Notes under the pieces: model-generated | Seen by the model: the letters and a program-made list of their open reading frames with translations, nothing else | The model's database searches: none | Told to the model about the DNA's origin: nothing | Program-made: the position numbers and the translations under genes | Shown here: positions 1 through 64,000 of the stretch, piece by piece | How the letters are laid out: each line of letters begins with the position of its first letter | Numbering within the stretch: position 1 is the stretch's first letter | Source of the DNA: Escherichia coli | GTDB taxonomy: Bacteria > Pseudomonadota > Gammaproteobacteria > Enterobacterales > Enterobacteriaceae | Assembly (NCBI RefSeq): GCF_022846255.1 | Contig: NZ_AP025682.1 | DNA length: 64,000 bases | Direction: 5' to 3' (one strand)

Positions 1-12676: not shown

Positions 12677-12902
12677 GCAATAGTGTTAGCCGTGAGTTTT
12701 CACGCTCCGCCCTATAAGTCGGATGAATGGAATAAAATGCATATCGGATTGGGTGAAAGTGAAAAAGAAAAAAGCAGGAAATGTCTGCAATTATTGATAC
12801 CGAACGACCATTCCCCTCCAGAACCATAGAAAATAAAAATGCACATACTTTGACTTTTAATTCAAATAAACCGTTTGCGCTGACAAAATATTGCATCAAA
12901 TG

Positions 12903-12931
12903 CTTGCACCGCTTCTGGCTATGAGTATAAT
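12903..12931 (+). promoter_or_regulatory. pyrLBI sigma70 promoter
   Basis: -35 cTTGCAc and -10 TATAAT separated by ~17 bp, ~30 bp upstream of pyrL ATG. Confidence 0.7.
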
Positions 12932-12956
12932 GCCGGACAATTTGCCGGGAGGATGT

Positions 12957-13091
12957 ATGGTTCAGTGTGTTCGACATTTTGTCTTACCGCGTCTGAAAAA
13001 AGACGCTGGCCTGCCGTTTTTCTTCCCGTTGATCACCCATTCCCAGCCCCTCAATCGAGGGGCTTTTTTTTGCCCAGGCGTCAGGAGATAA
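12957..13091 (+). CDS. pyrL: pyrBI operon leader peptide
   Basis: 44-codon ORF MVQCVRHFVLPRLKKDAGLPFFFPLITHSQPLNRGAFFCPGVRR overlapping the attenuator hairpin. Confidence 0.92.
   Translation: MVQCVRHFVLPRLKKDAGLPFFFPLITHSQPLNRGAFFCPGVRR
13045..13071 (+). terminator. pyrBI attenuator (rho-independent terminator inside pyrL)
   Basis: agcccctcaatcgaggggct hairpin followed by T8 run, 24 bp before pyrB ATG. Confidence 0.9.
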
Positions 13092-13094
13092 AAG

Positions 13095-14030
13095 ATGGCT
13101 AATCCGCTATATCAGAAACATATCATTTCCATAAACGACCTTAGTCGCGATGACCTTAATCTGGTGCTGGCGACAGCGGCGAAACTGAAAGCAAACCCGC
13201 AACCAGAGCTGTTGAAGCACAAAGTCATTGCCAGCTGTTTCTTCGAAGCCTCTACCCGTACCCGCCTCTCTTTCGAAACTTCCATGCACCGCCTGGGTGC
13301 CAGCGTGGTGGGCTTCTCCGACAGCGCCAATACATCACTGGGTAAAAAAGGCGAAACGCTGGCCGATACCATTTCGGTTATCAGCACTTACGTCGATGCG
13401 ATAGTGATGCGTCATCCGCAAGAAGGTGCGGCGCGCCTGGCCACCGAATTTTCTGGCAATGTACCGGTACTGAATGCCGGTGATGGCTCCAACCAACATC
13501 CGACACAAACCTTGCTGGACTTGTTCACCATTCAGGAAACCCAGGGGCGGCTGGAAAATCTGCACATTGCGATGGTCGGTGACCTCAAATATGGCCGCAC
13601 CGTTCACTCCCTGACTCAGGCGCTAGCGAAGTTCGACGGCAACCGTTTTTACTTCATCGCGCCGGACGCGCTGTCAATGCCGCAATACATTCTGGATATG
13701 CTTGATGAAAAAGGGATCGCCTGGAGTCTGCACAGCTCTATTGAAGAAGTGATGGCGGAAGTAGACATCCTGTATATGACCCGCGTGCAAAAAGAGCGCC
13801 TGGACCCGTCCGAGTACGCCAACGTGAAAGCGCAGTTTGTTCTTCGCGCCAGCGATCTCCACAACGCCAAAGCCAATATGAAAGTGCTGCATCCGCTGCC
13901 GCGTGTTGATGAGATTGCGACGGATGTGGATAAAACGCCTCACGCCTGGTACTTCCAGCAAGCAGGCAACGGGATTTTCGCTCGCCAGGCGTTACTGGCA
14001 CTGGTTCTGAATCGCGATCTGGTACTGTAA
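13095..14030 (+). CDS. pyrB: Aspartate carbamoyltransferase catalytic subunit
   Basis: 311-aa ORF with STRTR and HPLP motifs; AGGAGA RBS. Confidence 0.96.
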
Positions 14031-14042
14031 GGGGAAATAGAG

Positions 14043-14504
14043 ATGACACACGATAATAAATTGCAGGTTGAAGCTATTAAACGCGGCACGGTAATTGACC
14101 ATATCCCCGCCCAGATCGGTTTTAAGCTGTTGAGTCTGTTCAAGTTGACCGAAACAGATCAGCGCATCACCATTGGTCTGAATTTGCCTTCTGGCGAGAT
14201 GGGGCGCAAGGATCTGATCAAAATCGAAAATACCTTTTTAAGTGAGGATCAGGTTGATCAGCTGGCGTTATATGCACCGCAAGCCACGGTTAACCGTATC
14301 GACAACTATGAAGTGGTTGGCAAATCGCGCCCCAGTCTGCCAGAGCACATCGACAATGTGCTGGTCTGCCCGAACAGCAACTGTATCAGCCATGCCGAAC
14401 CGGTTTCATCCAGCTTTGCCGTGCGAAAACGCGCCAATGATATCGCGCTCAAATGCAAATACTGTGAAAAAGAGTTTTCTCATAATGTGGTGCTGGCCAA
14501 TTAA
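14043..14504 (+). CDS. pyrI: Aspartate carbamoyltransferase regulatory subunit
   Basis: 153-aa ORF with C-terminal Zn-binding cysteines (CPNSNC...CKYCEKEF). Confidence 0.96.
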
Positions 14505-14521
14505 TTGCGGTTGGTAATAAA

Positions 14522-14554
14522 AGTCTGGCTCCCTATAATGAGCCAGACTTTTTA
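14522..14554 (+). terminator. pyrBI rho-independent terminator
   Basis: Perfect 10-bp stem agtctggctc/gagccagact, 8-nt loop, TTTTT tail. Confidence 0.88.
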
Positions 14555-14576
14555 CCGCTGTAATAAAGGAGAAATC

Positions 14577-14963
14577 ATGAGCAAAACTATCGCGACGGAA
14601 AATGCACCGGCAGCTATCGGTCCTTACGTGCAGGGCGTTGATCTGGGCAATATGATTATCACTTCCGGTCAGATCCCGGTAAACCCGAAAACGGGCGAAG
14701 TCCCGGCAGATGTCGCTGCACAGGCGCGTCAGTCGCTGGATAACGTAAAAGCGATCGTCGAAGCCGCTGGCCTGAAAGTGGGCGATATCGTTAAAACCAC
14801 CGTGTTTGTGAAAGATCTGAACGACTTCGCAACCGTTAATGCTACCTACGAAGCCTTCTTCACCGAACACAACGCCACCTTCCCGGCACGTTCTTGCGTT
14901 GAAGTTGCCCGTCTGCCGAAAGACGTGAAGATTGAGATCGAAGCGATCGCTGTTCGTCGCTAA
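14577..14963 (+). CDS. ridA: 2-iminobutanoate/2-iminopropanoate deaminase RidA (YjgF)
   Basis: 128 aa from ATG at 14577 with AAGGAG RBS; MSKTIATENAPAAIGPYVQG... Confidence 0.93.
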   Translation: MSKTIATENAPAAIGPYVQGVDLGNMIITSGQIPVNPKTGEVPADVAAQARQSLDNVKAIVEAAGLKVGDIVKTTVFVKDLNDFATVNATYEAFFTEHNATFPARSCVEVARLPKDVKIEIEAIAVRR

Positions 14964-15020
14964 TCTTGATGGAAATCCGGGCTATCATGCCCGGATTAAG
15001 TCTAATGACAAACGCAAAAT

Positions 15021-15110
15021 TGCCTGATGCGCTACGCTTATCAGGCCTACGTGATTCCTGCAATTTATTGAATTTGTAGGCCTGATAAGGCATTTACGCC
15101 GCATCCGGCA
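15021..15110. repeat. REP elements
   Basis: tgcctgatgcgctacgcttatcaggcctac and gtaggcctgataaggc...gcatccggca. Confidence 0.75.
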
Positions 15111-15168
15111 TGAACAAAGCTCACTTTGTCTGCAATCTGATTCCGGGCCACCATGCCCAGTTTATTCT

Positions 15169-17865
15169 TTACTGCCAACCGTAACGACGGCTATAGAACC
15201 CTTTCACCAACTGGGTTAACGTCATATACCCTGCCAGAATCGCAACCAGCCACGGGAAATAGCTTAACGGCAGCGCCTGCAGCTGCAGATAACTGGCCAG
15301 CGGTGAAAACGGCAATGCGATCCCGACAATCATCACGATCACGGTCATAATCATTAACGGCCACGATGCACAGCTCTGAATAAACGGTACACGACGGGTG
15401 CGGATCATATGCACAATCAGCGTTTGCGACAGTAAGCCCACCACAAACCAGCCCGACTGGAACAGCGTTTGCGTTTCCGGCGTGTTGGCATGGAATACCC
15501 ACCACATCAGGCAAAACGTCAGAATATCGAAAATCGAGCTGATCGGTCCGAAGAAGACCATAAAGCGCCCCAGATCCGCCGGATTCCAACGCTGCGGCTT
15601 TTGAATTTGCTCGTCGTCGACGTTATCAAATGGGATCGCCACCTGTGACACATCGTATAGCAGATTTTGAATAAGCAAGTGTAGCGGCAACATCGGCAGG
15701 AAGGGCAAGAAAGCACTCGCCACCAGCACGCTGAACACATTACCGAAGTTAGAGCTCGCCGTCATTTTGATGTATTTCAGCATGTTGGCGAAAGTGCGAC
15801 GTCCCTCAATAACCCCCTCTTCCAGCACCATCAGGCTTTTTTCCAGCAGGATGATATCAGCCGCTTCACGGGCAATATCTACCGCGCCGTCCACAGAAAT
15901 GCCGATATCCGCAGCGCGTAAGGCGGGCGCATCATTAATACCATCGCCCATAAAGCCAACCACATGCCCTTCGCGCTTCAGCAACGTTACGATGCGTTCT
16001 TTATGCATCGGCGTCAGACGAGCAAACAGCGTGGTGCGCTGTGCGAGATTTGCCAGTTCGTCGTCAGATAGCGTTTCAATATCACTACCAATGACCACCT
16101 CTCCCGCGTCCAGCCCCACTTCATGGCACACTTTCGCTGCAACTAACTCACTGTCGCCAGTAAGGATTTTTACGGTAATTCCACTCGCTTTTAATGCCTT
16201 CAGTGCCGGAGCGGTTGTCTCTTTTGGCGGATCAAGGAAAGCAATATATCCTTCGAGGATCAGGTCGGATTCATCCGCCCGCTGGTAATCTCCTTCACGC
16301 GCTGGCAGGTATTTCGTCGCCACCGCAACCACGCGCAGCCCCTGACGATTCAGCGTATCAGTAACCCGCTTAATCTTACGCAGCATGGTGTCATCGAGCG
16401 GTACAATCTCGCCATTGTGACGCACTTGCGAACACACATTGAGGATTTCCTGCAATGCGCCTTTGCAAACCAACTGATGGTGTTCGGTATTTTCTGCCAC
16501 AACCACCGACATCCGACGACGCTCGAAATCAAACGGAATCTCATCAATTTTTTGCCAACGGCTGGCCAGCGAGCGCGCTGACTCTTCATCCGTACCTTCG
16601 AGCACCGCTGTATCAAGCAGGTTTTTAAGCCCGGTCTGGTAATGGCTGTTCAACCACGCGCTATGCAGCACGCGTTCGCTAGTTTTACCGGAGATATCGG
16701 TATGATTCTCCAGCACAATTTTATCCTGTGTCAGGGTGCCGGTTTTATCAGTGCACAGAATATCCATTGCGCCAAAGTTCTGAATGGCATCCAGATGTTT
16801 GACGATCACTTTCTGTTTCGACAACTTGACTGCGCCACGCGCCAGCGTCGAGGTAACAATCATCGGCAACATTTCTGGCGTTAAGCCTACCGCGACCGAA
16901 AGCGCAAACAGTGCCGCTTCCCACCAGTCACCTTTGGTGTAACCGTTGATAAGCAACACCACCGGAGCCATCACCAGCATAAAGCGAATCAGCAGCATAC
17001 TGACGCGGCTAATCCCTTGCTGAAAGGCATTCGGCTCGCTTTCCTGCTCACTAACACGCCCCGCCAGTTGACCAAACCAGGTATTGGCACCTGTGGCAAT
17101 CACCATTGCTTGTGCCGTGCCGCTCACCACGGTGGTGCCCATAAAACACAGGGTGTCGCACTCCAGCGGATTGCTGTGCTCCGGCTGGCGAGTGGTAGCG
17201 GCTTTTTCCACGGGCAGAGACTCACCGGTTAACGACGCCTGAGCGACAAACAGATCCCGCGCCTGCAAGATACGTAAATCTGCCGGGATCATATCCCCCG
17301 CCGCCAGTTTTATAATATCGCCGGGCACCAGTTGGTCTATCGGGATTTCCAGCCAGCCATTTTCACCTTTATCGTTAATTACGCGCAGTACCGTCGCGGT
17401 ATTACTGACCATCGCTTTCAGGGCATCTGCCGCTTTGGTGGAACGAGCTTCCTGAATAAAGTTCAGCAACGTAGAAATAGCGACCATTAGCGCGATAACA
17501 CCTGCGGCAAATAAATCTTCCGTGGCGTAAGAAATAGCACCAAGAATGGTGAGCAAAATATTAAAGGGGTTGCGATAGCAGACCCATAAATGTACCCACC
17601 ACGGCGACGGTTGTTGTGCGGGTAATTTATTTTCACCATGTTGTTCGCGGGCAGATTCCACTTCCGCCAGATTTAACCCTTCCGGATGGGTGTCGAACGT
17701 TTTCCACAATTCTTCTTCGGGCATCACCGCCATTTTCAGGCAATGCGCACTTAAAGAAGGCGGGACCGCCGCATTCACTGTCTGCTGCGCGCCAGGCAAT
17801 GGATCACGATGAACCAGACGGGAAGGTAAATGGCGAATGAGCCGGGTAAAAATTTCTTTAAACAT
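15169..17865 (-). CDS. mgtA: Magnesium-transporting P-type ATPase
   Basis: 898-aa ORF with P-type ATPase DKTGTLT phosphorylation motif and GDGINDAPAL hinge motif. Confidence 0.96.
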   Translation of the reverse strand: MFKEIFTRLIRHLPSRLVHRDPLPGAQQTVNAAVPPSLSAHCLKMAVMPEEELWKTFDTHPEGLNLAEVESAREQHGENKLPAQQPSPWWVHLWVCYRNPFNILLTILGAISYATEDLFAAGVIALMVAISTLLNFIQEARSTKAADALKAMVSNTATVLRVINDKGENGWLEIPIDQLVPGDIIKLAAGDMIPADLRILQARDLFVAQASLTGESLPVEKAATTRQPEHSNPLECDTLCFMGTTVVSGTAQAMVIATGANTWFGQLAGRVSEQESEPNAFQQGISRVSMLLIRFMLVMAPVVLLINGYTKGDWWEAALFALSVAVGLTPEMLPMIVTSTLARGAVKLSKQKVIVKHLDAIQNFGAMDILCTDKTGTLTQDKIVLENHTDISGKTSERVLHSAWLNSHYQTGLKNLLDTAVLEGTDEESARSLASRWQKIDEIPFDFERRRMSVVVAENTEHHQLVCKGALQEILNVCSQVRHNGEIVPLDDTMLRKIKRVTDTLNRQGLRVVAVATKYLPAREGDYQRADESDLILEGYIAFLDPPKETTAPALKALKASGITVKILTGDSELVAAKVCHEVGLDAGEVVIGSDIETLSDDELANLAQRTTLFARLTPMHKERIVTLLKREGHVVGFMGDGINDAPALRAADIGISVDGAVDIAREAADIILLEKSLMVLEEGVIEGRRTFANMLKYIKMTASSNFGNVFSVLVASAFLPFLPMLPLHLLIQNLLYDVSQVAIPFDNVDDEQIQKPQRWNPADLGRFMVFFGPISSIFDILTFCLMWWVFHANTPETQTLFQSGWFVVGLLSQTLIVHMIRTRRVPFIQSCASWPLMIMTVIVMIVGIALPFSPLASYLQLQALPLSYFPWLVAILAGYMTLTQLVKGFYSRRYGWQ

Positions 17866-18130
17866 AAGGAGTCCCTCCGCACTGTCTGAAACAGTACAGA
17901 AATGTCTTCAGGCGTGGCGAAGCCTTACCTGAAGGTAATAAAGCTGAGCAGGGACGTTAAAACGTCACGGCCTTACGCATCCGGTAACGCCGTGAAAAGA
18001 CGGGCTTACCGGAAAAGTTTTAATCTCCGTCGAGGGAGAGGCGTGGGATCAGGTTCCATATAACCTCCGGTAAGTGAAAAAAGCGCCGCAAATAATAAGG
18101 AGAATCCAATAATATTCGTAGCATTTATGG
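17866..18130 (-). promoter_or_regulatory. mgtA 5' leader region (Mg2+/proline-responsive leader containing mgtL)
   Basis: ~260-nt untranslated interval between PhoP-box promoter and mgtA ATG, containing the proline-rich mgtL ORF. Confidence 0.6.
18006..18059 (-). CDS. mgtL: mgtA leader peptide MgtL (17 aa, proline-rich)
   Basis: Reverse complement encodes [17 protein letters not shown], inside mgtA leader. Confidence 0.85.
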
Positions 18131-18153
18131 CGATATAATACCTGCTGGCAACT

Positions 18154-18170
18154 AAACCAACGATAAACCA
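18154..18170 (-). promoter_or_regulatory. PhoP box of the mgtA promoter
   Basis: Plus strand TAAACC-aacga-TAAACC = minus strand GGTTTA-N5-GGTTTA direct repeat, with TATTAT -10-like hexamer ~12 bp downstream. Confidence 0.75.
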
Positions 18171-18243
18171 GACTTTACCCATTGCTGAATGCACAGGTAA
18201 AGTTAGGCTCAAATAATTAAACAACACGTTATGGGACAACAGG

Positions 18244-19191
18244 ATGCAAAATCGGCTGACCATCAAAGACATCGCGCGCTTAAGCGGCGTGGGGAAATCT
18301 ACGGTTTCCCGGGTGCTGAATAACGAAAGCGGCGTGAGCCAGCGCACGCGCGAGCGTGTTGAAGCAGTGATGAATCAGCATGGATTTTCCCCTTCCCGCT
18401 CTGCGCGCGCTATGCGTGGGCAAAGCGATAAAGTGGTCGCCATCATTGTTACCCGTCTGGATTCGTTGTCAGAAAATCTCGCCGTTCAAACCATGCTGCC
18501 AGCGTTCTATGAACAAGGTTACGATCCAATCATGATGGAAAGTCAGTTTTCCCCACAATTAGTTGCCGAACATTTGGGGGTGCTGAAACGGCGTAATATC
18601 GACGGCGTAGTGCTGTTCGGTTTTACCGGCATAACAGAAGAAATGTTAGCCCACTGGCAGTCATCGCTGGTTCTGCTGGCGCGTGACGCAAAAGGCTTTG
18701 CTTCGGTCTGTTATGACGACGAAGGGGCAATCAAGATCCTGATGCAACGGCTGTATGACCAGGGACATCGTAATATCAGCTATCTCGGCGTGCCGCACAG
18801 TGACGTGACGACCGGTAAGCGACGTCACGAAGCCTACCTGGCGTTCTGCAAAGCGCATAAACTGCATCCCGTTGCCGCTCTGCCAGGGCTTGCTATGAAG
18901 CAAGGCTATGAGAACGTAGCAAAAGTGATTACGCCTGAAACTACCGCGTTACTGTGCGCAACCGACACGCTGGCACTTGGCGCAAGTAAATACCTGCAAG
19001 AGCAACGCATCGACACCTTGCAACTGGCGAGCGTCGGTAATACACCGTTAATGAAATTCCTCCATCCGGAGATCGTCACCGTAGATCCCGGTTACGCCGA
19101 AGCTGGACGCCAGGCGGCCTGCCAGTTGATCGCGCAGGTCACCGGGCGCAGCGAACCGCAACAAATCATCATCCCCGCCACCCTGTCCTGA
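18244..19191 (+). CDS. treR: Trehalose operon repressor (LacI family)
   Basis: 315-aa ORF with N-terminal LacI HTH (TIKDIARLSGVGKSTVSRVLN). Confidence 0.94.
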   Translation: MQNRLTIKDIARLSGVGKSTVSRVLNNESGVSQRTRERVEAVMNQHGFSPSRSARAMRGQSDKVVAIIVTRLDSLSENLAVQTMLPAFYEQGYDPIMMESQFSPQLVAEHLGVLKRRNIDGVVLFGFTGITEEMLAHWQSSLVLLARDAKGFASVCYDDEGAIKILMQRLYDQGHRNISYLGVPHSDVTTGKRRHEAYLAFCKAHKLHPVAALPGLAMKQGYENVAKVITPETTALLCATDTLALGASKYLQEQRIDTLQLASVGNTPLMKFLHPEIVTVDPGYAEAGRQAACQLIAQVTGRSEPQQIIIPATLS

Positions 19192-19230
19192 TCGTTTCCC
19201 GAACGATAAATTGTGATCTTCGCTGTGTTT

Positions 19231-19244
19231 CGGGAACGTTCCCG
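19231..19244. promoter_or_regulatory. Perfect palindrome in treR-treB spacer (candidate TreR operator and/or treR terminator stem)
   Basis: cgggaacgttcccg followed by TTTTT; related half-site cgtttcccgaacg ~30 bp upstream. Confidence 0.45.
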
Positions 19245-19309
19245 TTTTTAAATTTTTCCGCGCAATATATTCTGCAGCCAACCAAAAATGTCATCTGCCA
19301 TGGGGCTTT

Positions 19310-20731
19310 ATGATGAGCAAAATAAACCAAACGGATATCGATCGGTTGATTGAAATGGTCGGCGGGCGCGGCAATATTGCGACGGTGAGCCACTGTATTA
19401 CTCGCCTGCGCTTTGTCCTCAACCAACCGGCCAATGCCAGACCGAAAGAAATTGAGCAACTCCCCATGGTGAAAGGCTGTTTCACCAATGCCGGGCAATT
19501 TCAGGTGGTGATTGGCACCAACGTGGGTGATTACTATCAAGCACTGATTGCGTCAACCGGACAGGCGCAGGTTGATAAAGAGCAGGTAAAAAAAGCCGCC
19601 CGGCAGAATATGAAATGGCATGAGCAGTTGATCTCTCATTTCGCGGAGATCTTCTTCCCATTGCTGCCCGCGTTGATTAGTGGTGGTTTGATCCTCGGTT
19701 TTCGCAATGTGATCGGCGATTTGCCCATGAGCAACGGTCAGACGCTGGCGCAAATGTACCCTTCCCTGCAAACGATCTACGATTTTCTGTGGTTGATCGG
19801 TGAAGCGATCTTCTTCTACCTGCCGGTCGGGATTTGCTGGTCAGCGGTGAAAAAAATGGGTGGTACACCGATCCTCGGTATCGTGCTTGGCGTAACGCTG
19901 GTTTCTCCACAGCTGATGAACGCTTATCTGCTCGGGCAGCAGCTGCCGGAAGTATGGGACTTTGGCATATTCAGCATCGCCAAAGTGGGCTATCAGGCGC
20001 AGGTCATCCCGGCACTGTTAGCCGGACTGGCGCTGGGCGTTATTGAAACTCGTCTTAAGCGCATCGTGCCGGATTACCTCTATCTGGTGGTGGTGCCCGT
20101 CTGTTCGCTGATCCTCGCGGTGTTCCTCGCCCATGCGCTGATTGGTCCGTTTGGTCGCATGATTGGCGATGGCGTTGCCTTTGCGGTACGTCACCTGATG
20201 ACCGGCAGCTTTGCTCCGATTGGCGCGGCATTGTTTGGCTTCCTGTACGCCCCGCTGGTGATCACCGGCGTACACCAGACCACGCTTGCTATTGATTTGC
20301 AGATGATTCAAAGCATGGGTGGCACGCCAGTGTGGCCGCTGATTGCGCTGTCGAATATTGCTCAGGGCTCCGCCGTGATAGGTATTATCATTTCCAGCCG
20401 CAAGCACAATGAACGCGAGATCTCCGTGCCTGCCGCTATCTCCGCCTGGCTTGGAGTCACTGAGCCTGCTATGTACGGCATCAACCTGAAATATCGCTTC
20501 CCGATGCTGTGCGCGATGATTGGTTCTGGTCTGGCAGGATTGCTATGCGGCCTGAACGGCGTTATGGCGAATGGCATCGGCGTAGGCGGCCTGCCGGGAA
20601 TTCTCTCGATTCAGCCGAGCTACTGGCAGGTGTTTGCGCTGGCAATGGCTATCGCCATCATCATCCCGATTGTACTCACCTCGTTTATCTATCAGCGGAA
20701 ATACCGCCTGGGCACGCTGGACATTGTTTAA
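19310..20731 (+). CDS. treB: PTS trehalose-specific EIIBC component
   Basis: 473-aa ORF, N-terminal EIIB cysteine motif (VSHCITRLRF) plus polytopic EIIC. Confidence 0.94.
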   Translation: MMSKINQTDIDRLIEMVGGRGNIATVSHCITRLRFVLNQPANARPKEIEQLPMVKGCFTNAGQFQVVIGTNVGDYYQALIASTGQAQVDKEQVKKAARQNMKWHEQLISHFAEIFFPLLPALISGGLILGFRNVIGDLPMSNGQTLAQMYPSLQTIYDFLWLIGEAIFFYLPVGICWSAVKKMGGTPILGIVLGVTLVSPQLMNAYLLGQQLPEVWDFGIFSIAKVGYQAQVIPALLAGLALGVIETRLKRIVPDYLYLVVVPVCSLILAVFLAHALIGPFGRMIGDGVAFAVRHLMTGSFAPIGAALFGFLYAPLVITGVHQTTLAIDLQMIQSMGGTPVWPLIALSNIAQGSAVIGIIISSRKHNEREISVPAAISAWLGVTEPAMYGINLKYRFPMLCAMIGSGLAGLLCGLNGVMANGIGVGGLPGILSIQPSYWQVFALAMAIAIIIPIVLTSFIYQRKYRLGTLDIV

Positions 20732-20739
20732 TTTTCTTC

Positions 20740-20757
20740 GGGGCGCAATTGCGCCCC
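20740..20757 (+). other. Intercistronic perfect 18-bp palindrome between treB and treC (possible mRNA stem-loop)
   Basis: ggggcgcaattgcgcccc; no T-run follows, treC ATG 24 bp downstream. Confidence 0.5.
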
Positions 20758-20780
20758 CTCGCATTTGCAGGAATAACGTA

Positions 20781-22436
20781 ATGACTCATCTTCCCCACTG
20801 GTGGCAAAACGGCGTTATCTACCAGATTTATCCAAAGAGTTTTCAGGACACCACGGGTAGCGGCACCGGCGATTTACGTGGCGTTATCCAACGCCTGGAC
20901 TATCTGCATAAACTGGGCGTTGATGCCATCTGGCTAACCCCCTTTTATGTCTCTCCCCAGGTCGATAACGGTTACGACGTAGCGAATTATACGGCGATTG
21001 ATCCCACCTATGGCACGCTGGACGATTTTGACGAACTGGTGACACAGGCAAAATCGCGTGGGATTCGTATCATTCTCGATATGGTGTTTAACCATACCTC
21101 TACCCAACATGCCTGGTTTCGCGAGGCGCTGAACAAAGAAAGCCCTTACCGCCAGTTTTATATCTGGCGCGATGGAGAACCAGAAACGCCACCGAACAAC
21201 TGGCGTTCAAAATTCGGTGGTAGTGCGTGGCGCTGGCATGCAGAAAGCGAACAGTACTATTTGCATCTCTTTGCACCAGAACAGGCGGATCTCAACTGGG
21301 AGAATCCAGCGGTACGCGCAGAGCTGAAAAAAGTCTGTGAGTTCTGGGCCGATCGTGGGGTCGACGGGTTGCGCCTGGATGTGGTGAATCTGATCTCCAA
21401 AGATCCGCGTTACCCTGAAGACCTGGATGGCGACGGGCGTCGCTTCTATACCGACGGGCCACGAGCACACGAGTTTTTGCACGAGATGAACCGCGATGTG
21501 TTTACGCCACGCGGGTTAATGACCGTAGGTGAAATGTCCTCCACCAGCCTTGAGCATTGCCAGCGATACGCGGCACTGACAGGCAGTGAATTGTCGATGA
21601 CCTTTAATTTTCATCACCTGAAGGTCGATTATCCCGGAGGTGAAAAATGGACGCTGGCTAAACCTGACTTTGTGGCGTTGAAAACATTGTTCCGCCACTG
21701 GCAACAAGGAATGCACAACGTGGCATGGAATGCCTTGTTCTGGTGTAACCACGATCAGCCGCGCATTGTTTCTCGCTTTGGTGATGAAGGTGAATACCGC
21801 GTGCCTGCGGCAAAAATGCTGGCGATGGTGCTGCATGGCATGCAGGGAACGCCGTATATCTACCAGGGCGAAGAGATTGGCATGACCAACCCACATTTCA
21901 CGCGCATTACTGACTATCGCGACGTGGAGAGCCTCAATATGTTTGCCGAGCTGCGCAACGATGGGCGTGATGCCGACGAGTTATTGGCAATCCTCGCCAG
22001 TAAATCCCGTGACAACAGTCGCACACCCATGCAATGGACCAACGGCGATAATGCCGGGTTTACGGCTGGCGAACCGTGGATTGGCCTGGGCGATAACTAT
22101 CAGGAAATCAACGTAGAAGCAGCGCTGGCCGATGAGTCCTCGGTGTTTTACACCTACCAAAAGTTAATCGCACTGCGTAAGCAAGAAGCCGTCCTGACAT
22201 GGGGCGATTACCAGGATCTGCTGCCAAACAGCCCTGTATTGTGGTGCTATCGCCGTGAGTGGAAGGGGCAAACCTTGCTGGTCATTGCCAACCTTAGCCG
22301 TGAGACCCAACCCTGGCAGCCAGGGAAAATGCTCGGCAACTGGCAGCTTGTGATGCATAACTACGAAGAAGCCTCACCACAACCCTGTACCATGACTTTA
22401 CGGCCTTTTGAGGCTGTCTGGTGGTTACAGAAGTAA
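20781..22436 (+). CDS. treC: Trehalose-6-phosphate hydrolase (GH13)
   Basis: 551 aa from ATG at 20781 (MTHLPHWWQNGVIYQIYPKSF); track ORF starts 49 codons upstream. Confidence 0.93.
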   Translation: MTHLPHWWQNGVIYQIYPKSFQDTTGSGTGDLRGVIQRLDYLHKLGVDAIWLTPFYVSPQVDNGYDVANYTAIDPTYGTLDDFDELVTQAKSRGIRIILDMVFNHTSTQHAWFREALNKESPYRQFYIWRDGEPETPPNNWRSKFGGSAWRWHAESEQYYLHLFAPEQADLNWENPAVRAELKKVCEFWADRGVDGLRLDVVNLISKDPRYPEDLDGDGRRFYTDGPRAHEFLHEMNRDVFTPRGLMTVGEMSSTSLEHCQRYAALTGSELSMTFNFHHLKVDYPGGEKWTLAKPDFVALKTLFRHWQQGMHNVAWNALFWCNHDQPRIVSRFGDEGEYRVPAAKMLAMVLHGMQGTPYIYQGEEIGMTNPHFTRITDYRDVESLNMFAELRNDGRDADELLAILASKSRDNSRTPMQWTNGDNAGFTAGEPWIGLGDNYQEINVEAALADESSVFYTYQKLIALRKQEAVLTWGDYQDLLPNSPVLWCYRREWKGQTLLVIANLSRETQPWQPGKMLGNWQLVMHNYEEASPQPCTMTLRPFEAVWWLQK

Positions 22437-22621
22437 ATCTTCGCTAAGCCCCGGTAATGCCTGTCATTCCGGGGTTTTGCCTGTCAGTATGTTGTTTTTG
22501 TTGATTTTATAATCAAAAAATTCATTAAAAAATTTACATATCGCTGTAGCGCCCGTCATCCGTACGCTCTGCTTTTTACTTTGAGCTACATCAAAAAAAG
22601 TTCAAACATCCTTGATGCAAA

Positions 22622-22669
22622 GCACTATATATAGACTTTAAAATGCGTCCCAACCCAATATGTTGTATT
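22622..22669. promoter_or_regulatory. Two NrdR-box-like palindromes upstream of nrdD
   Basis: gcACTATATATAGact and cCCAATATGTTGTatt, centres 32 bp apart; TATAAT hexamer just downstream. Confidence 0.5.
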
Positions 22670-22829
22670 AATCGACTATAATTGCTACTACAGCTCCCCA
22701 CGAAAAAGGTGCGACGTTGTGGATAAGCGGATGGCGATTGCGGAAAGCACCGGAAAACGAAACGAAAAAACCGGAAAACGCCTTTCCCAATTTCTGTGGA
22801 TAACCTGTTCTTAAAAATATGGAGCGATC

Positions 22830-24968
22830 ATGACACCGCATGTGATGAAACGAGACGGCTGCAAAGTGCCGTTTAAATCAGAGCGCATCAAAGAAGCGAT
22901 TCTGCGTGCAGCTAAAGCAGCGGAAGTCGATGATGCCGATTATTGCGCCACTGTTGCTGCGGTTGTCAGCGAGCAGATGCAGGGCCGCAACCAGGTGGAT
23001 ATCAATGAGATCCAGACCGCAGTTGAAAACCAGCTGATGTCGGGGCCATACAAACAACTGGCTCGTGCTTACATCGAGTACCGTCACGATCGCGACATTG
23101 AACGTGAAAAACGCGGTCGCCTGAACCAGGAGATCCGTGGTCTGGTCGAGCAGACCAACTCCTCGTTACTCAACGAAAACGCCAACAAAGACAGCAAGGT
23201 GATTCCAACCCAGCGCGACCTGCTGGCCGGGATCGTGGCTAAACACTATGCACGCCAGCACCTGCTGCCGCGTGACGTGGTGCAGGCACATGAACGTGGT
23301 GATATTCACTATCACGATCTCGATTACTCACCGTTCTTCCCGATGTTCAACTGCATGTTGATCGACCTGAAAGGCATGCTGACCCAGGGCTTTAAAATGG
23401 GGAACGCCGAGATTGAACCGCCGAAATCGATCTCTACGGCAACCGCGGTAACTGCGCAGATTATTGCTCAGGTCGCCAGCCATATTTATGGCGGCACCAC
23501 CATTAACCGTATCGATGAAGTGCTGGCACCGTTTGTCACCGCCAGCTACAACAAACATCGCAAGACCGCAGAAGAGTGGAACATCCCGGACGCCGAAGGC
23601 TACGCTAACTCTCGTACCATCAAAGAGTGCTACGATGCCTTCCAGTCGCTGGAGTACGAAGTAAACACCCTGCACACCGCCAACGGTCAAACACCGTTTG
23701 TGACCTTTGGTTTTGGTCTGGGCACCAGCTGGGAGTCGCGCCTGATTCAGGAATCTATCCTGCGTAACCGTATCGCCGGCCTCGGTAAAAACCGTAAAAC
23801 GGCGGTGTTCCCGAAACTGGTGTTTGCGATTCGCGATGGCCTGAACCATAAAAAAGGCGATCCGAACTACGACATCAAACAGCTGGCGCTGGAGTGCGCA
23901 AGCAAGCGCATGTATCCGGATATCCTTAACTACGATCAGGTAGTGAAAGTCACCGGTTCGTTTAAAACCCCGATGGGCTGCCGCAGCTTCCTCGGCGTGT
24001 GGGAAAATGAAAACGGCGAGCAGATCCACGATGGTCGTAACAACCTCGGCGTGATCAGCCTGAACCTGCCGCGTATTGCTCTGGAAGCAAAAGGCGATGA
24101 AGCCACCTTCTGGAAGCTGCTGGATGAACGTCTGGTGTTGGCACGTAAGGCGCTGATGACCCGTATCGCTCGTCTCGAAGGCGTGAAAGCGCGCGTAGCC
24201 CCGATCCTCTATATGGAAGGCGCTTGTGGCGTGCGTCTGAATGCTGACGACGACGTTTCTGAAATCTTCAAAAACGGTCGTGCGTCTATTTCGCTGGGTT
24301 ACATCGGCATCCACGAAACCATTAACGCGCTGTTCGGCGGCGAGCATGTTTACGACAACGAGCAGCTGCGCGCGAAAGGTATTGCGATTGTTGAGCGTCT
24401 GCGTCAGGCGGTGGATCAGTGGAAAGAAGAAACTGGCTACGGTTTCAGCCTCTACAGTACACCGAGTGAGAACCTGTGCGACCGCTTCTGCCGTCTCGAT
24501 ACCGCTGAGTTTGGCGTGGTGCCGGGCGTGACCGATAAAGGTTACTACACCAACAGTTTCCACCTCGATGTGGAGAAGAAGGTGAACCCGTACGACAAGA
24601 TCGACTTTGAAGCGCCTTACCCGCCACTGGCGAACGGTGGCTTCATTTGCTATGGCGAGTATCCAAACATTCAGCACAACCTGAAGGCGCTGGAAGATGT
24701 CTGGGATTACAGCTATCAGCATGTACCGTATTACGGCACCAACACACCGATCGATGAATGCTACGAGTGTGGCTTTACCGGCGAATTTGAGTGCACCAGC
24801 AAAGGCTTCACTTGTCCGAAATGTGGTAACCATGACACCTCCCGTGTGTCGGTGACTCGCCGCGTGTGCGGATATTTAGGTAGCCCGGATGCACGTCCGT
24901 TTAACGCTGGTAAGCAGGAAGAAGTTAAGCGCCGCGTTAAACATTTGGGAAATGGGCAGATAGGTTAA
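22830..24968 (+). CDS. nrdD: Anaerobic ribonucleoside-triphosphate reductase
   Basis: 712-aa ORF with C-terminal Zn-finger cysteines and glycyl-radical motif RVCGYLG. Confidence 0.95.
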   Translation: MTPHVMKRDGCKVPFKSERIKEAILRAAKAAEVDDADYCATVAAVVSEQMQGRNQVDINEIQTAVENQLMSGPYKQLARAYIEYRHDRDIEREKRGRLNQEIRGLVEQTNSSLLNENANKDSKVIPTQRDLLAGIVAKHYARQHLLPRDVVQAHERGDIHYHDLDYSPFFPMFNCMLIDLKGMLTQGFKMGNAEIEPPKSISTATAVTAQIIAQVASHIYGGTTINRIDEVLAPFVTASYNKHRKTAEEWNIPDAEGYANSRTIKECYDAFQSLEYEVNTLHTANGQTPFVTFGFGLGTSWESRLIQESILRNRIAGLGKNRKTAVFPKLVFAIRDGLNHKKGDPNYDIKQLALECASKRMYPDILNYDQVVKVTGSFKTPMGCRSFLGVWENENGEQIHDGRNNLGVISLNLPRIALEAKGDEATFWKLLDERLVLARKALMTRIARLEGVKARVAPILYMEGACGVRLNADDDVSEIFKNGRASISLGYIGIHETINALFGGEHVYDNEQLRAKGIAIVERLRQAVDQWKEETGYGFSLYSTPSENLCDRFCRLDTAEFGVVPGVTDKGYYTNSFHLDVEKKVNPYDKIDFEAPYPPLANGGFICYGEYPNIQHNLKALEDVWDYSYQHVPYYGTNTPIDECYECGFTGEFECTSKGFTCPKCGNHDTSRVSVTRRVCGYLGSPDARPFNAGKQEEVKRRVKHLGNGQIG

Positions 24969-24990
24969 TCTTCACTCTGTGTTAAGCAAA

Positions 24991-25115
<125 letters not shown>

Positions 25116-25125
25116 AGGTGAAATA

Positions 25126-25590
25126 ATGAACTATCATCAGTACTATCCTGTCGACATCGTCAACGGCCCCGGCACTCGCTGCACCCTGTTTGTCTCCGGG
25201 TGTGTTCATGAATGCCCCGGTTGCTATAACAAAAGCACCTGGCGGGTAAATTCCGGTCAGCCATTTACCAAAGCAATGGAAGACCAGATCATTAACGATC
25301 TGAATGACACTCGCATCAAACGCCAGGGTATTTCCCTCTCCGGCGGCGATCCGCTGCATCCGCAAAACGTGCCGGATATTCTGAAACTGGTACAACGCAT
25401 CCGCGCCGAGTGTCCGGGTAAAGACATCTGGGTGTGGACAGGCTATAAACTCGACGAACTCAACGCTGCGCAAATGCAGGTTGTTGATTTGATTAACGTG
25501 CTGGTCGACGGCAAATTTGTGCAGGATTTAAAAGACCCTTCCCTGATCTGGCGCGGCAGCAGCAATCAGGTGGTGCATCATTTGCGATGA
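25126..25590 (+). CDS. nrdG: Anaerobic RNR activating protein (radical SAM)
   Basis: 154-aa ORF with CVHECPGC radical-SAM cysteine motif. Confidence 0.94.
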   Translation: MNYHQYYPVDIVNGPGTRCTLFVSGCVHECPGCYNKSTWRVNSGQPFTKAMEDQIINDLNDTRIKRQGISLSGGDPLHPQNVPDILKLVQRIRAECPGKDIWVWTGYKLDELNAAQMQVVDLINVLVDGKFVQDLKDPSLIWRGSSNQVVHHLR

Positions 25591-25594
25591 TAAG

Positions 25595-25626
25595 TTCCCT
25601 GTTACCTGAGTGCAGGCAACAGGGAA
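25595..25626. terminator. Hairpin between convergent nrdG and cybC (no clear U-tract)
   Basis: ttccctgtt...aacagggaa 9-bp stem with inner cctg/cagg pairing. Confidence 0.4.
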
Positions 25627-25634
25627 TTAAAGAA

Positions 25635-26024
<390 letters not shown>

Positions 26025-26203
26025 TCACTTCCTTTTTTATTTACACTTCATCCTTCACACTGCCTCATCGACGGCTACGCTCATTCGCCCGAGTCACGTA
26101 CTACGAGTACGCTCCCCGGCTCTCATTCACTTTCCGTCTCGATGCAGTGCGAATGATTTTGTGTAATTTTTTAGTTTATAGCGCGGCAGGTCGCGCCAGT
26201 TTT

Positions 26204-27556
26204 TTACTGCCCGGCGATTTTCATCTCCGGCAACAGCACAGAACCACACTGTATATTACTGCGTGTTTCAATATCGTTACCGACGGTGACAATATTGCGC
26301 CACATATCTTTTAAATTACCAGCGATGGTGATTTCGCTCACCGGATACTGAATCTCGCCATTCTCTACCCAGAAGCCCGCTGCACCACGGGAATAATCAC
26401 CGGTAATGGCACTCACGCCCTGGCCCATCAATTCCGTCACCACCAGCCCAGTGCCCATCTCTTTGAGCATCTGCTCGAAGCTTAGACCTTGTCCGGCAAT
26501 GCGCCAGTTGTGAATACCGCCCGCATGTCCGGTGCTTTTCAGCCCCAATTTGCGCGCCGAATAGCTGGTCAGCAGCCACTGAGTCAGGATGCCATCTTTG
26601 ACGATATCGCGGCGCTCGGTGCGCACACCTTCGCTGTCGAATGGTGTAGATGCCAGCCCTTTCAGCAGATGCGGATGTTCTTCAATAGTCAGCCAGTCCG
26701 GCAGAATTTGTTTACCGAGCGAGTCGAGCAAGAAGGTCGATTTACGGTAGACCGCACCACCCGCTATCGCCCCCACCAAATGACCAAACAACCCTGTTGC
26801 CACTTCATTGGCAAAAATCACCGGCGCTTTCATGGTAGAAAGTTTACGCGGTGACAGGCGCGATAAGGTACGGCGAGCACAGTCGGCCCCAACCCACTCT
26901 GGCGTTTGTAGATCGCTCATCGCACGCCCAATGGTGTAGGCATAATCGCGCTCCATATCGCCATTTTCTTCGGCGATTACACAACTGGAGAGCGAATGAC
27001 GCGTTGAGCAGTAACCCTGCAACATGCCGTGGCTGTTGCCAAAAACTTTGACACCGTAGTGGCTGTTAAAGCTACCGCCTTCGGTATTGGTGATGCGTTT
27101 GTCCGCCTGCAATGCCGCCTGTTCCGCACGGGCCGCCAGTTCAATGGCTTCATCCGGAGAAACGTCCGCAGGGTGGAACAGGTCAAGATCCGGCGCGTCG
27201 AAAGCCAGCAGTTCTTTGTCTGCCACGCCTGCATACGGATCTGGCGAAGTGTAACGGGCAATATCCAGCGCCGCCTGTACGGTGCGGGCAATGGCCTGCG
27301 GGCTTAAATCGGTAGACGATGCGCTACCTTTACGGTTCTGGTGATAAACGGTGATCCCCAGCGCGCCATCGCTATTGAATTCAACATTCTCCACTTCACC
27401 ATAACGCGTGCTTACGCTAATGCCGGTGGTCTTGCTGACGGCAACTTCTGCACCGTCCGATTTGCCTGAGGCCAACTCCAGCGCAGTCGAAACTGCTTCT
27501 TCCAGAATCTTGCGCTGCGCTTCAACTTGAGAGATTACTTTCATTGCAAGTGCCAT
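26204..27556 (-). CDS. pmbA: Metalloprotease PmbA/TldE
   Basis: 450-aa ORF recognised as PmbA (TldD/PmbA family). Confidence 0.92.
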
Positions 27557-27649
27557 AATGTAGAGAGTTTCTCTGAAGTCTAACAGAGAACCGTTTTTCA
27601 GTGCGCATCTTAACTGGTAACATTAGCCTCTTTTTTTAAGGAGCCTGAG

Positions 27650-28201
27650 ATGACTAAGCAGCCCGAAGACTGGCTCGACGACGTTCCCGGTGATGACATC
27701 GAAGACGAAGACGATGAAATTATCTGGGTCAGTAAAAGTGAAATTAAACGTGATGCCGAGGAGCTAAAACGCCTTGGCGCGGAAATTGTTGATCTGGGGA
27801 AAAACGCGCTGGATAAGATCCCGTTAGATGCGGATCTGCGCGCGGCTATTGAGCTCGCCCAGCGTATTAAGATGGAAGGTCGCCGCCGCCAGTTGCAGCT
27901 CATCGGTAAGATGCTGCGCCAGCGCGACGTAGAACCGATCCGTCAGGCGCTGGATAAGCTGAAAAACCGCCACAACCAGCAAGTGGTGTTGTTCCATAAA
28001 CTGGAAAACCTGCGCGATCGTCTGATCGAGCAAGGTGATGACGCCATCGCTGAAGTATTGAATCTGTGGCCCGATGCCGATCGTCAGCAACTGCGTACTC
28101 TGATCCGTAACGCGAAGAAAGAGAAAGAAGGGAATAAGCCGCCGAAATCCGCGCGCCAGATTTTCCAGTATCTGCGTGAGTTAGCGGAAAACGAAGGGTA
28201 A
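27650..28201 (+). CDS. yjgA: Ribosome-associated protein YjgA/DarP (DUF615)
   Basis: 183-aa ORF with acidic N-terminus and basic C-terminus; AAGGAG RBS. Confidence 0.9.
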
Positions 28202-28228
28202 TTTTCGTTGTTGATGTGAGTATGGTTT

Positions 28229-28332
28229 GCCGGATGCGGTGCACCTGTAGGCCTGATAAGACGCATCAAGCGTCGCATCAGGCACTATGCTCAAATGCCG
28301 GATGCGACGTGAACGCCTTATCCGGCCTACAC
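28229..28332. repeat. REP/BIME cluster
   Basis: tgccggatgcg...gtaggcctgataagacgcatcaagcgtcgcatcaggc...tgccggatgcgacgtgaacgccttatccggcctaca. Confidence 0.8.
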
Positions 28333-28358
28333 ACACTCTATCAGGCTGAGGCTGTGAA

Positions 28359-29732
28359 TTACTGCGCAGCTTCCGCTTTCTTCGCCAGACCATCCAGCAG
28401 TTTCTGATGGATCCCACCAAAACCGCCGTTGCTCATCACCAGAATGTGATCGCCCGGCTGAGCGGTTTTCACCACCATATCTGCCAGCGTATCCACATCG
28501 CCGCTCCAGTGTGCAGGCTGAACGCAGGCTTCTGCCACTTCTGCCACCTGCCACGGAATATGCGCCGGTTGCAGCAGGAAGACTTCATCGGCACGACCTA
28601 ATGAAGGTGCCAGATCGTCTTTGCAGATCCCCATTTTCATGGTGTTTGAGCGCGGTTCCAGCACAGCAATAATGCGCGCCGTACCGCCAACTTTGCCGCG
28701 CAGCGCCGCAAGCGTTGCCAGAATCGCCGTCGGGTGATGGGCAAAATCATCATACACCGTCACGCCATTTGCTTCTCCGCGCAACTCCAGACGACGACGA
28801 GCGTTAATAAACGAACCCAGCGCGTTAGCAGCATCTGCCGGCGCTACGCCAACATGACGGGCCGCCGCAATCGCCATCAGGCCGTTGTGCATATTATGTT
28901 CGCCCACCAGCGACCATTTCACTTCGCCCACTTTTTCGCCATCCAGCAAGACTTCCCATTCGGAAGCGTCAGTGGTCAGCTTTTTCGCCTGCCAGTGACC
29001 TTGCTCGCCCACCAGCTCCTGCTCGCTCCAACAGCCCATCGCCATGGTCTGTTTCAGGTTGATGTCGTTTTCCGGCCAGATAATACGGCCCTGCCCCGGA
29101 ACGATACGCACCAGATGGTGGAACTGTTTCTGGATCGCTTTCAGGTCGTCAAAGATATCGGCGTGATCGAACTCAAGGTTGTTGAGGATCAGCGTACGCG
29201 GGCAGTAATGGACAAATTTAGAGCGTTTGTCGAAGAAGGCGCAGTCGTACTCATCCGCTTCGATAACAAAGAAGTTGCTTTCGCCCAGACGCGCCGAAAC
29301 CTCAAAGTTCCCCGGCACACCGCCGATCACAAATCCCGGTTTGTAACCGCATTGTTCCAGAATCCAGGTCGCCATTCCCGCCGTGGTGGTTTTGCCGTGT
29401 GTACCGGCAACGGCCAGCACCCAGCGGTCGCGCAGCACAAAATCGTGCAGCCACTGCGGACCTGACATATAAGGGATGTTTTTTTCCAGTACCGCTTCCA
29501 CACACGGATTTCCACGGGTCATGGCGTTACCAATAATCACCAGATCCGGCTGTGGATCGAGCTGGCTGGCATCGTAACCCTGAATCAGTTCAATGCCTTG
29601 CTTCTCAAGTAAGGTGCTCATCGGCGGATACACATTGGCGTCCGAACCCGTTACTTCATGGCCTAACTGGCGCGCCAGCATCGCCAGACCGCCCATAAAC
29701 GTGCCACAAATTCCTAAAATATGAATGCGCAT
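28359..29732 (-). CDS. mpl: UDP-N-acetylmuramate:L-alanyl-gamma-D-glutamyl-meso-diaminopimelate ligase
   Basis: 457-aa Mur-ligase-family ORF (GTHGKTTT P-loop). Confidence 0.93.
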   Translation of the reverse strand: MRIHILGICGTFMGGLAMLARQLGHEVTGSDANVYPPMSTLLEKQGIELIQGYDASQLDPQPDLVIIGNAMTRGNPCVEAVLEKNIPYMSGPQWLHDFVLRDRWVLAVAGTHGKTTTAGMATWILEQCGYKPGFVIGGVPGNFEVSARLGESNFFVIEADEYDCAFFDKRSKFVHYCPRTLILNNLEFDHADIFDDLKAIQKQFHHLVRIVPGQGRIIWPENDINLKQTMAMGCWSEQELVGEQGHWQAKKLTTDASEWEVLLDGEKVGEVKWSLVGEHNMHNGLMAIAAARHVGVAPADAANALGSFINARRRLELRGEANGVTVYDDFAHHPTAILATLAALRGKVGGTARIIAVLEPRSNTMKMGICKDDLAPSLGRADEVFLLQPAHIPWQVAEVAEACVQPAHWSGDVDTLADMVVKTAQPGDHILVMSNGGFGGIHQKLLDGLAKKAEAAQ

Positions 29733-29907
29733 ACGTCACTATCCTTTTTTAATCTGGCGCTCATTTTACGCATATGTCGGGCAAGTGAGAAACGCATTTC
29801 AGGATAATCCGTAATTTGCTGGCGCGATTCACCTGAGCGCAACATTGGGATTATTTGTTAAGATTGTTGCGGTCGCTTTACTCCATAAACATTGCAGGGA
29901 AAGTTTT

Positions 29908-30906
29908 ATGAAAACGTTAGGTGAATTTATTGTCGAAAAGCAGCACGAGTTTTCTCATGCTACCGGTGAGCTCACTGCTTTGCTGTCGGCAATAAAACTG
30001 GGCGCCAAGATTATCCATCGCGATATCAACAAAGCAGGACTGGTTGATATCCTGGGTGCCAGCGGTGCTGAGAACGTGCAGGGCGAGGTTCAGCAGAAAC
30101 TCGACCTGTTCGCTAATGAGAAACTGAAAGCCGCACTGAAAGCACGCGATATCGTTGCGGGCATTGCCTCTGAAGAAGAAGATGAGATTGTCGTCTTTGA
30201 AGGCTGTGAACACGCAAAATACGTGGTGCTGATGGACCCACTGGATGGCTCGTCCAACATCGATGTTAACGTCTCTGTCGGTACCATTTTCTCTATCTAC
30301 CGCCGCGTTACGCCTGTTGGCACGCCGGTAACGGAAGAAGATTTCCTCCAGCCTGGTAACAAACAGGTTGCGGCAGGTTACGTGGTATACGGCTCCTCTA
30401 CTATGCTGGTTTACACCACCGGATGCGGTGTTCACGCCTTTACTTATGATCCTTCGCTGGGTGTTTTCTGCCTGTGCCAGGAACGGATGCGCTTCCCGGA
30501 GAAAGGCAAAACCTACTCCATCAACGAAGGAAACTACATTAAGTTTCCGAACGGGGTGAAGAAGTACATTAAATTCTGCCAGGAAGAAGATAAATCCACC
30601 AACCGCCCGTATACCTCACGTTATATCGGTTCACTGGTCGCGGATTTCCACCGTAACCTGCTGAAAGGCGGTATTTATCTCTACCCAAGCACCGCCAGCC
30701 ACCCGGACGGTAAACTACGTTTACTGTATGAGTGCAACCCGATGGCATTCCTGGCGGAACAAGCGGGCGGTAAAGCGAGCGATGGCAAAGAGCGTATTCT
30801 GGATATTATCCCGGAAACCCTGCACCAGCGCCGTTCGTTCTTTGTCGGCAACGACCATATGGTTGAAGATGTCGAACGCTTTATCCGTGAGTTCCCGGAC
30901 GCGTAA
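29908..30906 (+). CDS. fbp: Fructose-1,6-bisphosphatase class 1
   Basis: 332 aa from ATG at 29908 ([12 protein letters not shown]...); track ORF begins 21 codons upstream. Confidence 0.94.
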
Positions 30907-30938
30907 GCTCCTGCGCCTCTCCACACGGAGAGGCGTTT

Positions 30939-31934
30939 TTATCGCTGCGCAATGTTGACTCTTGTCACTGGCGAACTCTGACGATTCTCCCACAGCACCG
31001 TTAATCCACGCTGTAATGCTATAAAAATAAACAACAAAATACCGATGGCGATTTTCGTCCACCAGGAACTCAGCGTGCCATCAAAGTTTATGTAAGTCTG
31101 AATCAGTCCCTGAATCGCCACGCCAAAAAGCGTCCCTAATACCGTTCCAACGCCACCACTCAAAAGCGTACCGCCAATTACCACTGAGGCGATAGCATCC
31201 AGTTCCACACCTACGCCCGCCAGTGCATATCCGGCCTGGGTATAAATCGAGAAGACAATCCCCGCCAGCGTTGCCAGTCCGGTGGAGAGCATATAAATGC
31301 GAATAGTGGTGCTGCGAGTGGAAATCCCCATCAGGTTTGCCGACGTTGCGTTGCCGCCAATGGCGTATACCTGATTACCAAAACGGGTACGATGCGCGAG
31401 TAATATGCCGATAACCACCACCGCCAGCATCAGTAGTCCCATCGCACTTAAGCGACCACCGCCAGGGATTTTCCACGCAAGGCTTGAGAGCGTGTCATAA
31501 ACAGGATGGTTTATCGGGATCGACTCTTCCGAAACGAGATAGCTGACGCCACGCAAAAAGAACATTCCCGCAAGGGTAATGATAAACGCCGGGATCTTCA
31601 GGGCGTCAATCAGAAGCCCCATAAATGCGCCGAAGGCACAGCCCATCACCAACACCAGCGGAAACGCCAGCAGCGGCGAGAGGCCGAAATCGCCAATCAC
31701 TTTTGCCAGAAACACGCCGGTAAAGGCGATCACCGAACCGACGGAGAGATCGATCCCACCGGAGAGGATCACAAAGGTCATGCCAACGGCGATTATCCCA
31801 AGAAAGGCATTATCGGTCAGGATATTGCAGATCACTCTTGTGGAAGCAAAACCGGGAAACTGGGTCAGACAGTAGATATAACCCAACACAAAGACGCCGA
31901 TGGTGATCATCAGTGGCAAATTACGTTTTATCAC
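30939..31934 (-). CDS. yjfF: ABC transporter permease (galactofuranose transporter)
   Basis: 331-aa polytopic ORF of the ribose-type ABC permease family; overlaps ytfT by 14 bp. Confidence 0.9.
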   Translation of the reverse strand: MIKRNLPLMITIGVFVLGYIYCLTQFPGFASTRVICNILTDNAFLGIIAVGMTFVILSGGIDLSVGSVIAFTGVFLAKVIGDFGLSPLLAFPLVLVMGCAFGAFMGLLIDALKIPAFIITLAGMFFLRGVSYLVSEESIPINHPVYDTLSSLAWKIPGGGRLSAMGLLMLAVVVIGILLAHRTRFGNQVYAIGGNATSANLMGISTRSTTIRIYMLSTGLATLAGIVFSIYTQAGYALAGVGVELDAIASVVIGGTLLSGGVGTVLGTLFGVAIQGLIQTYINFDGTLSSWWTKIAIGILLFIFIALQRGLTVLWENRQSSPVTRVNIAQR

Positions 31935-32946
31935 GGTTACGTCCCCCTTTAATCAGACTGATAAAGCGTTGCGACTGAACAATCAGCACGCAAAGCACCA
32001 CCACCGCTTTCACCACCTGGTTCATCTCCGGCGGAAAGCCAGAAAGCAAAATTCCGGTGTTCATTCCCTGAATAATCAGCGCCCCCACCACCGAAAGCAG
32101 CAGGTTAAAGCGCCCGCCCATCAGCGATCCGCCGCCAATCACCACTGCAAGAATGGCGTCCAGCTCCAGCCATAAGCCGGCGTTGTTGGCATCGGCACCG
32201 CGAATATCCGCCGCCACGATAATGCCCGCAATCGCCGCACATAGCCCGCTCAACACGTAGGTGAGCATGACGATGATCCGCGTGTTTACCCCGGCATTTT
32301 TTGCCGCCCGAATGTTGATACCAACGGCTTCGATAAACATCCCCAGTGCCGTTTTGCGGGTCAACAGCCAGAACAGGAGAAGCGTCAGCACCGCAATAAT
32401 GACTGGCGTTGGCAGGAACAACAGCGATCCGCTGCCAAACCAGGAGAGATCCGGTGAGTTAAATGTGACGATCTGTCCGGAGGTGATCAGTTGCGCCACG
32501 CCGCGCCCGGCGACCATCAGGATCAGGGTGGCGACAAACGGCTGAATTTTGAGGATCGCTACCAGTATGCCGTTCCACAATCCCGCCAGGATGCCAGTGC
32601 CGAGGGCGCTTAACAAAACAATTGGCAGGCTGAATCCCGCGACCGTCATCGCAGCCGTTGTGGCTCCGGCGATAGCCATCACCGCCCCTACGGAGAGATC
32701 AATCCCACCGGTGGCGATAACCAGCGTCATGCCAATCGCCAGTAGCGCAACGGGGGCCGCACGGTTAAAAATGTCGATAGGGCTACCGAACAAACGCCCA
32801 TCCTGAAGCACCACCTGCCAGAAATGCGGGGCCACCAGGCTATCAACCAGCAGCACCAGCAACAGTGCCGCCAGCTGCGGCATTCCTGTTGGCCAGCGAA
32901 AACGCCTTTTCGGCGGCGTAGTGTCCGGGAGAGATTGAGGCATCAC
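31921..32946 (-). CDS. ytfT: ABC transporter permease (galactofuranose transporter)
   Basis: Polytopic permease; start set at GTG 32946 (ATG at 32943 alternative) downstream of AAGGAG RBS; track ORF starts at 32967. Confidence 0.85.
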   Translation of the reverse strand: MMPQSLPDTTPPKRRFRWPTGMPQLAALLLVLLVDSLVAPHFWQVVLQDGRLFGSPIDIFNRAAPVALLAIGMTLVIATGGIDLSVGAVMAIAGATTAAMTVAGFSLPIVLLSALGTGILAGLWNGILVAILKIQPFVATLILMVAGRGVAQLITSGQIVTFNSPDLSWFGSGSLLFLPTPVIIAVLTLLLFWLLTRKTALGMFIEAVGINIRAAKNAGVNTRIIVMLTYVLSGLCAAIAGIIVAADIRGADANNAGLWLELDAILAVVIGGGSLMGGRFNLLLSVVGALIIQGMNTGILLSGFPPEMNQVVKAVVVLCVLIVQSQRFISLIKGGRNRDKT

Positions 32947-32956
32947 ACTGTTCTCC

Positions 32957-34459
32957 TTACGCCGCAATGGCGTTCATGATCGCCGGAACGGAAAGCTCTG
33001 CCAGTGGGATCTCCGCTACCTGTTTGCGATCGCGCATGATAATCACCCGGTCGGCATAGCCCACCAGCTCTTCCAGCTCGGAGGAGATCACCAGCAGCGC
33101 CAGCCCATCGGCGCACAGCGTTTCAATCAGGCGGATGATCTCGGCGTGGGCACCAACATCAATTCCGCGCGTTGGCTCGTCGAGAATCAGAAATTGCGGT
33201 CGGGTCAGTAGCCAACGTGAAAGCAACACTTTTTGCTGATTGCCGCCGGAGAGAAATTCAATCGGTTGTTCGGTGGAAGGTGTGCGAATGCCAAGCTGGC
33301 GAATAAAGCGTTCGGCAATCTCTTGCTGCTCTTTGCGGGAAATTGGTCGCAGCCAGCCGCGCTGGGCCTGGAGAGCGAGGATGATATTTTCCCGCACCGA
33401 GGCGGCGGCGATAATGCCATCGGTTTTCCTGTCTTCCGGGCAGAAGCCGATGCCCAGTACCGAAGCCTGATGTGGCGAGCGTAGCGTTTGCAGTTTGCCT
33501 TTGATCAACGCCGTGCCGCTATCAGCAGGTTTGATACCGAAGATCACTTCGGCGGTTTCGGTACGTCCTGATCCCAGCAAGCCTGCCAGACCGACGATCT
33601 CGCCGGGGCGTACTTCGAGATCAAACGGCGCGATCGTTCCTTTTTTGCCGTAATTTTTGAACGCGGCAACAGGTTTGTCGCTCAGCAATGTTCTCCCGGC
33701 ACGCTGAAGCGCGTGGGTGTCCAGTTCACGCCCCAGCATCATTTTTACCAGTTCGATCTGCGGTAGCTCGCGCGTTTCCCGACAGCCTACGAAACTGCCG
33801 TTACGTAAGACGGTGATCCGATCGCTAACCTGATAAACCTGATCGAGAAAATGAGTGACGAAGATCAGACTGACGCCGCGATCGCGAAGTTGACGCATCA
33901 GGCCAAACAGTAACTCTACTTCCTGAGTGTCGAGACTGGCGGTGGGTTCATCGAGGATCAGCACTTTGGCGGAGAGATCGATAGCCCGGCAAATGGCGAC
34001 GATTTGCTGCATCGCGACTGAAAAGCGGTTGAGCGGTTCGCGCACGTCGAGGGAGAAACCGTAAGATGCCATCAGTTCGGTGGCGCGCTTTTCTATCTCT
34101 TTACGGCGTAGAAGGCCGAAACGTTTGGGTTCGCGACCTATGAATAGATTATCAGCGACCGACATATTGGGTAGCAGGTTGACTTCCTGATAGACGGTGC
34201 CGATGCCGAGTTGTTGTGCGTGGGCGGTGTTTTTCGGTGAGATAGCCTGGCCTTCCAGCCAGATAGTGCCGCGATCGGCGTGGTATACACCGGTTAATGC
34301 TTTGATGAGCGTCGATTTTCCCGCCCCGTTTTCACCGAGCAGCGCCATGATTTCACCACGGCGCAGGCTGAAATCAACGTTGTCTAACGCTTTGACACCG
34401 GGGAAAAATTTACTTAATCCTTCGGTGCGGAGGATTTCCTGGTGTTGGTCGGTCGTCAT
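32957..34459 (-). CDS. ytfR: ABC transporter ATP-binding protein with two ABC domains
   Basis: 500-aa ORF with two Walker A motifs (GENGAGKST, GLLGSGRTE) and two signature motifs. Confidence 0.93.
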   Translation of the reverse strand: MTTDQHQEILRTEGLSKFFPGVKALDNVDFSLRRGEIMALLGENGAGKSTLIKALTGVYHADRGTIWLEGQAISPKNTAHAQQLGIGTVYQEVNLLPNMSVADNLFIGREPKRFGLLRRKEIEKRATELMASYGFSLDVREPLNRFSVAMQQIVAICRAIDLSAKVLILDEPTASLDTQEVELLFGLMRQLRDRGVSLIFVTHFLDQVYQVSDRITVLRNGSFVGCRETRELPQIELVKMMLGRELDTHALQRAGRTLLSDKPVAAFKNYGKKGTIAPFDLEVRPGEIVGLAGLLGSGRTETAEVIFGIKPADSGTALIKGKLQTLRSPHQASVLGIGFCPEDRKTDGIIAAASVRENIILALQAQRGWLRPISRKEQQEIAERFIRQLGIRTPSTEQPIEFLSGGNQQKVLLSRWLLTRPQFLILDEPTRGIDVGAHAEIIRLIETLCADGLALLVISSELEELVGYADRVIIMRDRKQVAEIPLAELSVPAIMNAIAA

Positions 34460-34487
34460 GGTTTCCCCCGGTGTAAAGCGTGCTCCC

Positions 34488-34590
34488 AGTAGGCATGATA
34501 AGACGCGGTAAGCGTCGCATCAGGCTTCAGCGCACAACCGCCGGATGCGGCGCGAGCGCCTTATCCGGCCTACGAATCGGCATCAGGCAT
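34488..34590. repeat. REP elements
   Basis: gtaggcatgataagacgcggtaagcgtcgcatcaggc / gccggatgcggcgcgagcgccttatccggcctac. Confidence 0.8.
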
Positions 34591-34598
34591 AGCAACCC

Positions 34599-35555
34599 TC
34601 AATACCCCATATTTTTCTTCTTCTCTAACTCTTCTTTTGCGGTATCAGGCAGATAAAGGGTGGATTTGGTCAGCGTTAGCTTTTCAGGCATGGTGCCGTC
34701 TTTTTTGTATTTCTCCAGCGCGTCGAAAGCAGGACCTGCCATGTTCGGCGTCAGTTCAACGCTGGCGTTCGCTTCGCCATCAATCATCGCTTTGTAGATG
34801 TCCGGCACGCCGTCGATAGAGCCTGTCAGGATATCTTTGCCCGGTTTCAGGCCCGCTTCTTTAATTGCCTGAATTGCACCAATCACCATGTCATCGTTAT
34901 GGGCGTAAACCATGCAGATGTTTTTGCCGTTGTTTTCCGCTTTGATAAAGCTCTCCATCACTTCTTTGCCTTTGCTGCGGGTGAAGTCACCTGACTGCGA
35001 GCGGATAATTTTGATATTTGGCGCATTCTTTATGGCTTCGGCAAAGCCTTTCTTACGGTCAATGGCGACGCTGGCCCCAACGGTGCCCTGTAACTCAACC
35101 ACGTTACATGGTTTGCCGTTAACCTCTTTCACCAGCCAGTCACCGATCAACTTACCTTCGAGGATGTTGTCGGCAGTAACGGTGGTCATATAGAGAGATT
35201 TGTCTTTCACATCGATGGAACGGTCAAGCAAGAAGACCGGGATTTCGGCATCTTTCGCCTCTTTTAATACCGGTTCCCAACCCGTCGCCACCACCGGAGC
35301 GATAAAGATCGCATCCACCCCTTGTGCGACGAAGGAACGTACCGCTTTAATCTGGTTTTCCTGCTTTTGCTGACCATCGGCAATTTTCAGTGTGATACCG
35401 CGTTTTTCGGCTTCACTTTTCGCCACATTGGTTTCTGCGGCGCGCCAGCCGGATTCCGATCCGACCTGCGAAAATCCTACGGTTAATGGAGCGGCCAACG
35501 CCATAGACGACATGGCTGCCGAGACTGCAGAGACTACAAGTAAGCGTTTCCACAT
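34599..35555 (-). CDS. ytfQ: Periplasmic galactofuranose-binding protein
   Basis: 318-aa ORF with signal peptide (MWKRLLVVSAVSAAMSSMALA) and periplasmic-binding-protein fold signature. Confidence 0.92.
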   Translation of the reverse strand: MWKRLLVVSAVSAAMSSMALAAPLTVGFSQVGSESGWRAAETNVAKSEAEKRGITLKIADGQQKQENQIKAVRSFVAQGVDAIFIAPVVATGWEPVLKEAKDAEIPVFLLDRSIDVKDKSLYMTTVTADNILEGKLIGDWLVKEVNGKPCNVVELQGTVGASVAIDRKKGFAEAIKNAPNIKIIRSQSGDFTRSKGKEVMESFIKAENNGKNICMVYAHNDDMVIGAIQAIKEAGLKPGKDILTGSIDGVPDIYKAMIDGEANASVELTPNMAGPAFDALEKYKKDGTMPEKLTLTKSTLYLPDTAKEELEKKKNMGY

Positions 35556-35625
35556 AGGGTTGTCCTCGTCGGGGTAATTATTATTGGTGAAAAGATGTTC
35601 GCGAAAAAACTATAGACAATTCGTT

Positions 35626-35646
35626 ATGTAACGGATTGCGTTACAT
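35626..35646. promoter_or_regulatory. Palindromic candidate operator in ytfQ/ppa divergent region
   Basis: ATGTAACG-gattg-CGTTACAT (8-bp perfect arms) ~70 bp upstream of ytfQ start. Confidence 0.4.
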
Positions 35647-35864
35647 CACACTTCAAAAAAGTAAATAAAACGTTAATCACAAGTTTGTAATCGCTTTCAT
35701 CTCACTATGAAAAATGCGGCTACGGTTATGGATTTTCCTGCTCTGTATACCGTCTTAAAACTGGCGAAAAAGGAAAATGAAGACGAAAACAAGCGAAGAC
35801 ATTCGGCGCGAGTTGGCTATAATACTCGGCACTTGTTTGCCACATATTTTTAAAGGAAACAGAC

Positions 35865-36395
35865 ATGAGCTTACTCAACGTCCCTGCGGGTAAAGATCTG
35901 CCGGAAGACATCTACGTTGTTATTGAGATCCCGGCTAACGCAGATCCGATCAAATACGAAATCGACAAAGAGAGCGGCGCACTGTTCGTTGACCGCTTCA
36001 TGTCCACCGCGATGTTCTATCCGTGCAACTACGGTTACATCAACCACACTCTGTCTCTGGACGGTGACCCGGTTGACGTACTGGTCCCGACTCCGTACCC
36101 GCTGCAGCCGGGTTCTGTGATCCGCTGCCGTCCGGTTGGCGTACTGAAAATGACCGACGAAGCCGGTGAAGATGCGAAACTGATTGCTGTTCCGCACACC
36201 AAGCTGAGCAAAGAATACGATCACATTAAAGACGTTAACGATCTGCCAGAGCTGCTGAAAGCGCAAATCGCTCACTTCTTCGAGCACTACAAAGACCTCG
36301 AAAAAGGCAAGTGGGTTAAAGTTGAAGGTTGGGAAAACGCAGAAGCCGCTAAAGCTGAAATCGTTGCTTCCTTCGAGCGCGCCAAGAATAAATAA
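35865..36395 (+). CDS. ppa: Inorganic pyrophosphatase
   Basis: 176-aa [26 protein letters not shown]... Confidence 0.96.
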
Positions 36396-36409
36396 GTTCT
36401 TCTGGCGTA

Positions 36410-36450
36410 ATAACCCTGAACGCCGGGCTTCGGTTAGTAGGGGTTTTTTT
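36410..36450 (+). terminator. ppa terminator
   Basis: aaccc...ggggtt stem region followed by T7 run. Confidence 0.6.
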
Positions 36451-36749
36451 ATGCCCGCAATTTATAAACTCTCTACTCCACTATTATTATTTTCAGCAGT
36501 TTAAAGGCTTGAACGGTAAGAACAAGCTAAACTCGACCACCATTTTGCTGTTCATAGCCACTTGCTGGAAGTTAGCCGGCCTCACTCATACTCACCGTTC
36601 AAAGCGTGTCCCCGTTTTACCCCTGTACATTTGTTAACGCCAGCAGAGTTTTACATGCGTTAACGGATATGGAAAGCGGCTCGGAAGGAAAAGCAAAAGG
36701 CGAGGAAGTTACAAAAAAGAATACGCGTCGTCTCGCAAAAAAATAACGC

Positions 36750-36761
36750 CACCCGCAGGTG
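36750..36761. repeat. IS4 target-site duplication, left copy
   Basis: cacccgcaggtg, identical to 38188..38199. Confidence 0.85.
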
Positions 36762-38187
36762 TAATGCCGATCAGTTAAGGATCAGTTGACCGATCCAGTG
36801 GCTGTGTAAGAATCCGGAAACGCTCACTTGTTTCCGGATTTTTTTATGCACATTGGACAGGCTCTTGATCTGGTATCCCGTTACGATTCTCTGCGTAACC
36901 CACTGACTTCTCTGGGGGATTACCTCGACCCCGAACTCATCTCTCGTTGCCTTGCCGAATCAGGTACTGTAACGCTACGCAAGCGCCGTCTTCCCCTCGA
37001 AATGATGGTCTGGTGTATTGTTGGCATGGCGCTTGAGCGTAAAGAACCTCTTCACCAGATTGTGAATCGCCTGGACATCATGCTGCCGGGCAATCGCCCC
37101 TTCGTTGCCCCCAGTGCCGTTATTCAGGCCCGCCAGCGCCTGGGAAGTGAGGCTGTCCGCCGCGTGTTCACGAAAACAGCGCAGCTCTGGCATAACGCCA
37201 CGCCGCATCCGCACTGGTGCGGCCTGACCCTGCTGGCCATCGATGGTGTGTTCTGGCGCACACCGGATACACCAGAGAACGATGCAGCCTTCCCCCGCCA
37301 GACACATGCCGGGAACCCGGCGCTCTACCCGCAGGTCAAAATGGTCTGCCAGATGGAACTGACCAGCCATCTGCTGACGGCTGCAGCCTTCGGCACGATG
37401 AAGAACAGCGAAAATGAGCTTGCTGAGCAACTTATAGAACAAACCGGCGATAACACTCTGACGTTAATGGATAAAGGTTATTACTCACTGGGACTGTTAA
37501 ATGCCTGGAGCCTGGCGGGAGAACACCGCCACTGGATGATACCTCTCAGAAAGGGAGCGCAATATGAAGAGATCAGAAAACTGGGTAAAGGCGATCATCT
37601 GGTGAAGCTGAAAACCAGCCCGCAGGCACGAAAAAAGTGGCCGGGACTGGGAAATGAAGTGACAGCCCGCCTGCTGACCGTGACGCGCAAAGGAAAAGTC
37701 TGCCATCTGCTGACGTCGATGACGGACGCCATGCGCTTCCCCGGAGGAGAAATGGCGGATCTGTACAGTCATCGCTGGGAAATCGAACTGGGATACAGGG
37801 AGATAAAACAGACGATGCAACTGAGCAGGCTGACGCTGAGAAGTAAAAAACCGGAGCTTGTGGAGCAAGAGCTGTGGGGTGTCTTACTGGCTTATAATCT
37901 GGTGAGATATCAGATGATTAAAATGGCGGAACATCTGAAAGGTTACTGGCCGAATCAACTGAGTTTCTCAGAATCATGTGGAATGGTGATGAGAATGCTG
38001 ATGACATTGCAGGGCGCTTCACCGGGACGTATACCGGAGCTGATGCGCGATCTTGCAAGTATGGGACAACTTGTGAAATTACCGACAAGAAGGGAAAGGG
38101 CCTTCCCGAGAGTGGTAAAGGAGAGGCCCTGGAAATACCCCACAGCCCCGAAAAAGAGCCAGTCAGTTGCTTAACTGACTGGCATTA
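36762..38187 (+). mobile_element. Insertion sequence IS4 (1426 bp) with 18-bp imperfect terminal inverted repeats
   Basis: Left IR taatgccgatcagttaag; right IR reverse complement taatgccagtcagttaag (16/18); encodes IS4-type DDE transposase; flanked by 12-bp direct repeat. Confidence 0.9.
36846..38174 (+). CDS. insG: IS4 transposase (InsG-like)
   Basis: 442 aa from ATG at 36846 ([16 protein letters not shown]...); track ORF begins at an upstream TTG. Confidence 0.9.
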
Positions 38188-38199
38188 CACCCGCAGGTG
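38188..38199. repeat. IS4 target-site duplication, right copy
   Basis: cacccgcaggtg direct repeat. Confidence 0.85.
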
Positions 38200-38213
38200 G
38201 CGTGCTTTTATTA

Positions 38214-38555
38214 TTACTTATCCCTGTCTAACCAGTCGCCGCTTTCAATTAGCTTTAATCCATCGACGGGTCGTTGATAAACGTACATCCATGCACTCCC
38301 GTACGGCGTCTGAATCAACTGGCGCGCGTATTCACCGCCCCTGGTGCGCAAGGCATCAAGTTCGGCCAGCGTGGCGTTGTCAATACGATAAACTTCACCG
38401 TGTACTGTTCCGTTCCCCGGAACTGCGCCTGGATAGTGGCCCAGGCTATACAACTGGTAGTTATCGATACTGAAATCGCCCAGTAACTGGGCATTGGTCA
38501 TCCAGTGACTGTTGCCTTGTTTGTGGCGTAAACTGCCGTAGACAAATATTCGCAT
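38214..38555 (-). CDS. ytfP: Gamma-glutamylcyclotransferase-family protein YtfP
   Basis: 113-aa ORF MRIFVYGSLRHKQGNSHWM... (GGCT-like YGSL motif). Confidence 0.9.
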   Translation of the reverse strand: MRIFVYGSLRHKQGNSHWMTNAQLLGDFSIDNYQLYSLGHYPGAVPGNGTVHGEVYRIDNATLAELDALRTRGGEYARQLIQTPYGSAWMYVYQRPVDGLKLIESGDWLDRDK

Positions 38556-38557
38556 TG

Positions 38558-44229
<5,672 letters not shown>

Positions 44230-44273
44230 TTACAACCTTAACCCCAATGACCGATTTTCGGGAGAGCGACACC

Positions 44274-44912
44274 ATGAGTTTATTTGATAAAAAGCATCTG
44301 GTTTCCCCCGCCGATGCCCTGCCTGGACGTAACACCCCGATGCCCGTAGCCACACTGCATGCGGTCAACGGTCACTCAATGACCAATGTACCTGACGGAA
44401 TGGAGATTGCCATTTTTGCGATGGGTTGTTTCTGGGGTGTGGAGCGTCTGTTCTGGCAGTTACCCGGCGTTTACAGCACCGCCGCAGGCTATACCGGTGG
44501 CTATACGCCAAATCCGACTTATCGGGAAGTGTGCTCCGGCGATACTGGCCATGCCGAAGCGGTGCGCATTGTTTACGATCCATCCGTCATCAGCTATGAG
44601 CAGTTGCTACAAGTATTTTGGGAGAATCACGATCCCGCCCAGGGAATGCGTCAGGGCAATGACCACGGCACGCAGTATCGTTCAGCGATTTATCCGCTGA
44701 CCCCAGAACAGGATGCCGCCGCTCGCGCCAGTCTGGAACGTTTTCAGGCGGCGATGCTTGCCGCCGATGACGATCGTCGCATCACCACGGAAATCGCTAA
44801 CGCCACACCGTTTTATTATGCCGAAGATGACCACCAGCAATATCTGCATAAAAACCCGTACGGTTACTGTGGAATTGGCGGAATTGGCGTCTGTCTGCCG
44901 CCGGAAGCATAG
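44274..44912 (+). CDS. msrA: Peptide methionine sulfoxide reductase A
   Basis: 212 aa from ATG at 44274; GCFWG active-site motif. Confidence 0.94.
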
Positions 44913-44958
44913 CGTTACGGGTACAAATGTAGATTGTTGATAAAGTGCATTTTGTTTA

Positions 44959-45058
44959 TGCCGGATACGGCGTAAACGCCTTGCCAGGCCTACAAAATCG
45001 TCCAAATTCAATATATTGCGGGGACTGCGTAGGCCTGTTCGGCATAGCGCATCAGGCA
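44959..45058. repeat. REP elements
   Basis: tgccggatacggcgtaaacgccttgccaggcctaca / gtaggcctgttcggcatagcgcatcaggca. Confidence 0.75.
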
Positions 45059-45234
45059 GTTTTTCATTTTTCAGCTGTCTGAATTTTAACCCTCTGGCGG
45101 CTTTACAGTACCTTACGCTATACTAGCCACTGAAAATGCCGGTTCACTTTCTTCGAATCGGCTTTCAATGTGTATTTCACACAAATTAATCAACTTCCCC
45201 TTCCGAGGATCTGGCCTGAAAGGTCGGATAAGAT

Positions 45235-46578
45235 ATGTTAAACAGTATTTTAGTCATACTCTGTTTGATCGCTGTAAGTGCGTTCTTCTCGATGTCCGAG
45301 ATCTCGCTTGCCGCCTCACGCAAAATCAAACTTAAACTGCTGGCTGATGAAGGCAATATAAATGCCCAACGCGTTTTGAATATGCAGGAAAATCCCGGCA
45401 TGTTCTTTACCGTGGTCCAGATCGGTCTGAACGCAGTGGCGATTCTCGGCGGTATCGTCGGTGATGCGGCATTTTCTCCAGCTTTTCACAGCCTGTTCTC
45501 CCGCTATATGTCGGCAGAACTCTCTGAGCAACTGAGCTTTATTCTCTCTTTCTCGTTAGTGACTGGCATGTTTATCCTGTTTGCGGATTTAACCCCGAAA
45601 CGCATCGGTATGATTGCGCCAGAAGCTGTGGCTTTGCGTATCATCAACCCGATGCGCTTCTGCCTGTACGTTTGCACCCCGCTGGTGTGGTTCTTCAACG
45701 GACTGGCGAACATAATCTTCCGTATTTTCAAACTGCCAATGGTACGTAAAGATGACATCACTTCTGATGACATCTACGCGGTAGTGGAAGCCGGTGCGCT
45801 GGCGGGCGTGTTACGTAAACAGGAACACGAGCTGATTGAAAACGTCTTTGAACTAGAATCCCGTACCGTTCCGTCGTCAATGACACCGCGTGAAAACGTG
45901 ATTTGGTTTGATCTCCACGAAGATGAGCAAAGTCTGAAGAATAAGGTGGCGGAACATCCGCACTCTAAGTTCCTCGTCTGTAATGAAGATATTGACCACA
46001 TCATCGGCTATGTCGATTCTAAAGACCTGCTGAACCGCGTGCTGGCTAACCAAAGCCTGGCACTGAACAGCGGCGTACAAATTCGCAACACGCTGATTGT
46101 GCCGGATACGTTAACCCTTTCAGAAGCGTTGGAAAGTTTTAAAACCGCAGGTGAAGACTTCGCGGTGATCATGAACGAGTACGCGCTGGTAGTGGGGATC
46201 ATCACCCTCAACGACGTGATGACCACGCTGATGGGCGATCTGGTCGGTCAGGGGCTGGAAGAGCAGATTGTCGCCCGTGATGAGAACTCATGGCTGATAG
46301 ATGGCGGCACTCCGATTGACGACGTCATGCGCGTGCTGGATATTGACGAGTTCCCGCAGTCGGGCAACTACGAAACCATCGGCGGCTTTATGATGTTTAT
46401 GCTGCGTAAGATCCCGAAACGCACCGATTCGGTGAAATTCGCCGGCTACAAATTTGAAGTGGTGGATATCGATAACTACCGCATCGACCAGCTGCTGGTG
46501 ACCCGAATCGACAGCAAAGCCACCGCCCTTTCGCCAAAACTGCCTGACGCTAAAGATAAAGAAGAAAGCGTCGCATAA
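45235..46578 (+). CDS. ytfL: Inner-membrane CNNM/CorC-family protein YtfL (PaeA), DUF21 + CBS pair + CorC_HlyC
   Basis: 447-aa ORF with N-terminal TM domain followed by CBS-pair region. Confidence 0.9.
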   Translation: MLNSILVILCLIAVSAFFSMSEISLAASRKIKLKLLADEGNINAQRVLNMQENPGMFFTVVQIGLNAVAILGGIVGDAAFSPAFHSLFSRYMSAELSEQLSFILSFSLVTGMFILFADLTPKRIGMIAPEAVALRIINPMRFCLYVCTPLVWFFNGLANIIFRIFKLPMVRKDDITSDDIYAVVEAGALAGVLRKQEHELIENVFELESRTVPSSMTPRENVIWFDLHEDEQSLKNKVAEHPHSKFLVCNEDIDHIIGYVDSKDLLNRVLANQSLALNSGVQIRNTLIVPDTLTLSEALESFKTAGEDFAVIMNEYALVVGIITLNDVMTTLMGDLVGQGLEEQIVARDENSWLIDGGTPIDDVMRVLDIDEFPQSGNYETIGGFMMFMLRKIPKRTDSVKFAGYKFEVVDIDNYRIDQLLVTRIDSKATALSPKLPDAKDKEESVA

Positions 46579-46592
46579 CCCCAGAAACATCA

Positions 46593-46615
46593 ACGGCTCC
46601 TGAATCAGGAGCCGT
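46593..46615. terminator. Hairpin terminator between convergent ytfL and ytfK
   Basis: acggctcctga-a-tcaggagccgt near-perfect palindrome. Confidence 0.6.
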
Positions 46616-46655
46616 CTTATTACTGCATAGCACTTTTTACTGCATAGCACTTTGG

Positions 46656-46862
46656 TTAAGCCATCTCTGTTTGCAGACGCATAACCTGACGGTTAACTTC
46701 GGACATCACTGACAAATGCAGCTTATCCTTCACTTTTGGGATAAGAATCTTACCCTTATCAAATTCAAAAGCGCCAACGTCCTTGATGTATAACCGTCCA
46801 CGGAACAGGATCTTTACGTACTTCGCCACCTGAAGTGGGTTGTACCGTTGGAAAATTTTCAT
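46656..46862 (-). CDS. ytfK: Small protein YtfK (DUF1107)
   Basis: 68 aa from ATG at 46862 with AGGAGA RBS ([20 protein letters not shown]...). Confidence 0.85.
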
Positions 46863-47186
46863 TGTTATCTCCTGCTGAGTATTACGCCTTTGCGGTGCCA
46901 CAATCGGCCCAACTATTATGAGGCGCAAATTTTAATGCCTAGTGACTATAGACTATCCGGGCAATGTTTCCACCGCGTATAACTTTTTTTACCTAAAGGT
47001 TACAATTATTCAGAATTATCTTTTTACCGAAGCGCGGTCTTCAGTATAAGCATTCATTTTTCATATGATTTGTGCGCTTGACCGCAAACTGGCATCACAC
47101 TTGCGGGAAATTCGATAAATAGCACATATGATTAAAACTCAGACCCAAGTGGTCGGATCACCTGCATATCATAAGAAGGAAACACC

Positions 47187-47744
47187 ATGACCCTACGCAA
47201 GATTCTGGCACTCACCTGCCTGCTGTTGCCGATGATGGCTTCCGCACATCAGTTCGAAACCGGTCAGCGAGTGCCGCCGATTGGCATCACCGATCGTGGC
47301 GAGTTGGTGCTTGATAAAGATCAGTTTAGCTACAAAACCTGGAACAGCGCGCAGTTAGTGGGAAAAGTGCGAGTACTGCAACATATTGCTGGTCGCACCT
47401 CTGCAAAAGAGAAAAACGCGACGCTGATTGAAGCGATTAAATCAGCGAAGTTACCGCACGATCGTTACCAGACCACCACCATTGTTAACACCGACGACGC
47501 GATTCCGGGTTCAGGGATGTTTGTGCGCAGCAGTCTGGAGAGTAATAAAAAGCTTTATCCCTGGTCGCAGTTTATTGTTGATAGCAATGGCGTCGCACGC
47601 GGTGCCTGGCAGCTGGATGAAAAAAGTTCCGCTGTAGTGGTGCTGGATAAAGACGGTCGCGTGCAATGGGCCAAAGACGGGGCACTTACTCAGGAAGAGG
47701 TGCAGCAAGTGATGGACCTGCTGCATAAATTAATTAATAAATAG
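47187..47744 (+). CDS. ytfJ: Periplasmic protein YtfJ
   Basis: 185-aa ORF with signal peptide; 3' end overlaps cysQ 3' end by 11 bp. Confidence 0.88.
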
Positions 47745-48474
47745 ACACTCTGAACCCCGGATTCAGGAACGACTCGCGCGGAGTGTAATCCAGCGGTTTA
47801 CCCTGCCAGTCGTGAACGTGCGCTCCGGCAGCTGCAGCCACAGCATGACCAGCGGCGGTATCCCAAATATTCGTTGGCCCGAAACGCGGGTACAGCTGCG
47901 CCTGTCCTTCCGCCACCAGGCAGAATTTCAGCGAAGAGCCGATGGACGTGGTCTGATGTTCGCCAAGCTGTTGCAGATACTCTTTCAGCTCCGCATCTGC
48001 ATGGGAACGGCTGATCACCACCAGCGGCGGGCGCGCATCGCGGACCTGAATCTGCTTGCGCACACCGCACTCTTCTTTCCAGGCTTTGCCTTCTGCCGCG
48101 CTGTACATTACGTTCATTACCGGCGCATACACCACACCTAAAATCGGTTTACCGTGGTCGATGAGCGCAATGTTAACGGTGAATTCGCCATTACGTTTAA
48201 TAAACTCTTTAGTACCATCCAGCGGGTCTACCAGCCAGTAACGCTGCCAGTGCTGACGGACTTCCCAACCGGGAGGATCTTCTTCAGAAAGGACCGGAAT
48301 ATCCGGTGTCAGCGTACGTAAACCGTCCATGATAACGGTGTGAGCGGCAATATCCGCTGCCGTTACCGGAGAATTGTCCGCTTTGCTGACGACGTCCATC
48401 GGTTTCGTCCCGTCGTAGACCTGCATAATGGCATCGCCTGCATTCCGTGCAAGCTGGCATACTTGATCTAACAT
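47734..48474 (-). CDS. cysQ: 3'(2'),5'-bisphosphate nucleotidase
   Basis: 246-aa inositol-monophosphatase-family ORF (WLVDPLDGT motif). Confidence 0.93.
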
Positions 48475-48663
48475 TTCTCCACCTCGTCTCTGTGAGCGGT
48501 GTTAACTTATTGTTTTACTTATACCCTATCGTTAATGAATGCGCCAACTGTGATAGTGTCATCATTTTCAAAGCGTAAAATTGTGGCATTCTTCACTGTT
48601 CTATAAGTAAGACGTTTATTCTCCCTTTTCTTTCGTATTCCCGATGATAAAAGGATGTCCCTG

Positions 48664-50607
48664 ATGATTAAGTTTAGCGCAACGCTCCTGGCCACGCTGA
48701 TTGCCGCCAGTGTGAATGCAGCGACGGTCGATCTGCGTATCATGGAAACCACTGATCTGCATAGCAACATGATGGATTTCGATTATTACAAAGACACCGC
48801 CACGGAAAAATTCGGACTGGTACGTACGGCAAGCCTGATTAACGATGCCCGCAATGAAGTGAAAAACAGCGTACTGGTCGATAACGGCGATTTGATTCAG
48901 GGGAGTCCGCTGGCAGATTACATGTCGGCGAAAGGATTAAAAGCAGGTGATATTCACCCGGTCTATAAGGCATTAAATACGCTGGACTATACCGTCGGCA
49001 CGCTTGGCAACCACGAGTTTAACTACGGTCTGGATTATCTGAAAAATGCGCTGGCGGGAGCGAAATTCCCTTATGTAAATGCCAACGTCATTGACGCCAG
49101 AACCAAACAGCCAATGTTTACACCGTATTTAATTAAAGACACCGAAGTGGTCGATAAAGACGGAAAAAAACAGACGCTGAAGATTGGTTATATTGGCGTC
49201 GTCCCGCCACAAATCATGGGCTGGGATAAAGCTAATTTATCCGGGAAAGTGACGGTGAATGATATTACCGAAACCGTGCGCAAATACGTGCCTGAAATGC
49301 GCGAGAAAGGTGCCGATGTCGTTGTCGTTCTGGCGCATTCCGGGCTGTCTGCCGATCCGTATAAAGTGATGGCGGAAAACTCAGTTTATTACCTCAGTGA
49401 AATTCCGGGCGTTAACGCCATTATGTTTGGCCATGCTCACGCCGTTTTCCCAGGTAAAGATTTTGCTGATATCGAAGGGGCTGATATCGCGAAAGGCACG
49501 CTGAATGGTGTTCCGGCGGTAATGCCAGGCATGTGGGGCGATCATCTTGGTGTGGTCGACTTACAACTCAGTAATGACAGCGGTAAATGGCAGGTGACGC
49601 AGGCGAAAGCGGAAGCACGGCCGATTTACGACATCGCGAATAAAAAATCCCTCGCGGCGGAAGACAGCAAGCTGGTAGAAACACTCAAAGCCGATCACGA
49701 TGCCACACGCCAGTTCGTCAGCAAGCCAATCGGTAAATCTGCCGACAATATGTATAGCTATCTGGCGCTTGTGCAGGACGATCCGACCGTGCAGGTGGTG
49801 AACAACGCGCAAAAAGCGTATGTCGAGCATTACATTCAGGGCGATCCGGATCTGGCAAAACTGCCAGTGCTTTCAGCTGCCGCACCGTTTAAAGTTGGTG
49901 GTCGCAAAAATGACCCGGCAAGCTATGTGGAGGTGGAAAAAGGCCAGTTGACCTTCCGTAATGCCGCCGATCTTTATCTCTACCCCAATACGCTGATTGT
50001 GGTGAAAGCCAGCGGTAAAGAGGTGAAAGAGTGGCTGGAGTGCTCCGCCGGACAGTTTAACCAGATTGATCCTAACAGCACGAAACCACAGTCACTCATC
50101 AACTGGGATGGTTTCCGCACCTATAACTTTGATGTTATTGATGGTGTGAATTATCAGATTGATGTTACCCAGCCCGCCCGTTATGACGGCGAGTGCCAGA
50201 TGATTAATGCCAATGCGGAAAGGATTAAGAACCTGACCTTTAACGGCAAGCCGATTGATCCGAACGCCATGTTCCTCGTTGCCACCAATAACTATCGCGC
50301 TTACGGCGGCAAATTTGCCGGTACGGGCGACAGCCATATCGCTTTTGCTTCACCGGATGAGAACCGCTCGGTGCTGGCAGCGTGGATTGCTGATGAGTCG
50401 AAACGTGCGGGGGAAATTCACCCGGCGGCAGATAACAACTGGCGTTTAGCACCAATAGCTGGCGATAAGAAACTGGATATCCGTTTCGAAACCTCTCCGT
50501 CAGATAAAGCCGCAGCGTTTATTAAAGAGAAAGGGCAGTATCCGATGAATAAAGTCGCGACCGATGATATCGGGTTTGCGATTTATCAGGTGGATCTGAG
50601 TAAGTAA
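48664..50607 (+). CDS. cpdB: 2',3'-cyclic-nucleotide 2'-phosphodiesterase / 3'-nucleotidase (periplasmic)
   Basis: 647 aa from ATG at 48664; signal peptide; calcineurin-like metallophosphoesterase motifs (GNHEFN). Confidence 0.93.
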
Positions 50608-50620
50608 AACACTTCTTTTT

Positions 50621-50735
50621 CGGCCTACAAATCATCAACCGCATCCGGCATTTATTGGCGGATGCGATGCTGACGCATCTTATCCGCCCTACAAGCCATG
50701 AACCGTAGTCCGGATAAGCGCAGCGCATCCGGCAG
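50621..50735. repeat. REP elements
   Basis: cggcctacaa...gcatccggca, gcggatgcgatgctgacgcatcttatccgccctaca, gtccggataagcgcagcgcatccggca. Confidence 0.75.
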
Positions 50736-51116
50736 TTATGCCGCACGTTCATCCCGCACCGCTAACACCTCGGGCAAATTCAACTCAATCCAGTCCGCCA
50801 GTGCAGCAACCTTTTCGCTCACCTGCTCGCCCAGCGGCGTGAGGCTATATTCCACATGCGGCGGCACCACCGGATACGCGATACGGTTAAGAAAACCATC
50901 CTGCTCTAGCGCCTGTAACGACTGCGCAAGCATCTTTTCACTCACCCCGCCGATTTTGCGCCGCAGGTCGCTAAAGCGATGAGTACCTTCGCGTAGCGCC
51001 ACCAGAATCAACACCCCCCAACGGCTGGTGACGTGTTTCAAAACCTCGCGCGACGGACACTGTTCAGCGAAGAGATTTCCCTCTTTGAGTTGTTGCGACA
51101 GGCTAACCTGACTCAT
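50736..51116 (-). CDS. ytfH: HxlR-family transcriptional regulator YtfH
   Basis: 126 aa from ATG at 51116 (MSQVSLSQQLKEG...); track ORF starts 37 codons upstream. Confidence 0.85.
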   Translation of the reverse strand: MSQVSLSQQLKEGNLFAEQCPSREVLKHVTSRWGVLILVALREGTHRFSDLRRKIGGVSEKMLAQSLQALEQDGFLNRIAYPVVPPHVEYSLTPLGEQVSEKVAALADWIELNLPEVLAVRDERAA

Positions 51117-51139
51117 TTCATACTTACCTTTTTGTATGT

Positions 51140-51156
51140 ACTTACTAAAAGTAAGT
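51140..51156. promoter_or_regulatory. Palindromic candidate operator between divergent ytfH and qorB
   Basis: ACTTACT-aaa-AGTAAGT (7-bp perfect arms); additional tacttac copy at 51121. Confidence 0.4.
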
Positions 51157-51204
51157 TTAAGTGTTAGCGTATTTAAACACAAGACAAAACGATGGAGACT
51201 TCCC

Positions 51205-52065
51205 ATGATCGCTATTACTGGTGCCACTGGCCAACTTGGTCACTATGTTATTGAATCCTTGATGAAAACGGTTCCTGCCAGCCAAATAGTGGCTATCGTT
51301 CGTAATCCGGCAAAAGCACAGGTACTGACAGCACAAGGCATTACCGTGCGTCAGGCTGATTACGGCGATGAAGCCGCACTGACATCTGCGCTTCAGGGAG
51401 TGGAAAAACTACTGCTGATCTCTTCCAGCGAAGTGGGTCAACGTGCCCCGCAGCATCGTAATGTTATTAATGCCGCAAAGGCGGCCGACGTGAAATTTAT
51501 CGCTTATACCAGCCTGCTACATGCCGATTCCTCCCCGCTCGGCCTCGCCGATGAGCACATTGAGACGGAGAAAATGCTGGCTGATTCTGGCATCGTTTAC
51601 ACTCTGCTGCGCAACGGCTGGTACACCGAAAACTACCTCGCCAGCGCCCCGGCAGCACTGGAACACGGCGTATTTATCGGTGCCGCGGGCGATGGCAAAA
51701 TTGCCTCAGCAACGCGGGCTGATTATGCGGTAGCTGCGGCGCGCGTAATTAGCGAAGCCGGTCATGAAGGCAAGGTTTACGAACTGGCGGGCGATAGTGC
51801 CTGGACACTGACACAGTTAGCGGCAGAACTCACCAAACAGAGCGGCAAACCGATTACCTATCAAAACCTGAGCGAAGCCGATTTCGCTGCGGCACTGAAA
51901 AGCGTCGGACTGCCTGATGGACTGGCGGATATGCTGGCGGATTCTGACGTTGGCGCATCGAAAGGCGGTCTGTTTGATGACAGCAAAACGCTTAGCAAAT
52001 TGATTGGCCGCCCAACGACAACGTTAGCCGAAAGCGTAAGCCATCTTTTTAATGTTAATAACTAG
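51205..52065 (+). CDS. qorB: NAD(P)H:quinone oxidoreductase QorB (YtfG), NmrA-like
   Basis: 286 aa from ATG at 51205 (MIAITGATGQLG Rossmann motif). Confidence 0.9.
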   Translation: MIAITGATGQLGHYVIESLMKTVPASQIVAIVRNPAKAQVLTAQGITVRQADYGDEAALTSALQGVEKLLLISSSEVGQRAPQHRNVINAAKAADVKFIAYTSLLHADSSPLGLADEHIETEKMLADSGIVYTLLRNGWYTENYLASAPAALEHGVFIGAAGDGKIASATRADYAVAAARVISEAGHEGKVYELAGDSAWTLTQLAAELTKQSGKPITYQNLSEADFAAALKSVGLPDGLADMLADSDVGASKGGLFDDSKTLSKLIGRPTTTLAESVSHLFNVNN

Positions 52066-52172
52066 TTAATTAAAGTGGCATCCTCCCGCATCCTCTCTGA
52101 TAATGACGGGATGCCGGGAGCAATCATGTCTGCTTCCTGAACTTTCTTCTGACAGACCAATGGATGCCAGTA

Positions 52173-53138
52173 ATGATTAGCGGCGTGCTGTACGCCCTGT
52201 TAGCAGGGTTGATGTGGGGGCTTATTTTTGTCGGGCCGTTGATCGTACCGGAATACCCGGCGATGTTGCAGTCGATGGGGCGTTACCTGGCGCTAGGGTT
52301 AATTGCGCTGCCCATTGCCTGGCTGGGACGCGTGCGTCTGCGTCAGTTGGCGCGTCGCGACTGGCTTACCGCCTTGATGCTCACCATGATGGGCAACCTT
52401 ATCTATTACTTCTGCCTTGCAAGTGCCATTCAACGTACTGGCGCGCCTGTTTCCACGATGATTATCGGCACCCTGCCGGTGGTGATTCCCGTTTTTGCCA
52501 ATCTGCTTTATAGCCAGCGCGACGGCAAACTCGCATGGGGAAAACTCGCCCCGGCACTGGTTTGTATTGGCATCGGCCTGTCGTGTGTGAATATTGCTGA
52601 GTTAAACCACGGACTCCCCGATTTTGACTGGGCACGTTATACCTCAGGCATCGTGCTAGCGTTAGTTTCCGTGGTCTGCTGGGCATGGTATGCCCTGCGC
52701 AACGCCCGCTGGCTGCGGGAAAATCCCGACAAACATCCGATGATGTGGGCGACGGCGCAGGCGCTGGTCACGCTGCCGGTTTCTCTCATCGGCTATCTCG
52801 TCGCCTGTTGCTGGCTGAATATGCAAACGCCGGACTTCTCCTTACCCTTTGGCCCCCGTCCGCTGGTGTTTATTAGTCTGATGGTTGCGATAGCCGTGCT
52901 TTGCTCATGGGTTGGCGCACTCTGCTGGAACGTCGCCAGCCAGAGATTACCGACAGTGATTCTCGGGCCGCTGATTGTTTTCGAAACGCTGGCAGGTTTG
53001 CTGTACACCTTTTTACTCCGCCAGCAAATGCCGCCGCTAATGACGCTGAGCGGTATCGCGCTGTTAGTGATTGGCGTGGTCATCGCGGTCAGAGCAAAAC
53101 CAGAAAAACCTTTAACTGAATCTGTCTCAGAAAGTTGA
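52173..53138 (+). CDS. ytfF: Inner-membrane EamA-like transporter YtfF
   Basis: Polytopic ORF; start placed at ATG 52173 (321 aa); ATG at 52164 is an in-frame alternative. Confidence 0.85.
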   Translation: MISGVLYALLAGLMWGLIFVGPLIVPEYPAMLQSMGRYLALGLIALPIAWLGRVRLRQLARRDWLTALMLTMMGNLIYYFCLASAIQRTGAPVSTMIIGTLPVVIPVFANLLYSQRDGKLAWGKLAPALVCIGIGLSCVNIAELNHGLPDFDWARYTSGIVLALVSVVCWAWYALRNARWLRENPDKHPMMWATAQALVTLPVSLIGYLVACCWLNMQTPDFSLPFGPRPLVFISLMVAIAVLCSWVGALCWNVASQRLPTVILGPLIVFETLAGLLYTFLLRQQMPPLMTLSGIALLVIGVVIAVRAKPEKPLTESVSES

Positions 53139-53245
53139 CACGCTGGCAGTGAGTTAAATAAGCCTCTGCTACGTAAGGGTTATAGCTTTTGCCTTAAAGA
53201 TGCATTTAAAATGCATCTTATCTTATTAAGAATGAGGTATCAGCT

Positions 53246-53908
53246 ATGGCTTATCGCGACCAACCTTTAGGTGAACTGGCGCTCTCTATTCCTCGCGCTT
53301 CGGCTCTGTTTCGTAAATATGATATGGATTACTGCTGTGGCGGTAAGCAGACGCTGGCGCGCGCGGCGGCACGTAAAGAACTGGATGTTGACGTCATTGA
53401 AGCCGAACTGGCAAAGCTTGCTGAACAACCGATTGAGAAAGACTGGCGTAGCGCCCCGCTGGCGGAAATCATCGACCACATTATTGTGCGCTATCACGAT
53501 CGCCATCGCGAGCAGCTGCCGGAGCTGATCCTGCAAGCGACTAAAGTCGAGCGCGTTCACGCCGACAAACCAAGTGTGCCAAAAGGGCTGACAAAATACC
53601 TGACTATGCTGCATGAAGAGCTTTCCAGCCACATGATGAAAGAAGAGCAAATTCTCTTCCCGATGATTAAACAAGGCATGGGCAGCCAGGCAATGGGGCC
53701 AATCAGCGTAATGGAAAGCGAGCACGATGAAGCGGGCGAACTGCTGGAAGTGATCAAACACACCACCAATAACGTCACACCGCCGCCGGAAGCCTGCACC
53801 ACCTGGAAAGCGATGTATAACGGCATTAATGAACTGATTGATGACCTGATGGAGCACATCAGTCTGGAAAACAATGTACTATTCCCGCGCGCGCTGGCGG
53901 GTGAGTGA
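53246..53908 (+). CDS. ytfE: Iron-sulfur cluster repair di-iron protein YtfE (RIC)
   Basis: 220-aa ORF with hemerythrin-like His/Glu motifs. Confidence 0.93.
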
Positions 53909-53915
53909 TCTAAAA

Positions 53916-53940
53916 GCTGGATGGCATTGCGCCATCCAGC
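53916..53940. terminator. Terminator between convergent ytfE and cycA (T-run on minus strand)
   Basis: gctggatggc-attgc-gccatccagc perfect 10-bp stem; AAAA upstream on plus strand. Confidence 0.75.
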
Positions 53941-53952
53941 ATGATAATGCGG

Positions 53953-55365
53953 TTATTTCCGCAGTTCAGCAGCCCGCTTCTTACCAATAAACAGCCAGCC
54001 CAGCCCCAGCGCGATAAACCACAGCGGGGTAACCAGCAGCGCCTGGTGGGTGTCATCTTCCAGTGTCAACAACACCAGAACAAACACAAAGAACGCCATA
54101 CATACCCAGCACATCAGCTTGCCGAGTGGCATCTTGTAGATCGACTTCTCATGCAGATGAGGACGCTGTTTGCGATACACCAGGTACGAGCAAAGGATAA
54201 TCGTCCAGACAAACATAAACAGAATCGCGGAAACGGTTGTAATCATCGTGAACGCGCCAATCACGCTGGGATTCACATACAACATCACCACGCCGCCGAG
54301 CAGACAGATACAAGAGAAGGTCAGCCCTTTCGCGGGTACTGCGCGCTTAGAGAGTTTAGCGAACGCTTTCGGTGCCACACCTTCCTGGGCCAGGCCAAAC
54401 AGCATACGGCTGGTAGAGAAGACACCGCTGTTAGCGGAAGACGCCGCAGAGGTCAGCACCACAAAGTTGATCACGCTGGCAGCCGCAGGCAAACCTACCA
54501 ACACAAACAGTTCAACGAACGGGCTTTTCTCCGGGACTACCGAACTCCACGGCGTCACGGACATAATCACAATCAGCGAGAAGACGTAGAACATAATGAT
54601 ACGGATCGGAATGGAGTTAATCGCGCGTGGCAGTGATTTCTCCGGATCTTTGGTTTCCGCAGCTGTTGTACCTACCAGCTCAATCCCCACGAAAGCGAAA
54701 ACCGCTATCTGGAATCCGGCAAAGAAGCCGCTTAAGCCTTTCGGGAACCAGCCGCCGTCATTCCACAAATGTGTAAATGATGCTTCCACACCGGTCGGTG
54801 ACTGAAAGTGCATCGCCACCATGACCAGGCCGACAACAATCAGCGACACGATGGCGACGATTTTGATCATCGCAAACCAGAACTCCATCTCACCGAACAT
54901 TTTTACCGTGGCGAGGTTTAGAACCAGTAACAGAATGATCACGGATAACGAAGCAACCCAGTCAGAAAGCCCAGGGAACCAGAATTGCGCATAGGCGGTA
55001 ATGGCAACCACATCTGCCATACCGGTTACAACCCAGCAGAACCAGTAAGTCCAGCCGGTGAAATATCCTGCCCACGGCCCGAGTAAATCGGAAGCGAAGT
55101 CACTAAAAGATTTGTATTCCAGATTCGAAAGCAGCAATTCCCCCATTGCCCGCATCACGAAAAAGAGCATAAAACCGATGATCATATAAACGAAAATGAT
55201 CGACGGCCCGGCAAGGCTAATCGTTTTGCCGGACCCCATAAACAACCCTGTACCAATGGCACCGCCAATGGCAATAAGCTGAATATGTCGGTTTGTGAGA
55301 TTGCGCCGTAGCGACTGTTCAGCCGGAGCCTGATCATCGGCAACGACTTTTACCTGATCTACCAT
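53953..55365 (-). CDS. cycA: D-serine/D-alanine/glycine:H+ symporter (APC family)
   Basis: 470-aa 12-TM amino-acid permease ORF. Confidence 0.94.
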   Translation of the reverse strand: MVDQVKVVADDQAPAEQSLRRNLTNRHIQLIAIGGAIGTGLFMGSGKTISLAGPSIIFVYMIIGFMLFFVMRAMGELLLSNLEYKSFSDFASDLLGPWAGYFTGWTYWFCWVVTGMADVVAITAYAQFWFPGLSDWVASLSVIILLLVLNLATVKMFGEMEFWFAMIKIVAIVSLIVVGLVMVAMHFQSPTGVEASFTHLWNDGGWFPKGLSGFFAGFQIAVFAFVGIELVGTTAAETKDPEKSLPRAINSIPIRIIMFYVFSLIVIMSVTPWSSVVPEKSPFVELFVLVGLPAAASVINFVVLTSAASSANSGVFSTSRMLFGLAQEGVAPKAFAKLSKRAVPAKGLTFSCICLLGGVVMLYVNPSVIGAFTMITTVSAILFMFVWTIILCSYLVYRKQRPHLHEKSIYKMPLGKLMCWVCMAFFVFVLVLLTLEDDTHQALLVTPLWFIALGLGWLFIGKKRAAELRK

Positions 55366-55673
55366 GTTTTTTTCTTCCTGTACCTGTCTGTGTTGTTCAG
55401 GCTCTACGGCCTTTAGTCAGTCTATGATACGACGAATCTGTATCGGGACTCATCGATATTAGGTAACAATACGCGGGATGAATACTAAGATTTAGATCTA
55501 ATGTTAATTTTATGTTTAAAGTGAGTGTCATATCACGGTGATAACGCGAAACAGCTCACAAAAATACACGCTTACAGGGGCTTTGCAACATAAAATAGCG
55601 CCGTTTGGCAAACTGAAGGGTTTATTGCTGAATGCCTGCTCCCCTCTGGTTCGAGGGGAACAGAATGCGCTGC

Positions 55674-56294
55674 TTAGAGGATTTCCAGCAGTTCGACTTC
55701 AAACACCAGGGTGCTGAACGGAGGGATGGACGCGCCTGCGCCACGCTCGCCATATGCCAGTTCCTGCGGGATAGTCAGTTCCCATTTAGAACCTACCGGC
55801 ATCAGAGTCAGTGCTTCAATCCAGCCAGGGATCACGCCGTTAACCGGGAATTCAGCTGGCTCGCCGCGAGCAACGGAGCTGTCAAACACGGTGCCGTCGA
55901 TCAGTTTTCCGGTGTAATGAACACGAACGCGGTCGGTACGTGCCGGAATTGCGCCTTCGCCCTGGTTGATCACGCGGAATTGCAGGCCAGATTCGGTGCT
56001 ATTTACACCTTCTTTTTTGGCGTTTTCTTCCAGGTATTTCACACCTTCAGCAGCCATCGCCTGGAAACGCTGACGACGAACGGCATCGGCGCGTTCGTGG
56101 ATTTCACGCAGCGCGCGGTGCACCACATCAACCGGAACAGCCGGATGTTTGCCTTCCAGCGCATCGGCAATGCCTGCAACCAGAGCTTCTGGCAGCAGCC
56201 CTTCCAGGCCAGATTCACTCAGTTGTTGCCCTACCTGCAAACCAATGCCGTAGCTTGCTTGCGCTTCGATGGTGTCAAAAGTTGGGGTGGTCAT
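55674..56294 (-). CDS. fklB: FKBP-type peptidyl-prolyl cis-trans isomerase FklB
   Basis: 206 aa from ATG at 56294 ([12 protein letters not shown]...); track ORF extends 53 codons upstream. Confidence 0.92.
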
Positions 56295-56511
56295 CGTATT
56301 TCCTTTCTTAGGGTATAAAGTAGCGGGCAGCATATCAGCCACACTTCTTTGGGTAAAACTTTGTCGCGGGAATGATGACAAATCCCGGGGAAAAAGAAAC
56401 AATAGCAATATCCCGTATGAATATAATAAAGGCGGGTTTACCACGGACATCATAGCGTTAGCTTATTCATAGGCTATGATTGAGGAACAAGACGCGGAGC
56501 AGGAGGAAACC

Positions 56512-57150
56512 ATGCCCGGGCGCTTTGAACTAAAACCAACCCTGGAGAAAGTCTGGCACGCGCCGGACAATTTTCGCTTCATGGACCCGCTGCCGCCGAT
56601 GCATCGTCGGGGGATCATTATTGCCGCCATTGTATTGGTGGTCGGATTTCTGCTTCCATCTGATGATACGCCCAACGCGCCGGTGGTGACGCGTGAAGCG
56701 CAGTTAGATATTCAGTCGCAATCACAACCACCGACAGAAGAACAGCTGCGGGCGCAATTAGTCACGCCACAAAATGATCCTGATCAGGTGGCTCCGGTCG
56801 CTCCAGAACCAATACAGGAAGGCCAACCAGAAGAGCAGCCGCAAACCACCCATACGCAACCATTCCAGCCAGATAGCGGAATTGATAATCAATGGCGCTC
56901 CTATCGTGTCGAACCCGGTAAAACGATGGCGCAGCTGTTCCGCGACCACGGACTGCCCGCTACCGATGTCTATGCCATGGCGCAGGTAGAAGGCGCGGAT
57001 AAGCCACTGAGTAATTTGCAAAACGGGCAGATGGTGAAAATCCGCCAGAACGCCAGCGGCGTGGTGACGGGCTTAACCATTGATACGGGGAATAATCAAC
57101 AGGTCCTGTTTACCCGCCAGCCGGATGGCAGTTTTATTCGCGCGCGGTAG
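56512..57150 (+). CDS. ytfB: Cell-division/peptidoglycan-associated protein YtfB (OapA-like, Pro/Gln-rich linker)
   Basis: 212 aa from ATG at 56512 with AGGAGGA RBS. Confidence 0.9.
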
Positions 57151-57781
57151 ATGAAGGGTCAACCAAAAGCCAGCTAAGGATCGTCTCTTTGATGACCTTA
57201 CGTCTGGCTTCCAGTGCCTGCGGTGAAACCATACTGATGTGATAAACCAGACCAAGCGTATGCTGGTTGATCAAATAATATCCCCCAAGCGCAGCAATAT
57301 TAATATTCACCTGCAATGGGTCGATATCTGGCTTAAAAATATTGTTTTTCTTCCCTTCATCCAATAAGGATTCCATTAACTGCAAGTGCGCATGGTTAAT
57401 TTCTAAAAGACGCTGTGACTTTGCATAATGCACACCCTTACTTTGATTTTCACTATGCACAATTTTTAAAAACCAGGGATTAGAAATATAATAATCCCAT
57501 GTAAAATCGATTATTTTCTCAATGGCTTTCTGTGGCGGAAGATCTGAGAAATCAAGGGCCTTTTCTTTTTGTCGAATATCGTTCCAGGTATATTCCAGTA
57601 CTTCGATAAATAAATTTTCTTTATTACCAAAGTGGTGATAAACCGTCTGTTTACTGCACCCCGCGGCCTTGACGATATTATCGACTCTGGCCCCTTCGTA
57701 ACCATATTCGGCAAATTCATTAACCGCGCATAACAGCAGCTTTTCTTTCAGGCTCTGTACGTTGCTGGTATCAAGATACAT
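57134..57781 (-). CDS. TetR-family transcriptional regulator (accessory)
   Basis: 215 aa from ATG at 57781 (ORF extends to 57853); Tet[45 protein letters not shown]; ~40% GC. Confidence 0.8.
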
Positions 57782-57903
57782 AACGCTTCCCCACGACCTC
57801 TTCGTGGTGACTATCATAACCTGATTTGATTTCAGCTTCAGAAAAAAGGGCAAAAACTTGTACTTTCATCAGGTTATCAAATGTCCTGTGATCGCCATCG
57901 CAT

Positions 57904-57925
57904 ATCAACCAACTAGATGGTTGAT
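57904..57925. promoter_or_regulatory. Perfect palindrome, candidate operator of the TetR-controlled divergon
   Basis: ATCAACCA-actaga-TGGTTGAT, 8-bp perfect arms, ~70 bp upstream of the SDR gene ATG. Confidence 0.45.
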
Positions 57926-57993
57926 CTTTTTATCCTCCAGTCGCAAGCTAATCATCACTAAGGAAACAAAATTCAAAAAAAGAGAGCTATTGT

Positions 57994-58785
57994 ATGAAAT
58001 CCACTCGTCCTGTTGCCGTGATTACCGGAGCCGCACGTGGTATTGGAAAGGGCTGTGCGCTGGAGCTTGCGCGTGGCGGATTTAATCTGCTGATTAATGA
58101 TCGTCCGGATGCGGATAGCGTAGAAAAATTACATGCCACACAACAAGAATGTCTGGCGGAAGGCGTGGAAGTGATTTGCTTCCCTGCTGATGTGGGCGAT
58201 CTCTCCCTGCATGAAGAGATGCTCGACGCAGCGCAAAACCAGTGGGGACGTCTGGACTGCCTGCTCAACAACGCAGGCATTTCAGTGAAAAAACGCGGTG
58301 ACCTTCTCGACCTCGAACCAGACAGCTTCGACCAAAATATTGCCATTAACACCCGCGCACCGTTCTTCCTTGCTCAGGCATTCAGTAAGCGCTTACTGGC
58401 ACAGCCGAAACCGGAAGCAGAACTGCCGCACCGCTCGATTATTTTCGTCAGTTCCATCAACGCCATCATGCTGGCGATGAATCGCGGCGAATATACCATT
58501 GCCAAAACTGCCGTCTCTGCCGCTGCTCGTCTGTTTGCTGCTCGCCTTTGTAATGAACAAATTGGCGTATATGAAGTGCGTCCTGGTCTCATCAAAACCG
58601 ATATGACTATTCCGGCAACGGCCTATTACGACGAACTGATTGCCAAAGGTCTGGTGCCGTGGGGACGTTGGGGTTATCCGGCTGATATTGCTTCCACTGT
58701 CCGCGCGATGGCGGAAGGTAAACTGATTTACACCTGTGGTCAGGCGGTCGCCATCGACGGCGGCTTAAGTATGCCGCGCTTCTGA
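57994..58785 (+). CDS. Short-chain dehydrogenase/reductase (SDR) family oxidoreductase
   Basis: 263-aa ORF; TGAARGIG cofactor motif and YxxxK catalytic motif (YTIAK). Confidence 0.85.
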   Translation: MKSTRPVAVITGAARGIGKGCALELARGGFNLLINDRPDADSVEKLHATQQECLAEGVEVICFPADVGDLSLHEEMLDAAQNQWGRLDCLLNNAGISVKKRGDLLDLEPDSFDQNIAINTRAPFFLAQAFSKRLLAQPKPEAELPHRSIIFVSSINAIMLAMNRGEYTIAKTAVSAAARLFAARLCNEQIGVYEVRPGLIKTDMTIPATAYYDELIAKGLVPWGRWGYPADIASTVRAMAEGKLIYTCGQAVAIDGGLSMPRF

Positions 58786-58794
58786 GGCTGAATC

Positions 58795-59637
58795 ATGAGA
58801 GATCTGTTACAACGCCCGGATTTATTCAGTATCAATACCGCGACACTGGGCTATAAAACGCCGCTGCCCGCCATTATTGATGCCTGCGCCGCACGCGGTA
58901 TTGGCGCCATTGCCCCCTGGCGCAGGGAGTTGCAGGGTGAAGATCTCCAGCAAATCGCCCGCCAGCTTGCTGCCAGTAACATAAACGTTTCCGGTTTGTG
59001 CCGTAGCACCTACTACACCGCACCGACGCTGGCGGAGCGCAAACTGGTGATTGACGATAACCGCCGGGCGCTGGACGACGCCGCTGTACTGAACGCCGCC
59101 TGTTATATGCAGGTGGTTGGCGGTCTGCCAATGGGAACAAAAGATCTGTACGAAGCACGGGAACAAGTGAAACAAGGGATTCGCCAGTTGCTGCCACATT
59201 CGAAAGAGGTCGGCGTGCCAATTGCACTGGAGCCACTGCACCCGATGACTGCTGCCGATCGTTCTTGTCTGTGCACGTTACGTCAGGCGCTGGACTGGTG
59301 TGATGAACTCGATCCCGATGGCGAATTTGGCCTCGGCGTGGCGGTAGATGTCTACCATGTCTGGTGGGACCCGGATCTCGCCAGTCAGATCCTGCGTGCC
59401 GGAAAACGCATCCTCGCGTTTCATGTTTCCGACTGGTTAGTGCCGACCACCGATCTGGTCAATGACCGTGGAATGCCGGGAGATGGTGTCATCAATATTC
59501 CGTCAATTCGTCGGCTGGTTGAAAACGCCGGATTTAATGGCGCTATTGAACTGGAAATATTCTCACCGTACTGGTGGCAGAAAGATATTAACAGCACGCT
59601 GGATATTAGCGTCGATCGCATCGCACATTATTGTTAA
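58795..59637 (+). CDS. Xylose-isomerase-like TIM-barrel protein (sugar-phosphate isomerase/epimerase family)
   Basis: 280-aa ORF, 9-nt spacing from upstream gene; family assignment from overall sequence character, moderate certainty. Confidence 0.65.
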   Translation: MRDLLQRPDLFSINTATLGYKTPLPAIIDACAARGIGAIAPWRRELQGEDLQQIARQLAASNINVSGLCRSTYYTAPTLAERKLVIDDNRRALDDAAVLNAACYMQVVGGLPMGTKDLYEAREQVKQGIRQLLPHSKEVGVPIALEPLHPMTAADRSCLCTLRQALDWCDELDPDGEFGLGVAVDVYHVWWDPDLASQILRAGKRILAFHVSDWLVPTTDLVNDRGMPGDGVINIPSIRRLVENAGFNGAIELEIFSPYWWQKDINSTLDISVDRIAHYC

Positions 59638-59646
59638 GGAATAATC

Positions 59647-60423
59647 ATGAGTGACCAACCCGTTCTGTTCAGCAGAGCGGCGGCTTCTTGCCGCCTGACA
59701 TTGAACCGTGAAGATAAATGTCATGCTATTAATGAAGAAATGATCGAATCTCTCGACCATTATTTAAATGAAATTGAAAATGACACGGCATTACGCTTAG
59801 TCGAATTAACGGCAACCGGCGATAAATTCTTTTGTGCGGGCGGCGATATTAAATCGTGGTCGGCCTATTCGCCATTAGATATGGGCAGAAAATGGATTAA
59901 ACGCGGTAATGACGTTTTTAATCGCCTGCGCAACTTACCCCAATTAACCGTTGCGAATCTCAACGGTCATACCATCGGTGGCGGTATTGAACTTGCCTTG
60001 TGCTGCGATATTCGTATCGCTCGCCCCGGCGCGAAATTCTCTAACCCGGAAGTGATGCTCGGCATGGTGCCAGGCTGGATGGGCATTGAGCGAGTGCTTA
60101 ATCAGGTTGGTCCTGTGGTCGGTCGCCAGATGCTGATGCTGGGTAAACGCCTGACGGCGCAGGAAGCTCAGACAGCGAATTTAATTGATGAAGTGGTAGA
60201 AAAAGAACAGGTGGAAAGCTGGATGGCGAACCAGTTAGCGCAGCTGGAAAAATGTGGTCCGGTGGCACTGGCACATATTAAGCAACTGATTCTGGCGCTG
60301 GAAAATAAACACGCCGATTACTCCCACCAGTTACTGGCTGGATTAATGTCCGCCACTCAGGATTGCCAACAGGCGACGCACGCATTTGCCGAAAAAGCCG
60401 GCGTGAGCTTCCACAATCAATAA
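59647..60423 (+). CDS. Enoyl-CoA hydratase/isomerase (crotonase) family protein
   Basis: 258-aa ORF with crotonase motifs FFCAGGDI and GHTIGGGIELAL. Confidence 0.8.
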   Translation: MSDQPVLFSRAAASCRLTLNREDKCHAINEEMIESLDHYLNEIENDTALRLVELTATGDKFFCAGGDIKSWSAYSPLDMGRKWIKRGNDVFNRLRNLPQLTVANLNGHTIGGGIELALCCDIRIARPGAKFSNPEVMLGMVPGWMGIERVLNQVGPVVGRQMLMLGKRLTAQEAQTANLIDEVVEKEQVESWMANQLAQLEKCGPVALAHIKQLILALENKHADYSHQLLAGLMSATQDCQQATHAFAEKAGVSFHNQ

Positions 60424-60432
60424 GGAAATTGT

Positions 60433-61974
60433 ATGCGTAAGTTATCAACCGCCGAGACACTGGCGGCGCAAATTCAGGACGGCGCAACCATTGCCATTAG
60501 CGGCAACGGCGGCGGTATGGTGGAAGCTGACCATATTCTGGCCGCCATTGAAGCGCGCTTTCTGCAAACCGGACACCCGCGCGATCTGACATTAATCCAC
60601 TCGCTGGGTATTGGCGATCGCGACAGCAAAGGCACTAACCGTTTTGCTCACGCCGAAATGCTCAAACGCATTATTGCCGGACATTTTACCTGGTCGCCCA
60701 AGATGCAGGAACTGGTGAAAAGCAATGCTATTGAAGCCTACTGTTTCCCTGGTGGCGTAATTCAGGCACTGCTGCGGGAGATCGGTGCCGGACGTCCGGG
60801 GCTTTTTACCCACGTTGGGCTGGGATCGTTTGTTGATCCACGCAATGGTGGCGGTAAGTCGAATGAATGCACTACCGACGACCTGGTAGAACTGATTGAA
60901 ATCGACGGTGAGACCAAACTTCGTTATCGCCCTTTCAAAGTGGACTACGCGATTTTGCGCGGCACCTATGCCGATCCGCGTGGCAACGTCAGCCTCGAAG
61001 AAGAGGCGATTGATATGGATAGCTATTCGATGGCGCTGGCAGCACACAACAGCGGCGGCAAAGTGTTCGTACAGGTCCGCGATGTGCTGGAAGCAGGTAC
61101 CATTGAACCACGTCGGGTCAAACTACCAGGAATTCTGGTCGATGGCATCGTTGAGCACCGCGAACAACCGCAAACCTATCTTGGTGGTTACGACCTGACG
61201 ATCAGCGGTCAACATCGCCGTCTAAGTTCTAACGACGCTATTGAACTGGTTAGTCATCCGGTGCGTCGCCTGATTGCCCGTCGGGCAGCGCGGGAACTGG
61301 TGGCAGGCGCTTCAACCAACTTTGGCTTTGGTATTCCCGGCGGTATTCCTGGGGTTGCACTGCGCGAAGGCGTGCCTTATCAAAGTTTGTGGCTGAGTGT
61401 AGAACAGGGTGTACATAACGGCATGATGCTGGATGATGCTCTGTTCGGCTGCGCCCGTAACGCCGATGCCATTATTCCATCACTCGATCAATTCGAATTC
61501 TACAGTGGCGGCGGTATCGATATCACCTTCCTCGGCATGGGAGAGATGGATCGGTACGGTAACGTCAACGTATCCCATCTCAATGGCAATCTCATTGGCC
61601 CCGGCGGCTTCCTCGAAATTGCGCAAAACGCCCGTAAAGTGGTGTTCTGCGGTACGTTTGACGCCAAAGGCAGCAAGATTGATGTAACGCCTGATGGCCT
61701 GCATATCGCCCAGTCAGGTCAAATCCCCAAACTGGTTACCCAGGTGGAAAAAATTACTTTTAGCGCCGCATACGCACAGCAAAGCAGTCAGGAAGTGCTG
61801 TATATCACCGAACGTGCGGTATTCCAGTTAACGGCAGAAGGCGTTGAATTAATTGAGATCGCCCCTGGCGTAGAGATTGACCGCGACATTCTGCCGTATA
61901 TGGCCTTCCGTCCGATTATCAGGCACCCACGCCTGATGGAAAGTAGCCTGTTTACGCCAATGGAGGATGCATGA
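60433..61974 (+). CDS. Fused alpha/beta family-I CoA-transferase (acyl-CoA:acetate/3-ketoacid type, YdiF/Pct-like)
   Basis: 513-aa ORF; N-terminal DGATIAISGNGGG motif typical of family-I CoA-transferases. Confidence 0.7.
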   Translation: MRKLSTAETLAAQIQDGATIAISGNGGGMVEADHILAAIEARFLQTGHPRDLTLIHSLGIGDRDSKGTNRFAHAEMLKRIIAGHFTWSPKMQELVKSNAIEAYCFPGGVIQALLREIGAGRPGLFTHVGLGSFVDPRNGGGKSNECTTDDLVELIEIDGETKLRYRPFKVDYAILRGTYADPRGNVSLEEEAIDMDSYSMALAAHNSGGKVFVQVRDVLEAGTIEPRRVKLPGILVDGIVEHREQPQTYLGGYDLTISGQHRRLSSNDAIELVSHPVRRLIARRAARELVAGASTNFGFGIPGGIPGVALREGVPYQSLWLSVEQGVHNGMMLDDALFGCARNADAIIPSLDQFEFYSGGGIDITFLGMGEMDRYGNVNVSHLNGNLIGPGGFLEIAQNARKVVFCGTFDAKGSKIDVTPDGLHIAQSGQIPKLVTQVEKITFSAAYAQQSSQEVLYITERAVFQLTAEGVELIEIAPGVEIDRDILPYMAFRPIIRHPRLMESSLFTPMEDA

Positions 61975-64000
61975 GTCAGCTTGATGAGGCCATCCTTGAT
62001 GCACTGACACACGTTACTTTCCCAAAGGGTTTTGCACAGGCAGAACCCGCATGGGTTGTCACGGTAGACGGTGTTGATTACCCACTCTGGAAAACAGATG
62101 CCCTGGTAGTCGGCAGTGGTGCAGCCGGGCTACGTGCAGCTGTGGAACTTAAACGCCGCCAGCAAAATGTGTTAATCGCCACCGCCGGGTTATATATGGG
62201 GACATCGGCATGTTCTGGCTCTGATAAACAAACACTGTTTACCGCCGCTACCGCGGGCAACGGCGACAACTTCGCCAAACTGGCAGAGGCACTGGCGAGC
62301 GGTGGGGCGATGGATCACGACACCGCTTATGTTGAAGCGGTAGGTTCTCTGCACACTCTTGGCGGGTTGCAATATCTTGGTCTGGAATTACCGGAAGATC
62401 GCTATGGCGCGATTCTTCGTTATCAAACCGACCATGACGAAGCCGGGCGTGCAACCTCGTGTGGGCCGCGTACCTCAAGGTTAATGGTGAAAGTGCTGCT
62501 GGAAGAAGTACAGCGTCTTGCTATCCCAATGTTGGCCAGTGCAACAGTGATTAAACTGCTGCATCAGCGTGACGAAAACGGTGAAGACCGTGTGGCGGGG
62601 GCAATCCTCGCGACCGGTCATCGCGCCCATAACCCATGGGGGCTGGCAATTGTGACTGCGCCCAATGTGGTACTGGCAACAGGCGGGCCTGGCGAGCTTT
62701 ATCGCGACAGTGTGTATCCACACAAATGTTTCGGCTCGCTGGGGCTGGCGCTGGAGGAAGGTCTGACGTTAACGAATCTGACTGAAAGCCAGTTTGGTAT
62801 AGGCACACCGCGCAGCACGTTTCCGTGGAATTTGTCCGGCACCTATGTACAGGTGATCCCATATATCTATTCCGTGGATGCCGGGGGCAACGAGTATAAC
62901 TTCCTCGCGGATTACTATCGCACCACCCAGGAGCTGGCTTCAAACATTTTCCGTAAAGGCTATCAGTGGCCGTTCCACGCCACGCGGGTAATGGATTTTG
63001 GCTCCAGCTTGTTAGATATGGCAGTAGCGCAAGAGCAGCAACATGGTCGTCAGGTATTTATGGATTTCAATCGTAATCCAGAACCTGTGCCGGGTGACCT
63101 ACCGTTCTCATTAGATCGACTGGACGACGACGTTCGCGCGTATCTGGAAAATAACGACGCTCTGGCACCATCGCCCATCGAACGCCTGCAACAAATGAAT
63201 CCTCTGTCTATCTCGCTGTATAAGATGCACGGTTACGATCTCATCACGCAGCCATTGCAGTTTGCCATGAATAATCAGCACATGAATGGCGGCATTGAAG
63301 TCGATATCTGGGGACAAACATCTCTGCCCGGTTGTTTTGCGGTGGGGGAAGTTGCTGGCACACACGGCGTCACCCGACCTGGCGGCGCGGCGTTGAATGC
63401 CGGGCAGGTTTTTGCTGTTCGTCTGGCGCGCTTTATTGGTTGCACGCAAAAGCGGAATATTGATGGAGATATTGCACAGCTGGCAGCTCCGGCACTGGCT
63501 TCTATAAGAGAGATCATTACTCAGGCGCACGATAACGGGTCCGGGATGCCGTTGTCGGTTGTGAGAGAAAAAATTCAGGCACGAATGTCTGACTATGCGG
63601 GATTTATTTGCCATGCCGATAAAGTCCGACGTGCCACTCGTGATGCCCTGCTATTGAACGAATTTGTCCAACGACATGGATTGGCAATCAAACATGTGGG
63701 TGAAGTTGCCGAGCTGTTTATGTGGCGGCATATGGCGCTGACTTCTGCCGCGGTATTAACACAATTAACGCATTATATTGATGCTGGTGGTGGTAGCCGT
63801 GGGGCGCGTATGGTTATTGATCCACAAGGCAAATGCCTACCACAAACTCGTCGCGGCGCAAAAGAAGAATGGCGTTTTCGCTCTGAACTCGCTGAAGACA
63901 AAAATCACAAATTAACAATTCAATATTCGCAAGGTTCTTTTATTACCGAAGTAAAGTCTTTACGTATGCAACCGTGTATTAACGGTATTTACTTTGAAAA
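61971..64000 (+). CDS. FAD-dependent oxidoreductase of the fumarate reductase / succinate dehydrogenase / L-aspartate oxidase flavoprotein superfamily; 3'-truncated by window edge
   Basis: Open frame from ATG 61971 (ATGA overlap with upstream stop) with no stop to 64000 (>=676 codons, hand-translated; not in supplied track); GxGxxG (ALVVGSGAAGL) and GEVAGTHGVTRPGGAALNAG motif. Confidence 0.75.
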   Translation, partial: MSQLDEAILDALTHVTFPKGFAQAEPAWVVTVDGVDYPLWKTDALVVGSGAAGLRAAVELKRRQQNVLIATAGLYMGTSACSGSDKQTLFTAATAGNGDNFAKLAEALASGGAMDHDTAYVEAVGSLHTLGGLQYLGLELPEDRYGAILRYQTDHDEAGRATSCGPRTSRLMVKVLLEEVQRLAIPMLASATVIKLLHQRDENGEDRVAGAILATGHRAHNPWGLAIVTAPNVVLATGGPGELYRDSVYPHKCFGSLGLALEEGLTLTNLTESQFGIGTPRSTFPWNLSGTYVQVIPYIYSVDAGGNEYNFLADYYRTTQELASNIFRKGYQWPFHATRVMDFGSSLLDMAVAQEQQHGRQVFMDFNRNPEPVPGDLPFSLDRLDDDVRAYLENNDALAPSPIERLQQMNPLSISLYKMHGYDLITQPLQFAMNNQHMNGGIEVDIWGQTSLPGCFAVGEVAGTHGVTRPGGAALNAGQVFAVRLARFIGCTQKRNIDGDIAQLAAPALASIREIITQAHDNGSGMPLSVVREKIQARMSDYAGFICHADKVRRATRDALLLNEFVQRHGLAIKHVGEVAELFMWRHMALTSAAVLTQLTHYIDAGGGSRGARMVIDPQGKCLPQTRRGAKEEWRFRSELAEDKNHKLTIQYSQGSFITEVKSLRMQPCINGIYFE

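Follow-up and report, generated by a model that had tools for sequence, protein, structure and literature searches.

An intact IS4 element in a predicted bidirectional terminator hairpin between ytfP and ppa of Escherichia coli

The window analysed here, a 64-kb stretch of E. coli contig NZ_AP025682.1 (GCF_022846255.1), contains a complete IS4 between the convergent genes ppa and ytfP. We consider it likely that this cut-and-paste DDE transposon entered a bidirectional terminator hairpin of ytfP/ppa through its own target preference, and that the stop for ytfP transcription has been replaced by one inside IS4. This is a known element at a known kind of site, and the finding is real but ordinary; its value lies mainly in correct annotation, and the effects on ytfP are probably small.

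Results

The IS4 element

IS4 occupies positions 36762–38187 on the + strand (1426 bp) and is 99.65% identical to the IS4 of K-12 MG1655, from which it differs by five nucleotides and two amino acids. Its terminal inverted repeats, TAATGCCGATCAGTTAAG (IRL, 36762–36779, + strand) and TAATGCCAGTCAGTTAAG (IRR, 38170–38187, − strand), match at 16 of 18 positions. The transposase gene, of the InsG type, runs uninterrupted on the + strand from an ATG at 36846 to a stop codon at 38172–38174 (36846–38174; 442 aa) and is antisense to ytfP, which lies on the − strand. Its product matches PF13006 (Nterm_IS4, 7.6e-33) and PF01609 (DDE_Tnp_1, 1.1e-31) in Pfam and scores 304.5 bits against the NCBIfam IS4 equivalog NF033592, for which the cutoff is 115. 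The IS4 family has been defined by a D(60–110)D(100–150)E triad and a Y(2)R(3)E(6)K motif (PMC2266710); the single reading frame in the window satisfies both parts of this definition, with the triad at D133, D209 and E314 (spacers of 75 and 104 residues) and the YREK motif intact at 307–321. A length of about 1.4 kb, imperfect terminal repeats of about 18 bp, near-identity to known copies, the profile matches and a duplication in the 11–13 bp range all place the element in IS4, and from its sequence it is apparently a functional as well as a complete copy. The original prediction of an intact 1426-bp IS4 with 18-bp imperfect ends and with its transposase gene antisense to ytfP was therefore accurate.

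The K-12 element (insG, b4278; NC_000913.3) is likewise 1426 bp long and has the same terminal 20 bases at both ends; its transposase is also 442 aa long and contains the same domains, and its target duplication measures 12 bp. The two amino acid differences are A304 and L326 in the window copy against G304 and R326 in K-12, the K-12 copy being the outlier among the six IS4 copies compared. Of the four E. coli copies compared besides that of K-12, three are 99.8–99.9% identical to the window copy, among them those located at fiu and eno of other strains (99.93%, one nucleotide apart), as against 99.0% for the copy in GF130. The window variant has T at element position 1218. That it is a single nucleotide away from copies elsewhere suggests that IS4 has moved recently.

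The target duplication

IS4 is flanked by two perfect copies of CACCCGCAGGTG, at 36750–36761 and 38188–38199, as had been predicted; this 12-mer forms the upper stem and loop of the hairpin described below. It occurs exactly twice in the window, where 0.01 copies are expected by chance, and two or more copies were found in none of 100 shuffles. That the assembly has misplaced a repeated insertion sequence at the wrong locus is extremely improbable: we found no evidence in its favour, the duplication is perfect on both sides, and the same junction of ytfP, repeat and IS4 recurs in GCA_005387665.1 and in run DRR322657, independent assemblies of short reads that agree with the window at 100% of positions across about 10 kb, so that the insertion is not an assembly artefact.

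The perfection of the duplication had also been taken to imply that the insertion is recent. Because divergence within the species is below 1%, a perfect 12-bp repeat is nearly uninformative on age and should not be read as a sign of recency at this level; recency itself finds support in the population data and in the one-nucleotide distance to copies at unrelated loci.

The disrupted hairpin

On the left, ppa (inorganic diphosphatase; 35865–36395, + strand), identified from its reading frame and the annotation at homologous loci, is convergent with ytfP and is followed by a predicted terminator of its own, an imperfect hairpin running into TTTTTTT (36414–36449, + strand; −12.7 kcal/mol). On the right, ytfP (38214–38555, − strand) is the final gene in the row tamA-tamB-ytfP; its assignment to the gamma-glutamylcyclotransferase family is based on its reading frame, the RefSeq annotation at homologous loci and the Pfam domain GGACT, and the NCBIfam profile search matched no family for YtfP. 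An Rfam scan of 35500–38700 gave as its sole match an S15 leader inside the 3′ end of ppa, which at 17.9 bits against a gathering score of 39.5 (E = 0.54) was below threshold and was treated as chance. REP clusters are also present in the window, and none of them carries IS4.

In-silico removal of IS4 and one repeat copy yields aaaaaaataACGCCACCcgcaGGTGGCGTgcttttattatt, an 8-bp GC-rich stem flanked by A and T tracts; the 6-bp stem proposed originally was too short. On the ytfP-sense strand the rebuilt site folds as ACGCCACC-UGCG-GGUGGCGU (−15.6 kcal/mol) followed by UAUUUUUUU, and on the + strand the same stem is followed by GCUUUUAUUAUU, so that the structure reads as a predicted bidirectional intrinsic terminator between ytfP and ppa. 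The distance of 14 bp from the ytfP stop codon given in the original prediction holds for the duplicated 12-mer, whereas the stem itself begins 10 nt past that codon. The pre-insertion hairpin has the attributes of a rho-independent terminator, namely a GC-rich stem-loop with a U-tract, a position 3′ of a gene, and conservation between strains: a hairpin beside ytfP is present in C25, K-12, H22 and GF130, a 90-nt core of the site occurs in all but 11 of the 5,426 complete genomes (5,415), and in 5,190 of them at least 80% of this core is uninterrupted, in one piece. A literature search found no experimental support for the ytfP terminator.

What remains of the site on either side of the duplication is a left arm (36737–36749) comprising an A7 tract, TAA and the lower stem CGC, and a right arm (38200–38213) comprising the lower stem GCGT, GC and TTTTATTA, which ends at the ytfP stop codon. 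Folding of the rebuilt site bears out the claim that the insertion splits the predicted terminator, and the ytfP-sense hairpin is now a 4-bp remnant of −5.8 kcal/mol without a U-tract.

Structures inside the ends of IS4

The right end of IS4 carries, on the ytfP-sense (−) strand and five bases inside the element, an inward-facing terminator-like inverted repeat (38148–38183; −17.5 kcal/mol) with an 11-bp stem (38183..38158) followed by TCTTTTTCGG; it was the top-ranked match in the terminator scan. This structure was overlooked when it was proposed that ytfP read-through would now run antisense into the transposase gene, a proposal that we regard as doubtful. The loss of the U-tract and of half the stem could in principle let ytfP transcription travel far into IS4 and lay antisense RNA across the transposase gene, and the T-run behind the right-end hairpin (TCTTTTTC) is broken by C residues, so that termination there may be partial and some read-through is plausible. 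Against long-range read-through, however, stands the 11-bp hairpin with its UCUUUUUC tail on that very strand, and elsewhere the same IS4 end faces the 3′ ends of the highly expressed genes eno, metK, typA and clpB, which suggests that the arrangement is tolerated. We thus think it possible, though rather unlikely, that the split terminator leads to antisense transcription of this kind; the right-end hairpin probably stops most incoming transcription.

At the left end, a promoter-like site at 36786–36813 (+ strand; TTGACC, a 16-nt spacer, TG, AAGAAT) is a candidate transposase promoter by consensus match only. It runs into a second inverted repeat, AAGAATCCGGAAAC / GTTTCCGGATTTTT, followed by a T-run that extends up to the transposase ATG (36808–36846, + strand; −18.3 kcal/mol). 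This second hairpin is probably a barrier against read-in transcription from outside, in keeping with the general concept of terminators borne by insertion sequences that block such transcription (PMC2965389).

Target-site preference of IS4

The target preference was tabulated over 19 distinct IS4 sites in E. coli and, outside this genus, 17 half-sites. The general pattern is a duplication, 11–14 bp long at other copies of IS4, bordered on each side by three G/C positions and then by about five A on the left or T on the right: the three positions outside the duplication are G/C at 16–17 of the 19 E. coli sites on the left arm and 13–16 on the right, and the next five are A on the left at 14–17 of 19 and T on the right at 11–17 of 19. 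The layout in the window, A7-TAA-CGC-[12 bp]-GCG-T-GC-TTTT, fits this profile with G/C at positions 1–3 on both sides, A at 4–5 and T at 4; it departs from it in having AA-T-A7 on the left and, on the right, a single T, GC and then TTTT, so that its main A and T runs lie 2–3 bp further out than is typical, about 24 bp apart. The left arm as a whole matches the left half of the profile.

The first 12 sites used for comparison had been selected in favour of flanks similar to those of the query, and the mean hairpin energy of −12.9 kcal/mol against a background of −3.8 comes from the first 14 sites, a sample biased by that similarity. The argument therefore rests on the later samples, which are small: 7 sites, chosen on internal IS4 sequence with no regard to the flanks, and the 17 half-sites. 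The flank pattern persists in these 7 sites, five of which are strong hairpins just 3′ of crr, adhE, bamD, rpoD and glcA, and it recurs in 16 left half-sites from Kosakonia and one from Photorhabdus.

One could envision instead that IS4 inserts nearly at random and that the apparent bias toward terminators results from selection against hits in genes. Intergenic terminators are plausible low-cost sites, and in mutation-accumulation lines four of eight new IS4 insertions fell in coding DNA (PMC5009759). The geometry is nonetheless constant to the base, with three G/C, an A/T tract and a duplication over the stem top and loop; the coding-sequence insertions in fiu and ecpA share the A-tract and G/C on the left, fiu also on the right, so survivorship is not the only source of the pattern. 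The same 12-bp duplication is found in both orientations at one hairpin, and the K-12 site, which lies in the KpLE2 region and, in contrast to the window site, has no hairpin, still fits the A/T-tract spacing. Near-random insertion is accordingly very unlikely. Judged from these flanks, the terminator match that the original prediction singled out is the normal target type of IS4, and the choice of site is not a coincidence.

A recurrent insertion site

The same hairpin, or its twin on the esiB side, is occupied by IS4 in three other genomes, in two of them in inverted orientation. In GF130 the element has the same orientation and the same 12-bp repeat as in the window and is a variant that differs at 14 of 1426 positions; in Q5 it sits at the same position, inverted; and in N32 an inverted IS4 abuts ytfP. 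An inversion in situ linking Q5 and GF130 was judged unlikely, the inverted repeats being only 18 bp long with two mismatches. On these comparisons, the hairpin between ppa and ytfP is a hot spot of repeated IS4 insertion. The hairpin also borders a small variable region that is empty or holds chpSB or esiB, depending on the strain.

The window configuration is shared by none of the 5,426 complete genomes. IS4-free versions of the site, with which comparison had been proposed, number in the thousands; the exact reconstructed site, with a CGCA loop and with neither esiB nor IS4, is present in none of the 5,426. A simple insertion into the ytfP terminator remains likely, but another history is possible, given that in the nearest relatives a copy of the hairpin stands on either side of esiB. 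IS4 could first have entered the esiB terminator (hairpin A, CGCA loop), after which recombination of the hairpin-A remnant with the near-identical ytfP hairpin (hairpin B, CGAA) would have deleted the esiB segment of about 1.65 kb; the ytfP terminator would then never have been hit. The window 12-mer does have the CGCA loop, which is characteristic of hairpin A where esiB is present, whereas the esiB-free C25 and K-12 both have CGAA, and the lack of an empty CGCA site points the same way. In addition, esiB is present in every one of the closest relatives over 25 kb (99.3%), and two of them, GF130 and Q5, have IS4 in hairpin A. Such a deletion, however, would require the crossover to fall in a stretch of 7 bp (AGGTGGC), or in one of 14 bp that includes one mismatch, and the window IS4 is 14 nucleotides of 1426 away from the GF130/Q5 copy but only one from copies at unrelated loci, which speaks against descent from one ancestral insertion. 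Loss of esiB between the complete hairpins (19 bp, one mismatch), ahead of IS4, would give the same sequence at least as easily, and C25 provides an example of an esiB-free recombinant site of this type. We therefore regard the two-step origin as possible but rather unlikely. Removal of esiB by a transposase-mediated adjacent deletion was rejected, since the right-hand duplication is intact.

Discussion

Direct insertion into the terminator hairpin would proceed as follows. The transposase would pick a site consisting of an A-tract, three G/C, 11–14 bp, three G/C and a T-tract; strand cuts about 12 bp apart would bracket the upper stem and loop of the terminator, and repair would leave the bracketed segment as a direct repeat on either side of IS4. 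The ytfP-sense hairpin would thereby fall from an 8-bp stem with a U-tract to the 4-bp remnant, while IS4 would bring its own inward-facing structures, hairpin plus T-run, close to both ends. Under such circumstances, the most likely end point of ytfP transcripts would be five bases into IS4, roughly 25 nt past the position at which they formerly stopped, and the insertion would be nearly neutral, to the extent that these predicted hairpins act as terminators in the cell.

More speculatively, IS4 might be specialised in homing to terminators: it would recognise the A-tract/GC-palindrome/T-tract layout of bidirectional intrinsic terminators, split the hairpin, and provide inward-facing replacements of its own, about 5 nt inside one end and about 47 nt inside the other. 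We put this forward tentatively and would sooner bet against it than for it. If it were true, both host 3′-end formation and insulation of the transposase gene would be kept in either orientation of IS4, which could account for the persistence of IS4 directly behind genes that are highly expressed or essential (eno, metK, rpoD, typA, clpB, crr, adhE and bamD) and for the occupation of one hairpin in both orientations. Regardless of whether this is so, the tabulated sites offer a clean and testable case for IS4 homing to bidirectional terminators and perhaps supplying a substitute for the one that it disrupts.

The published target consensus of IS4 is an AAA-N20-TTT pseudo-palindrome, and insertions have reportedly been described in the terminator of the pheST attenuator and at a hot spot in galT (attributed to Klaer et al., 1981, Mayaux et al., 1984, and ISfinder). 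The flanks collected here reproduce A- and T-tracts about 18–20 bp apart around a duplication of 11–14 bp. The explicit link between IS4 and intrinsic terminators comes from the present tabulation, and our literature search found no such statement.

Other mobile elements use comparable sites. Bacterial class C (IIC) group II introns home to terminator stem-loops, presumed to be low-cost sites; these are retroelements that recognise the stem-loop in single-stranded form and integrate directly behind it, whereas the DDE transposon IS4 breaks up the hairpin itself and leaves the upper part duplicated. IS1397 and ISKpn1, as well as ISRm22 of the IS4 family, transpose preferentially into extragenic palindromes (PMC1525189); insertion sequences that target REP/BIME elements thus resemble IS4 in choosing palindromes, but theirs are REP repeats and those of IS4 are terminators flanked by A- and T-tracts. 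With respect to transcription from outside, experimental read-in protection for IS4 was not found in the literature search, and the closest parallels are IS10/Tn10 and IS200, which are protected by 5′ RNA structures or terminators (concept in PMC2965389). Like them, IS4 has a hairpin and T-run directly upstream of the transposase start, with the candidate promoter overlapping the left arm of the hairpin; unlike them, it has a comparable inward-facing structure at its other end as well.

Results

The IS4 copy occupies window positions 36762-38187 (1426 bp) between ppa (35865-36395, + strand) and ytfP (38214-38555, - strand), so that both genes converge on the insertion. The first bases of the element are TAATGCCGATCAGTTAAG, and its last are TAATGCCAGTCAGTTAAG read as the reverse complement; these terminal inverted repeats agree at 16 of 18 positions. 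On each side lies a copy of the 12-mer CACCCGCAGGTG (36750-36761 and 38188-38199). The 12-mer has no other copy in the 64-kb window, where shuffling predicts 0.01 copies, and two copies were seen in 0 of 100 shuffles. The element is equal in length to the K-12 MG1655 feature 'insertion sequence:IS4', from which it differs at 5 nucleotides (99.65% identity), and a single base separates it from the copies at fiu (strain SX4) and ygcG/eno (strain CU568-3). Its long open reading frame (ORF; ATG at 36846, stop at 38172-38174, + strand) encodes a 442-aa transposase in which a Pfam search found Nterm_IS4 and DDE_Tnp_1, and which scored 304.5 bits with the NCBIfam IS4 equivalog (cutoff 115). Its catalytic triad is D133, D209, and E314, separated by 75 and 104 residues, and it also has a Y-x2-R-x3-E-x6-K motif, fitting the IS4 family definition (PMC2266710). 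All of these family checks agree, and the annotation as an intact IS4 in the original prediction is secure, and the window agrees with the inverted repeats and 12-bp duplication described there.

Two residues, A304 and L326, distinguish the window transposase from K-12 InsG. The MG1655 protein (IS4 at L005 2091-3516) has G304 and R326, whereas each of the five copies compared from outside K-12 has A304 and L326, so it is K-12 that deviates; the comparison suggests that the reference InsG may be an atypical, possibly less active allele. IS4 is common: of 5,426 complete E. coli genomes, roughly one in two contains some IS4 sequence, at up to 32 places per genome. There also appears to have been an expansion outside Escherichia, in the draft of the rice-associated Kosakonia oryziphila REICA_142, where at least 16 contigs end in IS4 left ends whose identity to the E. 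coli element is ~98.5% across roughly 345 bases. A 265-bp contig of Methylobacterium mesophilicum NBRC 15688, in which an IS4 left end is joined to the K-12-specific KpLE2 flank (ttgttacaaacaCCAGAACCAAGAT), looks like E. coli K-12 contamination of that assembly.

Deleting IS4 and one repeat rebuilds the site aaaaaaataACGCCACCcgcaGGTGGCGTgcttttattatt, for which folding predicts an 8-bp stem followed by UAUUUUUUU in ytfP-sense RNA (-15.6 kcal/mol) and the same stem followed by GCUUUUAUUAUU on the + strand (-13.8 kcal/mol); on this basis, the site between the two convergent genes is predicted to resemble a bidirectional intrinsic terminator. The ppa gene has its own predicted hairpin, with T7, at 36414-36449. 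The rebuilt hairpin adjoins ytfP in each arrangement looked at (C25, K-12, H22, and GF130), and a 90-nt query centred on it found matches in 5,415 of the 5,426 genomes. In the window, the ytfP-sense hairpin is reduced to a predicted 4-bp stem (-5.8 kcal/mol) without a U-tract, which upholds the earlier claim that IS4 split the predicted ytfP terminator hairpin; a literature search for transcript data on the predicted terminators found none. A 46-codon ORF with a GTG start (36606-36746, + strand) spans the interval from the ppa terminator to the IS4 target, ending 3 bp before the duplication, and this stretch of DNA is also conserved in genomes of the esiB and C25 types.

The ppa-ytfP spacer (window 36396-38213) exists in at least three states: short (window and C25), with the chpS-chpB toxin-antitoxin (K-12), or with esiB (H22, GF130, and Q5). 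In esiB carriers the gene is flanked by two near-identical hairpins, namely hairpin A on the ppa side (loop CGCA), predicted to serve as the esiB terminator, and hairpin B adjoining ytfP (loop CGAA), a duplication suggesting that esiB was gained or lost through recombination at the hairpin. Among the 5,426 complete genomes, the window's left IS4 junction is found only in GF130, where esiB lies between IS4 and ytfP, and none has the right junction, joining IS4 to ytfP, in the orientation of the window. IS4 lies within hairpin A or B in three other genomes. The GF130 copy (L001 3201-4626) occupies hairpin A, is oriented like the window copy and flanked by the same 12-bp duplication, and differs from the window copy at 14 positions. 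The Q5 copy (L030 12263-13688) is identical to that of GF130, at the same position with the same duplication, and inverted. N32, which has about 20 copies of IS4, has an inverted one (NZ_CM165895.1, about 4566763-4568548) immediately next to ytfP, and both of its junctions match. The opposite orientations in GF130 and Q5 reflect either two independent hits by one variant or a flip in situ. Including the window, four occupied hairpin alleles have thus come from at least three separate events, as is expected of a strongly preferred target.

IS4 copies at unrelated loci aligned 22-35 bp past the IS4 end into the window flank in junction searches. A shared site form explains this: almost always, the setting of IS4 is an A-tract, a G-C stem, an 11-14 bp duplication comprising stem top plus loop, a second G-C stem, and a T-tract. 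Because the first sites had been ranked partly by flank similarity to the window query, they are a biased sample; a second sample was chosen on internal IS4 sequence only (seven distinct sites), and a third, an exact-match scan of species-representative genomes for IS4 left junctions, yielded 17 half-sites, 16 of them from Kosakonia oryziphila and the other from Photorhabdus khanii. Strong hairpins (-16.5 to -19.5 kcal/mol) make up five of the seven flank-unbiased sites, immediately downstream of crr, adhE, bamD, rpoD, and glcA, and a T-run of 6-7 follows in every case except glcA; the other two are a weaker plasmid site and the K-12 site, which has no hairpin. When aligned on the IS4 end, all sample sets share one profile. 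G/C occupies the 3 bp bordering the duplication at 16-17 (left arm) and 13-16 (right arm) of 19 E. coli sites, and at 6-7 of the 7 flank-unbiased sites; the next five bases are A on the left in 14-17 and T on the right in 11-17 of the 19, and A is found at the corresponding positions in 9-14 of the 17 Kosakonia and Photorhabdus half-sites (12-14 at four of the five positions). An A-run of at least 4 on one side with a T-run of at least 4 on the other occurs at 0.4% of random window positions. Striking specificity in both target arms has been described for the IS4 subgroup (PMC2266710). The left-side pattern is kept in the coding-sequence insertions in fiu and ecpA, and the right-side T-tract in fiu, so selection against genic insertions is not the whole explanation. 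The collected flanks also agree with the pseudo-palindromic target consensus of the older IS4 literature, AAA-N20-TTT.

At all five flank-unbiased hairpin sites the upstream gene is co-oriented with the transposase (entry through the left end), a sample too small for an orientation bias, and the ytfP/esiB hairpin holds IS4 in both orientations. REP/BIME-type extragenic palindromic repeats are typical of E. coli intergenic regions; none of the clusters listed for the window (1085-1309, 6622-6733, 14995-15118, 24971-25079, 28244-28333, 34486-34573, and 44939-45084) contains IS4.

Discussion

Insertion into a terminator is the normal behaviour of IS4, here at a repeatedly hit hairpin, and with nothing outside what is known for the element, the window insertion is of low interest. 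The perfect duplication had been taken to imply a recent simple insertion. The transposition itself was indeed a simple insertion with a 12-bp duplication, whichever order of events is accepted, but at this divergence the duplication is uninformative about recency; that the insertion is specific to this lineage and fairly young is better supported by its absence from all complete genomes, together with the 1-nt distance to IS4 elsewhere. Two independent draft assemblies, in which the encoded TamB is identical to that of the window, match the window at 100% identity over about 10 kb, and both have the same ytfP-duplication-IS4 junction, beyond which the contig breaks off within IS4. This shows that the insertion is real and common to all sampled close relatives. 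In draft GCA_005387665.1, a ~220-bp stretch at the cysQ/ytfJ boundary (L049 508-732; window 47606-47822) differs in an otherwise identical sequence, and ytfJ is called at 140 aa, versus 185 aa in the window.

The window duplication has the CGCA loop; C25, the only esiB-free genome with the window's flanks, has CGAA, as does K-12. The exact reconstructed empty site occurs in 0 of 5,426 genomes, and esiB is present in every one of the window's closest relatives, which are 99.3% identical to it over 25 kb. One could envision IS4 entering hairpin A first, with esiB later deleted between the hairpin remnant and hairpin B, but this order is less likely, as it would use the shorter homology and the window IS4 and the GF130/Q5 copy are distinct sequence variants. 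On the same two grounds we favour the order in which recombination between hairpins A and B would have removed esiB, leaving a CGCA-loop hybrid into which IS4 then inserted.

Antisense read-through from ytfP into the transposase gene, as originally proposed, is doubtful. Five bases in from its right end, IS4 has a predicted hairpin on the ytfP-sense strand, GCCAGUCAGUU-AAGC-AACUGACUGGC (11 bp, -17.5 kcal/mol), followed by UCUUUUUC; a terminator scan ranked this as the strongest terminator-like match in the region. Transcripts of ytfP would reach it about 25 nt past the old termination point, and with so strong a hairpin in their path most would be expected to stop there rather than run antisense over the transposase gene; some read-through is still plausible, as the U-tract is interrupted. 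In other genomes, one or other end of IS4 faces the 3' ends of eno, metK, typA, clpB, rpoD, crr, adhE, and bamD, which fits with IS4 being tolerated at such positions. We tentatively put forward the plausible though unproven idea that IS4 seeks out bidirectional terminators and brings a replacement terminator at each of its ends.

At the left end, a hairpin followed by a T-run (36808-36843, -18.3 kcal/mol) lies immediately before the transposase ATG, and a promoter-like TTGACC-16-TG-AAGAAT overlaps its left arm. In other insertion sequences, transcripts that run in from outside fold into the full hairpin, which stops or silences them, whereas the transcript made by the element itself begins within the hairpin (concept and references in PMC2965389); by analogy, the left-end hairpin of IS4 and its overlapping promoter-like site would have the same layout.

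Follow-up and report, generated by a model that had tools for sequence, protein, structure and literature searches.

A variable-number tandem repeat in the Escherichia coli ytfK 3'UTR and its probable role in docking the sRNA FnrS

The ytfK 3'UTR of Escherichia coli contains a variable-number tandem repeat (VNTR) whose 17-nt unit is most plausibly an FnrS docking site, with sponge- or decoy-like capture of this sRNA as the probable outcome. The unit has the contiguous antisense complementarity, the Hfq association in vivo (published tables) and the conservation of both site and sRNA that characterize a pairing site. Copy number ranges from one to four among complete E. coli genomes.

Repeat anatomy and copy number in E. 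coli

The window, which is the whole 64,000-nt stretch of E. coli DNA that was analyzed, has a perfect 2 x 17 bp tandem repeat at 46620-46653 with the unit TTACTGCATAGCACTTT on the plus strand. The window letters are gtctta, two consecutive copies of ttactgcatagcacttt, and then ggttaa; the wider flanks of the two copies are GAGCCGTCTTA before and GGTTAAGCC after on the plus strand. The preliminary description of this DNA reported a 17-bp tandem duplication, and the two copies are indeed identical (Table 1). Its coordinates, 46621-46654, mark the same duplication in a register that is off by one base and gives a 16/17 match. Tandem Repeats Finder analysis of the window reported a period of 17, 2.2 copies and a score of 69, and a separate repeat search returned the identical pair. 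The flanking bases break the repeat (46619 is a and 46636 is t; 46654 is g and 46637 is t), so there are exactly 2.0 copies and no microhomology at the junction. The chance expectation for a perfect 17-bp tandem copy in 64 kb is ~4e-6 (64,000 x 4^-17).

The repeat is located in the ytfK 3'UTR between the ytfK stop codon and the bidirectional terminator hairpin shared by paeA (ytfL) and ytfK, a placement made in the preliminary description that agrees with the open reading frames, the hairpin and the RefSeq annotation. The terminator-side unit is single-copy in most E. coli and in all outgroups. The tail past the hairpin is UUGAUGUUU, an interrupted U-tract, and the terminator stem with the tail GCCGUUGAUGUUU is conserved across genera. 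Alignment of the 1-, 2- and 3-copy alleles shows that the hairpin-adjoining sequence is identical in all copy-number alleles, and termination of either gene should thus be unaffected. Promoter and terminator scans of the locus returned nothing beyond the bidirectional hairpin. When 46300-47200 was compared with Rfam under a permissive E-value, no family fell on the repeat, and two chance archaeal snoRNA matches lay elsewhere. The descending terminator stem plus tail GGAGCCGUUGAUGUUU (window 46579-46592, minus-strand tail; ~1745-1760 of the recovered loci) is identical in 66-71% of 80 species, which equals the conservation of the FnrS site despite the interrupted U-tract within the paeA 3'UTR on the other strand.

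Table 1. Coordinates of the repeat, the FnrS-complementary sites and neighboring features in the window, and of fnrS in the recovered loci.
Feature	Position	Strand	Sequence or description	Basis or remark
Terminator-adjoining repeat copy	46620..46636		TTACTGCATAGCACTTT on plus strand; AAAGUGCUAUGCAGUAA in ytfK mRNA	Identical to the other copy
Stop-codon-adjoining repeat copy	46637..46653		Extra relative to the 1-copy allele	Missing in 1-copy HKUOPY1 and AVS0285
FnrS-complementary site B	46619..46633	-	GUGCUAUGCAGUAAU, 15 nt; pairs with FnrS nt 64-78	Exact matches and duplex energy
FnrS-complementary site A	46637..46650	-	GUGCUAUGCAGUAA, 14 nt; pairs with FnrS nt 65-78	Starts 6 nt past stop
Possible auxiliary block UAAGACG	46613..46619	-	FnrS nt 44-50	RNAduplex prediction; tentative
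Bidirectional intrinsic-terminator hairpin, paeA (ytfL) and ytfK convergent	46593..46615		11-nt perfectly complementary arms	Terminator-like on both strands
ytfK CDS	46656..46862	-	68 aa, stringent-response modulator YtfK; stop 46656-46658	ORF list and RefSeq annotation of homologous loci
paeA (ytfL) CDS, convergent neighbor	45235..46578	+		ORF list and RefSeq annotation of homologous loci
fnrS in recovered loci	K-12 2130-2251; six other genera ~1779-1900

Four megablast designs were used to survey 5,426 complete E. coli genomes, and shares are given among ~5,413 of these. One copy is found in ~77% (~4,170), two in ~19% (~1,030), three in ~4% (~217) and four in at least three genomes; the set over-represents K-12 derivatives and O157:H7, and these frequencies are not population estimates. 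The 2-copy window query was near-identical in 1,040 genomes, and the 1-copy query placed 1,031 genomes within the identity band of a single 17-nt gap. A 3-copy core had a coverage of 80% or more in 1,243 genomes, a number that takes in all alleles with at least two copies. A synthetic 4-copy query with 110-nt flanks was exact in 3 genomes (strain 472, O157:H7 PA20 and 20R2R), and a further 217 genomes in its one-gap band were interpreted as having three copies. Alignment revealed perfect 1-, 2- and 3-copy alleles with unchanged flanks, including a perfect 3 x 17 bp array in O157:H7 FRIK944. The comparison across E. coli genomes suggested in the preliminary description thus finds a polymorphic locus of 1-4 copies rather than a duplication identical in all strains. 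Its proposal that the duplication might be strain-specific does not hold; the 2-copy strains include K-12 MG1655, EPEC E2348/69, IHE3034 and O55:H7. Within O157:H7 the number is 2, 3 or 4, and the inspected 3- and 4-copy examples look like O157:H7.

Copy number was compared with the flanking haplotype. The window strain is B2-type and its closest matches are LF82 and NRG 857C (99.4% over 20 kb). Its flanks differ from those of the 1-copy strain AVS0285 at 2/780 nt and from those of 2-copy K-12 at 12, and the K-12 flanks differ from those of 1-copy HKUOPY1 at 2/780 nt. The 2-copy alleles lie on B2-, A- and E-type flanks with 6-14 mutual differences. Near-identical flanks with different copy numbers indicate independent copy-number change on at least three haplotype backgrounds. 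The locus is a VNTR, with head-to-tail copies, variation between strains and recurrent stepwise change. A full-text search that covered few subscription journals found no typing scheme or paper that names the ytfK repeat as a VNTR.

A few genomes depart from this pattern in other ways. In E. coli RM13745 (NZ_CP044312.1 297754-300795) the locus is rearranged, paeA is a truncated pseudogene, ytfK is a shorter 180-nt 'DUF1107 family protein' gene, and 44 nt of the query are the sole match. The ytfK-paeA segment has three matches on plasmid-class records, and ~6 genomes are without any match. E. coli E69 (CP089930.1, ~1708-1725 of the recovered locus) has a 1-copy allele with one A fewer before the site (CCAAGUGCUAUGCAGUAA).

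The ancestral state was examined with loci from 80 Enterobacteriaceae species, retrieved by means of the YtfK protein. In the Escherichia species other than E. coli and in the other genera among them, the core is present at most once and never in tandem, so one copy is ancestral. The duplication junction, CACTTT joined to TTACTG (CACTTTTTACTG), has no microhomology. The nearest microhomology, CTT...CTT 17 bp apart, would yield CACTTATTACTG, and the observed junction CACTTTTTACTG differs from it. When the CACTTATTACTG junction was searched for, the top of the ranking was filled by 1-copy genomes that align at 100% as two joined pieces. The founding 2-copy allele would have arisen in one rare microhomology-free duplication, and slippage or unequal exchange between perfect copies would then have led to repeated collapse from 2 to 1 and expansion from 2 to 3 to 4. 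The slippage origin first proposed for the duplication fits the 2-to-1, 2-to-3 and 3-to-4 steps well; the junction of the original 1-to-2 event is without microhomology.

Complementarity to FnrS, conservation and pairing on Hfq

The annotated K-12 fnrS gene contains UUUUUUGAAUUACUGCAUAGCACAAUUG, within which TTACTGCATAGCAC corresponds to FnrS nt 65-78. This 14-mer occurs on the plus strand of the window at 46620-46633 and 46637-46650 and nowhere else, where 0 occurrences are expected. The ytfK gene is on the minus strand, and its mRNA therefore bears the exact FnrS complement twice. Each unit contributes GUGCUAUGCAGUAA to the ytfK mRNA as a perfect 14-15-nt complement of FnrS nt 64/65-78, and at the terminator-proximal copy FnrS A64 joins the duplex, which is then 15 nt long. 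Judged from its sequence, the repeat unit is a conserved FnrS-complementary site of the ytfK 3'UTR, a point that the preliminary description missed, and not an anonymous spacer.

Pairing energies were computed from local duplex and opening-energy calculations; full-length duplex folding gave unrealistic all-intermolecular structures. The 31-nt segment of the 1-copy allele (site plus flanks) pairs with FnrS at -28.2 kcal/mol compared to -10.4 ± 2.7 kcal/mol for 2,000 shuffles, and the 14-bp core duplex has an energy of -21.8 kcal/mol. The balance is still favorable once the costs of opening FnrS (3.4 kcal/mol) and the site (2.9-6.5 kcal/mol across the 1- to 4-copy alleles) have been subtracted; every copy is thus predicted to be a competent FnrS site. 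The sequence AGUGCU within the unit is self-complementary between copies when G.U pairs are allowed. Multi-copy alleles have a predicted weak inter-copy hairpin that adds 2-3 kcal/mol to the site-opening energy and makes the site slightly less open. The possible auxiliary block, one pair of which is G.U, extends into the terminator stem. It is not kept outside Escherichia; in other genera the partner of the FnrS U-tract is an A-rich spacer.

FnrS itself is nearly invariant. The fnrS gene was recovered downstream of zntB in Salmonella, Citrobacter freundii, Raoultella, Phytobacter, Leclercia and Kosakonia with Rfam RF01796 scores of 130-135 bits. FnrS nt 1-93 are 100% identical in 7 genera (Escherichia, Salmonella, Citrobacter, Raoultella, Phytobacter, Leclercia and Kosakonia), and the terminator loop alone varies. 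Nucleotides 62-87 form a small hairpin in the Rfam consensus, and the mutants cited in PMC8595263 assign no function to this segment.

The matching element in ytfK is a conserved island just past the stop codon across genera (GTGCTATGCAGTA). The core motif is present in the ytfK 3'UTR of 64/80 Enterobacteriaceae species and starts 7 nt past the stop codon in 39 of these 64. Contiguous Watson-Crick complementarity to FnrS of at least 13 nt is found in 52/80 species, or in 60/80 with G.U pairs included, with a maximum run of 25 nt. Other genera reach 16-25 nt of complementarity through different flanking bases that still match FnrS. Kosakonia and Citrobacter amalonaticus have 23-25-nt runs in which an A-rich spacer pairs with the FnrS U-tract, and the duplex reaches FnrS U56-61 in Citrobacter, Kosakonia and others. 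The sole frequent substitution is A to G (Citrobacter freundii group and Raoultella), which keeps a G.U pair. Such one-sided, pairing-preserving A-to-G changes are the sole kind seen opposite the FnrS segment, which does not vary among the 7 genera. The 13-mer is identical to that of E. coli in 61% of the 80 species, calculated over all species and not conditioned on motif presence, compared to a mean of 30% for 13-nt windows of the ytfK coding sequence. It exceeds 90% of these coding windows, and neighboring UTR windows have 6-23% identity. Klebsiella species lack the site and have 6-8 nt of complementarity to FnrS; the nearest relative with a sampled FnrS is Raoultella, in which FnrS is unchanged. 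A second GC(A/G)GUA half-site lies a few nt downstream of the full site in 8/80 species (Leclercia, Lelliottia, Citrobacter sp. and Phytobacter 3'UTRs), which suggests that FnrS-complementary sequence may have been partially and independently reiterated outside E. coli.

Published RIL-seq tables report the pair directly. A 'highly abundant FnrS-ytfK' RIL-seq pair is mentioned in PMC12262471, and in the K-12 Hfq-FLAG data ytfK.EST3UTR-fnrS is rank 1 in both wild-type replicates with 112,573 and 85,192 chimeras (PMC12262471 supplements). It exceeds the second pair, ChiX-chiP/ChiZ, by 2.4-fold in replicate 1 and 1.7-fold in replicate 2, and ytfK takes ~21% of the FnrS chimeras (112,573 of ~539,000) (PMC12262471). 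Within the top-25 table, flxA follows as FnrS partner with 4,697 chimeras, a number that ytfK exceeds 24-fold (PMC12262471). The K-12 source of the rank-1 chimera is a 2-copy strain. In Hfq mutants, ytfK-fnrS falls to rank 51 or is undetected with the rim mutant R16A, is at ranks 57 and 42 with Y25D, and is at rank 2 with K31A (PMC12262471). The chimeras have ytfK as RNA1 and FnrS as RNA2, the usual target-sRNA order (PMC12262471). The same preprint states that the FnrS-ytfK pair was undetected by iRIL-seq (PMC12262471). RIL-seq in EPEC E2348/69, which has 2 copies, yielded a modest count of 197 ytfK-fnrS chimeras (p = 1e-180; PMC8550237 supplement), and the ytfK fragment at 4796407-4796514 covers both repeats (4796474-4796507). 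Besides regulation, the abundance of the RNAs and the geometry of ligation influence chimera counts. The ytfK mRNA was 31.8-fold enriched by Hfq co-immunoprecipitation in Salmonella (PMC2515195).

Other sRNAs are linked to this transcript. The ytfK 5'UTR (window 46863-46945, minus strand) forms Hfq CLASH chimeras with ChiX and CpxQ, and the ytfK coding region does so with GcvB (PMC7213987 supplement). A BhsB-ytfK pair was reported by Bar et al. The ytfK mRNA thus seems to be contacted by several sRNAs at both ends.

Possible consequences of FnrS docking

Under low oxygen, FNR-induced FnrS would dock through Hfq on the ytfK 3'UTR. The most likely consequence would be stoichiometric capture of the sRNA by a sponge or decoy mechanism, probably with reciprocal destabilization. 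The ytfK mRNA is abundant and has been reported to be induced by PhoB, sigma-S and oxidants, and it would titrate FnrS away from FnrS-repressed targets. Extra copies would give each transcript more capacity and would also place at least one site beyond the reach of a ribosome terminating at the ytfK stop codon. A stop-proximal site 6 nt past the stop is within the expected footprint of the terminating ribosome, and the site 17 nt further would be free. Four points favor capture: a fifth of FnrS pairing events involve one partner, the match is long and perfect, translational repression has no route from this location, and sigma-S alters Salmonella ytfK RNA and not protein. The large share of sRNA pairing events looked for in a sponge is found here, as ~21% of the FnrS chimeras in the published table. 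The defined FnrS pairing regions are G4/G5, C47-U49 and U57-U59 (mutants fnrS-I/II/III; PMC8595263). The E. coli ytfK site pairs with FnrS nt 64-78 and is outside nt 4-5, 47-49 and 57-59, so its occupancy might not block FnrS action elsewhere, which weakens the sponge argument.

A serious rival to capture is that ytfK is a canonical target, with FnrS docking mainly lowering ytfK mRNA and YtfK under anaerobiosis, for example by RNase E recruitment or 3'-end exposure. FnrS activity elsewhere would then be little affected, and extra copies would mean stronger repression. All of the pairing evidence applies equally to this reading, and it fits the logic of a regulon in which oxidative-stress and aerobic functions, sodA and sodB among them, are repressed by FnrS. 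The ytfK gene is tied to H2O2 tolerance and paraquat induction (PMC8175672), the order of the RNAs in the chimeras is that of a target and its sRNA, and binding outside the known FnrS seeds need not inactivate FnrS. Several points count against a target. FnrS targets known before rseA were subject to negative regulation only (PMC8595263). It is not obvious how a 3'UTR site beside a strong terminator would repress translation. Validated FnrS targets pair near ribosome-binding sites. The commitment of about one-fifth of FnrS chimeras to one partner resembles the ChiX-chiP/ChiZ decoy pair at rank 2, and the change in ytfK RNA but not protein with sigma-S in Salmonella (PMC5437024) hints at a role at the RNA level. 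On balance the target reading is a minority possibility. The searchable literature, which covers few subscription journals, contained no experiment on a pairing-dependent change in mRNA, protein or sRNA level for FnrS-ytfK.

Comparably tentative is the view that the copy number is a neutral slippage polymorphism without phenotype, in which the FnrS site is in the unit by chance and the alleles drift or hitch-hike with successful clones (K-12 derivatives, O157:H7 and some B2 STs). Perfect copies and stepwise changes within the young O55:H7/O157:H7 lineage (2, 3 and 4) are those of ordinary VNTR loci used in typing, most E. coli have one copy and no other number was seen outside the species, and the terminator-adjoining sequence is the same in all alleles. 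A neutral array of two copies should collapse easily, and one copy is nearly absorbing because the junction is without microhomology; 2-copy alleles nonetheless persist on three distinct local haplotypes. Each added unit is also a complete, accessible, high-affinity predicted FnrS site of the most abundant Hfq-bound pair, and a dosage effect is therefore plausible.

The capture reading can be extended further. In this stronger and rather doubtful form, the ytfK 3'UTR would be a dedicated, conserved FnrS sponge whose capacity is tuned in E. coli by a contingency-type VNTR of 1-4 sites.

A DNA-level or other non-FnrS element (a protein-binding site, paeA terminator context or a REP-like repeat) with a coincidental likeness to FnrS is very improbable: the motif does include a short inverted repeat (TGC-ATA-GCA) and lies directly beside the T-tract of the paeA terminator, but the 14-mer is at this locus alone in the 64-kb window without an Rfam match, other genera extend the complementarity to 16-25 nt with different, FnrS-matching flanks, the frequent substitution preserves RNA pairing (G.U), and RIL-seq detects the RNA duplex directly. 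A dispersed REP/BIME-like repeat was considered separately and rejected, as the 14-mer with at most one mismatch is confined to two adjacent positions in the 64-kb window.

Significance and comparison with known systems

The FnrS-ytfK pairing is already in public tables; the site-level explanation, its conservation and the 1-4-copy polymorphism appear to be new. A literature search that covered few subscription journals returned no paper on the FnrS site of ytfK or on the duplication and function of this site. For the most abundant Hfq-mediated RNA pair in published K-12 data there is now a pairing site, which matches an invariant part of FnrS perfectly over 14-15 nt. Conservation of the site extends across the Enterobacteriaceae, and the laboratory strain K-12 carries a duplicated version. 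Natural isolates provide an allelic series of 1, 2, 3 and 4 sites in which site number can be related to the strength of sRNA regulation. The pairing links YtfK, a stringent-response modulator (phosphate and oxidative stress), to the anaerobic FnrS circuit, and the locus is a simple, previously unlisted VNTR that varies within O157:H7. If sponge tuning is true, lineages such as K-12, several B2 clones and O157:H7 would show heritable, reversible differences in the strength of FnrS-regulon buffering upon ytfK induction by phosphate starvation, stationary phase or oxidants. It would be the first case in bacteria in which natural variation in the copy number of an sRNA-binding site is shown to set regulatory strength.

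The ytfK site resembles other FnrS partners in its Hfq-dependent pairing and in the anaerobic versus oxidative theme. FnrS targets include sodA, sodB and marA (PMC8595263), and flxA and dmsA are FnrS partners in the RIL-seq tables. Unlike the FnrS sites defined with mutants at nt 4-5, 47-49 and 57-59, the ytfK site uses nt 64-78, is in a 3'UTR, is a perfect 14-15-nt match and is repeated. As in the mRNA-borne sponges (the chbBC intergenic region and ChiZ/chiP for ChiX, SroC for GcvB, and 3'ETS-leuZ for RyhB/RybB), extended complementarity would capture one Hfq-dependent sRNA, and ChiX-chiP/ChiZ is the sole pair that approaches FnrS-ytfK in chimera abundance. Unlike those sponges, the putative ytfK sponge site lies in the 3'UTR of a protein-coding mRNA right after the stop codon and outside the characterized FnrS seeds. 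We know of no bacterial sponge with natural tandem copy-number variation of its binding site. The repeat is like the VNTR/MLVA loci of E. coli O157:H7 and generic loci of this type in its short perfect units, its stepwise change within clones and its intergenic or UTR position; it differs from them in a unit with an identifiable RNA function and in a small copy range of 1-4. The GGA repeats of CsrB and CsrC, which bind CsrA, and the miR-7 sites of CDR1as are reiterated sites that multiply the capacity of one transcript, as at ytfK. Their repeat numbers are fixed and their hosts are dedicated non-coding RNAs, whereas the number at ytfK varies by strain and the host is an mRNA.

Follow-up and report, generated by a model that had tools for sequence, protein, structure and literature searches.

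The perfect palindrome in the spacer between the divergent genes ytfH and qorB of Escherichia coli is, as judged from the alignment of orthologous spacers, the right, less conserved and promoter-proximal half of a longer block of 37 bp (51120-51156), and this block is probably the operator through which YtfH controls qorB and probably also ytfH itself. All positions refer to the window, that is the whole 64-kb stretch of DNA that was analysed. The original prediction had taken the palindrome for a plausible YtfH operator, and this idea fits well with the conserved block in 79 spacers, the co-occurrence of the block with ytfH, a geometry of the DUF24/HxlR kind, the overlap with predicted promoters and the data of a CRISPRi preprint. 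What the earlier reading left out, on the evidence of the aligned spacers, is the larger size of the putative operator, which appears to comprise two boxes; nor is perfect symmetry the feature that has been conserved.

The gene order around the spacer is cpdB (+), ytfH (−), qorB (+), ytfF (+) and ytfE (+) (Table 1). The spacer runs from 51117 to 51204 and is 88 bp long, as had been proposed; it is bounded by the start codons of ytfH (ATG at 51116, minus strand) and qorB (ATG at 51205, plus strand). The names ytfH and qorB, as well as the spacer, are the same as those annotated by RefSeq in an E. coli genome of 99.9% identity (strain AH21I008). The assignment of YtfH to the HxlR type was borne out by a match to Pfam HxlR (PF01638; E 2.6e-32, with 110.9 bits where the cut-off is 20.8), and that of QorB to the quinone oxidoreductases by a match to Pfam NmrA (PF05368; E 6e-22) together with the RefSeq annotation; QorB matched NAD_binding_10 as well. 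The Salmonella YtfH structure, PDB 1YYV, is that of a close orthologue (phmmer E 3e-70, residues 5-122), and the solved structures nearest to YtfH are 1YYV, HxlR, HypR, YodB and YdzF. In surveys and reviews, YtfH is an uncharacterised E. coli transcription factor. In K-12 the spacer corresponds to 4434025-4434112, the palindrome to 4434073-4434089 and the composite operator from h1 to h4 to 4434073-4434107; K-12 and the window differ at two positions of the spacer, both outside the palindrome arms.

Table 1. Genes, proposed operator elements and predicted expression signals at the ytfH-qorB locus (window positions; hexamer variants are counts among 79 aligned spacers)
Feature	Position	Strand	Description and basis
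ytfH CDS	50736..51116	−	126 aa, HxlR/DUF24-type winged-helix regulator; Cys20 codon 51057-51059
Conserved 37-bp block, proposed composite YtfH operator	51120..51156		Conservation; four hexamers h1-h4 in alternating orientation
Box A (h1 + h2)	51122..51139		Imperfect inverted repeat ACTTAC-CTTTTT-GTATGT; 18 bp, 6-6-6, centres 12 bp apart
h1	51122-27		ACTTAC 72/79, ACTAAC 7/79
ytfH Shine-Dalgarno, probable	51127..51130	−	AAGG on minus strand, abuts or overlaps h1; read from the sequence
h2	51134-39		GTACGT 50/79, GTGCGT 22/79, GTATGT 6/79
Box B (h3 + h4), 7-3-7 palindrome	51140..51156		17 bp, 6-5-6 hexamer spacing, half-site centres 11 bp apart
h3	51140-45		ACTTAC 79/79
h4	51151-56		GTTAGT 41/79, GTAAGT 21/79, GTTAGC 15/79
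Predicted qorB −35	51142..51147	+	TTACTA, inside box B; sigma-70 heuristic scoring
Predicted ytfH −10	51159..51154	−	TAAACT, overlaps box B right arm; paired −35 TTGTGT 51182..51177
Predicted qorB extended −10	51162..51170	+	TGtTAGCGT; conservation; hexamer 51165-70
qorB Shine-Dalgarno	51194..51197	+	GGAG, 7 nt 5′ of ATG; columns 86-96% conserved
qorB (formerly ytfG or qor2) CDS	51205..52065	+	NmrA-like NAD(P)H:quinone oxidoreductase; presumed regulated target

Reading of the sequence and a repeat search both gave a perfect 7-3-7 inverted repeat, made of ACTTACT (51140-51146), aaa (51147-51149) and AGTAAGT (51150-51156), exactly the repeat with 7-bp arms and an N3 loop that had been described. 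The extra TACTTAC copy is present too, at 51121-51127 in addition to 51139-51145, but the two lie 18 bp apart from start to start and not 20 bp as originally given. The exact sequence ACTTACT-aaa-AGTAAGT occurs once in the 64 kb, against 0.05 occurrences expected even with 2 mismatches allowed. The window holds 47 perfect inverted repeats with 7-bp arms and a loop of 0-6 nt, which corresponds to about 0.065 for a stretch of 88 bp. By itself the palindrome is only mildly significant and suggestive; it was judged non-random because of its conservation across species. One near-match with 2 mismatches, at 5327-5343, falls within a 395-aa ORF and was put down to chance.

Conservation was examined at 80 orthologous loci taken from one-per-species genomes that range from Escherichia to Proteus and Morganella, and the statistics were calculated from the 79 aligned distinct spacers of these Enterobacterales. 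The divergent neighbour of ytfH is qorB in 78 of the 80 loci, with spacers of 84-105 bp. The mean information of the block was 1.87 bits out of a maximum of 2, and 25 of its 37 columns were invariant, whereas the remainder of the spacer had 1.11 bits with 6 of 48 columns invariant. Within qorB, codon position 2 reached 1.73 bits (63/119 invariant) and codon position 3 only 0.77 bits (0/119), showing that across the 79 orthologues the block is more conserved than the second-codon positions of the neighbouring enzyme gene. Two other stretches of the spacer, 51176-51180 and 51188-51197, are partly conserved. Part of the conservation of the block is due to the ytfH ribosome-binding site and promoter elements.

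The block is found once per orthologous locus and always in the spacer (80 loci, 421 kb scanned), and BLAST detected it as a single copy in 5,406 of 5,426 complete E. coli genomes. No second chromosomal copy was detected when the 64-bp block was searched by BLAST against the E. coli genomes, a search that a diverged 17-bp site would escape. A dispersed repeat of the REP or MITE kind was rejected, as there is one copy in the 64-kb window and one place per genome in the 5,406 E. coli.

From left to right the block reads h1 ACTTAC, CTTTTT, h2 GTATGT, h3 ACTTAC, TAAAA and h4 GTAAGT, and the consensus of the four hexamers is ACTWAC, GTAYGT, ACTTAC and GTWAGT respectively. The h1-h2 gap is CTTTTT in 76 of the 79 orthologues and the h3-h4 gap is TAAAA in 74. 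Only 21 of them, from the group of Escherichia, Citrobacter, Salmonella and Proteus, have the perfect 7-3-7 form; most genera have ACTTACT-aaa-AGTTAGT in its place, and h4, the right arm of the palindrome, is the least conserved of the four hexamers. Variation in box B is confined to the central position 51153 and the outermost position 51156 and affects one side only, and throughout the block the variation within half-sites is restricted to the centre or the outer base. We interpret this arrangement as two tandem pseudo-palindromic boxes, A and B. The size of box B and the distance between its half-site centres would fit an operator typical of the family (15-20 bp, with half-site centres about 9-11 bp apart). 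Box A contains the extra TACTTAC copy and overlaps the ribosome-binding region of ytfH, and its centres are slightly wide apart for family operators; it may serve as a second binding site. Given the spacing of 6-6-6 in box A versus 6-5-6 in box B, a model with two dimers is not the only possible reading of the block.

All orthologues, and the distant homologues as well, have the motif AAAGGTAAGT ahead of the ytfH start codon. The first ytfH codons themselves are poorly conserved, and many genera start at an ATG at 51121..51119, adjoining the block directly.

Next, we considered how far the block accompanies ytfH-type regulators. The two genomes lacking qorB both retain ytfH and the box; one keeps the whole block (L054) and the other has a perfect ACTAACT-ttt-AGTTAGT with a degraded h1 (L043). 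Among more distant homologues, drawn from a representative library, those with 69, 65, 61 and 56% protein identity keep the pattern ACTWACC-TT…GT-nn-GTACTTAC-N5-GTnAG, the last of them coming from a TARA ocean metagenome (marine). A divergent NmrA gene was called beside the 65% and 56% homologues (L085 and L087/L088), and two others are on short contigs with no NmrA neighbour called (L084 and L086). In the most distant box-bearing orthologue h4 is eroded. A paralogous ytfH/qorB pair (60% and 61% identity) is carried by a Klebsiella-type KPC/virulence plasmid in E. coli J53; its spacer has kept h1-h2-h3 and lost h4, and its box A is a good 6-6-6 repeat, ACTAAC-N6-GTAAGT. In homologues of 52% identity or less the block is absent or fragmentary and the adjacent genes are different ones (Rrf2, Zn-ADH, YceI and others). 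The motif HRFS.LRRK(I/V)GGVSE(K/R)ML in the alpha3-alpha4 recognition region is common to the box-bearing homologues only, and the box-less proteins differ there. Such co-occurrence would be expected of a regulator and its cognate site, and argues against the site of an unrelated factor. As an observation in its own right, the block is tighter than an operator normally needs to be, and it has hardly changed from E. coli to a marine bacterium with a 56% identical regulator.

These distributions bear on the possibility that the block is the site of another transcription factor, global or stress-related, with YtfH acting on qorB indirectly or from elsewhere in the spacer. We infer rather than observe the binding of YtfH to the block, and the two partly conserved stretches outside it leave this explanation some room. 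However, ytfH-type genes have the block with them in widely separated taxa and on a plasmid; it is still there where qorB has been lost, it vanishes when the regulator diverges, and, unlike the motif of a global regulator, it has a single copy per genome. We know of no E. coli regulator motif that resembles ACTTAC-N5-GTWAGT. The involvement of a different factor at the block is, in our view, quite improbable.

Promoter positions were predicted with a simple sigma-70 consensus script run on the 79 spacers, combined with conservation. The predicted qorB −35/−10 pair, with a 17-bp spacer, had the top sigma-70 score in 61 of the 79 orthologous spacers. TG at 51162-63, TA at 51165-66 and T at 51170 are invariant in 79/79 and the bases between them vary, a TGnTAnnnT pattern that matches the expectation for an extended −10 directed towards qorB; the plasmid paralogue has a TAnnnT hexamer at the equivalent place. 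The qorB start would then be expected near the conserved AAC at 51176-51178 (K-12 4434051-4434053, minus strand), with the palindrome between about −37 and −21. On the ytfH side, the highest-scoring −10 begins at 51159 in 18/79 spacers (the E. coli type) and at 51154 in 43/79 (TAACTT, 51154..49), both overlapping h4, and an alternative at 51171..51166 is best in 8/79. With three candidates this call is ambiguous, and the ytfH promoter may be regarded as the least certain part of the element map. The ytfH transcript would be expected to begin at about 51147 (K-12 4434082, plus strand) or, alternatively, at about 51159 (K-12 4434070). On these predictions, box B would lie over the qorB −35 and the ytfH −10, where the core promoters overlap, and box A would lie in the early transcribed region of ytfH beside its Shine-Dalgarno sequence.

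A stricter promoter scan of the window sequence found no promoter, and the supplements of Kim 2012, Ettwiller 2016 and Conway 2014 provided no usable start sites for this spacer. In genomic SELEX, the spacer is bound by the RpoD holoenzyme (PMC3946193) and gives a strong peak, of 90.2, with the RpoS holoenzyme (PMC5493296). The hexamers given for the spacer by Shimada 2014 (TCGACA-15-TACATT) were not found at the K-12 locus when up to 2 mismatches were allowed, and the table row may be mis-parsed.

Functional data on YtfH come from a December 2025 preprint on a pooled single-cell CRISPRi/a screen, in which knockdown of ytfH raised qorB by log2 4.6 (24-fold); qorB was the sole differentially expressed gene, and about 4% of cells showed the effect. 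The preprint states that there were no prior YtfH binding data, and it defines no site (bioRxiv 10.64898/2025.12.20.695731). These data support repression of qorB by YtfH as well as a strictly local regulon. The rise in qorB could in principle reflect interference between the overlapping divergent promoters and not the loss of YtfH.

The dense packing of predicted signals raises the further possibility that the block has been conserved solely as the core elements of two overlapping divergent promoters plus the ytfH ribosome-binding site, the palindrome being a by-product. Indeed, the block overlaps the predicted qorB −35, the predicted ytfH −10 and the ytfH Shine-Dalgarno sequence, SELEX gave strong binding of the spacer by RNA polymerase alone, and a perfect repeat with 7-bp arms is not very rare at the frequency given above. 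However, promoter hexamers and Shine-Dalgarno sequences normally drift between genera, and yet 25 of 37 contiguous columns are invariant here, with h3 identical in 79/79 orthologues and in the homologues of 56-69% identity. The putative −35, TTACTA, matches at only 3 of 6 positions, so that selection for promoter strength would not fix it, and the positions that are conserved form a dyad, AC..AC / GT..G. Furthermore, the 24-fold de-repression of qorB on ytfH knockdown requires a YtfH-dependent cis element. Conservation for promoter and ribosome-binding functions alone thus seems quite unlikely.

A hairpin in the 5′ UTR of the ytfH RNA, or a DNA cruciform, formed by the palindrome or by the longer h1:h4 complementarity (acting, for example, by Shine-Dalgarno sequestration or by termination/attenuation), is highly improbable: although in RNA from the minus strand ACUUACUUUU is able to pair with AAAAAGGUAAGU and cover the Shine-Dalgarno sequence, and the block is probably partly within the ytfH leader, the folding energy of the spacer is no better than that of shuffles on either strand (z −0.1 and −0.6), the stem is A+U-rich with −4.9 to −5.4 kcal/mol, and the 79 orthologues show no covariation, each variable pair changing on one side only with the pairing broken. 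The losses of pairing are T:T at 51143-51153 in 56/79 and A:C at 51140-51156 in 16/79, and 51128-51150 never pairs. An intrinsic terminator or regulatory RNA hairpin was likewise rejected on the weak stem, the absence of a U-tract, the lack of an Rfam match for the spacer and the lack of compensatory changes.

Returning to the proposed YtfH operator, we compared the regulator with characterized members of its family. Cys20-Pro21 is invariant in 80/80 orthologues, Cys20 is the sole cysteine in 79/80, and its position is occupied by cysteine in 108 of 126 distant representatives. Cys20 lies in a "QCPSRE" motif and aligns with the sensory Cys11 of HxlR, with Cys14 of HypR and with the 'CP' of 2FSW and 7KD3. 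Given this invariance and alignment, the quinone or electrophile signal hinted at in the original prediction is plausible. A literature search for inducers of qorB/ytfG gave mostly noise and no inducer information.

YodB (Bacillus subtilis) and QsrR (Staphylococcus aureus) are in the same Pfam family as YtfH, with YodB (5HS7) a relative in the PDB at E 9e-10. Both bind as dimers to palindromes of roughly 15 bp through two consecutive major grooves, both have an N-terminal sensory cysteine that is alkylated by quinones (Cys6 in YodB and Cys5 in QsrR), and the genes in their regulons encode quinone and nitro-reductases (PMC8063818; PMC6798810). For MarR-family operators, pseudo-palindromes of 16-20 bp in adjacent major grooves are the norm (PMC6798810). 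YtfH differs in that it apparently has a single local target and an operator that looks like two tandem boxes, whereas YodB and QsrR each control a regulon, and in that it has one cysteine, while in YodB Cys6 forms disulfides with Cys101/108. The YodB box is TACT-N7-AGTA (PMC8063818). The corresponding sequence at the YtfH site (51139-51153) has its axis at 51146, 2 bp off the conserved dyad axis at 51148. Of the 79 orthologues, 56 have AGTT and 1 has AGTG in place of its AGTA; on account of this offset and the lack of conservation, the site was not accepted as a YodB box.

After YtfH itself, the B. subtilis proteins HxlR (7BZD/7BZE) and HypR (4A5M/N) rank among the nearest relatives with a solved structure. 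The box of HypR has a 7-2-7 arrangement (PMC3351151), close to the 7-3-7 repeat of the ytfH locus. However, HxlR and HypR are activators that act from sites upstream of the promoter (−53 to −95 for HypR), whereas the YtfH box lies over predicted core promoters and the knockdown indicates repression; repression is not a rule of the HxlR family. YtfH has Ser22 in place of the Lys found two residues after the cysteine in HxlR, and thus the Cys-CH2-Lys formaldehyde crosslink of the HxlR type is not expected.

The QorR-qor2 (qorA) system of Corynebacterium glutamicum is that of Ehira et al. 2009 (J Biol Chem 284:16736). QorR is a thiol-based redox-sensing repressor of the DUF24/HxlR family that acts on a quinone oxidoreductase gene (PMC3351151). 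Some automatic annotations name enterobacterial YtfH 'Redox-sensing transcriptional regulator QorR'; QorR is an actinobacterial protein, and we liken it to YtfH by family and target type, not by orthology or operator sequence. The genes for QorR and qor2 in C. glutamicum are reportedly divergent, and QorR is said to repress itself as well, to depend on a single N-terminal cysteine, Cys17, and to control in qor2 an enzyme of the YtfG type.

Taken together, we consider the whole model likely, namely a 37-bp composite YtfH operator, repression at both promoters and release triggered at Cys20. The physical binding of YtfH, the stoichiometry of two dimers, the positions of promoters and starts, the autoregulation and the nature of the signal are the parts of this model that we infer. 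Each box would suit one YtfH dimer in size, the pair of recognition helices entering neighbouring major grooves, and two dimers would sit 17.5 bp apart. Towards qorB, box B would cover the −35 and spacer of the extended −10 promoter, and towards ytfH it would cover the −10/+1 region; box A would cover the early transcribed region of ytfH, such that bound YtfH would block RNA polymerase at both promoters. With YtfH placed on overlapping promoters, qorB would be strongly repressed and the regulator would keep its own production down. As its relatives YodB, QsrR, HxlR and QorR suggest, quinones, other thiol-reactive electrophiles or oxidants may modify Cys20, which would lead to the release of YtfH and the induction of QorB. 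We see a small chance that the block does more than bind one repressor dimer, either as a bistable promoter switch with two dimers, which would fit the de-repression in about 4% of the knockdown cells, or through YtfH or another factor acting on the ytfH leader RNA and controlling translation.

The style of regulation proposed is already known; what is new is the prediction of the operator at the level of single bases, the site having been left undefined in the 2025 screen. The analysis thus offers predictions that can be tested base by base, which are the composite operator from h1 to h4, the promoter elements that it would occlude and a single candidate sensory cysteine. If the model is true, general concepts would be unchanged and a specialist would be unsurprised, and one E. 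coli y-gene regulator of so far unassigned function would be closed out. The pair would be a compact, apparently single-target combination of repressor and operator, usable as an electrophile biosensor. Thiol-based quinone sensing by DUF24 regulators, which has so far been elucidated in Gram-positive bacteria, would then reach the Enterobacterales and a plasmid-borne paralogue.

Two retrieved loci, from Lelliottia nimipressuralis (L043) and Enterobacteriaceae RIT714 (L054), had no qorB beside ytfH and still kept the box (about 2380-2500). In L043 the box was perfect (ACTAACT-ttt-AGTTAGT), half-site h1 was degraded, and a strong extended -10, TGGCATAAT, was oriented toward ytfH. Retention of the box without qorB, together with the degraded h1, hints that box B (the palindrome, h3 plus h4) functions in autoregulation, and that box A (h1 plus h2) may be important chiefly where qorB is present. 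A divergent pair of ytfH-like and qorB-like paralogues (60% and 61% identity) was carried by the 360-kb KPC/virulence plasmid pJ53-KPC_Vir (L096), where it adjoined TetR-family and nitroreductase genes; its spacer retained h1-h2-h3 (ACTAAC-CTTTTT-GTAAGT-ACTTAC) and had lost h4.

Two spacer bases set the window apart from K-12 and most E. coli, and its version of the spacer is common to about 200 of 5,400 genomes. The first gives h2 the form GTATGT, a minority form found in 6 of the 79 aligned orthologous spacers. The sole other near-match to the palindrome within the window, ACTTAATGCGACTAAGT, has two mismatches, lies inside a 395-aa ORF and is most likely a chance occurrence.

Coordinates of the features (window positions unless an accession is given)
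Feature	Position	Strand	Remark
Spacer base 1	51137		T; C in K-12/most E. coli; within h2
Spacer base 2	51159		A; G in K-12/most E. coli; just right of palindrome
Near-match ACTTAATGCGACTAAGT	5327-5343		
395-aa ORF	4685-5872	-	
Variable ytfH start region	51114-51121	-	
Upstream ytfH ATG	51121..51119	-	directly adjoins h1
Annotated ytfH start	51116	-	
163-aa ORF	50736-51227	-	GTG start
Spacer equivalent to K-12 ytfG/ytfH	51117-51204		
Plasmid pair (L096)	NZ_CP157326.2 169045-173082		

The start codon of ytfH varies among genera (L019, L028, L033 and others), and the initial 4-5 residues of YtfH are correspondingly unconserved. Many genera start at the upstream ATG; in E. coli, AAA TGA comes after this ATG, and ytfH is annotated as starting 5 nt downstream. 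A mechanically called 163-aa ORF spans the entire spacer and extends into qorB. Some YtfH entries in public databases (P0002-P0010) are extended at the N-terminus, with lengths of 154-212 aa; they look like the product of mis-called starts that take in the operator and promoter sequences.

For the qorB/ytfH spacer, a table row in PMC3946193 gives the promoter hexamers TCGACA-15-TACATT, which had no match in the K-12 qorB-ytfH region even with two mismatches allowed; either the row itself or the extraction of its text may be out of register. In genomic SELEX with the RpoS holoenzyme, the K-12 ytfG/ytfH spacer (qorB was formerly ytfG) was among the strongest peaks, with an intensity of 90.2 compared with 4-20 for most listed peaks (Shimada et al. 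2017, PMC5493296). This strong peak suggests that one of the two spacer promoters is possibly driven by the stationary-phase sigma factor.

Follow-up and report, generated by a model that had tools for sequence, protein, structure and literature searches.

The window analysed here, a stretch of 64,000 nucleotides of Escherichia coli DNA, leaves the conserved core genome at ytfB (positions 56512 to 57150, plus strand), the last conserved core gene, which corresponds to 13379-14017 in locus L001 (offset to the window, +43133). On the minus strand a TetR/AcrR regulator gene of low GC content (57134-57781) is convergent with ytfB, and the 3' ends of the two genes overlap by 17 nucleotides. The mechanical call for this ORF was 57134-57853; the RefSeq start in E. 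coli 536 corresponds to the ATG at 57781 and gives a protein of 215 amino acids with TetR_N and TetR_C_29 domains. Divergent from the regulator, on the plus strand, are genes for a classical SDR oxidoreductase (57994-58785, 263 amino acids), a xylose-isomerase-like TIM barrel (58795-59637, PF01261, 280 amino acids), a crotonase-family enoyl-CoA hydratase/dehydratase (59647-60423, 258 amino acids), a fused family I CoA-transferase of the YdiF/propionate-CoA-transferase type (60433-61974, 513 amino acids) and an FAD_binding_2 flavoprotein with the FrdA/SdhA/NadB fold (61971 to the window end at 64000).

The first four of these genes are separated by three spacers of 9 nucleotides, and the CoA-transferase and flavoprotein genes share an ATGA stop/start overlap, exactly as in the original prediction. 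Its description of a low-GC TetR gene divergent from a tightly packed five-gene operon was confirmed by the ORFs and the GC content (0.38-0.40 for the regulator gene versus 0.52-0.57 for the operon), and its enzyme labels agree with the Pfam and NCBIfam profile assignments. Each 9-nucleotide spacer contains a Shine-Dalgarno-like motif (GAGG, AAGGA or GGAGG), which overlaps the preceding stop codon or comes directly after it. The unit is a real, tightly packed operon, and it does continue past the window, as had been anticipated. The flavoprotein frame is open from 61971 to base 64000 (676 of 690 codons) and the full gene would end at 64043; in the E. coli 536 counterpart, which is 99.1% identical, the flavoprotein has 690 amino acids, that is 14 further codons, and is followed by a transporter gene. 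The last 290 or so nucleotides of the window belong to the segment that differs between operon variants with an MFS-type and with a TRAP-type transporter.

The best conserved block of the intergenic region between the TetR and SDR genes is a 22-bp palindrome at 57904-57925 (ATCAACCAACT followed by AGATGGTTGAT). It is present upstream of the SDR gene in all the seven-gene enterobacterial loci that we fetched, occurs once in the window, and had no match in 100 shuffles. With a TetR_N helix-turn-helix regulator facing the operon across this region, the palindrome is a candidate TetR operator. Next to it, at 57887-57902, lies a CRP-like site, TGTGATCGCCATCGCA, of which both half-sites are kept in Klebsiella and Salmonella. 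This is the sole match with at most one mismatch in the 64-kb window, where 1.7 are expected by chance, so that the support for a putative CRP site comes from its position and conservation and not from its match count. We predict that the operon is TetR-repressed and probably CRP-activated. A simple scan of the intergenic region found no sigma-70 promoter, and its single 'terminator' match is the 22-bp palindrome itself. Between 56000 and 64000, a search with Rfam gave neither a riboswitch nor any other RNA family.

The unit had been described as accessory, at a position where K-12 has only short remnants. The remnants are borne out: between ytfB and rplI, K-12 holds only the ytfA pseudogene and yjfZ, and ytfA (402 nucleotides) is what is left of the 3' part of the TetR gene. 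The label 'accessory', however, is misleading. At least 80% of the unit is found in 3110 of 5426 complete E. coli genomes (about 57%; it is missing from about 43%), with strains 536, CFT073 and E. coli C among the carriers. Klebsiella oxytoca and some Salmonella (S. enterica) have the same seven-gene unit, likewise flanked by ytfB and rplI. The flavoproteins of these two units are 78-79% identical to that of E. coli, and the gene arrangement is kept across the three genera at 78-92% protein identity. Given this synteny with Klebsiella and Salmonella and the frequency of the unit in E. coli, K-12 represents the deleted state. Judged by these sequence comparisons, the unit is ancestral at the ytfB-rplI position in Enterobacteriaceae, is no recent island, and was deleted in the K-12 lineage. 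That no characterised E. coli pathway matches the operon, as originally stated, agrees with our own searches: the database names of its proteins are all generic, and full-text literature searches found no paper on the operon and none that ties one of its proteins to a substrate. More than half of sequenced E. coli, the K. oxytoca group and some Salmonella strains thus carry a conserved, apparently functional catabolic operon that escaped study because it is deleted in K-12.

Is the flavoprotein 'FrdA-like', as first proposed? In fold it is. It matches Pfam PF00890 (E 7e-25), and its AlphaFold model (pLDDT 89.6) has FrdA, SdhA and NadB as best Foldseek matches (E 1e-23 to 1e-30, 14-18% identity, TM about 0.65-0.79). 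It shares with them the FAD_binding_2 fold with capping and C-terminal domains, and, like that of NadB, its FAD is non-covalent. In catalytic residues it is not FrdA-like. A MAFFT alignment with K-12 FrdA and NadB and a family set of 21 proteins identified His437 (in QHMNGG) and Arg469 (in TRPGG) as family-invariant equivalents of FrdA His355 and Arg390. However, FrdA His232 and Arg287 (His244 and Arg290 in NadB) have no equivalents, and neither has His44: the column of the catalytic His is occupied by Gly276, and the Arg motif TEGCRGEGG is replaced by FPWNLSGTY, a region in which the 21 family members share no invariant Arg or His. On these active-site residues we rejected a true fumarate reductase or aspartate oxidase. 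The protein also differs from FrdA, SdhA and NadB in inserts proper to its family (KGYQWPF, GSDKQT) and in about 90 additional C-terminal amino acids, and no gene for an Fe-S subunit (FrdB/SdhB) is present in the E. coli, Klebsiella or Salmonella operon. Its family comprises about 410 unnamed clusters at 50% identity, drawn from Proteobacteria, PVC bacteria and Firmicutes. In E. coli, the operon flavoprotein is the founding member of this large family, which has no characterised representative.

The SDR motifs are intact (TGAARGIG at 11, NNAG at 92, Ser153, Tyr167 and Lys171). The crotonase has both catalytic Glu residues (GGGIE115 and NPE135), and its best PDB matches are short-chain hydratases/dehydratases. 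The CoA-transferase, with fused alpha and beta CoA_trans domains, matches PDB 2AHU at E 2e-114, and its Glu324 aligns with the catalytic Glu333 of YdiF. From these residues, both CoA enzymes look catalytically intact. The TIM barrel is similar over its full length to Sinorhizobium meliloti SMc04130 (PDB 3JU2/3QC0, uncharacterised; E 1e-85). Compared with all solved PDB chains, it retrieved three uncharacterised close relatives and then IolI (only E 2e-5) and ketose epimerases, with E-values up to 0.01. It reaches the curated cut-off of none of the named PF01261 enzymes (IolI, IolO, hydroxypyruvate isomerase, ketose 3-epimerases), and its assignment as IolO, Hyi or IolI was rejected (28.6 bits versus a cut-off of 300 for IolO, 26.1 versus 353 for Hyi). 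None of the five operon enzymes matches families of the UxaC, UxuB or UxuA type, and neither a thiolase nor an acyl-CoA dehydrogenase gene occurs in the E. coli, Klebsiella or Salmonella operon.

In other genomes the flavoprotein is found mostly in sugar-type clusters, with Gfo/Idh/MocA proteins, GMC oxidoreductases, a KdgK-like PfkB kinase and Eda-like or class I aldolases as neighbours (for distant relatives on metagenomic contigs, the contigs are too short to show informative neighbourhoods). Two recurrent associations stand out. One is a module of SDR, TIM barrel and flavoprotein that occurs without CoA enzymes in Brenneria, Pseudescherichia and the PVC group (Planctomycetes, Verrucomicrobia, Lentisphaerae), mostly inside sugar-type clusters. 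Identities in Brenneria are 74% for the SDR, 71% for the TIM barrel and 59% for the flavoprotein, and a PcaK-like, aromatic-acid-type MFS adjoins the module; the Pseudescherichia-type loci have a different MFS. These modules suggest that the direct substrate need not be a hexuronate, and that the flavoprotein is probably not simply a beta-oxidation acyl-CoA dehydrogenase. The second association, CoA-transferase and crotonase beside the flavoprotein, occurs in Enterobacteriaceae, in Rhizobium, Devosia, Rhodobacter and a betaproteobacterium, and in Desulfobacterales. Simple orthology of the enterobacterial pair to the alpha/betaproteobacterial one was rejected (about 39% identity, versus 59-79% among the latter), and the recurrence of the trio with pairs that are not simple orthologs argues for functional coupling.

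The transporter slot of the enterobacterial unit has been swapped several times and holds either an MFS or a TRAP system. The MFS of E. coli 536 shares 47% identity with K-12 ExuT over 424 amino acids but only 27% with GarP and DgoT; those of Klebsiella and Salmonella are 47-48% identical to ExuT. A TRAP system takes the place of the MFS in 1446 genomes. Its binding protein, WP_000695892.1, is closest to PDB 4X8R, 4N8Y, 4N91, 4MHF and 4N15 (E 1e-60 to 1e-71), of which 4X8R has glucuronate and 4N8Y galacturonate as ligand (PMC11668362, PMC7660916). Residues Arg146, Arg166 and Asn206 are spaced like Arg150, Arg170 and Asn210 of STM3169 (positions from PMC7660916), and the four hexuronate-binding PDB proteins in the alignment conserve these positions. 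Two independent transporter systems point to a hexuronate-like substrate. Counting against such a substrate are Gln70 of the TRAP binding protein, a Glu in all four aligned hexuronate binders, and the lack of any kinase or aldolase gene in the E. coli operon; the use of a TetR regulator, unusual for sugar-acid operons, counts in the same direction. D-glucuronate and D-galacturonate are already catabolised in E. coli via ExuT/UxaC, and therefore the operon substrate must be a different uronate-like compound. For the originally predicted CoA-thioester pathway of a small organic acid, the CoA enzymes do look intact. A generic small acid, however, is unlikely since the MFS and TRAP alternatives are both hexuronate-type.

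The reading we tentatively prefer, with slightly less than even confidence, is catabolism of an imported sugar acid, hexuronate-like and processed via a CoA thioester, by an operon that is TetR-repressed, probably CRP-activated, ancestral and deleted in K-12. The acid would be taken up by the ExuT-like MFS or, where E. coli carries the other allele, by the hexuronate-type TRAP system. The YdiF-type CoA-transferase would convert it, or a downstream acid, to a CoA thioester, with acetyl-CoA or the product thioester as donor. The thioester would enable the crotonase to catalyse a beta-elimination or hydration beside the carboxyl carbon, a logic similar to that of CaiB/CaiD in carnitine metabolism. 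The flavoprotein, holding a carboxylate by His437 and Arg469, would oxidise, or possibly reduce, the sugar acid at C-alpha/C-beta. The TIM barrel (a keto/enol isomerase or dehydratase) and the SDR (a keto-reductase) may then yield a 2-keto-3-deoxy-hexonate-type product for the core KdgK/Eda enzymes. We infer alike the substrate, the order in which the enzymes act and the direction in which the flavoprotein works. Schemes based on 1,5-anhydro-sugars, O-methyl-uronates, 3,6-anhydrogalactonate, 2-keto-aldonates or a deoxyribonate-type route were also considered; none explains all contexts.

Taken further, the operon may encode an undescribed hexuronate-type route, in which CoA-thioester activation and a new family of FrdA-fold flavoproteins replace the known isomerase, oxidative or reductive chemistry; we regard this as a possibility, but a doubtful one. 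We know of no described hexuronate route, whether isomerase, oxidative or reductive, that uses CoA enzymes or a flavoprotein. Such a route would serve a uronate beyond the reach of the core Uxa/Uxu enzymes, for instance a 4-O-substituted or C5-epimeric one from plant or host glycans.

The pathway type first proposed for the operon, beta-oxidation-like or Cai-like and possibly a reductive electron sink, would act on a short carboxylic acid that is hydroxylated or unsaturated (for example 3-hydroxypropionate/acrylate, 3-hydroxybutyrate/crotonate or a C5-C6 analogue). In this scheme the CoA-transferase would activate the acid, the flavoprotein make or reduce the enoyl-CoA, the crotonase hydrate or dehydrate it, and the SDR take the 3-hydroxy/3-keto step. 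We consider this unlikely, although several features agree with it: the CoA-transferase resembles YdiF and propionate-CoA-transferase, the crotonase is nearest to short-chain enoyl-CoA hydratases and the 3-hydroxypropionyl-CoA dehydratase 5ZAI, the SDR carries the annotation 3-ketoacyl reductase, and the ATGA overlap joins the CoA-transferase and flavoprotein genes. However, such a pathway lacks a thiolase in the operon and leaves the TIM barrel without a role; a thioester substrate would not need the carboxylate-binding His/Arg pair that the flavoprotein keeps; and both transporters are of the hexuronate type instead of the short-chain-acid type. Gene neighbourhoods speak on both sides. One locus (L013) groups CoA-transferase, crotonase, a MaoC dehydratase, an AcrC-like acyl-CoA dehydrogenase, ETF, TIM barrel and flavoprotein, and in another (L074, with no ETF or TIM barrel detected) the flavoprotein lies beside CoA-transferase, MaoC and two acyl-CoA dehydrogenases. 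Yet in L013 the flavoprotein accompanies the acyl-CoA dehydrogenase and ETF and does not replace them, the SDR-TIM barrel-flavoprotein module exists elsewhere without CoA enzymes, and the family is mostly found in sugar-type clusters.

If the acid converted were instead aromatic or hydroaromatic, for instance quinate/shikimate or a phenylpropanoid acid, the TIM barrel would be a dehydroshikimate-dehydratase-like enzyme, and the CoA enzymes and flavoprotein would dehydrate the ring or side chain and act in redox steps at double bonds. TetR-type regulation, the PcaK/MhpT-like MFS adjoining the Brenneria module, the occurrence of the SDR-TIM barrel-flavoprotein module in plant-associated hosts and the linkage of the paralog YdiF with ydiB/aroD in K-12 are consistent with this reading. 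Some sources even call the TIM-barrel homologs '3-dehydroshikimate dehydratase', but these names are automatic, and the PDB search returned uncharacterised relatives, IolI and ketose epimerases. With enterobacterial transporters that are ExuT-like or hexuronate-TRAP-like, and KdgK-like kinase, aldolase, GMC and Gfo genes near the flavoprotein that do not fit, we judge it improbable. Finally, the operon might be a mosaic of unrelated co-transcribed modules (SDR-TIM barrel-flavoprotein; crotonase plus CoA-transferase) or a decaying, non-functional unit, since the two modules are found apart elsewhere, about 43% of E. coli genomes have lost the unit and the transporter slot was repeatedly swapped. 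All ORFs are intact with conserved catalytic residues, however, the genes are spaced by 9 nucleotides or overlap, their arrangement and 78-92% protein identity persist across three genera, and the association of CoA-transferase, crotonase and flavoprotein recurs in distant lineages, all of which makes a mosaic or decaying unit very improbable.

Identification of the substrate would give a function to hundreds of gene clusters, the carbohydrate clusters of the flavoprotein family being found in gut, plant, soil and marine bacteria. It could reveal a CoA-dependent chemistry of sugar acids and would define a nutrient niche that sets lineages of E. coli apart in the gut or the urinary tract. Two transporter alleles, a candidate operator and a soluble binding protein make the question directly testable.

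Comparison with known systems places a hexuronate-like reading in context. The E. coli hexuronate system (ExuT, UxaC/UxaB/UxaA and UxuB/UxuA to KDG, then KdgK and Eda) shares with the operon an ExuT-type uptake, and relatives of the flavoprotein adjoin KdgK-like kinases and aldolases. In contrast, the operon has no homologs of uronate isomerase, mannonate/altronate oxidoreductase or dehydratase, its regulator is of the TetR type and not, like ExuR, of the GntR type, and it contains CoA enzymes and a flavoprotein. The cai operon (CaiB, CaiD, CaiA) likewise transfers CoA onto a hydroxy acid that is dehydrated by a crotonase, with a flavoprotein acting at the double bond. CaiB, however, belongs to the family III transferases, and CaiA is an acyl-CoA dehydrogenase supplied by FixABCX, whereas the operon described here has a family I transferase, an FrdA-fold flavoprotein, no ETF genes, and an SDR and a TIM barrel in addition. 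YdiF, the K-12 acetate/acyl-CoA transferase (PDB 2AHU), has the same fused family I architecture at about 39% identity, but is a paralog encoded in another operon, ydiF-ydiO, with ETF genes. The uncharacterised, sugar-type SMc04130 cluster of S. meliloti resembles our operon in its TIM barrel, over the whole length, and in its TetR_C_29-type regulator; it has neither flavoprotein nor CoA enzyme, and the TIM barrel is instead accompanied by three Gfo/Idh/MocA proteins, a DUF993 protein, an MR/MLE-like protein and an ABC transporter.

The divergent TetR gene of the operon, on the minus strand, follows ytfB (56512-57150) and spans 57134-57853 by mechanical ORF call, or 57134-57781 (215 aa) according to the RefSeq annotation of Escherichia coli 536; the 3' ends of the two convergent genes overlap by 17 nt (57134-57150). 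Facing it on the plus strand are genes for an SDR (57994-58785), a PF01261 xylose-isomerase-like TIM barrel (58795-59637), a crotonase (59647-60423), a fused family I CoA-transferase (60433-61974) and a FAD_binding_2 flavoprotein, the last gene of the operon in the window, which starts at 61971 and whose frame is still open at 64000. ORF calling and the Pfam/NCBIfam families recovered every element named in the original prediction. All three spacers are 9 nt long and the ATGA overlap is present, exactly as it described; the GC content is 0.38-0.40 in the TetR gene, which it called low-GC, and 0.52-0.57 in the facing genes. Shine-Dalgarno-like GAGG, AAGGA or GGAGG motifs occur at every junction, overlapping or after the preceding stop codon. 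The continuation expected beyond the window is found in E. coli 536, where an MFS transporter gene comes after the flavoprotein gene (690 aa), and then hipBA (hipA being frameshifted) and rplI. The evidence is solid that this operon is intact, coupled, regulated and catabolic, for an imported carboxylate.

In the intergenic region between the TetR and SDR genes, a 22-bp palindrome (ATCAACCAACT followed by AGATGGTTGAT) lies at 57904-57925; it occurs once in the window and in none of 100 shuffles. It is the most conserved block of this region among E. coli, Klebsiella and Salmonella, and we consider it a candidate TetR operator. No Rfam family match was found. Directly upstream lies a CRP-like site, TGTGATCGCCATCGCA (57887-57902), with one mismatch to the CRP consensus; it is not significant by count alone, since 1.7 are expected per window, and its half-sites are conserved in Klebsiella and Salmonella.

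Two transporter types occupy the slot after the flavoprotein gene in E. coli: an MFS protein of the strain 536 type in 1685 genomes (21003-22280 of the 536 locus, L001) and, in its place, a TRAP system (DctQ, DctM, DctP) in 1446 genomes (12940-15784 of the E. coli N427 locus, L090). Aligned along its entire length, the 536 MFS shares 47% identity with the K-12 hexuronate transporter ExuT, but GarP and DgoT reach only 27%. Its counterparts in the Klebsiella and Salmonella operons are just ~51% identical to the 536 protein, yet they too share 47-48% identity with ExuT. The top PDB matches of the TRAP binding protein are 4OVR, 4X8R, 4N8Y, 4N15, 4N91 and 4MIJ/4MHF (E 1e-60 to 1e-71). The ligands are glucuronate in 4X8R and galacturonate in 4N8Y (PMC11668362), while 4N91 is a glucuronate binder and 4MHF a glucuronate/galacturonate binder (PMC7660916). 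The conserved ligand contacts of STM3169 are Arg150, Arg170 and Asn210 (PMC7660916); Arg146, Arg166 and Asn206 of the E. coli protein are spaced identically and fall in columns conserved in the four aligned hexuronate-binding PDB proteins, and its Gln70 stands where all four have Glu. Because the unrelated MFS and TRAP uptake systems agree in indicating a hexuronate-shaped compound, a hexuronate-like carboxylate is well supported. D-glucuronate and D-galacturonate are already catabolised by E. coli via ExuT/UxaC, so the substrate is probably some other uronate or a closely related derivative.

The switch point between the MFS and TRAP types falls within the final ~300 nt of the flavoprotein gene. 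Nucleotide identity between the two types drops there to 73% and then 47% (about 63712-64000 of the window, L001 20579-20910; roughly the C-terminal 100 aa), while elsewhere the operon is a mosaic at 90-99% identity; the recombination junction therefore lies inside this gene. The transporter slot is a swappable cassette, and the C-terminal domain of the flavoprotein co-varies with transporter type.

The flavoprotein gives a good structural model (pLDDT 89.6) and has the FrdA/SdhA/NadB fold, at just 14-18% identity. When 21 family members were aligned with K-12 FrdA and NadB, His437 and Arg469 were invariant and equivalent to His355 and Arg390 of FrdA, flavin-domain residues holding the substrate carboxylate. 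In the same alignment the family presents inserts of its own and no counterpart of the catalytic capping-domain residues His232 and Arg287 of FrdA, nor of its covalent-FAD residue His44. No Fe-S subunit gene lies beside the flavoprotein gene. The family has 410 representatives (50% clustering, E below 1e-30), with generic names throughout the protein collection and AFDB.

Among the other enzymes, the SDR carries the TGxxxGxG, NNAG and Ser-Tyr-Lys motifs typical of classical SDRs, the two catalytic glutamates of the crotonase are present, and Glu324 of the CoA-transferase aligns with Glu333 of YdiF. In K-12, ydiF, the closest paralog of the CoA-transferase gene, lies directly after ydiB-aroD (quinate/shikimate dehydrogenase and dehydroquinase) and is followed by ydiO and ETF genes (L093, 1771000-1785000), in a further CoA-linked cluster with unsettled function. 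The TIM barrel was rejected as any named PF01261 enzyme, scoring far under the cut-off of every such family; it matches the uncharacterised SMc04130 of S. meliloti (PDB 3JU2/3QC0) over its full length (E 1e-85). Like the operon, the SMc04130 cluster (S. meliloti chromosome, L092 4442-11172) combines a TIM barrel homolog with a TetR_C_29-type regulator, but its own members are three Gfo/Idh/MocA enzymes, DUF993, an MR/MLE-like protein and a divergent sugar ABC transporter. It is another orphan pathway with this barrel and regulator type in common.

Scanning one genome per species gave 80 loci, whose ORFs were clustered and representatives annotated, neighbours being counted inside 6 kb of the flavoprotein. 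In the nearer group (49 loci, flavoprotein 50-65% identical to that of E. coli), the neighbours were Gfo/Idh/MocA (28 loci), GMC oxidoreductases (23), LacI (18), a KdgK-like PfkB kinase (15), SDR (11) and TIM barrel (11); crotonase (4) and CoA-transferase (3) were also seen, the 6-kb limit underestimating the link of these CoA enzymes to the flavoprotein. The remoter, mostly planctomycete group (32 loci) had SDR at 18, OYE flavoenzymes at 13, an Eda-like aldolase at 10 and PfkB kinase at 7. Brenneria has a divergent TetR and SDR-TIM-flavoprotein without the CoA enzymes (74%, 71% and 59% identical to the respective E. coli proteins), Pseudescherichia, Phytobacter and Mangrovibacter have TetR and SDR-Gfo-TIM-MFS-flavoprotein, and the PVC group (Planctomycetes, Verrucomicrobia, Lentisphaerae) has TIM-Gfo-SDR-flavoprotein amid housekeeping genes. 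A module made up of SDR, TIM barrel and flavoprotein, common to sugar-type clusters ending in a KdgK-like kinase and aldolase, is well supported.

The CoA enzymes appear in a single gene string of Rhizobium sp. CCGE531, ordered as follows: LacI, Gfo, CoA-transferase, crotonase, aldehyde dehydrogenase, ABC transporter, two GMC, Gfo, flavoprotein, PfkB kinase (KdgK-like) and class I aldolase. Its binding protein comes closest to deposited proteins described as glucose-binding or as sugar ABC-transporter binding proteins. Four more alphaproteobacterial loci have a crotonase at the cut edge, immediately upstream of aldehyde dehydrogenase, and a betaproteobacterial locus has the order CoA-transferase, crotonase, TRAP, MaoC, acyl-CoA dehydrogenase, EtfBA, TIM, flavoprotein. 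The alpha- and betaproteobacterial CoA-transferases are a single orthologous group (59-79% identical), with which the enterobacterial enzyme shares just ~39% identity, being equally far from YdiF. Either these two enzyme families became neighbours of the flavoprotein repeatedly, or they stayed linked to it through deep divergence; both histories argue for joint working.

We found no published characterisation of the operon, and its genes are annotated in thousands of genomes under generic names. To our knowledge, their combination matches no described hexuronate route and no described CoA-dependent acid pathway. This is a substrate-specific catabolic operon containing an uncharacterised enzyme family; it belongs to the pan-genome of E. 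coli, the bacterium studied most thoroughly, and can be tested directly. We tentatively propose catabolism of a hexuronate-like acid through a CoA thioester. Following the logic of the Cai system, CoA-transferase and crotonase would activate the acid and allow elimination or hydration beside the carboxyl carbon; the flavoprotein may oxidise or reduce C-alpha/C-beta, and TIM barrel and SDR could then yield a 2-keto-3-deoxy-hexonate for the core KdgK/Eda enzymes. The original prediction of a beta-oxidation-like pathway for a short acid accommodates the CoA enzymes, but we judge it unlikely: a thiolase is missing, the TIM barrel is left unaccounted for, and neither the transporters nor the genomic contexts of the flavoprotein fit. 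A hydroaromatic or aromatic substrate would suit TetR regulation and the MFS of Brenneria; the remaining evidence does not fit, making it quite improbable.

The closest match to the operon segment is E. coli 536 (99.1% across the full 6.9 kb; 674/676 flavoprotein residues identical). At least 80% of the segment is present in 3110 of 5426 complete E. coli genomes, and nearly all the others keep just the first 400-476 nt, the 3' part of the TetR gene. In K-12, as anticipated, only a short remnant is left, annotated as the pseudogene ytfA; yjfZ is the sole other gene between ytfB and rplI there. Klebsiella oxytoca and some Salmonella enterica have the same seven genes, in unchanged order, in their ytfB-rplI interval (flavoprotein 79% and 78% identical, respectively), and the flavoprotein also occurs in E. 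albertii and E. marmotae; K-12 therefore represents the deletion state. The operon is ancestral rather than a recent island: 'accessory' holds for its presence or absence across E. coli, but not for a recent acquisition.

In several operon-negative genomes (O157:H7 and others), the TetR remnant is further split by IS609 (tnpA and InsQ/TnpB). Several PLSDB E. coli 'plasmid' records with the flavoprotein are 0.37-4.8 Mb long and resemble misfiled chromosomes or chromosome fragments. The rplI-proximal side is a variable spot, with a hipBA-type toxin-antitoxin in E. coli 536 (L001 22423-24186), yjfZ in K-12, an EamA transporter in Klebsiella and Salmonella, and nothing in TRAP-type E. coli. The 536 rpsF gene (ribosomal protein S6, L001 25632-26028) is marked as frameshifted in RefSeq, more likely through a sequencing or assembly error, since rpsF is essential.

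Follow-up and report, generated by a model that had tools for sequence, protein, structure and literature searches.

When an AT-rich regulator gene overlaps a core gene at the edge of an operon that varies among strains, should the junction be regarded as a seam left by horizontal transfer? This question is raised by a stretch of 64,000 nucleotides of Escherichia coli DNA, analysed here as a whole and referred to as the window, in which the core gene ytfB (56512..57150, plus strand), encoding a LysM/OapA-domain cell-division protein, converges on a TetR/AcrR-family regulator gene, designated tetR (57134..57781, minus strand), the two coding sequences sharing 17 bp at their 3' ends (57134..57150). 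On its other side, tetR is divergent from an operon of six genes. A first-pass annotation of this DNA had proposed that the regulator and the operon have different origins, and that remodelling has occurred at the junction with the core. The comparative evidence described below suggests instead that regulator and operon together make up a single old module at ytfB-rplI, which predates the split of Escherichia, Salmonella, Citrobacter and Klebsiella, in which the low GC content of the regulator is intrinsic, and of which K-12 carries a derived state; we assign to this reading a probability of about 0.85.

The tetR reading frame, which runs from an ATG start to a TAA stop, encodes a protein of 215 amino acids. 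Residues 19-61 match the Pfam domain TetR_N (PF00440; E 1.9e-14, 53.6 bits vs a cut-off of 24), residues 83-201 match TetR_C_29 (E 4.2e-30), and the AF2 model, with a pLDDT of 91.7, contains 11 helices. A Foldseek search with this model yielded 215 PDB matches at E<=0.001, and all 50 of the 50 matches listed are TetR-family or TetR-like regulators. The protein possesses the N-terminal helix-turn-helix domain and the all-helical C-terminal ligand-binding/dimerisation domain by which members of the TetR family (TFTRs) are recognised, and by domain architecture and fold it is a canonical TetR-family regulator. The best structural match is 3npi, an uncharacterised protein, with RutR next, and the full-length matches in both sequence and fold include 3vpr, 5gp9, 3whb and 4w97, at 18-22% identity. 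Two specific identities were considered and set aside: that of a Bacillus-type FadR, for which the NCBIfam equivalog NF053878 scores 47.4 bits, far short of its cut-off of 200, and that of KstR2, whose PDB entries 4w97 and 4w1u match only at E 1.5e-5 and 19% identity. A Pfam domain search revealed no steroid-degradation genes in the operon; 'KstR2' is the label that some sources attach to the Salmonella ortholog of this protein. Assignment of an effector from the matches was rejected as well, uncharacterised TFTRs, RutR, PfmR, FadR and KstR2 all lying at similarly low identity. Neither TetR nor YtfB matched any of the PADLOC defence models.

The operon that faces tetR begins with a short-chain dehydrogenase (SDR) gene, annotated as encoding a 3-ketoacyl-ACP reductase (57994..58785). 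This is followed, also on the plus strand, by genes for a xylose-isomerase-like TIM-barrel protein recognised through Pfam (58795..59637), an enoyl-CoA hydratase/isomerase family protein (ECH; 59647..60423), a YdiF-like family-I CoA transferase (60433..61974; PDB 2ahu, YdiF, E 5e-114) and a FrdA/NadB-like FAD-binding oxidoreductase (61971..64000), which is cut by the window end and has 690 amino acids in the near-identical genome N1420. The sixth product is an organic-anion transporter, either an MFS protein of the anion:cation-symporter type or a TRAP transporter. The closest solved structures of the TIM-barrel protein are 3qc0 and 3ju2 (SMc04130), both of unknown function, and the flavoprotein has no close relative among solved structures. 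Taken together, the enzymes suggest that an imported organic acid is activated and processed in a manner resembling beta-oxidation. A literature search found no paper characterising the operon, and yielded nothing useful on SMc04130 or 7VPF either; the pathway may have been missed so far because K-12 has deleted the operon.

The estimate in the first-pass annotation that tetR, at about 40% GC, is AT-richer than both the operon and the core genes proved accurate. The gene has 40.6% GC (GC3 about 43.5%), vs 49-55% for the operon (SDR 53.3%, TIM barrel 54.8%, ECH 49.3%, CoA transferase 53.8%) and 52-56% for core genes (ytfB 55.4%, fklB 56.4%, cycA 51.6%), the value for the whole 64-kb window being 51.3%. 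The low-GC patch consists of tetR and the divergent promoter region, an intergenic stretch of 212 bp with 39.2% GC. Among all 648-bp segments of the 64 kb, tetR lies at the 4th percentile (z = -2.2), a dip that is genuine yet not extreme. Elsewhere in the same window, an open reading frame at 8400..10052 has 32% GC.

To find the source of this dip, each protein was back-translated with the synonymous codon usage of the surrounding genes, which provides the GC content expected from amino acids. The expected value is 44.7% for tetR vs about 50-56% for its neighbours and, because it is already this low, approximately two thirds of the GC deficit can be ascribed to amino-acid composition. TetR is rich in K, N, I and Y and poor in G, A, R and P; residues of the FYMINK group make up 32% of the protein vs 24% in the neighbours, and those of the GARP group 17% vs 28%. 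The synonymous share of the deficit amounts to -3.9 points (GC3 0.437 vs an expected 0.523). The codon-usage log-likelihood of tetR, -1.07 per codon, falls within the range of its neighbours (-0.89 to -1.24); hipB, located downstream in a related genome, has a value of -1.37 and looks foreign by this measure. The idea of a recent genomic island was therefore rejected on grounds of composition, since AT-richness is limited to tetR and its promoter region, the operon resembles the core in GC content, and codon usage is unremarkable.

The regulator and its operon were also followed beyond E. coli. Close homologs of TetR, at 77-89% identity, are encoded in Salmonella, Citrobacter, Klebsiella, Lelliottia, Entomohabitans and Leminorella; this taxonomic breadth was obtained from a separate search of the encoding contigs, a narrow peptide-pattern scan of the genome collection having recovered 10 loci and missed Salmonella. 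In 11 of the 11 non-E. coli loci examined, which represent at least four genomic contexts, a divergent tetR is accompanied by the same six-gene operon. The pair is located at ytfB-rplI in E. albertii, E. whittamii, further Escherichia sp., Salmonella, Citrobacter, K. spallanzanii and Entomohabitans, and at other sites in Leminorella, on a metagenomic contig and at a second Salmonella locus, where TetR is 59-63% identical. The argument for a recent island from absence in sister species was thus also discarded, the operon being present at ytfB-rplI there. Furthermore, tetR, ytfB and the SDR gene diverge in parallel: their DNA identities to the window are, in this order, 90.7, 91.1 and 88.4% in E. 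albertii, 83.0, 76.4 and 85.4% in Citrobacter, and 79.6, 78.9 and 81.8% in Salmonella. Such parallel divergence, together with the conserved pairing, argues for a long co-descent of ytfB, tetR and the operon. The GC contrast is found in every host as well, with 35-43% for tetR vs 48-60% for the operon, the regulator lying 10-20 points lower; AT-richness would hence appear to be a stable intrinsic trait of tetR, and no mark of separate acquisition.

A different origin of the low GC content could be selection, with the AT-rich tract of tetR and its promoter acting as a platform for H-NS binding or silencing, or harbouring internal promoters, and so keeping the operon off without inducer. It would be in line with this that the GC3 of tetR does not track host GC in Klebsiella and Entomohabitans; in K. 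spallanzanii, GC3 is 0.63-0.72 in the operon and just 0.46 in tetR. In addition, a genomic SELEX survey listed the yjfZ-ytfA spacer of K-12 among H-NS sites, with binding of RNA polymerase there (PMC3946193), and a 10/12 sigma-70-like site lies antisense within tetR (57465..57492). However, protein composition accounts for most of the GC deficit, the number of promoter-like matches (5) is within the expectation from shuffles (3.3 ± 1.6), and, in K-12, the H-NS site may be part of the yjfZ segment, which has 40% GC. The same contrast is moreover displayed by acrR (45.4% GC vs 54% for acrAB) and envR (44.2% vs 52% for acrEF), the genes of the two best-known TetR regulators of E. coli, which makes an explanation specific to this locus unneeded. 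Maintenance of the low GC content by selection is consequently considered unlikely; for the low GC3 of tetR in high-GC Klebsiella, which amino acids explain in part, selection or some other cause could play a role.

The ancient-module reading must also account for the overlap. The ytfB frame has its first in-frame ATG at 56476 and its TAG stop at 57148-57150, and the RefSeq start in a 100%-identical genome is equivalent to 56512; the tetR stop codon does lie 17 bp inside the 3' end of ytfB, as had been described. The overlap has a constant length of 17 bp in nine taxa; it is shared by E. albertii, E. whittamii, Salmonella, Citrobacter and K. spallanzanii, and also by the ytfA remnant of K-12. 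Across these nine taxa the YtfB tail, GSFIRAR, is invariant and that of TetR variable (TARE, TAHE, TARG, IWRE, IGRE), all substitutions in the overlap being synonymous for ytfB and non-synonymous for tetR. In the window, protein alignment places a C-terminal TetR tail that is not conserved, comprising DPSSTARE and the stop codon, at 57134..57160 (minus strand), beyond the end of TetR_C_29 at residue 201; its final five residues have a pLDDT of 48, and the end of the tail is predicted to be disordered. TetR homologs that do not overlap ytfB have 207-209 amino acids and end directly past the conserved SWLL motif, while the overlapping forms carry 6-7 additional residues past the SWLL end, a tail that appears to be unconstrained.

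These features would be explained most simply by a single ancient event, in which tetR would have lost its own stop codon and spacer and come to read 6-7 codons into the antisense of the ytfB end. The tetR stop is the reverse complement of a Phe-Ile codon boundary in ytfB, TTT-A giving TAA, where TTC-A would give TGA, and because these Phe-Ile codons are conserved, the end position of tetR is fixed and the length of the overlap frozen. After the loss of the stop, the coding constraint on ytfB would thus have set the overlap length, and the TetR tail would have been left to drift. The direction of the event, from short to overlapping TetR, is inferred from few taxa. In Entomohabitans, which has the same gene order, ytfB and tetR are separated by a gap of 15 bp, and in a divergent M1-type allele of E. 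coli the two genes abut, with 0 bp between them. The earlier suggestion of a remodelled core junction may therefore be retained for deep time only, and does not hold for recent time, the same 17-bp overlap being present in other genera and in K-12. Convergent overlaps are not rare in this window, a second one, of 11 bp, occurring between ytfJ and cysQ (47734..47744).

It could be argued that the overlap is itself functional, convergent transcription of ytfB and tetR without a terminator coupling the two genes via interference or antisense RNA. The identical length across four genera would agree with such a role, as would the absence of a canonical intrinsic terminator from the junction in a terminator scan, and the presence of a stable hairpin right inside tetR, in its 3' coding part (57167..57210; fold z-score -2.6 vs shuffles). 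The coding constraint on ytfB nevertheless fully accounts for the conservation, Phe-Ile codons setting the tetR stop, and the overlap is missing from Entomohabitans and the M1-type allele, which have the same order. In addition, the tetR promoter is gone in K-12-type strains, for which, to our knowledge, no ytfB defect has been described, and the hairpin is lost in distant homologs. As a conserved RNA element or terminator this hairpin was rejected, the stem being broken in Leminorella and at loci L012 and L013; the stem tracks the codons for EARR/SWLL, which are conserved. Rfam, searched over 55300..58300 with a permissive cut-off, gave no matches. A functional overlap is thus held to be very improbable.

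The nature of the K-12 allele bears on what is variable at this locus. As the first-pass annotation had stated, K-12 carries a short TetR-like remnant: ytfA of MG1655 is a 402-bp pseudogene (4427694..4428095), comprising the C-terminal 133 codons and overlapping ytfB (4428079..4428717) by 17 bp. K-12 aligns collinearly to 57134..57534 at ~97% identity, at the same locus and with the same ytfB junction, and the gene at 57134..57781 can be regarded, on this sequence evidence, as the intact, full-length ortholog of the pseudogene. In RefSeq, the intact gene bears the annotation of a TetR/AcrR regulator and K-12 ytfA that of a pseudogene, and ytfA has been listed as a TFTR in only some E. coli, and in all examined strains of E. 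albertii and E. fergusonii (PMC6790063).

The arrangement in K-12 is not that of the window. K-12-type genomes lack the segment 57535..58082, which contains the 5' third of tetR, all of the promoter/operator region and ~90 nt at the start of the SDR gene, and they also lack most of the operon, the order being ytfB, the 3' ~400 bp of tetR, a decayed 102-bp SDR piece, yjfZ and rplI. The boundary that varies among strains is accordingly not the ytfB/tetR overlap but a point within tetR, near 57535. In strain STEC367, the complete operon precedes yjfZ and rplI, which looks like an intermediate; because of this arrangement, K-12 ytfA is best read as an internal deletion derivative of an STEC367-like combination of operon and yjfZ. 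In the intact allele, the sequence GTGGCGGA flanks the deleted segment (57532-57539 and 58073-58080); as evidence of deletion, this microhomology was set aside as weak and merely compatible, repeats of 8-9 nt being abundant by chance (27 families in 2 kb). What is foreign in composition at this locus is the yjfZ segment, which is specific to K-12 and has 40% GC and a GC3 of 0.37. O157:H7-type genomes carry an IS609 insertion in the tetR remnant, at a site equivalent to 57241, and IS609 is confined to these derived O157-type remnants.

Both states are frequent. In a survey of 5426 complete E. coli genomes, a ytfB-tetR-SDR query found matches in 5415, and at least 80% of the query in 3141; the segment 57537..58082, spanning the 5' end of tetR, the promoter region and the 5' end of the SDR gene, is present in 3142. 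An intact tetR is found in 58% of these genomes and the K-12 deletion junction in 41% (2227/5426). The gene yjfZ, which has reportedly been proposed as an E. coli-wide marker, was found in only 2539 of the 5426.

Against this background, the acquisition of an AT-rich tetR from a lower-GC donor, separately from the operon and with the ytfB/tetR junction as a recently remodelled core/accessory boundary, is the least probable of the alternatives and scarcely credible: it could draw on the 12-14 GC points by which tetR lies under its neighbours and on the polymorphism of the locus in E. coli, where K-12 is devoid of the operon, but the pairing and the GC contrast are kept across genera and genomic contexts, tetR, ytfB and the SDR gene have diverged together, the codon usage of tetR is not atypical, Salmonella, Citrobacter, Klebsiella and K-12 share an identical overlap, the polymorphic breakpoint is inside tetR, and the left junction shows neither tRNA, nor integrase, nor flanking repeat. 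With regard to the latter, no tRNA genes were found in 50000..64000, and no integrase or flanking direct repeats beyond chance-level short repeats at the left junction, where mobility signatures were checked, the right operon junction falling outside the window. The claim of separate origins is thus undone by the comparative evidence, and not by uniform GC, which is not seen across the region, or by identity with K-12.

The divergent promoter region between tetR and the operon, which is 83-90% identical among E. coli alleles, contains a 22-bp palindrome, ATCAACCA-ACTAGA-TGGTTGAT (57904..57925; in full, ATCAACCAACTAGATGGTTGAT), located 69 bp upstream of the SDR start codon and present as a single copy in the window. 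Its core, AACCAAC..TGGTTG, is invariant in 9/9 homologous intergenic regions, including those of loci at which TetR is only 59-63% identical, and this conservation and its position make it a likely TetR operator. The palindrome is also terminator-like, being the only intergenic match of a terminator pattern scan. Adjoining it is a CRP-like site, TGTGATCGCCATCGCA (57887..57902, plus strand), whose position is conserved across homologs; one CRP-like match was found in the window where ~1.7 are expected by chance, the match alone not being significant, and the site is treated as a lead only. In the mechanism that can be proposed, a TetR dimer would bind the candidate operator and repress the operon, activation of the operon would depend on CRP, and TetR would be released by the organic-acid substrate of the operon or by the CoA ester of this substrate.

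Two further suggestions are put forward tentatively, with the odds somewhat against them: that the operon encodes an uncharacterised CoA-transferase-dependent organic-acid pathway, conserved among enteric genera and probably controlled by CRP and by YtfA via the 22-bp palindrome, and, separately, that the ytfB-tetR block has been exchanged between lineages. As to the latter, in ~355 E. coli genomes the ytfB-tetR block is just 75-82% identical to the standard allele, a divergence as great as that from another genus, and on this account inter-lineage replacement of the block may have occurred. Selection on the adhesion-related YtfB could drive such exchange, with tetR hitch-hiking.

The feature is in itself ordinary, both the gene and the polymorphism of its locus being known, and largely annotated already. 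The analysis adds four things to this: it identifies K-12 as derived, accounts for the age of the overlap and for its cause, traces the GC contrast to its source and puts forward a candidate operator. More generally, a seam left by horizontal transfer need not be read from a GC dip and a gene overlap next to an operon that varies among strains; in the present case, both the AT-rich regulator and the overlap that it forms with a core gene predate the genus, and it is the model strain, K-12, that represents the deleted state. The K-12 pseudogene ytfA also gains a putative ancestral role, as the repressor of a six-gene CoA-dependent catabolic operon. The practical value of these observations is modest, and includes the supply of a candidate operator sequence.

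Comparison with known systems places the gene as follows. K-12 ytfA (b4205) consists of orthologous DNA and has the same 17-bp overlap with ytfB, but differs from the tetR of the window in being without the helix-turn-helix domain, the promoter region and the target operon, and in comprising 133 of the 215 codons. FadR/YsiA of Bacillus, PfmR of Thermus and KstR2 of Mycobacterium are acyl-CoA-responsive regulators that control CoA-dependent catabolic genes; all three turned up as full-length matches of the window TetR in sequence and fold, although their similarity to it is low, at 18-22% identity. Finally, AcrR with acrAB and EnvR with acrEF resemble the present pair in that TetR-family repressors are divergent from their targets, and in that the regulator lies 7-9 GC points below the operon; the targets of AcrR and EnvR are efflux pumps, whereas tetR faces catabolic enzymes here, and with a larger GC gap, of 12-14 points.

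In genomes of the K-12 type, the two remnants that lie next to each other at this locus have decayed unequally: the piece of the SDR gene, 102 bp in length (positions 7066..7167 of the K-12-type locus, aligned to window 58083..58184), shows only 79-81% identity to any intact E. coli allele, while the adjoining tetR remnant is 97-99% identical. This tetR remnant also retains a sigma-70-like site, TTTAAA-16-TATAAT (10/12), which in the window occupies 57465..57492 (+), antisense within tetR and directed at the operon; the site may be a mere by-product of AT-richness.

A second form of the junction is found in approximately 355 complete E. coli genomes, whose ytfB-tetR block shares just 75-82% identity with the standard allele. 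In E. coli M1 the block covers locus positions 11000..12520, the equivalent of window ~56300..57950, and its ytfB and tetR genes abut without overlapping. The flanking genes, fklB and the SDR gene, are 95-99% identical, and the block itself is about equally distant from Salmonella, Citrobacter, and Klebsiella. The M1-type block looks like a homologous replacement of approximately 1.6 kb, with an unsampled lineage as the donor.

The last part of the operon exists in two versions, an MFS transporter (window type, Salmonella, and Citrobacter; 19661..20938 in the near-identical genome N1420) versus a three-gene TRAP transporter (JS316 and M1; 18598..21442 in compared locus L005). The two versions differ from window ~63811 onward, a switch point that falls within the 3' end of the gene for the FAD protein. 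In N1420, a frameshifted hipA and a hipB-like gene (21081..22844) lie between the MFS gene and rplI, in a part of the locus that the window, ending at 64000, does not reach; no other gene of the locus departs as far from typical codon usage as this hipB, whose GC3 is 0.37. The gene yjfZ (7332..8126 in the K-12-type locus; 9169..9964 in compared locus L029), which in some strains, such as STEC367, is located between the operon and rplI, has a GC of 42% and a GC3 of 0.37. It has been put forward as a qPCR marker for all E. coli/Shigella (PMC11057252), but was detected here in only 2539 of the 5426 complete E. coli genomes.

Elsewhere, additional genes, hypothetical or with a DKNYY domain, are inserted between ytfE and cycA in some E. 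coli genomes (7756..9353 in N1420; 965..3646 in compared locus L028); the window lacks them. AT-richness in the window peaks in a 550-aa ORF at 8400..10052 (-), which adjoins argI (7324..8328) and has a GC of 32%, a GC3 of 0.29, and no Pfam match. Convergent overlap of core genes recurs within the window, where ytfJ (+) and cysQ (-) share 11 bp (47734..47744). A second TetR-family gene, at 10772..11365 (-), encodes 197 aa with a TetR_N domain and is divergent from an SDR gene; its GC of 49.8% indicates that AT-richness is not general to the TFTR genes of the window, and the pair is probably bdcR/bdcA.

Follow-up and report, generated by a model that had tools for sequence, protein, structure and literature searches.

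The 212 nt at positions 57782-57993 of a 64,000-nucleotide stretch of E. coli DNA (the window) separate the gene of a TetR-family regulator, YtfA, from a divergently transcribed operon, and a 22-bp near-palindrome within them is probably the operator of YtfA, placed over the operon promoter beside a binding site for CRP; a second inverted repeat of the same region (IR2) is, as part of the same likely reading, no second operator. A preliminary description had presented the region as a divergent control region, and indeed its limits are exactly intergenic, since the minus-strand TetR gene has its ATG at the 57781 end and the gene of a short-chain dehydrogenase (SDR) starts at 57994. The regulatory design is conventional: it is an ordinary TetR-type switch with co-control by CRP, in the hands of an uncharacterised regulator.

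The gene order at the locus is cycA (minus strand), fklB (minus), ytfB (plus), ytfA (minus), the intergenic region and the plus-strand operon, and the intergenic region is 100% identical to that of ST131 and other E. coli genomes. The gene ytfA (57134-57781, minus strand) encodes 215 amino acids counted from its ATG. This name for the regulator gene is used in PMC6790063 and PMC4287617; in K-12, ytfA is a remnant of 108 amino acids (PMC3614548). The 3' ends of the convergent genes ytfB (plus strand, end at 57150) and ytfA (minus strand, end at 57134) overlap by 17 bp, and the same overlap is found in the RefSeq annotation of ST131 and H10407. YtfA has a TetR-type helix-turn-helix (Pfam PF00440 TetR_N, E = 1.9e-14, 53.6 bits against a cut-off of 24) and a TetR_C_29 domain (PF17938, 4.2e-30, above the curated cut-off), and its AlphaFold model (pLDDT 92.8, 12 helices) has the all-helical two-domain TetR fold. 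The top PDB matches of the model are all TetR-family proteins; the closest is DIP1788 (TM 0.80-0.81) and the closest functionally characterised structure is RutR (TM 0.72). Fold and sequence searches gave no identification of the ligand. Homologues of YtfA are present in Salmonella and other Enterobacterales. A literature search on YtfA, the operon, the locus tags and a link to shikimate or cyclohexanecarboxylate yielded nothing on function or operator; the name "ytfA" in PMC10009517 and PMC3614548 either had no bearing on these questions or stood for the K-12 remnant alone, and EMSA, footprint or ChIP studies of YtfA were not found in the literature.

The first four genes of the operon (57994-61974, plus strand; ORFs and Pfam) encode the SDR, a xylose-isomerase-like TIM barrel, an enoyl-CoA hydratase and a CoA-transferase, and genes five and six encode a 690-aa FAD_binding_2 flavoprotein and an MFS transporter (ORFs, Pfam and NCBIfam). 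These gene calls agree with the RefSeq annotation of identical ST131 DNA, and the same gene order adjoins every YtfA orthologue examined; the operon is also seen at 9213-16632 of locus L001. The TIM-barrel enzyme is close to PDB entries 3qc0, 3ju2 and 7vpf, all of generic or unassigned function, the fused family-I CoA-transferase has a sub-threshold match to the NCBIfam FadX model, and the fumarate-reductase-like flavoprotein is without a PDB relative at E <= 1e-10. As a speculation, the combination of enzymes bears a loose resemblance to the CoA-dependent route that reduces shikimate to cyclohexanecarboxylate. YtfA and this six-gene CoA-dependent operon are without a described function, and switching the operon on would help to find its substrate. 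The elements defined here, a predicted operator, a CRP site with in vivo support from strain H10407 and a promoter model, give a direct experimental route to it.

The near-palindrome, ATCAACCAACTAGATGGTTGAT, is located at 57904-57925, 122 nt from the start codon of ytfA and 68 nt from that of the SDR gene. It had been described as a perfect palindrome of 22 bp; the coordinates and the perfect 8-bp arms stand, but A57912 and A57917 are mismatched, so that 10 of 11 pairs are complementary (91%; two mismatches of the 22-mer to its own reverse complement), with a symmetric CTAG at the centre. It is a dyad-symmetric 8-6-8 element in the intergenic region of the regulator itself and has the size and symmetry of a TetR operator. 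How often such repeats arise by chance was estimated by dinucleotide shuffles of the 212-nt region. Repeats with 8-bp arms and a loop of up to 10 nt were present in 2.5% of the shuffles, and the window contains 15 of them; repeats of at least 10 bp with a loop of up to 60 nt, the class to which IR2 belongs, were present in 0.75%, and the window contains 14. Symmetry alone singles out neither repeat for a reader who scans 64 kb, and it is conservation, as judged from the alignments, that separates the near-palindrome from IR2.

A search for the same palindrome elsewhere, proposed as a check in the preliminary description, returned the near-exact element as single-copy in E. coli genomes. Of 5426 complete E. 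coli genomes, 3143 contain a 30-mer that includes the operator, at a median of one place per genome; the ExPEC lineages ST131, APEC O1 and LF82 are among them. In the window, the pattern AACCA-N6-TGGTT occurs once, with 0.07 occurrences expected. A 20-nt operator match in E. coli GF4-3 was considered as a second locus and rejected, as it belongs to this very locus, whose intergenic region has diverged in that strain; in this diverged allele the right operator arm is altered to TGGTTGGT. The main polymorphism within the 22-mer among the sampled E. coli alleles is T or C at 57914.

Fifteen orthologous intergenic regions were aligned, comprising E. coli alleles, E. whittamii, E. albertii, Citrobacter, Salmonella (two loci), Klebsiella spallanzanii, Lelliottia, Leminorella and three metagenome contigs; Entomohabitans and E. 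coli GF4-3 were added as two further orthologues, which brings the total to 17. The Salmonella and Citrobacter members were missed by a profile scan with the YtfA alignment and recovered by exact-protein look-ups. At a mean column identity of 63% over the 15 regions, AACCAAC (57907-57913) and GGTTG (57919-57923) are invariant in 15/15 and also in the two additional orthologues (17/17), and the remaining positions of the 22-mer are mostly near-invariant. The outer three bases on the left vary and the right arm is better conserved, a difference that is confounded because the putative -35 element lies inside the right arm. In every collected orthologue the same regulator and operon stand divergently side by side, and at least four chromosomal contexts are represented. 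The element is kept in Entomohabitans and GF4-3 (366 bp), which have much longer intergenic regions, and the region of locus L059 contains two copies of it.

The motif extends beyond the enteric bacteria. About 20 alphaproteobacterial homologues with 34-42% identity to YtfA were collected, and all those examined carry palindromes of the ATCAACCA..TGGTTG type, located 65-120 nt upstream of the regulator gene and beside unrelated transporter genes. The motif is enriched about 22-fold upstream of these genes (24 occurrences in 5757 nt versus 30 in 155,606 nt elsewhere in the same loci), and the residues K44, Q45, V47, Y48, H49, H50, G52, N53 and K54 of the recognition helix are invariant in the enteric and alphaproteobacterial proteins. 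Motif and regulator thus co-occur across genomes, a phylogenetic footprint of the 22-bp element. The shared motif together with the shared recognition helix is the strongest non-experimental evidence for the element as the predicted operator of YtfA itself. The earlier proposal that the element is a TetR operator controlling the divergent operon is therefore supported at the level of comparative sequence, since the element travels with the regulator-operon pair and its motif is found at distant homologues.

The element can be read in two registers. The outer register, ATCAACCA-N6-TGGTTGAT, has its dyad at 57914/57915 and matches 8/8 in most Enterobacteriaceae. Nested in it is an inner 8-2-8 register at 57908-57925, ACCAACTA-GA-TGGTTGAT, with the dyad at 57916/57917. 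Its match is 6/8 here and rises to 7/8 where an allele has C at 57914; T57914 retains the CTAG centre of the outer palindrome and C57914 perfects the inner 14-mer CAACCAGATGGTTG. The enteric operator contains two overlapping left half-sites 4 bp apart, of which AACCAAC is the union, and its left arm reads as the palindrome plus a 4-bp repeat (ATCA-ACCA-ACCA/ACTA). In the majority of the alphaproteobacterial loci, a 2-bp spacer gives the best pairing of the 8-nt arms; RutR has a spacer of 2 bp as well, whereas the enteric element is perfect only with 6 bp. The enteric operator might descend from an ancestral 18-bp palindrome, ATCAACCA-NN-TGGTTGAT, by a 4-bp tandem duplication (CAAC/ACCA) that left it with two registers, a history that we offer tentatively and regard as doubtful. 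Equally tentative is the idea that the base at 57914, T or C, tips the balance towards one of the two registers. If true, use of the 6-bp register, or switching between the two, would be a natural adaptation of a TetR-family dimer to a 4-bp change in spacing, and the choice of register might tune the interference of the repressor with the abutting CRP.

One base from the near-palindrome lies a binding site for CRP, TGTGATCGCCATCGCA (57887-57902), which was absent from the preliminary description. It was scored with a position weight matrix trained on 106 other CRP sites from the ChIP-seq table of ETEC H10407 and reached 15.9 bits, which is rank 1 of all 16-mers in the 64-kb window and above 83% of the training sites. 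It matches the TGTGA-N6-TCACA pattern of CRP-dependent promoters, and in the 17 orthologues the half-sites are conserved and the 6-nt spacer is variable. Table 1 of the H10407 study lists TGTGATCACTATCGCA between ETEC_4557 and ytfA (PMC4287617), and this sequence was located in the H10407 intergenic region with the operator directly after it. The peak coordinates in that table are about 190 bp below the positions in RefSeq NC_017633.1; the coordinate for the yjfY/rpsF control site is displaced by the same amount, which places the peak centre at the CRP site. CRP occupies the orthologous site in vivo in the related strain ETEC H10407 (PMC4287617).

Downstream of the CRP site, the alignment points to a weak sigma-70 promoter of the operon with the structure TTGATC / 17 nt / CAnnnT and a transcription start site (TSS) near 57956. 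A simple sigma-70 scan of 57600-58150 called no promoter and, therefore, the promoter models rest on conservation and not on a consensus score. The putative -35 element, TTGATC (57921-57926, plus strand), is part of the right operator arm and appears among the orthologues as TTGATC, TTGATA, TTGTTC or TTGGTT; in 17/17 it is followed by exactly 17 nt of variable sequence. The putative -10 element is CAAGCT (57944-57949, plus strand), with CATCTT, CATTTT and CATCGT as forms elsewhere and TAAGTT in L059. A57945 at its position 2 and T57949 at its position 6 are invariant in 15/15 and the 17-nt spacer is without indel, and indels are frequent further downstream. The match of the -10 to the consensus is 2/6 in E. 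coli and 3/6 in the others. If CAnnnT is correct, the CRP site is centred at -61.5 (-60.5 in four orthologues), a class I position.

The alternatives to this arrangement differ in what they leave over. In a class II geometry, CRP would be centred near -40.5, GATCTT (57923-57928) in the right operator arm would serve as -10, the TSS would be near 57935 and YtfA would cover -31 to -10. A CRP centre at about -40.5 is one of the two commonest positions in the ChIP-seq study (PMC4287617), and GATCTT has the A at position 2 and the T at position 6, conserved in nearly all orthologues. This conservation is, however, already accounted for by operator and -35, GF4-3 has GGTTCA at the position of GATCTT, and the invariant GCAnnnT, found without indel 17 nt from TTGATC in 17/17 orthologues, would be left unexplained, so that we consider class II rather unlikely. 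Under class I or class II geometry alike, the predicted operator is within the core promoter and against the CRP site. The element could also be conserved as promoter DNA, or as the site of another factor, with YtfA binding elsewhere. The better conservation of the half that holds the -35, and the variation of the outer three bases on the left, would fit such a role, but no promoter element accounts for the invariant left half AACCAAC, and the half-site recurs at distant alphaproteobacterial YtfA homologues with unrelated neighbouring genes and promoters; this makes it a very unlikely explanation. Still less probable, to a degree that leaves it almost out of consideration, is a function at the RNA level, in which the palindrome and the following U-run would form a terminator or attenuator for plus-strand transcripts entering from upstream. 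A terminator scan does flag 57904-57925 together with CTTTTTAT, the fold has -9 kcal/mol with z = -3.1, and most orthologues have a T-run after the element, as does the second copy in L059. On the other hand, the 8-bp stem has only three G-C pairs and is not the G+C-rich stem of an intrinsic terminator, no plus-strand gene ends upstream (ytfA is on the minus strand), and the element is upstream of the TSS in both promoter models. Moreover, changes in the left arm (ATC to ACC, TCC, CTA, CTT or TTT) are uncompensated on the right, the T-run is absent in Lelliottia, copy 1 of L059, GF4-3 and Entomohabitans, and the region has no Rfam match at E <= 1.

The other half of the region would hold the promoter of ytfA. 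Conservation suggests TATGAT (57818-57813, minus strand) as its -10 with a TSS near 57806: T1, A2 and T6 of this hexamer (A57818, T57817 and A57813) are invariant in 15/15, the G at -14 (C57820) is near-invariant, and the variants are TATGAT, TAAGAT, TATAGT and TATAAT. A candidate ytfA promoter overlapping the operator (minus-strand TTGATA-17-GACATT) was rejected because it is not conserved. In the ytfA leader, a 9-bp imperfect inverted repeat, TCCCCACGA / TCGTGGTGA (57788-57810), covers the minus-strand Shine-Dalgarno region; it is not conserved in the allele of about 85% identity and is probably inconsequential. Further towards the operon, a block TTCA-N4/5-GTTAT(C)AA (57864-57880) precedes the CRP site by a constant distance in every orthologue, with C57867, A57868 and T57875 invariant and its centre at about -83 of the putative operon TSS. 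It stays with the CRP-operator module in Entomohabitans and GF4-3, whose intergenic regions are about 150-230 bp longer. Comparison by eye with the consensus sequences of CRP, FNR, IHF and ArcA, and with -35/-10 pairs of both strands, gave no convincing match, and the block could be the site of a further regulator or an UP-like element.

IR2 spans these two parts. Its arms, ATAACCTGAT (57816-57825) and ATCAGGTTAT (57868-57877), had been placed exactly: they are 10/10 complementary with 42 nt between them. The preliminary description had taken IR2 as a second operator through which YtfA would autoregulate while the 22-bp palindrome controlled the operon, and there are observations that would suit this. 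Many TetR regulators are autoregulated, the left arm overlaps the putative ytfA -10 where a repressor would act, both arms contain AACC/GGTT, the core of the operator half-site, and a perfect 10-bp repeat is rare among the shuffles of the region (0.75%, see above). But 42 nt is too long a gap between arms for one TetR dimer, repeats of this class are not scarce in the window, and apart from AACC/GGTT the arms show no likeness to the operator half-site (about 4/8 ungapped). Nor is the dyad conserved: IR2 is perfect in only 2/15 regions, this allele and E. whittamii, the inner four pairs are broken in 6-12/15 orthologues without a compensating pattern, and the E. coli allele of about 85% identity reads ATAACCgGAT / ATtgaGTTAT. 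Relative to this allele, the gap between the arms is 5 bp shorter in Citrobacter and longer by about 155 bp in GF4-3 and by about 230 bp in Entomohabitans. The outer five pairs (ATAAC/GTTAT) are complementary in 10-15/15 orthologues because each side is conserved on its own, the ATAAC part of the left arm within the ytfA promoter and the GTTAT part of the right arm inside the block at 57864-57880. Since the two arms belong to different conserved modules, IR2 would consist of unrelated pieces that complete a 10-bp repeat in this allele. No operator-like sequence was found near the ytfA promoter, and the operator itself is about 90 bp from the ytfA -10 here and up to about 320 bp in orthologues, a distance that is not conserved. 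Direct autoregulation of ytfA is unsupported, although YtfA might still act on its own gene from a distance, and we regard a second YtfA site at IR2 as very improbable.

Taken as one operator for YtfA, the region would work as two promoters back to back. The operon module would be ordered as CRP site, near-palindrome with the -35 in its right arm, 17-nt spacer and weak -10, and, in the absence of better carbon sources, CRP-cAMP bound near -61.5 would stimulate transcription from this weak promoter. A YtfA dimer on the near-palindrome would cover about -52 to -31 and, once bound, would block sigma region 4 as well as the contact of the alpha-CTD with CRP. A metabolite from the pathway of the operon would then release YtfA; a CoA thioester or the transported substrate would be our guess for this ligand. 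The regulator gene would be read from a separate promoter with its -10 at 57818-57813, and IR2 would be an allele-specific coincidence of the ytfA -10 region with the unrelated block of the operon module.

The arrangement resembles TetR/tetO in that YtfA has an N-terminal helix-turn-helix and a helical ligand-binding domain, regulator and target are a divergent pair with a 212-bp intergenic region, and a dyad-symmetric element in the 16-22 bp range lies over the target promoter. In the tet system, tandem operators overlap both divergent promoters, so that TetR controls tetA and tetR together; the ytfA locus, in contrast, has a single element in the operon promoter only, and the regulator promoter is about 90-320 bp away. 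The site bound by QacR, IR1, is a long operator occupied by two dimers. The predicted YtfA operator is likewise longer than a minimal TetR site and has internal overlapping symmetry, but its registers share one right half-site and, therefore, two dimers cannot use both at once. At promoters of the lac type, class I activation by CRP at -61.5 is combined with a specific repressor. The ytfA locus would be similar in having its CRP site centred 61.5 bp upstream of the putative TSS, and in joining a weak core promoter to a repressor dedicated to one pathway; the main Lac operator is downstream of the TSS, whereas the predicted YtfA operator is between CRP site and -10, over the -35. To TetR regulators that sense acyl-CoA, the likeness in sequence and fold is weak: YtfA matches the NCBIfam FadR model at 1.9e-12 (below the curated cut-off), B. 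subtilis FadR at TM 0.71 and M. tuberculosis KstR2 at TM 0.57, and some databases label YtfA "KstR2". A CoA-transferase, an enoyl-CoA hydratase and an SDR are also among the products of the target operon. However, YtfA is far below the cut-offs of these families and the operator sequence differs. In its ACCA-nn-TGGT core and 2-bp spacer, the E. coli RutR box, with the consensus TTGACCAnnTGGTCAA (PMC2475637), agrees with the alphaproteobacterial form ATCAACCA-nn-TGGTTGAT. RutR differs in having only about 21% identity to YtfA and in the outer half-site, TTGACCA instead of the TCAACCA of the YtfA type; the enteric YtfA element is 4 bp longer, and RutR senses uracil and has multiple targets.

Variation within E. 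coli concerns both the end of the operon and its promoter. Two alleles, about 85% identical in the intergenic region, differ in the transport genes, with a TRAP system in one (15285-18129 of L002/L003) and the MFS transporter in the other (15355-16632 of L001); enzymes and operator are the same in the TRAP-ended and MFS-ended alleles. In E. coli ZYB39 (9160-9175 of L003), a 5-bp deletion removes CAAGC of the putative -10 of the operon and TAATCA moves in, and if the promoter model is true, this strain may express the operon differently.

What the first reader, a model, noticed from the sequence alone, without database searches (positions are those of the whole stretch)
61971..64000. Large FrdA/NadB-superfamily flavoprotein with a ~40-aa N-terminal extension, coupled to the CoA-transferase
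The frame from 61971 stays open for at least 676 codons, longer than NadB (~540 aa) or FrdA (~600 aa). It has a dinucleotide-binding GxGxxG motif after a ~40-residue leader and the GEVA.THG..R.GG..L.. motif typical of this superfamily. Such proteins include soluble reductases of unsaturated acids, so together with the CoA-transferase and crotonase it may reduce or desaturate an acyl-CoA. The C-terminus and any partner subunits lie outside the window.
Basis: partly seen in the sequence, partly recalled or inferred. Interest (0 to 1): 0.58.

Follow-up and report, generated by a model that had tools for sequence, protein, structure and literature searches.

The report
Orphan FrdA-like flavoprotein, accessory operon
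The open frame is a real, nearly complete E. coli gene for a 690-residue FAD enzyme from an unstudied branch of the fumarate-reductase/aspartate-oxidase superfamily, and it sits in an accessory nutrient-utilisation operon that K-12 has lost and whose substrate is still unknown.

Summary
Bases 61971-64000 encode residues 1-676 of a 690-aa protein, 99% identical to E. coli 536 WP_000080375.1; only 14 codons lie beyond the window. Pfam, profile searches and an AlphaFold model (pLDDT 91) all place it in the SdhA/FrdA/NadB fold.

It is not NadB, FrdA or any characterised clade:
- It scores at most 124 bits against models whose cut-offs are 450-1100.
- It has no covalent-FAD histidine.
- The substrate histidine FrdA H232 is an invariant glycine.
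- The cap domain is enlarged and cannot be aligned with NadB or FrdA.
- The carboxylate-binding pair FrdA H355/R390 is invariant (H437/R469).

There are no partner subunits. The next gene is an organic-acid transporter, and no FrdB-like protein occurs in 86 related loci.

The operon is TetR | SDR, TIM-barrel, crotonase, CoA-transferase, flavoprotein, transporter. It is present in 58% of complete E. coli genomes, and in Salmonella and Klebsiella at the same site.

Across phyla the flavoprotein's constant partner is one SDR orthologue, often with KDG-kinase/aldolase-like genes and uronate-type transporters. The CoA genes occur in few lineages. The best reading is a flavoenzyme acting next to the free carboxylate of a sugar-derived acid. 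No experimental work on it was found.

The parts
57134..57781 (-). Divergent TetR/AcrR-family regulator (215 aa by the RefSeq start; TetR_N + TetR_C_29). K-12 'ytfA' is its C-terminal remnant.
57904..57925 (.). 22-bp palindrome ATCAACCAACT/AGATGGTTGAT in the regulator-operon intergenic region. It is a candidate TetR operator (inference only; it was also flagged as terminator-like).
57994..58785 (+). SDR oxidoreductase (263 aa) with Ser/Tyr-x3-Lys present, NCBIfam NF009386/PRK12745, named '3-ketoacyl-ACP reductase'. It is the orthologue group that travels with the flavoprotein across phyla.
58795..59637 (+). Xylose-isomerase-like TIM-barrel protein (AP_endonuc_2, 280 aa). It scores 288 bits to the uncharacterised PDB entries 3JU2 (SMc04130) and 3QC0.
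59647..60423 (+). Crotonase-family enoyl-CoA hydratase (258 aa). Both catalytic Glu motifs are present (GGGIELAL, NPEVMLG).
60433..61974 (+). Fused alpha/beta family-I CoA-transferase (513 aa, FadX/YdiF-like; VEQG at the SENG position). Its stop overlaps the flavoprotein start.
61971..64000 (+). Flavoprotein gene, residues 1-676 of 690, cut by the window end.
61971..62096 (+). N-terminal lead (aa 1-42), modelled as a helix plus beta-hairpin with no signal-peptide character. About 24 aa of it are specific to the enterobacterial and closest subgroup.
62112..62129 (+). GSGAAG dinucleotide-binding motif (aa 48-53).
62796..63215 (+). Enlarged, remodelled cap region (aa 276-415). It begins with the invariant G276 that replaces FrdA H232 / NadB H244, contains family-invariant S289 G290 Y292 K329 W333 P334 S345 S346 D349, and cannot be aligned with the NadB or FrdA cap.
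63279..63377 (+). Invariant H437 (QHMNGG) and R469 (THGVTRPGG), which match FrdA H355/R390 and NadB H351/R386, the carboxylate-binding pair.
63807..64000 (+). Start of the family-specific C-terminal subdomain (aa 613-690). In E. coli this part exists as two diverged alleles that go with MFS or TRAP transporter genes downstream.

Best explanation
The gene encodes a cytoplasmic, stand-alone flavoenzyme with non-covalently bound FAD. It belongs to an uncharacterised, phylogenetically wide subfamily of the SdhA/FrdA/NadB superfamily. It keeps the FAD domain, the helical domain and the His/Arg pair that anchors a substrate carboxylate (shown). It has lost the second carboxylate-binding histidine and the recognisable proton-shuttle cap residues (shown). 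I infer that it transfers hydride between flavin N5 and the carbon beta to a single free carboxylate. The reaction would be an alpha,beta C-C or C-O(H) dehydrogenation or the reverse ene-reduction, on a mono-carboxylic, sugar-derived (hexuronate- or aldonate-like) acid rather than on fumarate, aspartate or a fatty acyl-CoA. It works together with a dedicated SDR, the PRK12745 orthologue. In E. coli the pair is embedded in a TetR-controlled six-gene accessory operon: organic-acid importer, SDR, TIM-barrel isomerase/dehydratase-like protein, flavoprotein, and a lineage-specific crotonase + CoA-transferase module. That module probably handles a beta-hydroxy or enoyl acid intermediate or product as its CoA ester, by analogy with CaiB/CaiD. 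In other phyla the same SDR + flavoprotein pair feeds KDG-kinase-like and KDPG-aldolase-like genes. The exact substrate, the direction of the reaction and the electron partner are not established.
For: Fold and family:
- Pfam FAD_binding_2, E 8.5e-25.
- AF2 model with pLDDT 91.3 and pTM 0.93.
- Foldseek top PDB hits are SdhA/FrdA/NadB/AprA, E 1e-24 to 1e-32, at 14-18% identity.
- hhalign to E. coli FrdA gives probability 99.3.

Separate clade:
- Best NCBIfam scores are 124 bits (TfrA) and 107 bits (NadB), against cut-offs of 450-1100.
- There are 410 clusters at 50% identity with E<=1e-30.
- All AFDB neighbours are unnamed 'FAD-binding protein'.

Active site:
- H437 and R469 are invariant in 44/44 sequences.
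- G276 replaces H232 in 44/44, and G/S77 replaces the covalent His44.

No Fe-S partner: 0 FrdB hits among 1,159 ORFs of 86 loci.

Conserved partner: an SDR sits in the same operon in 25/80 loci and in the locus in 31/80. Ten of ten tested SDRs from diverse lineages pass the same equivalog model, NF009386 (269-387 bits, cut-off 250).

Sugar-acid theme:
- A KdgK-like kinase is the immediate downstream gene in 15/80 loci.
- Eda-like aldolase is in the operon in 9 loci, and a KHG/KDPG-aldolase/kinase fusion (720 bits, above cut-off) sits in L070.
- Gfo/Idh/MocA dehydrogenases related to levoglucosan and inositol dehydrogenases recur.
- An IlvD/Edd-type dehydratase lies in L073.

Carboxylate import:
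- The MFS transporter belongs to the D-galactonate/ACS family (314 bits).
- The alternative E. coli allele and Succinatimonas carry TRAP systems. Their binding proteins are closest (243-183 bits) to 4OVR/4X8R/4N8Y/4N15/4N91/4MHF. Of these, 4N8Y, 4X8R, 4N91 and 4MHF are described as glucuronate/galacturonate binders (PMC7660916, PMC11668362).

CoA genes: the crotonase + CoA-transferase pair is in the operon only in the five Escherichia/Salmonella loci of the 80, and in Klebsiella.
Against: - No enzyme of this family has been assayed, so every functional statement rests on homology and gene neighbourhood.
- In E. coli the flavoprotein gene is translationally coupled to the CoA-transferase gene. 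CoAT, flavoprotein, crotonase and SDR together would make a complete beta-oxidation-like turn.
- Two other lineages (L014, L073) place it beside acyl-CoA dehydrogenases, ETF, MaoC hydratases and a CoA-transferase.
- Transporters differ between lineages. Brenneria has a PcaK-like aromatic-acid transporter and alpha-proteobacteria have a glucose-type ABC system. The substrate may therefore not be the same everywhere.
- TRAP binding-protein similarity of about 40% does not fix the ligand.
- The 80 loci are the top-scoring subset of more than 600 matches, and genes were called crudely.
- Many hosts are strict anaerobes, where an alpha,beta-desaturation lacks an obvious electron acceptor.
Confidence: 0.45

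Rival explanations
1. The flavoprotein is an acyl-CoA alpha,beta-desaturase, or an enoyl-CoA reductase acting as an electron sink as CaiA does. An imported acid is activated by the CoA-transferase, desaturated by the flavoprotein, hydrated by the crotonase and oxidised by the SDR, in a self-contained beta-oxidation-like turn.
For: The gene order is crotonase, CoA-transferase, flavoprotein, with a 4-bp ATGA overlap. The crotonase and CoA-transferase keep their catalytic residues. The SDR is FabG/acetoacetyl-CoA-reductase-like. L014 and L073 combine the flavoprotein with ACAD, ETF, MaoC and CoA-transferase genes. The TetR shows weak similarity to acyl-CoA-sensing FadR (47 bits).
Against: The SDR + flavoprotein pair occurs without any CoA enzyme in most lineages, including close enterobacterial relatives: Brenneria has TetR-SDR-TIM-FAD, and Pseudescherichia, Phytobacter and Mangrovibacter have a Gfo/Idh/MocA gene instead. 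The free-carboxylate His/Arg pair is invariant. Where ACADs are present they already provide the enoyl-CoA redox step. I know of no FAD_binding_2 enzyme that uses CoA thioesters (own knowledge). The operon has no thiolase or lyase.
Confidence: 0.22
2. The flavin has a non-redox role. The protein is a hydratase/dehydratase, an analogue of UxuA/UxaA or of gluconate dehydratase, that converts the aldonate made by the SDR into a 2-keto-3-deoxy acid for the KDG kinase. The TIM-barrel, SDR and flavoprotein would then be a non-homologous copy of the isomerase/reductase/dehydratase logic of the Ashwell pathway.
For: No electron partner is present in any neighbourhood. The family occurs widely in strict anaerobes. 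The KdgK-like gene lies directly downstream in 15/80 loci. The minimal clusters are transporter + SDR + TIM + flavoprotein (L005, L009). The hydride/proton cap residues of FrdA are lost while carboxylate binding is kept. From my own knowledge, fumarate reductase active sites can hydrate fumarate, and FAD-containing hydratases exist (oleate hydratase, 2-haloacrylate hydratase).
Against: Nearly all FAD_binding_2 enzymes are redox enzymes. Clusters with OYE ene-reductases in place of the TIM-barrel (L006, L063, L070, Phycisphaerae) do not fit a simple Ashwell analogue. E. coli already has UxaC/UxuAB/UxaAB (own knowledge).
Confidence: 0.13
3. The enzyme is a KstD-like desaturase or ene-reductase acting next to a ketone on an alicyclic or hydroaromatic carboxylate (quinate/shikimate- or cyclitol-carboxylate-like). 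The SDR makes or removes the ketone, and the TIM-barrel acts as a dehydratase in the manner of IolE or dehydroshikimate dehydratase.
For: The enzyme set is SDR + flavoprotein + OYE (the classic cyclohexenone reductase family) + Gfo/Idh/MocA (inositol-dehydrogenase family) + AP_endonuc_2 TIM-barrel. Brenneria has a PcaK-like aromatic-acid transporter (369 bits). The L014 ACAD resembles cyclohexane-carbonyl-CoA dehydrogenase (303 bits). A family-invariant Tyr292 sits in the cap.
Against: No KstD or dehydroshikimate-dehydratase similarity was detected. The KDG kinase/aldolase and uronate-type TRAP links point to open-chain sugar acids. The TIM-barrel scores only 27 bits to IolI.
Confidence: 0.1
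4. It is an ordinary paralogue of L-aspartate oxidase or of a fumarate reductase/succinate dehydrogenase flavoprotein subunit.
For: Some database entries call relatives 'succinate dehydrogenase flavoprotein subunit'. NadB and TfrA are the best-scoring named families.
Against: Scores are 4- to 8-fold below every family cut-off. Identity to E. coli FrdA and NadB is about 23-24%. H232/H244 is replaced by Gly, the cap is not alignable, there is no covalent His, there is no Fe-S or membrane subunit, and the gene sits in a catabolic operon.
Confidence: 0.02

Closest known systems
L-aspartate oxidase NadB (E. coli; PDB 1CHU/1KNP)
   Same: Stand-alone soluble flavoprotein with non-covalent FAD. It has the same FAD-binding and helical domains, and H351/R386 match H437/R469. 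It is the best PDB sequence match (107 bits with the family profile).
   Different: About 24% identity. H244 is replaced by G276. The cap domain is about 50 aa larger and cannot be aligned. There are extra N-terminal (about 35 aa) and C-terminal (about 78 aa) elements. The score against NadB models is 51-107 bits with cut-offs of 452-723. The gene lies in a catabolic operon, not a NAD biosynthesis context.
Fumarate reductase / succinate dehydrogenase flavoprotein (FrdA/SdhA)
   Same: Best structural neighbours (Foldseek E about 1e-31, TM 0.64-0.78). It shares the four-domain architecture up to residue about 620, an ESRG-like GGGSRG motif, and the H355/R390 equivalents.
   Different: There is no covalent-FAD histidine (H44 is replaced by G77). 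H232 is replaced by Gly. T244/E245/R248/R287 have no credible counterparts. No FrdB/C/D-like genes occur in any of 86 loci.
Thiol:fumarate reductase TfrA (NF004900)
   Same: Highest-scoring named model (124 bits), over the C-terminal half.
   Different: The cut-off is 718 bits, and no TfrB-like partner is present. The similarity is at superfamily level only.
Soluble FAD_binding_2 enzymes acting on mono-carboxylates or ketones (urocanate reductase UrdA, flavocytochrome c3, 3-ketosteroid dehydrogenase KstD, tricarballylate dehydrogenase TcuA)
   Same: These are precedents, from my own knowledge, for the same fold doing alpha,beta reduction or desaturation on substrates other than fumarate. They are often single-subunit enzymes in catabolic or electron-sink operons.
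   Different: Only the N-terminal FAD domain aligns with flavocytochrome c3 (40-58 bits). No KstD or TcuA hit passed the thresholds. There is no FMN-bind or haem domain. This protein has the SdhA/NadB-type helical domain.
Carnitine cai system (CaiB CoA-transferase + CaiD crotonase + CaiA flavoprotein reductase)
   Same: The operon logic is the same in the E. coli-type locus: an organic-acid importer, a CoA-transferase, a crotonase-family (de)hydratase and a flavoprotein.
   Different: The flavoprotein here has the FrdA fold, not the acyl-CoA-dehydrogenase fold. The CoA-transferase is family I, not family III. The SDR and TIM-barrel proteins have no cai counterpart. This resemblance was recalled, not tested.
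Hexuronate catabolism to KDG (UxaC-UxuB-UxuA, KduI-KduD, then KdgK-Eda)
   Same: The neighbourhood themes match: uronate-type transporters, an isomerase-like TIM-barrel, a KduD-related SDR (117-169 bits to KduD models), and KdgK-like and Eda-like genes.
   Different: No component is orthologous to the canonical enzymes, since all scores are below cut-offs. The canonical routes contain no flavoprotein. E. coli carries the canonical pathway as well (own knowledge).

Membership tests
SdhA/FrdA/NadB/AprA flavoprotein superfamily (Pfam FAD_binding_2 fold) | N-terminal GxGxxG Rossmann FAD domain interrupted by a cap domain, closed by the GE..G.HG..R.G motif | tested here: met
   Pfam PF00890 covers residues 43-475, E 8.5e-25. 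GSGAAG is at 48-53 and GEVAGTHGVTRPGG at 459-472.
SdhA/FrdA/NadB/AprA flavoprotein superfamily (Pfam FAD_binding_2 fold) | Overall three-dimensional fold, including the helical domain | tested here: met
   AF2 model with pLDDT 91.3. Foldseek PDB hits to SdhA/FrdA at E 6e-32 to 1e-27, and to NadB and AprA at 1e-24. hhalign to FrdA gives probability 99.3 over 498 columns.
Fumarate reductase / succinate dehydrogenase flavoprotein subunit | Histidine for covalent 8-alpha-N3-histidyl FAD (FrdA H44) | tested here: not met
   H44 aligns with G77, which is Gly or Ser in 44/44 family members.
Fumarate reductase / succinate dehydrogenase flavoprotein subunit | Dicarboxylate-binding and catalytic set H232, T244, E245, R287, H355, R390 | tested here: not met
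   H355 and R390 are conserved as H437 and R469. H232 is replaced by an invariant G276. T244, E245, R248 and R287 fall in a cap segment with no credible alignment.
Fumarate reductase / succinate dehydrogenase flavoprotein subunit | Adjacent Fe-S subunit (FrdB/SdhB) and membrane anchor genes | tested here: not met
   The operon holds SDR, TIM, ECH, CoAT and transporter genes only. BLASTP with E. coli FrdB found 0 hits among 1,159 ORFs of 86 loci.
Fumarate reductase / succinate dehydrogenase flavoprotein subunit | Score above curated family cut-offs | tested here: not met
   TIGR01812 scores 83 bits (cut-off 567) and PRK09231 FrdA 44 bits (cut-off 854).
L-aspartate oxidase NadB | Score above curated NadB model cut-offs | tested here: not met
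   TIGR00551 scores 99 bits (cut-off 453) and NF005867 107 bits (cut-off 639).
L-aspartate oxidase NadB | Substrate residues H244, R290, H351, R386 | tested here: not met
   H351 and R386 are kept as H437 and R469. H244 is replaced by G276. The profile alignment stops at NadB residue 243 and resumes at 332, so R290 has no counterpart.
L-aspartate oxidase NadB | Aspartate oxidation activity / role in NAD synthesis | not testable with these tools
   The genomic context is a TetR-regulated catabolic operon. E. coli has a separate nadB gene.
Soluble fumarate/urocanate-type reductases (flavocytochrome c3, UrdA) | Electron-input domain (haem or FMN_bind) fused or adjacent | tested here: not met
   FAD_binding_2 is the only Pfam domain. 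Only residues 13-220 of the profile align to Fcc3.
3-ketosteroid dehydrogenase KstD / tricarballylate dehydrogenase TcuA | Detectable sequence membership | tested here: not met
   Neither appears among the 25 NCBIfam families listed (30 matched at E<=1e-3) or among the PDB profile hits at E<=1e-5.
New family: '690-aa FrdA-like flavoprotein paired with PRK12745 SDR' | Family-invariant motifs: SDKQT (84-88), TD (153-154), GP.TS (165-169), Q.G (274-276), SG.Y (289-292), KGYQWP (329-334), QH.NGG (436-441), R.PGG (469-472), RG (610-611) | tested here: met
   All are present in the window protein and invariant in 44 members at 33-92% identity.
New family: '690-aa FrdA-like flavoprotein paired with PRK12745 SDR' | Adjacent NF009386 (PRK12745) SDR | tested here: met
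   The window SDR scores 421 bits (cut-off 250). Ten of ten tested partner SDRs from other lineages pass the cut-off. The SDR is absent from the alpha-proteobacterial cluster type.

The most novel reading that the evidence does not exclude
The flavoprotein and its dedicated PRK12745 SDR form a previously unrecognised, cross-phylum two-enzyme module. The module carries out a flavin-dependent step in a new route from hexuronate-like sugar acids to 2-keto-3-deoxy acids, which then enter the KdgK/Eda steps. That step would be either an alpha,beta redox reaction on a free sugar-acid carboxylate or a non-redox dehydration. E. coli, Salmonella and Klebsiella would run a CoA-thioester variant of this route. 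If so, a common accessory operon of E. coli, including Nissle 1917 and UPEC 536, gains a nutrient-niche function, and sugar-acid chemistry is added to the FrdA/NadB fold.
Probability: 0.25. Interest if true: 0.7.

Novelty: new variant of a known kind. Interest (0 to 1): 0.5.

Why it matters
The operon is carried by more than half of sequenced E. coli, including the probiotic Nissle 1917 and uropathogenic 536, and by Salmonella and Klebsiella. K-12 lacks it, which is probably why it has never been studied. Its flavoprotein defines a distinct branch of a textbook enzyme superfamily, with about 400 clusters at 50% identity from Proteobacteria to Planctomycetota, Firmicutes and an Asgard archaeon, and no member has been characterised.

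Three things would follow from identifying the substrate. It would assign a gut or urinary nutrient niche. It would correct a widespread misnaming, since relatives are called '3-ketoacyl-ACP reductase' or 'succinate dehydrogenase flavoprotein subunit'. It might also reveal new flavin chemistry on sugar acids.

The lead is directly testable. The strains are genetically tractable, the TetR regulator and the TRAP binding protein can both be screened for ligands, and the protein is soluble and single-subunit.

Tried and rejected
1. **Bona fide NadB/FrdA/SdhA/TfrA.** Rejected on model scores, catalytic residues and the lack of partner genes.

2. **The Klebsiella michiganensis acyl-CoA deoxyribonate cluster (PMC6365646).** It has a different gene set (CoA-synthetase, hydroxyacyl-CoA dehydrogenase, thiolase, glycerate kinase), so it is not this operon.

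3. **Literature.** Nine full-text searches found nothing on this operon or family. They covered gene names ytfA/yjfZ, product-name combinations, RefSeq accessions, PDB codes of the TIM-barrel homologues, and pathway keywords. The Vetting et al. 2015 TRAP ligand paper is not held. Ligand assignments for 4OVR, 4OVQ, 4P1L and 4XFE therefore rest on my memory only. Those for 4N8Y, 4X8R, 4N91 and 4MHF are cited from two other papers, which also use 4N15 as a template for a glucuronate binder.

4. **Names of distant relatives.** These gave only 'FAD-binding protein' or 'succinate dehydrogenase/fumarate reductase flavoprotein subunit'.

5. **The cap domain.** Alignment by profile HMM and by hhalign gave no credible equivalences, so no catalytic acid or base can be named.

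6. **MtnA and UvrA neighbours in Phycisphaerae.** Judged to be lineage synteny, not pathway members.

7. **gltD next to the Pseudescherichia-type loci.** Judged to be the housekeeping gene.

8. **Sigma-70 promoter scan of the intergenic region.** No site was found.

Full report
**1. The observation**

The + strand frame starting at 61971 is open for 676 codons to the end of the window. It is a real gene. The region 57000-64000 is 99.1% identical to E. coli 536, and the ORF itself is 99.7% identical to Nissle 1917. The translation matches the annotated 690-aa 'FAD-dependent oxidoreductase' WP_000080375.1 at 674 of 676 positions. Only 14 codons therefore lie outside the window.

The start codon is well supported. 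GGAGGA lies 6 nt upstream, and the ATG overlaps the TGA of the preceding CoA-transferase gene (ATGA). The N-terminus is conserved in orthologues.

**2. Fold and family**

- Pfam finds one domain, FAD_binding_2, over residues 43-475 (E 8.5e-25).
- An AlphaFold2 model built on a 44-sequence alignment is confident (pLDDT 91.3, pTM 0.93).
- Its best solved-structure neighbours are SdhA and FrdA (E 6e-32 to 1e-27, TM 0.64-0.8), followed by NadB and adenylylsulfate/PAPS reductase alpha subunits. All are at 14-18% identity.
- hhalign against E. coli FrdA gives probability 99.3 over 498 columns at 23% identity.

**3. It is not a member of any characterised clade**

Every curated NCBIfam model scores far below its cut-off: TfrA 124 against 718, NadB 99-107 against 452-639, SdhA/FrdA 44-83 against 567-854. 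Single-sequence search of the PDB gives at most 37 bits.

Residue mapping comes from the HMMER and hhalign alignments and from conservation in 44 family members:

| E. coli FrdA residue | NadB residue | This protein | Conservation in family |
|---|---|---|---|
| H44 (covalent FAD) | none | G77 | Gly or Ser in 44/44 |
| H232 | H244 | G276 | invariant |
| H355 | H351 | H437 | invariant |
| R390 | R386 | R469 | invariant |

The profile alignment to NadB stops at residue 243 and resumes at 332. The cap domain, which carries the FrdA proton shuttle T244/E245/R248/R287, has been rebuilt. It is about 139 aa instead of about 88 aa, and it has its own invariant residues: S289, G290, Y292, K329, G330, W333, P334, S345, S346 and D349.

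The extra length of the protein has three sources:
- the enlarged cap;
- an N-terminal lead of 47 residues, modelled as a helix plus beta-hairpin. The family norm is about 23 residues, and 44-48 occur only in the enterobacterial and closest subgroup;
- a beta-rich C-terminal subdomain of about 78 aa beyond the region that aligns with FrdA.

**4. Size and spread of the family**

An exhaustive HMMER search of 1.84 billion representatives finds 410 clusters at 50% identity with E<=1e-30. AlphaFold-database neighbours (TM 0.85-0.97) come from Salmonella, Succinatimonas, Enterocloster bolteae, Victivallis, Treponema, Coriobacterium, Halanaerobium and the Asgard archaeon Promethearchaeum. None has a functional name. 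Source names are only 'FAD-binding protein' or 'succinate dehydrogenase/fumarate reductase flavoprotein subunit'.

**5. The operon in E. coli**

In 536 the gene is fifth in a unit that lies between ytfB and rplI. Gaps inside the unit are 9-92 bp or overlaps. The order is:
- divergent TetR regulator;
- SDR (NF009386/PRK12745, 421 bits);
- xylose-isomerase-like TIM-barrel;
- crotonase;
- fused family-I CoA-transferase;
- flavoprotein;
- MFS transporter of the D-galactonate/anion:cation symporter family (314 bits).

No further redox subunit follows. Salmonella and Klebsiella carry the same operon at the same chromosomal position, so it is ancestral there.

K-12 has lost it. The pseudogene ytfA is the C-terminal 133 residues of this TetR regulator (98% identity), and yjfZ occupies the site.

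The flavoprotein gene is present in 3136 of 5426 complete E. coli genomes. Two versions exist. One has the MFS gene downstream (1692 genomes). The other has a TRAP transporter, DctQMP (1481 genomes). In the TRAP version, similarity to the window stops at nucleotide 1841 of the ORF, so the last 78 or so residues form a diverged allele.

The crotonase keeps both catalytic glutamates. The CoA-transferase has VEQG at the SENG position. The SDR has its Ser/Tyr/Lys triad. A 22-bp palindrome at 57904-57925 in the divergent intergenic region is a plausible TetR operator. This is inference only.

**6. Comparative neighbourhoods**

A scan of one genome per species returned more than 600 matches, of which the best 80 loci were kept. 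I called ORFs and clustered them. Cluster representatives were named with NCBIfam, Pfam and PDB searches.

Recurrent arrangements:
- **(a) Escherichia, Salmonella, Klebsiella:** as described above.
- **(b) Pseudescherichia, Phytobacter, Mangrovibacter, a Lentisphaeria MAG, a beta-proteobacterium and Opitutia:** SDR + Gfo/Idh/MocA + TIM-barrel + flavoprotein, with an MFS transporter in some.
- **(c) Brenneria and Succinatimonas:** TetR + SDR + TIM-barrel + flavoprotein + transporter.
- **(d) Firmicutes and others:** OYE-type Fe-S flavoprotein + SDR + flavoprotein + TRAP.
- **(e) Phycisphaerae:** OYE fused to a GltD-like domain + SDR + Eda-like aldolase + BNR_4 protein + flavoprotein + KdgK-like kinase. 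In L070 the order is OYE, flavoprotein, SDR, then a KHG/KDPG-aldolase/kinase fusion that scores above its model cut-off.
- **(f) Rhodobacteraceae and Rhizobiales:** glucose-type ABC transporter + two GMC oxidoreductases + Dabb + LacI + a levoglucosan-dehydrogenase-like Gfo/Idh/MocA + flavoprotein + KdgK-like kinase.
- **(g) A beta-proteobacterium (L014) and a Desulfobacterales MAG (L073):** acyl-CoA dehydrogenase(s), with ETF in L014. L073 also has MaoC hydratases, a CoA-transferase, a Zn-ADH like L-idonate dehydrogenase and an IlvD/Edd-type dehydratase.

Counts over the 80 loci:
- SDR: in the locus in 31, in the operon in 25.
- KdgK-like kinase: in the locus in 18, and the immediate downstream gene in 15.
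- TIM-barrel: in the locus in 16.
- Eda-like aldolase: in the locus in 11, in the operon in 9.
- Crotonase + CoA-transferase: in the operon only in the five enterobacterial loci.

Ten SDRs adjacent to the flavoprotein, taken from diverse lineages, all pass the same equivalog model, NF009386 (269-387 bits, cut-off 250). The SDR and the flavoprotein are thus a conserved module, and the name '3-ketoacyl-ACP reductase' is probably a misnomer. No FrdB-like Fe-S protein occurs among the 1,159 neighbouring ORFs.

**7. Substrate clues**

All transporters in the proteobacterial and Firmicute clusters are organic-acid importers: ACS-family MFS, PcaK-like AAHS MFS in Brenneria, and TRAP. The TRAP binding proteins of the E. 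coli TRAP allele and of Succinatimonas are closest (243-183 bits) to 4OVR, 4X8R, 4N8Y, 4N15, 4N91 and 4MHF. Of these, 4N8Y, 4X8R, 4N91 and 4MHF are described as D-glucuronate/D-galacturonate binders, and 4N15 served as the template for a glucuronate binder (PMC7660916, PMC11668362). Together with the KDG-kinase and KDPG-aldolase links, this points to a hexuronate- or aldonate-like acid. At about 40% identity the ligand is not fixed, and the substrate may differ between cluster types.

**8. How it most likely works**

Shown:
- the fold;
- FAD-binding motifs with no covalent-FAD histidine;
- a retained single carboxylate-anchoring His/Arg pair;
- a lost second carboxylate site and a lost recognisable cap catalytic set;
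- no Fe-S partner;
- a conserved SDR partner;
- an operon with an acid importer.

Inferred: the enzyme binds a mono-carboxylic acid with its carboxylate on H437/R469. It moves a hydride between flavin N5 and the beta-carbon, with a new acid/base from the rebuilt cap. Y292 and K329 are candidates. The SDR interconverts a neighbouring hydroxyl and ketone.

In E. coli the crotonase + CoA-transferase pair probably performs a CaiB/CaiD-like hydration or dehydration of a beta-hydroxy or enoyl acid intermediate or product as its CoA ester. I give this reading 0.45.

It is weakened by the many CoA-free clusters and by the invariant free-carboxylate site.

A non-redox dehydratase role, as a UxuA/UxaA analogue, would neatly explain three things: the minimal transporter + TIM + SDR + flavoprotein clusters, the adjacent KDG kinase, and the absence of an electron partner in anaerobes (0.13). 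An alicyclic-acid (quinate/shikimate-like) reading is weaker (0.10). An ordinary NadB or FrdA paralogue is excluded (0.02).

**9. Novelty and verdict**

The sequence is already annotated generically. I found no experimental or comparative description of this operon or family in nine full-text searches. Only main texts of open-access papers and preprints were searched.

It is a new variant of a known kind: a distinct, widely distributed FrdA/NadB-superfamily branch with a remodelled active site and a fixed SDR partner, in an accessory operon of the best-studied bacterium. The finding is real and worth following experimentally, but its function is unresolved. Interest 0.5.

**Limits**

Gene calling in the related loci was a simple longest-ORF procedure. 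Cluster names rest on one representative each. The 80 loci are a top-scoring subset.

Noticed in passing
window 57134-57781 (-); K-12 locus L087:3195-3596: The K-12 pseudogene ytfA is the C-terminal 133 aa (98% identical) of this operon's TetR regulator. K-12 has lost the six structural genes and carries yjfZ at the site.
   Followed up: yes
window 63807-64000 and downstream (L001:16137-17414; L007:11103-13946): E. coli has two versions of the operon. One has an MFS transporter downstream (1692 genomes) and the other a TRAP DctQMP transporter (1481 genomes). The junction lies inside the flavoprotein gene at about codon 613, so the last 78 or so residues exist as two diverged alleles (690 aa against 693 aa).
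   Followed up: partly
window 60433-64000 (proteins P0004 of 1078 aa and P0030 of 1043 aa): A few E. coli records carry a single ORF that fuses the first 388 or so residues of the CoA-transferase to the flavoprotein from residue 3 or so. This is probably an in-frame deletion, and its functional status is unknown.
   Followed up: no
window 57994-58785: The SDR named '3-ketoacyl-ACP reductase' (NF009386/PRK12745) is the orthologue that sits beside the flavoprotein in all ten loci tested, which span Succinatimonas, Brenneria, a beta-proteobacterium, Firmicutes, Lentisphaeria, Phycisphaerae, Calditrichota and Aminicenantes. The name is probably misleading.
   Followed up: yes
window 58795-59637: The TIM-barrel protein scores 288 bits to two structural-genomics entries with no assigned function (3JU2 Sinorhizobium SMc04130, 3QC0) and 211 bits to 7VPF. 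The Gfo/Idh/MocA partner found in related clusters scores 619 bits to 3OQB, also unassigned. Solved structures therefore already exist for two pathway components.
   Followed up: partly
window 57904-57925: A 22-bp palindrome, ATCAACCAACT/AGATGGTTGAT, followed by a T-run lies between the divergent TetR and SDR genes. It is a candidate operator, and it also matches a terminator-like pattern. No sigma-70 consensus promoter was found in 57750-58050.
   Followed up: partly
L001:17557-19320 (downstream of the window in strain 536): In strain 536 a frameshifted HipA-family toxin gene and an HTH gene lie between the operon's transporter and rplI. Salmonella and Klebsiella have an EamA transporter gene there instead.
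   Followed up: no
L023-L058 (Rhodobacteraceae and Rhizobiales loci): These loci share a conserved cluster: a glucose-type ABC transporter (binding protein 395 bits to 4R2B), two GMC oxidoreductases, a Dabb protein, LacI, a levoglucosan-dehydrogenase-like Gfo/Idh/MocA gene, the flavoprotein and a KdgK-like kinase. This looks like an undescribed sugar oxidation route.
   Followed up: partly
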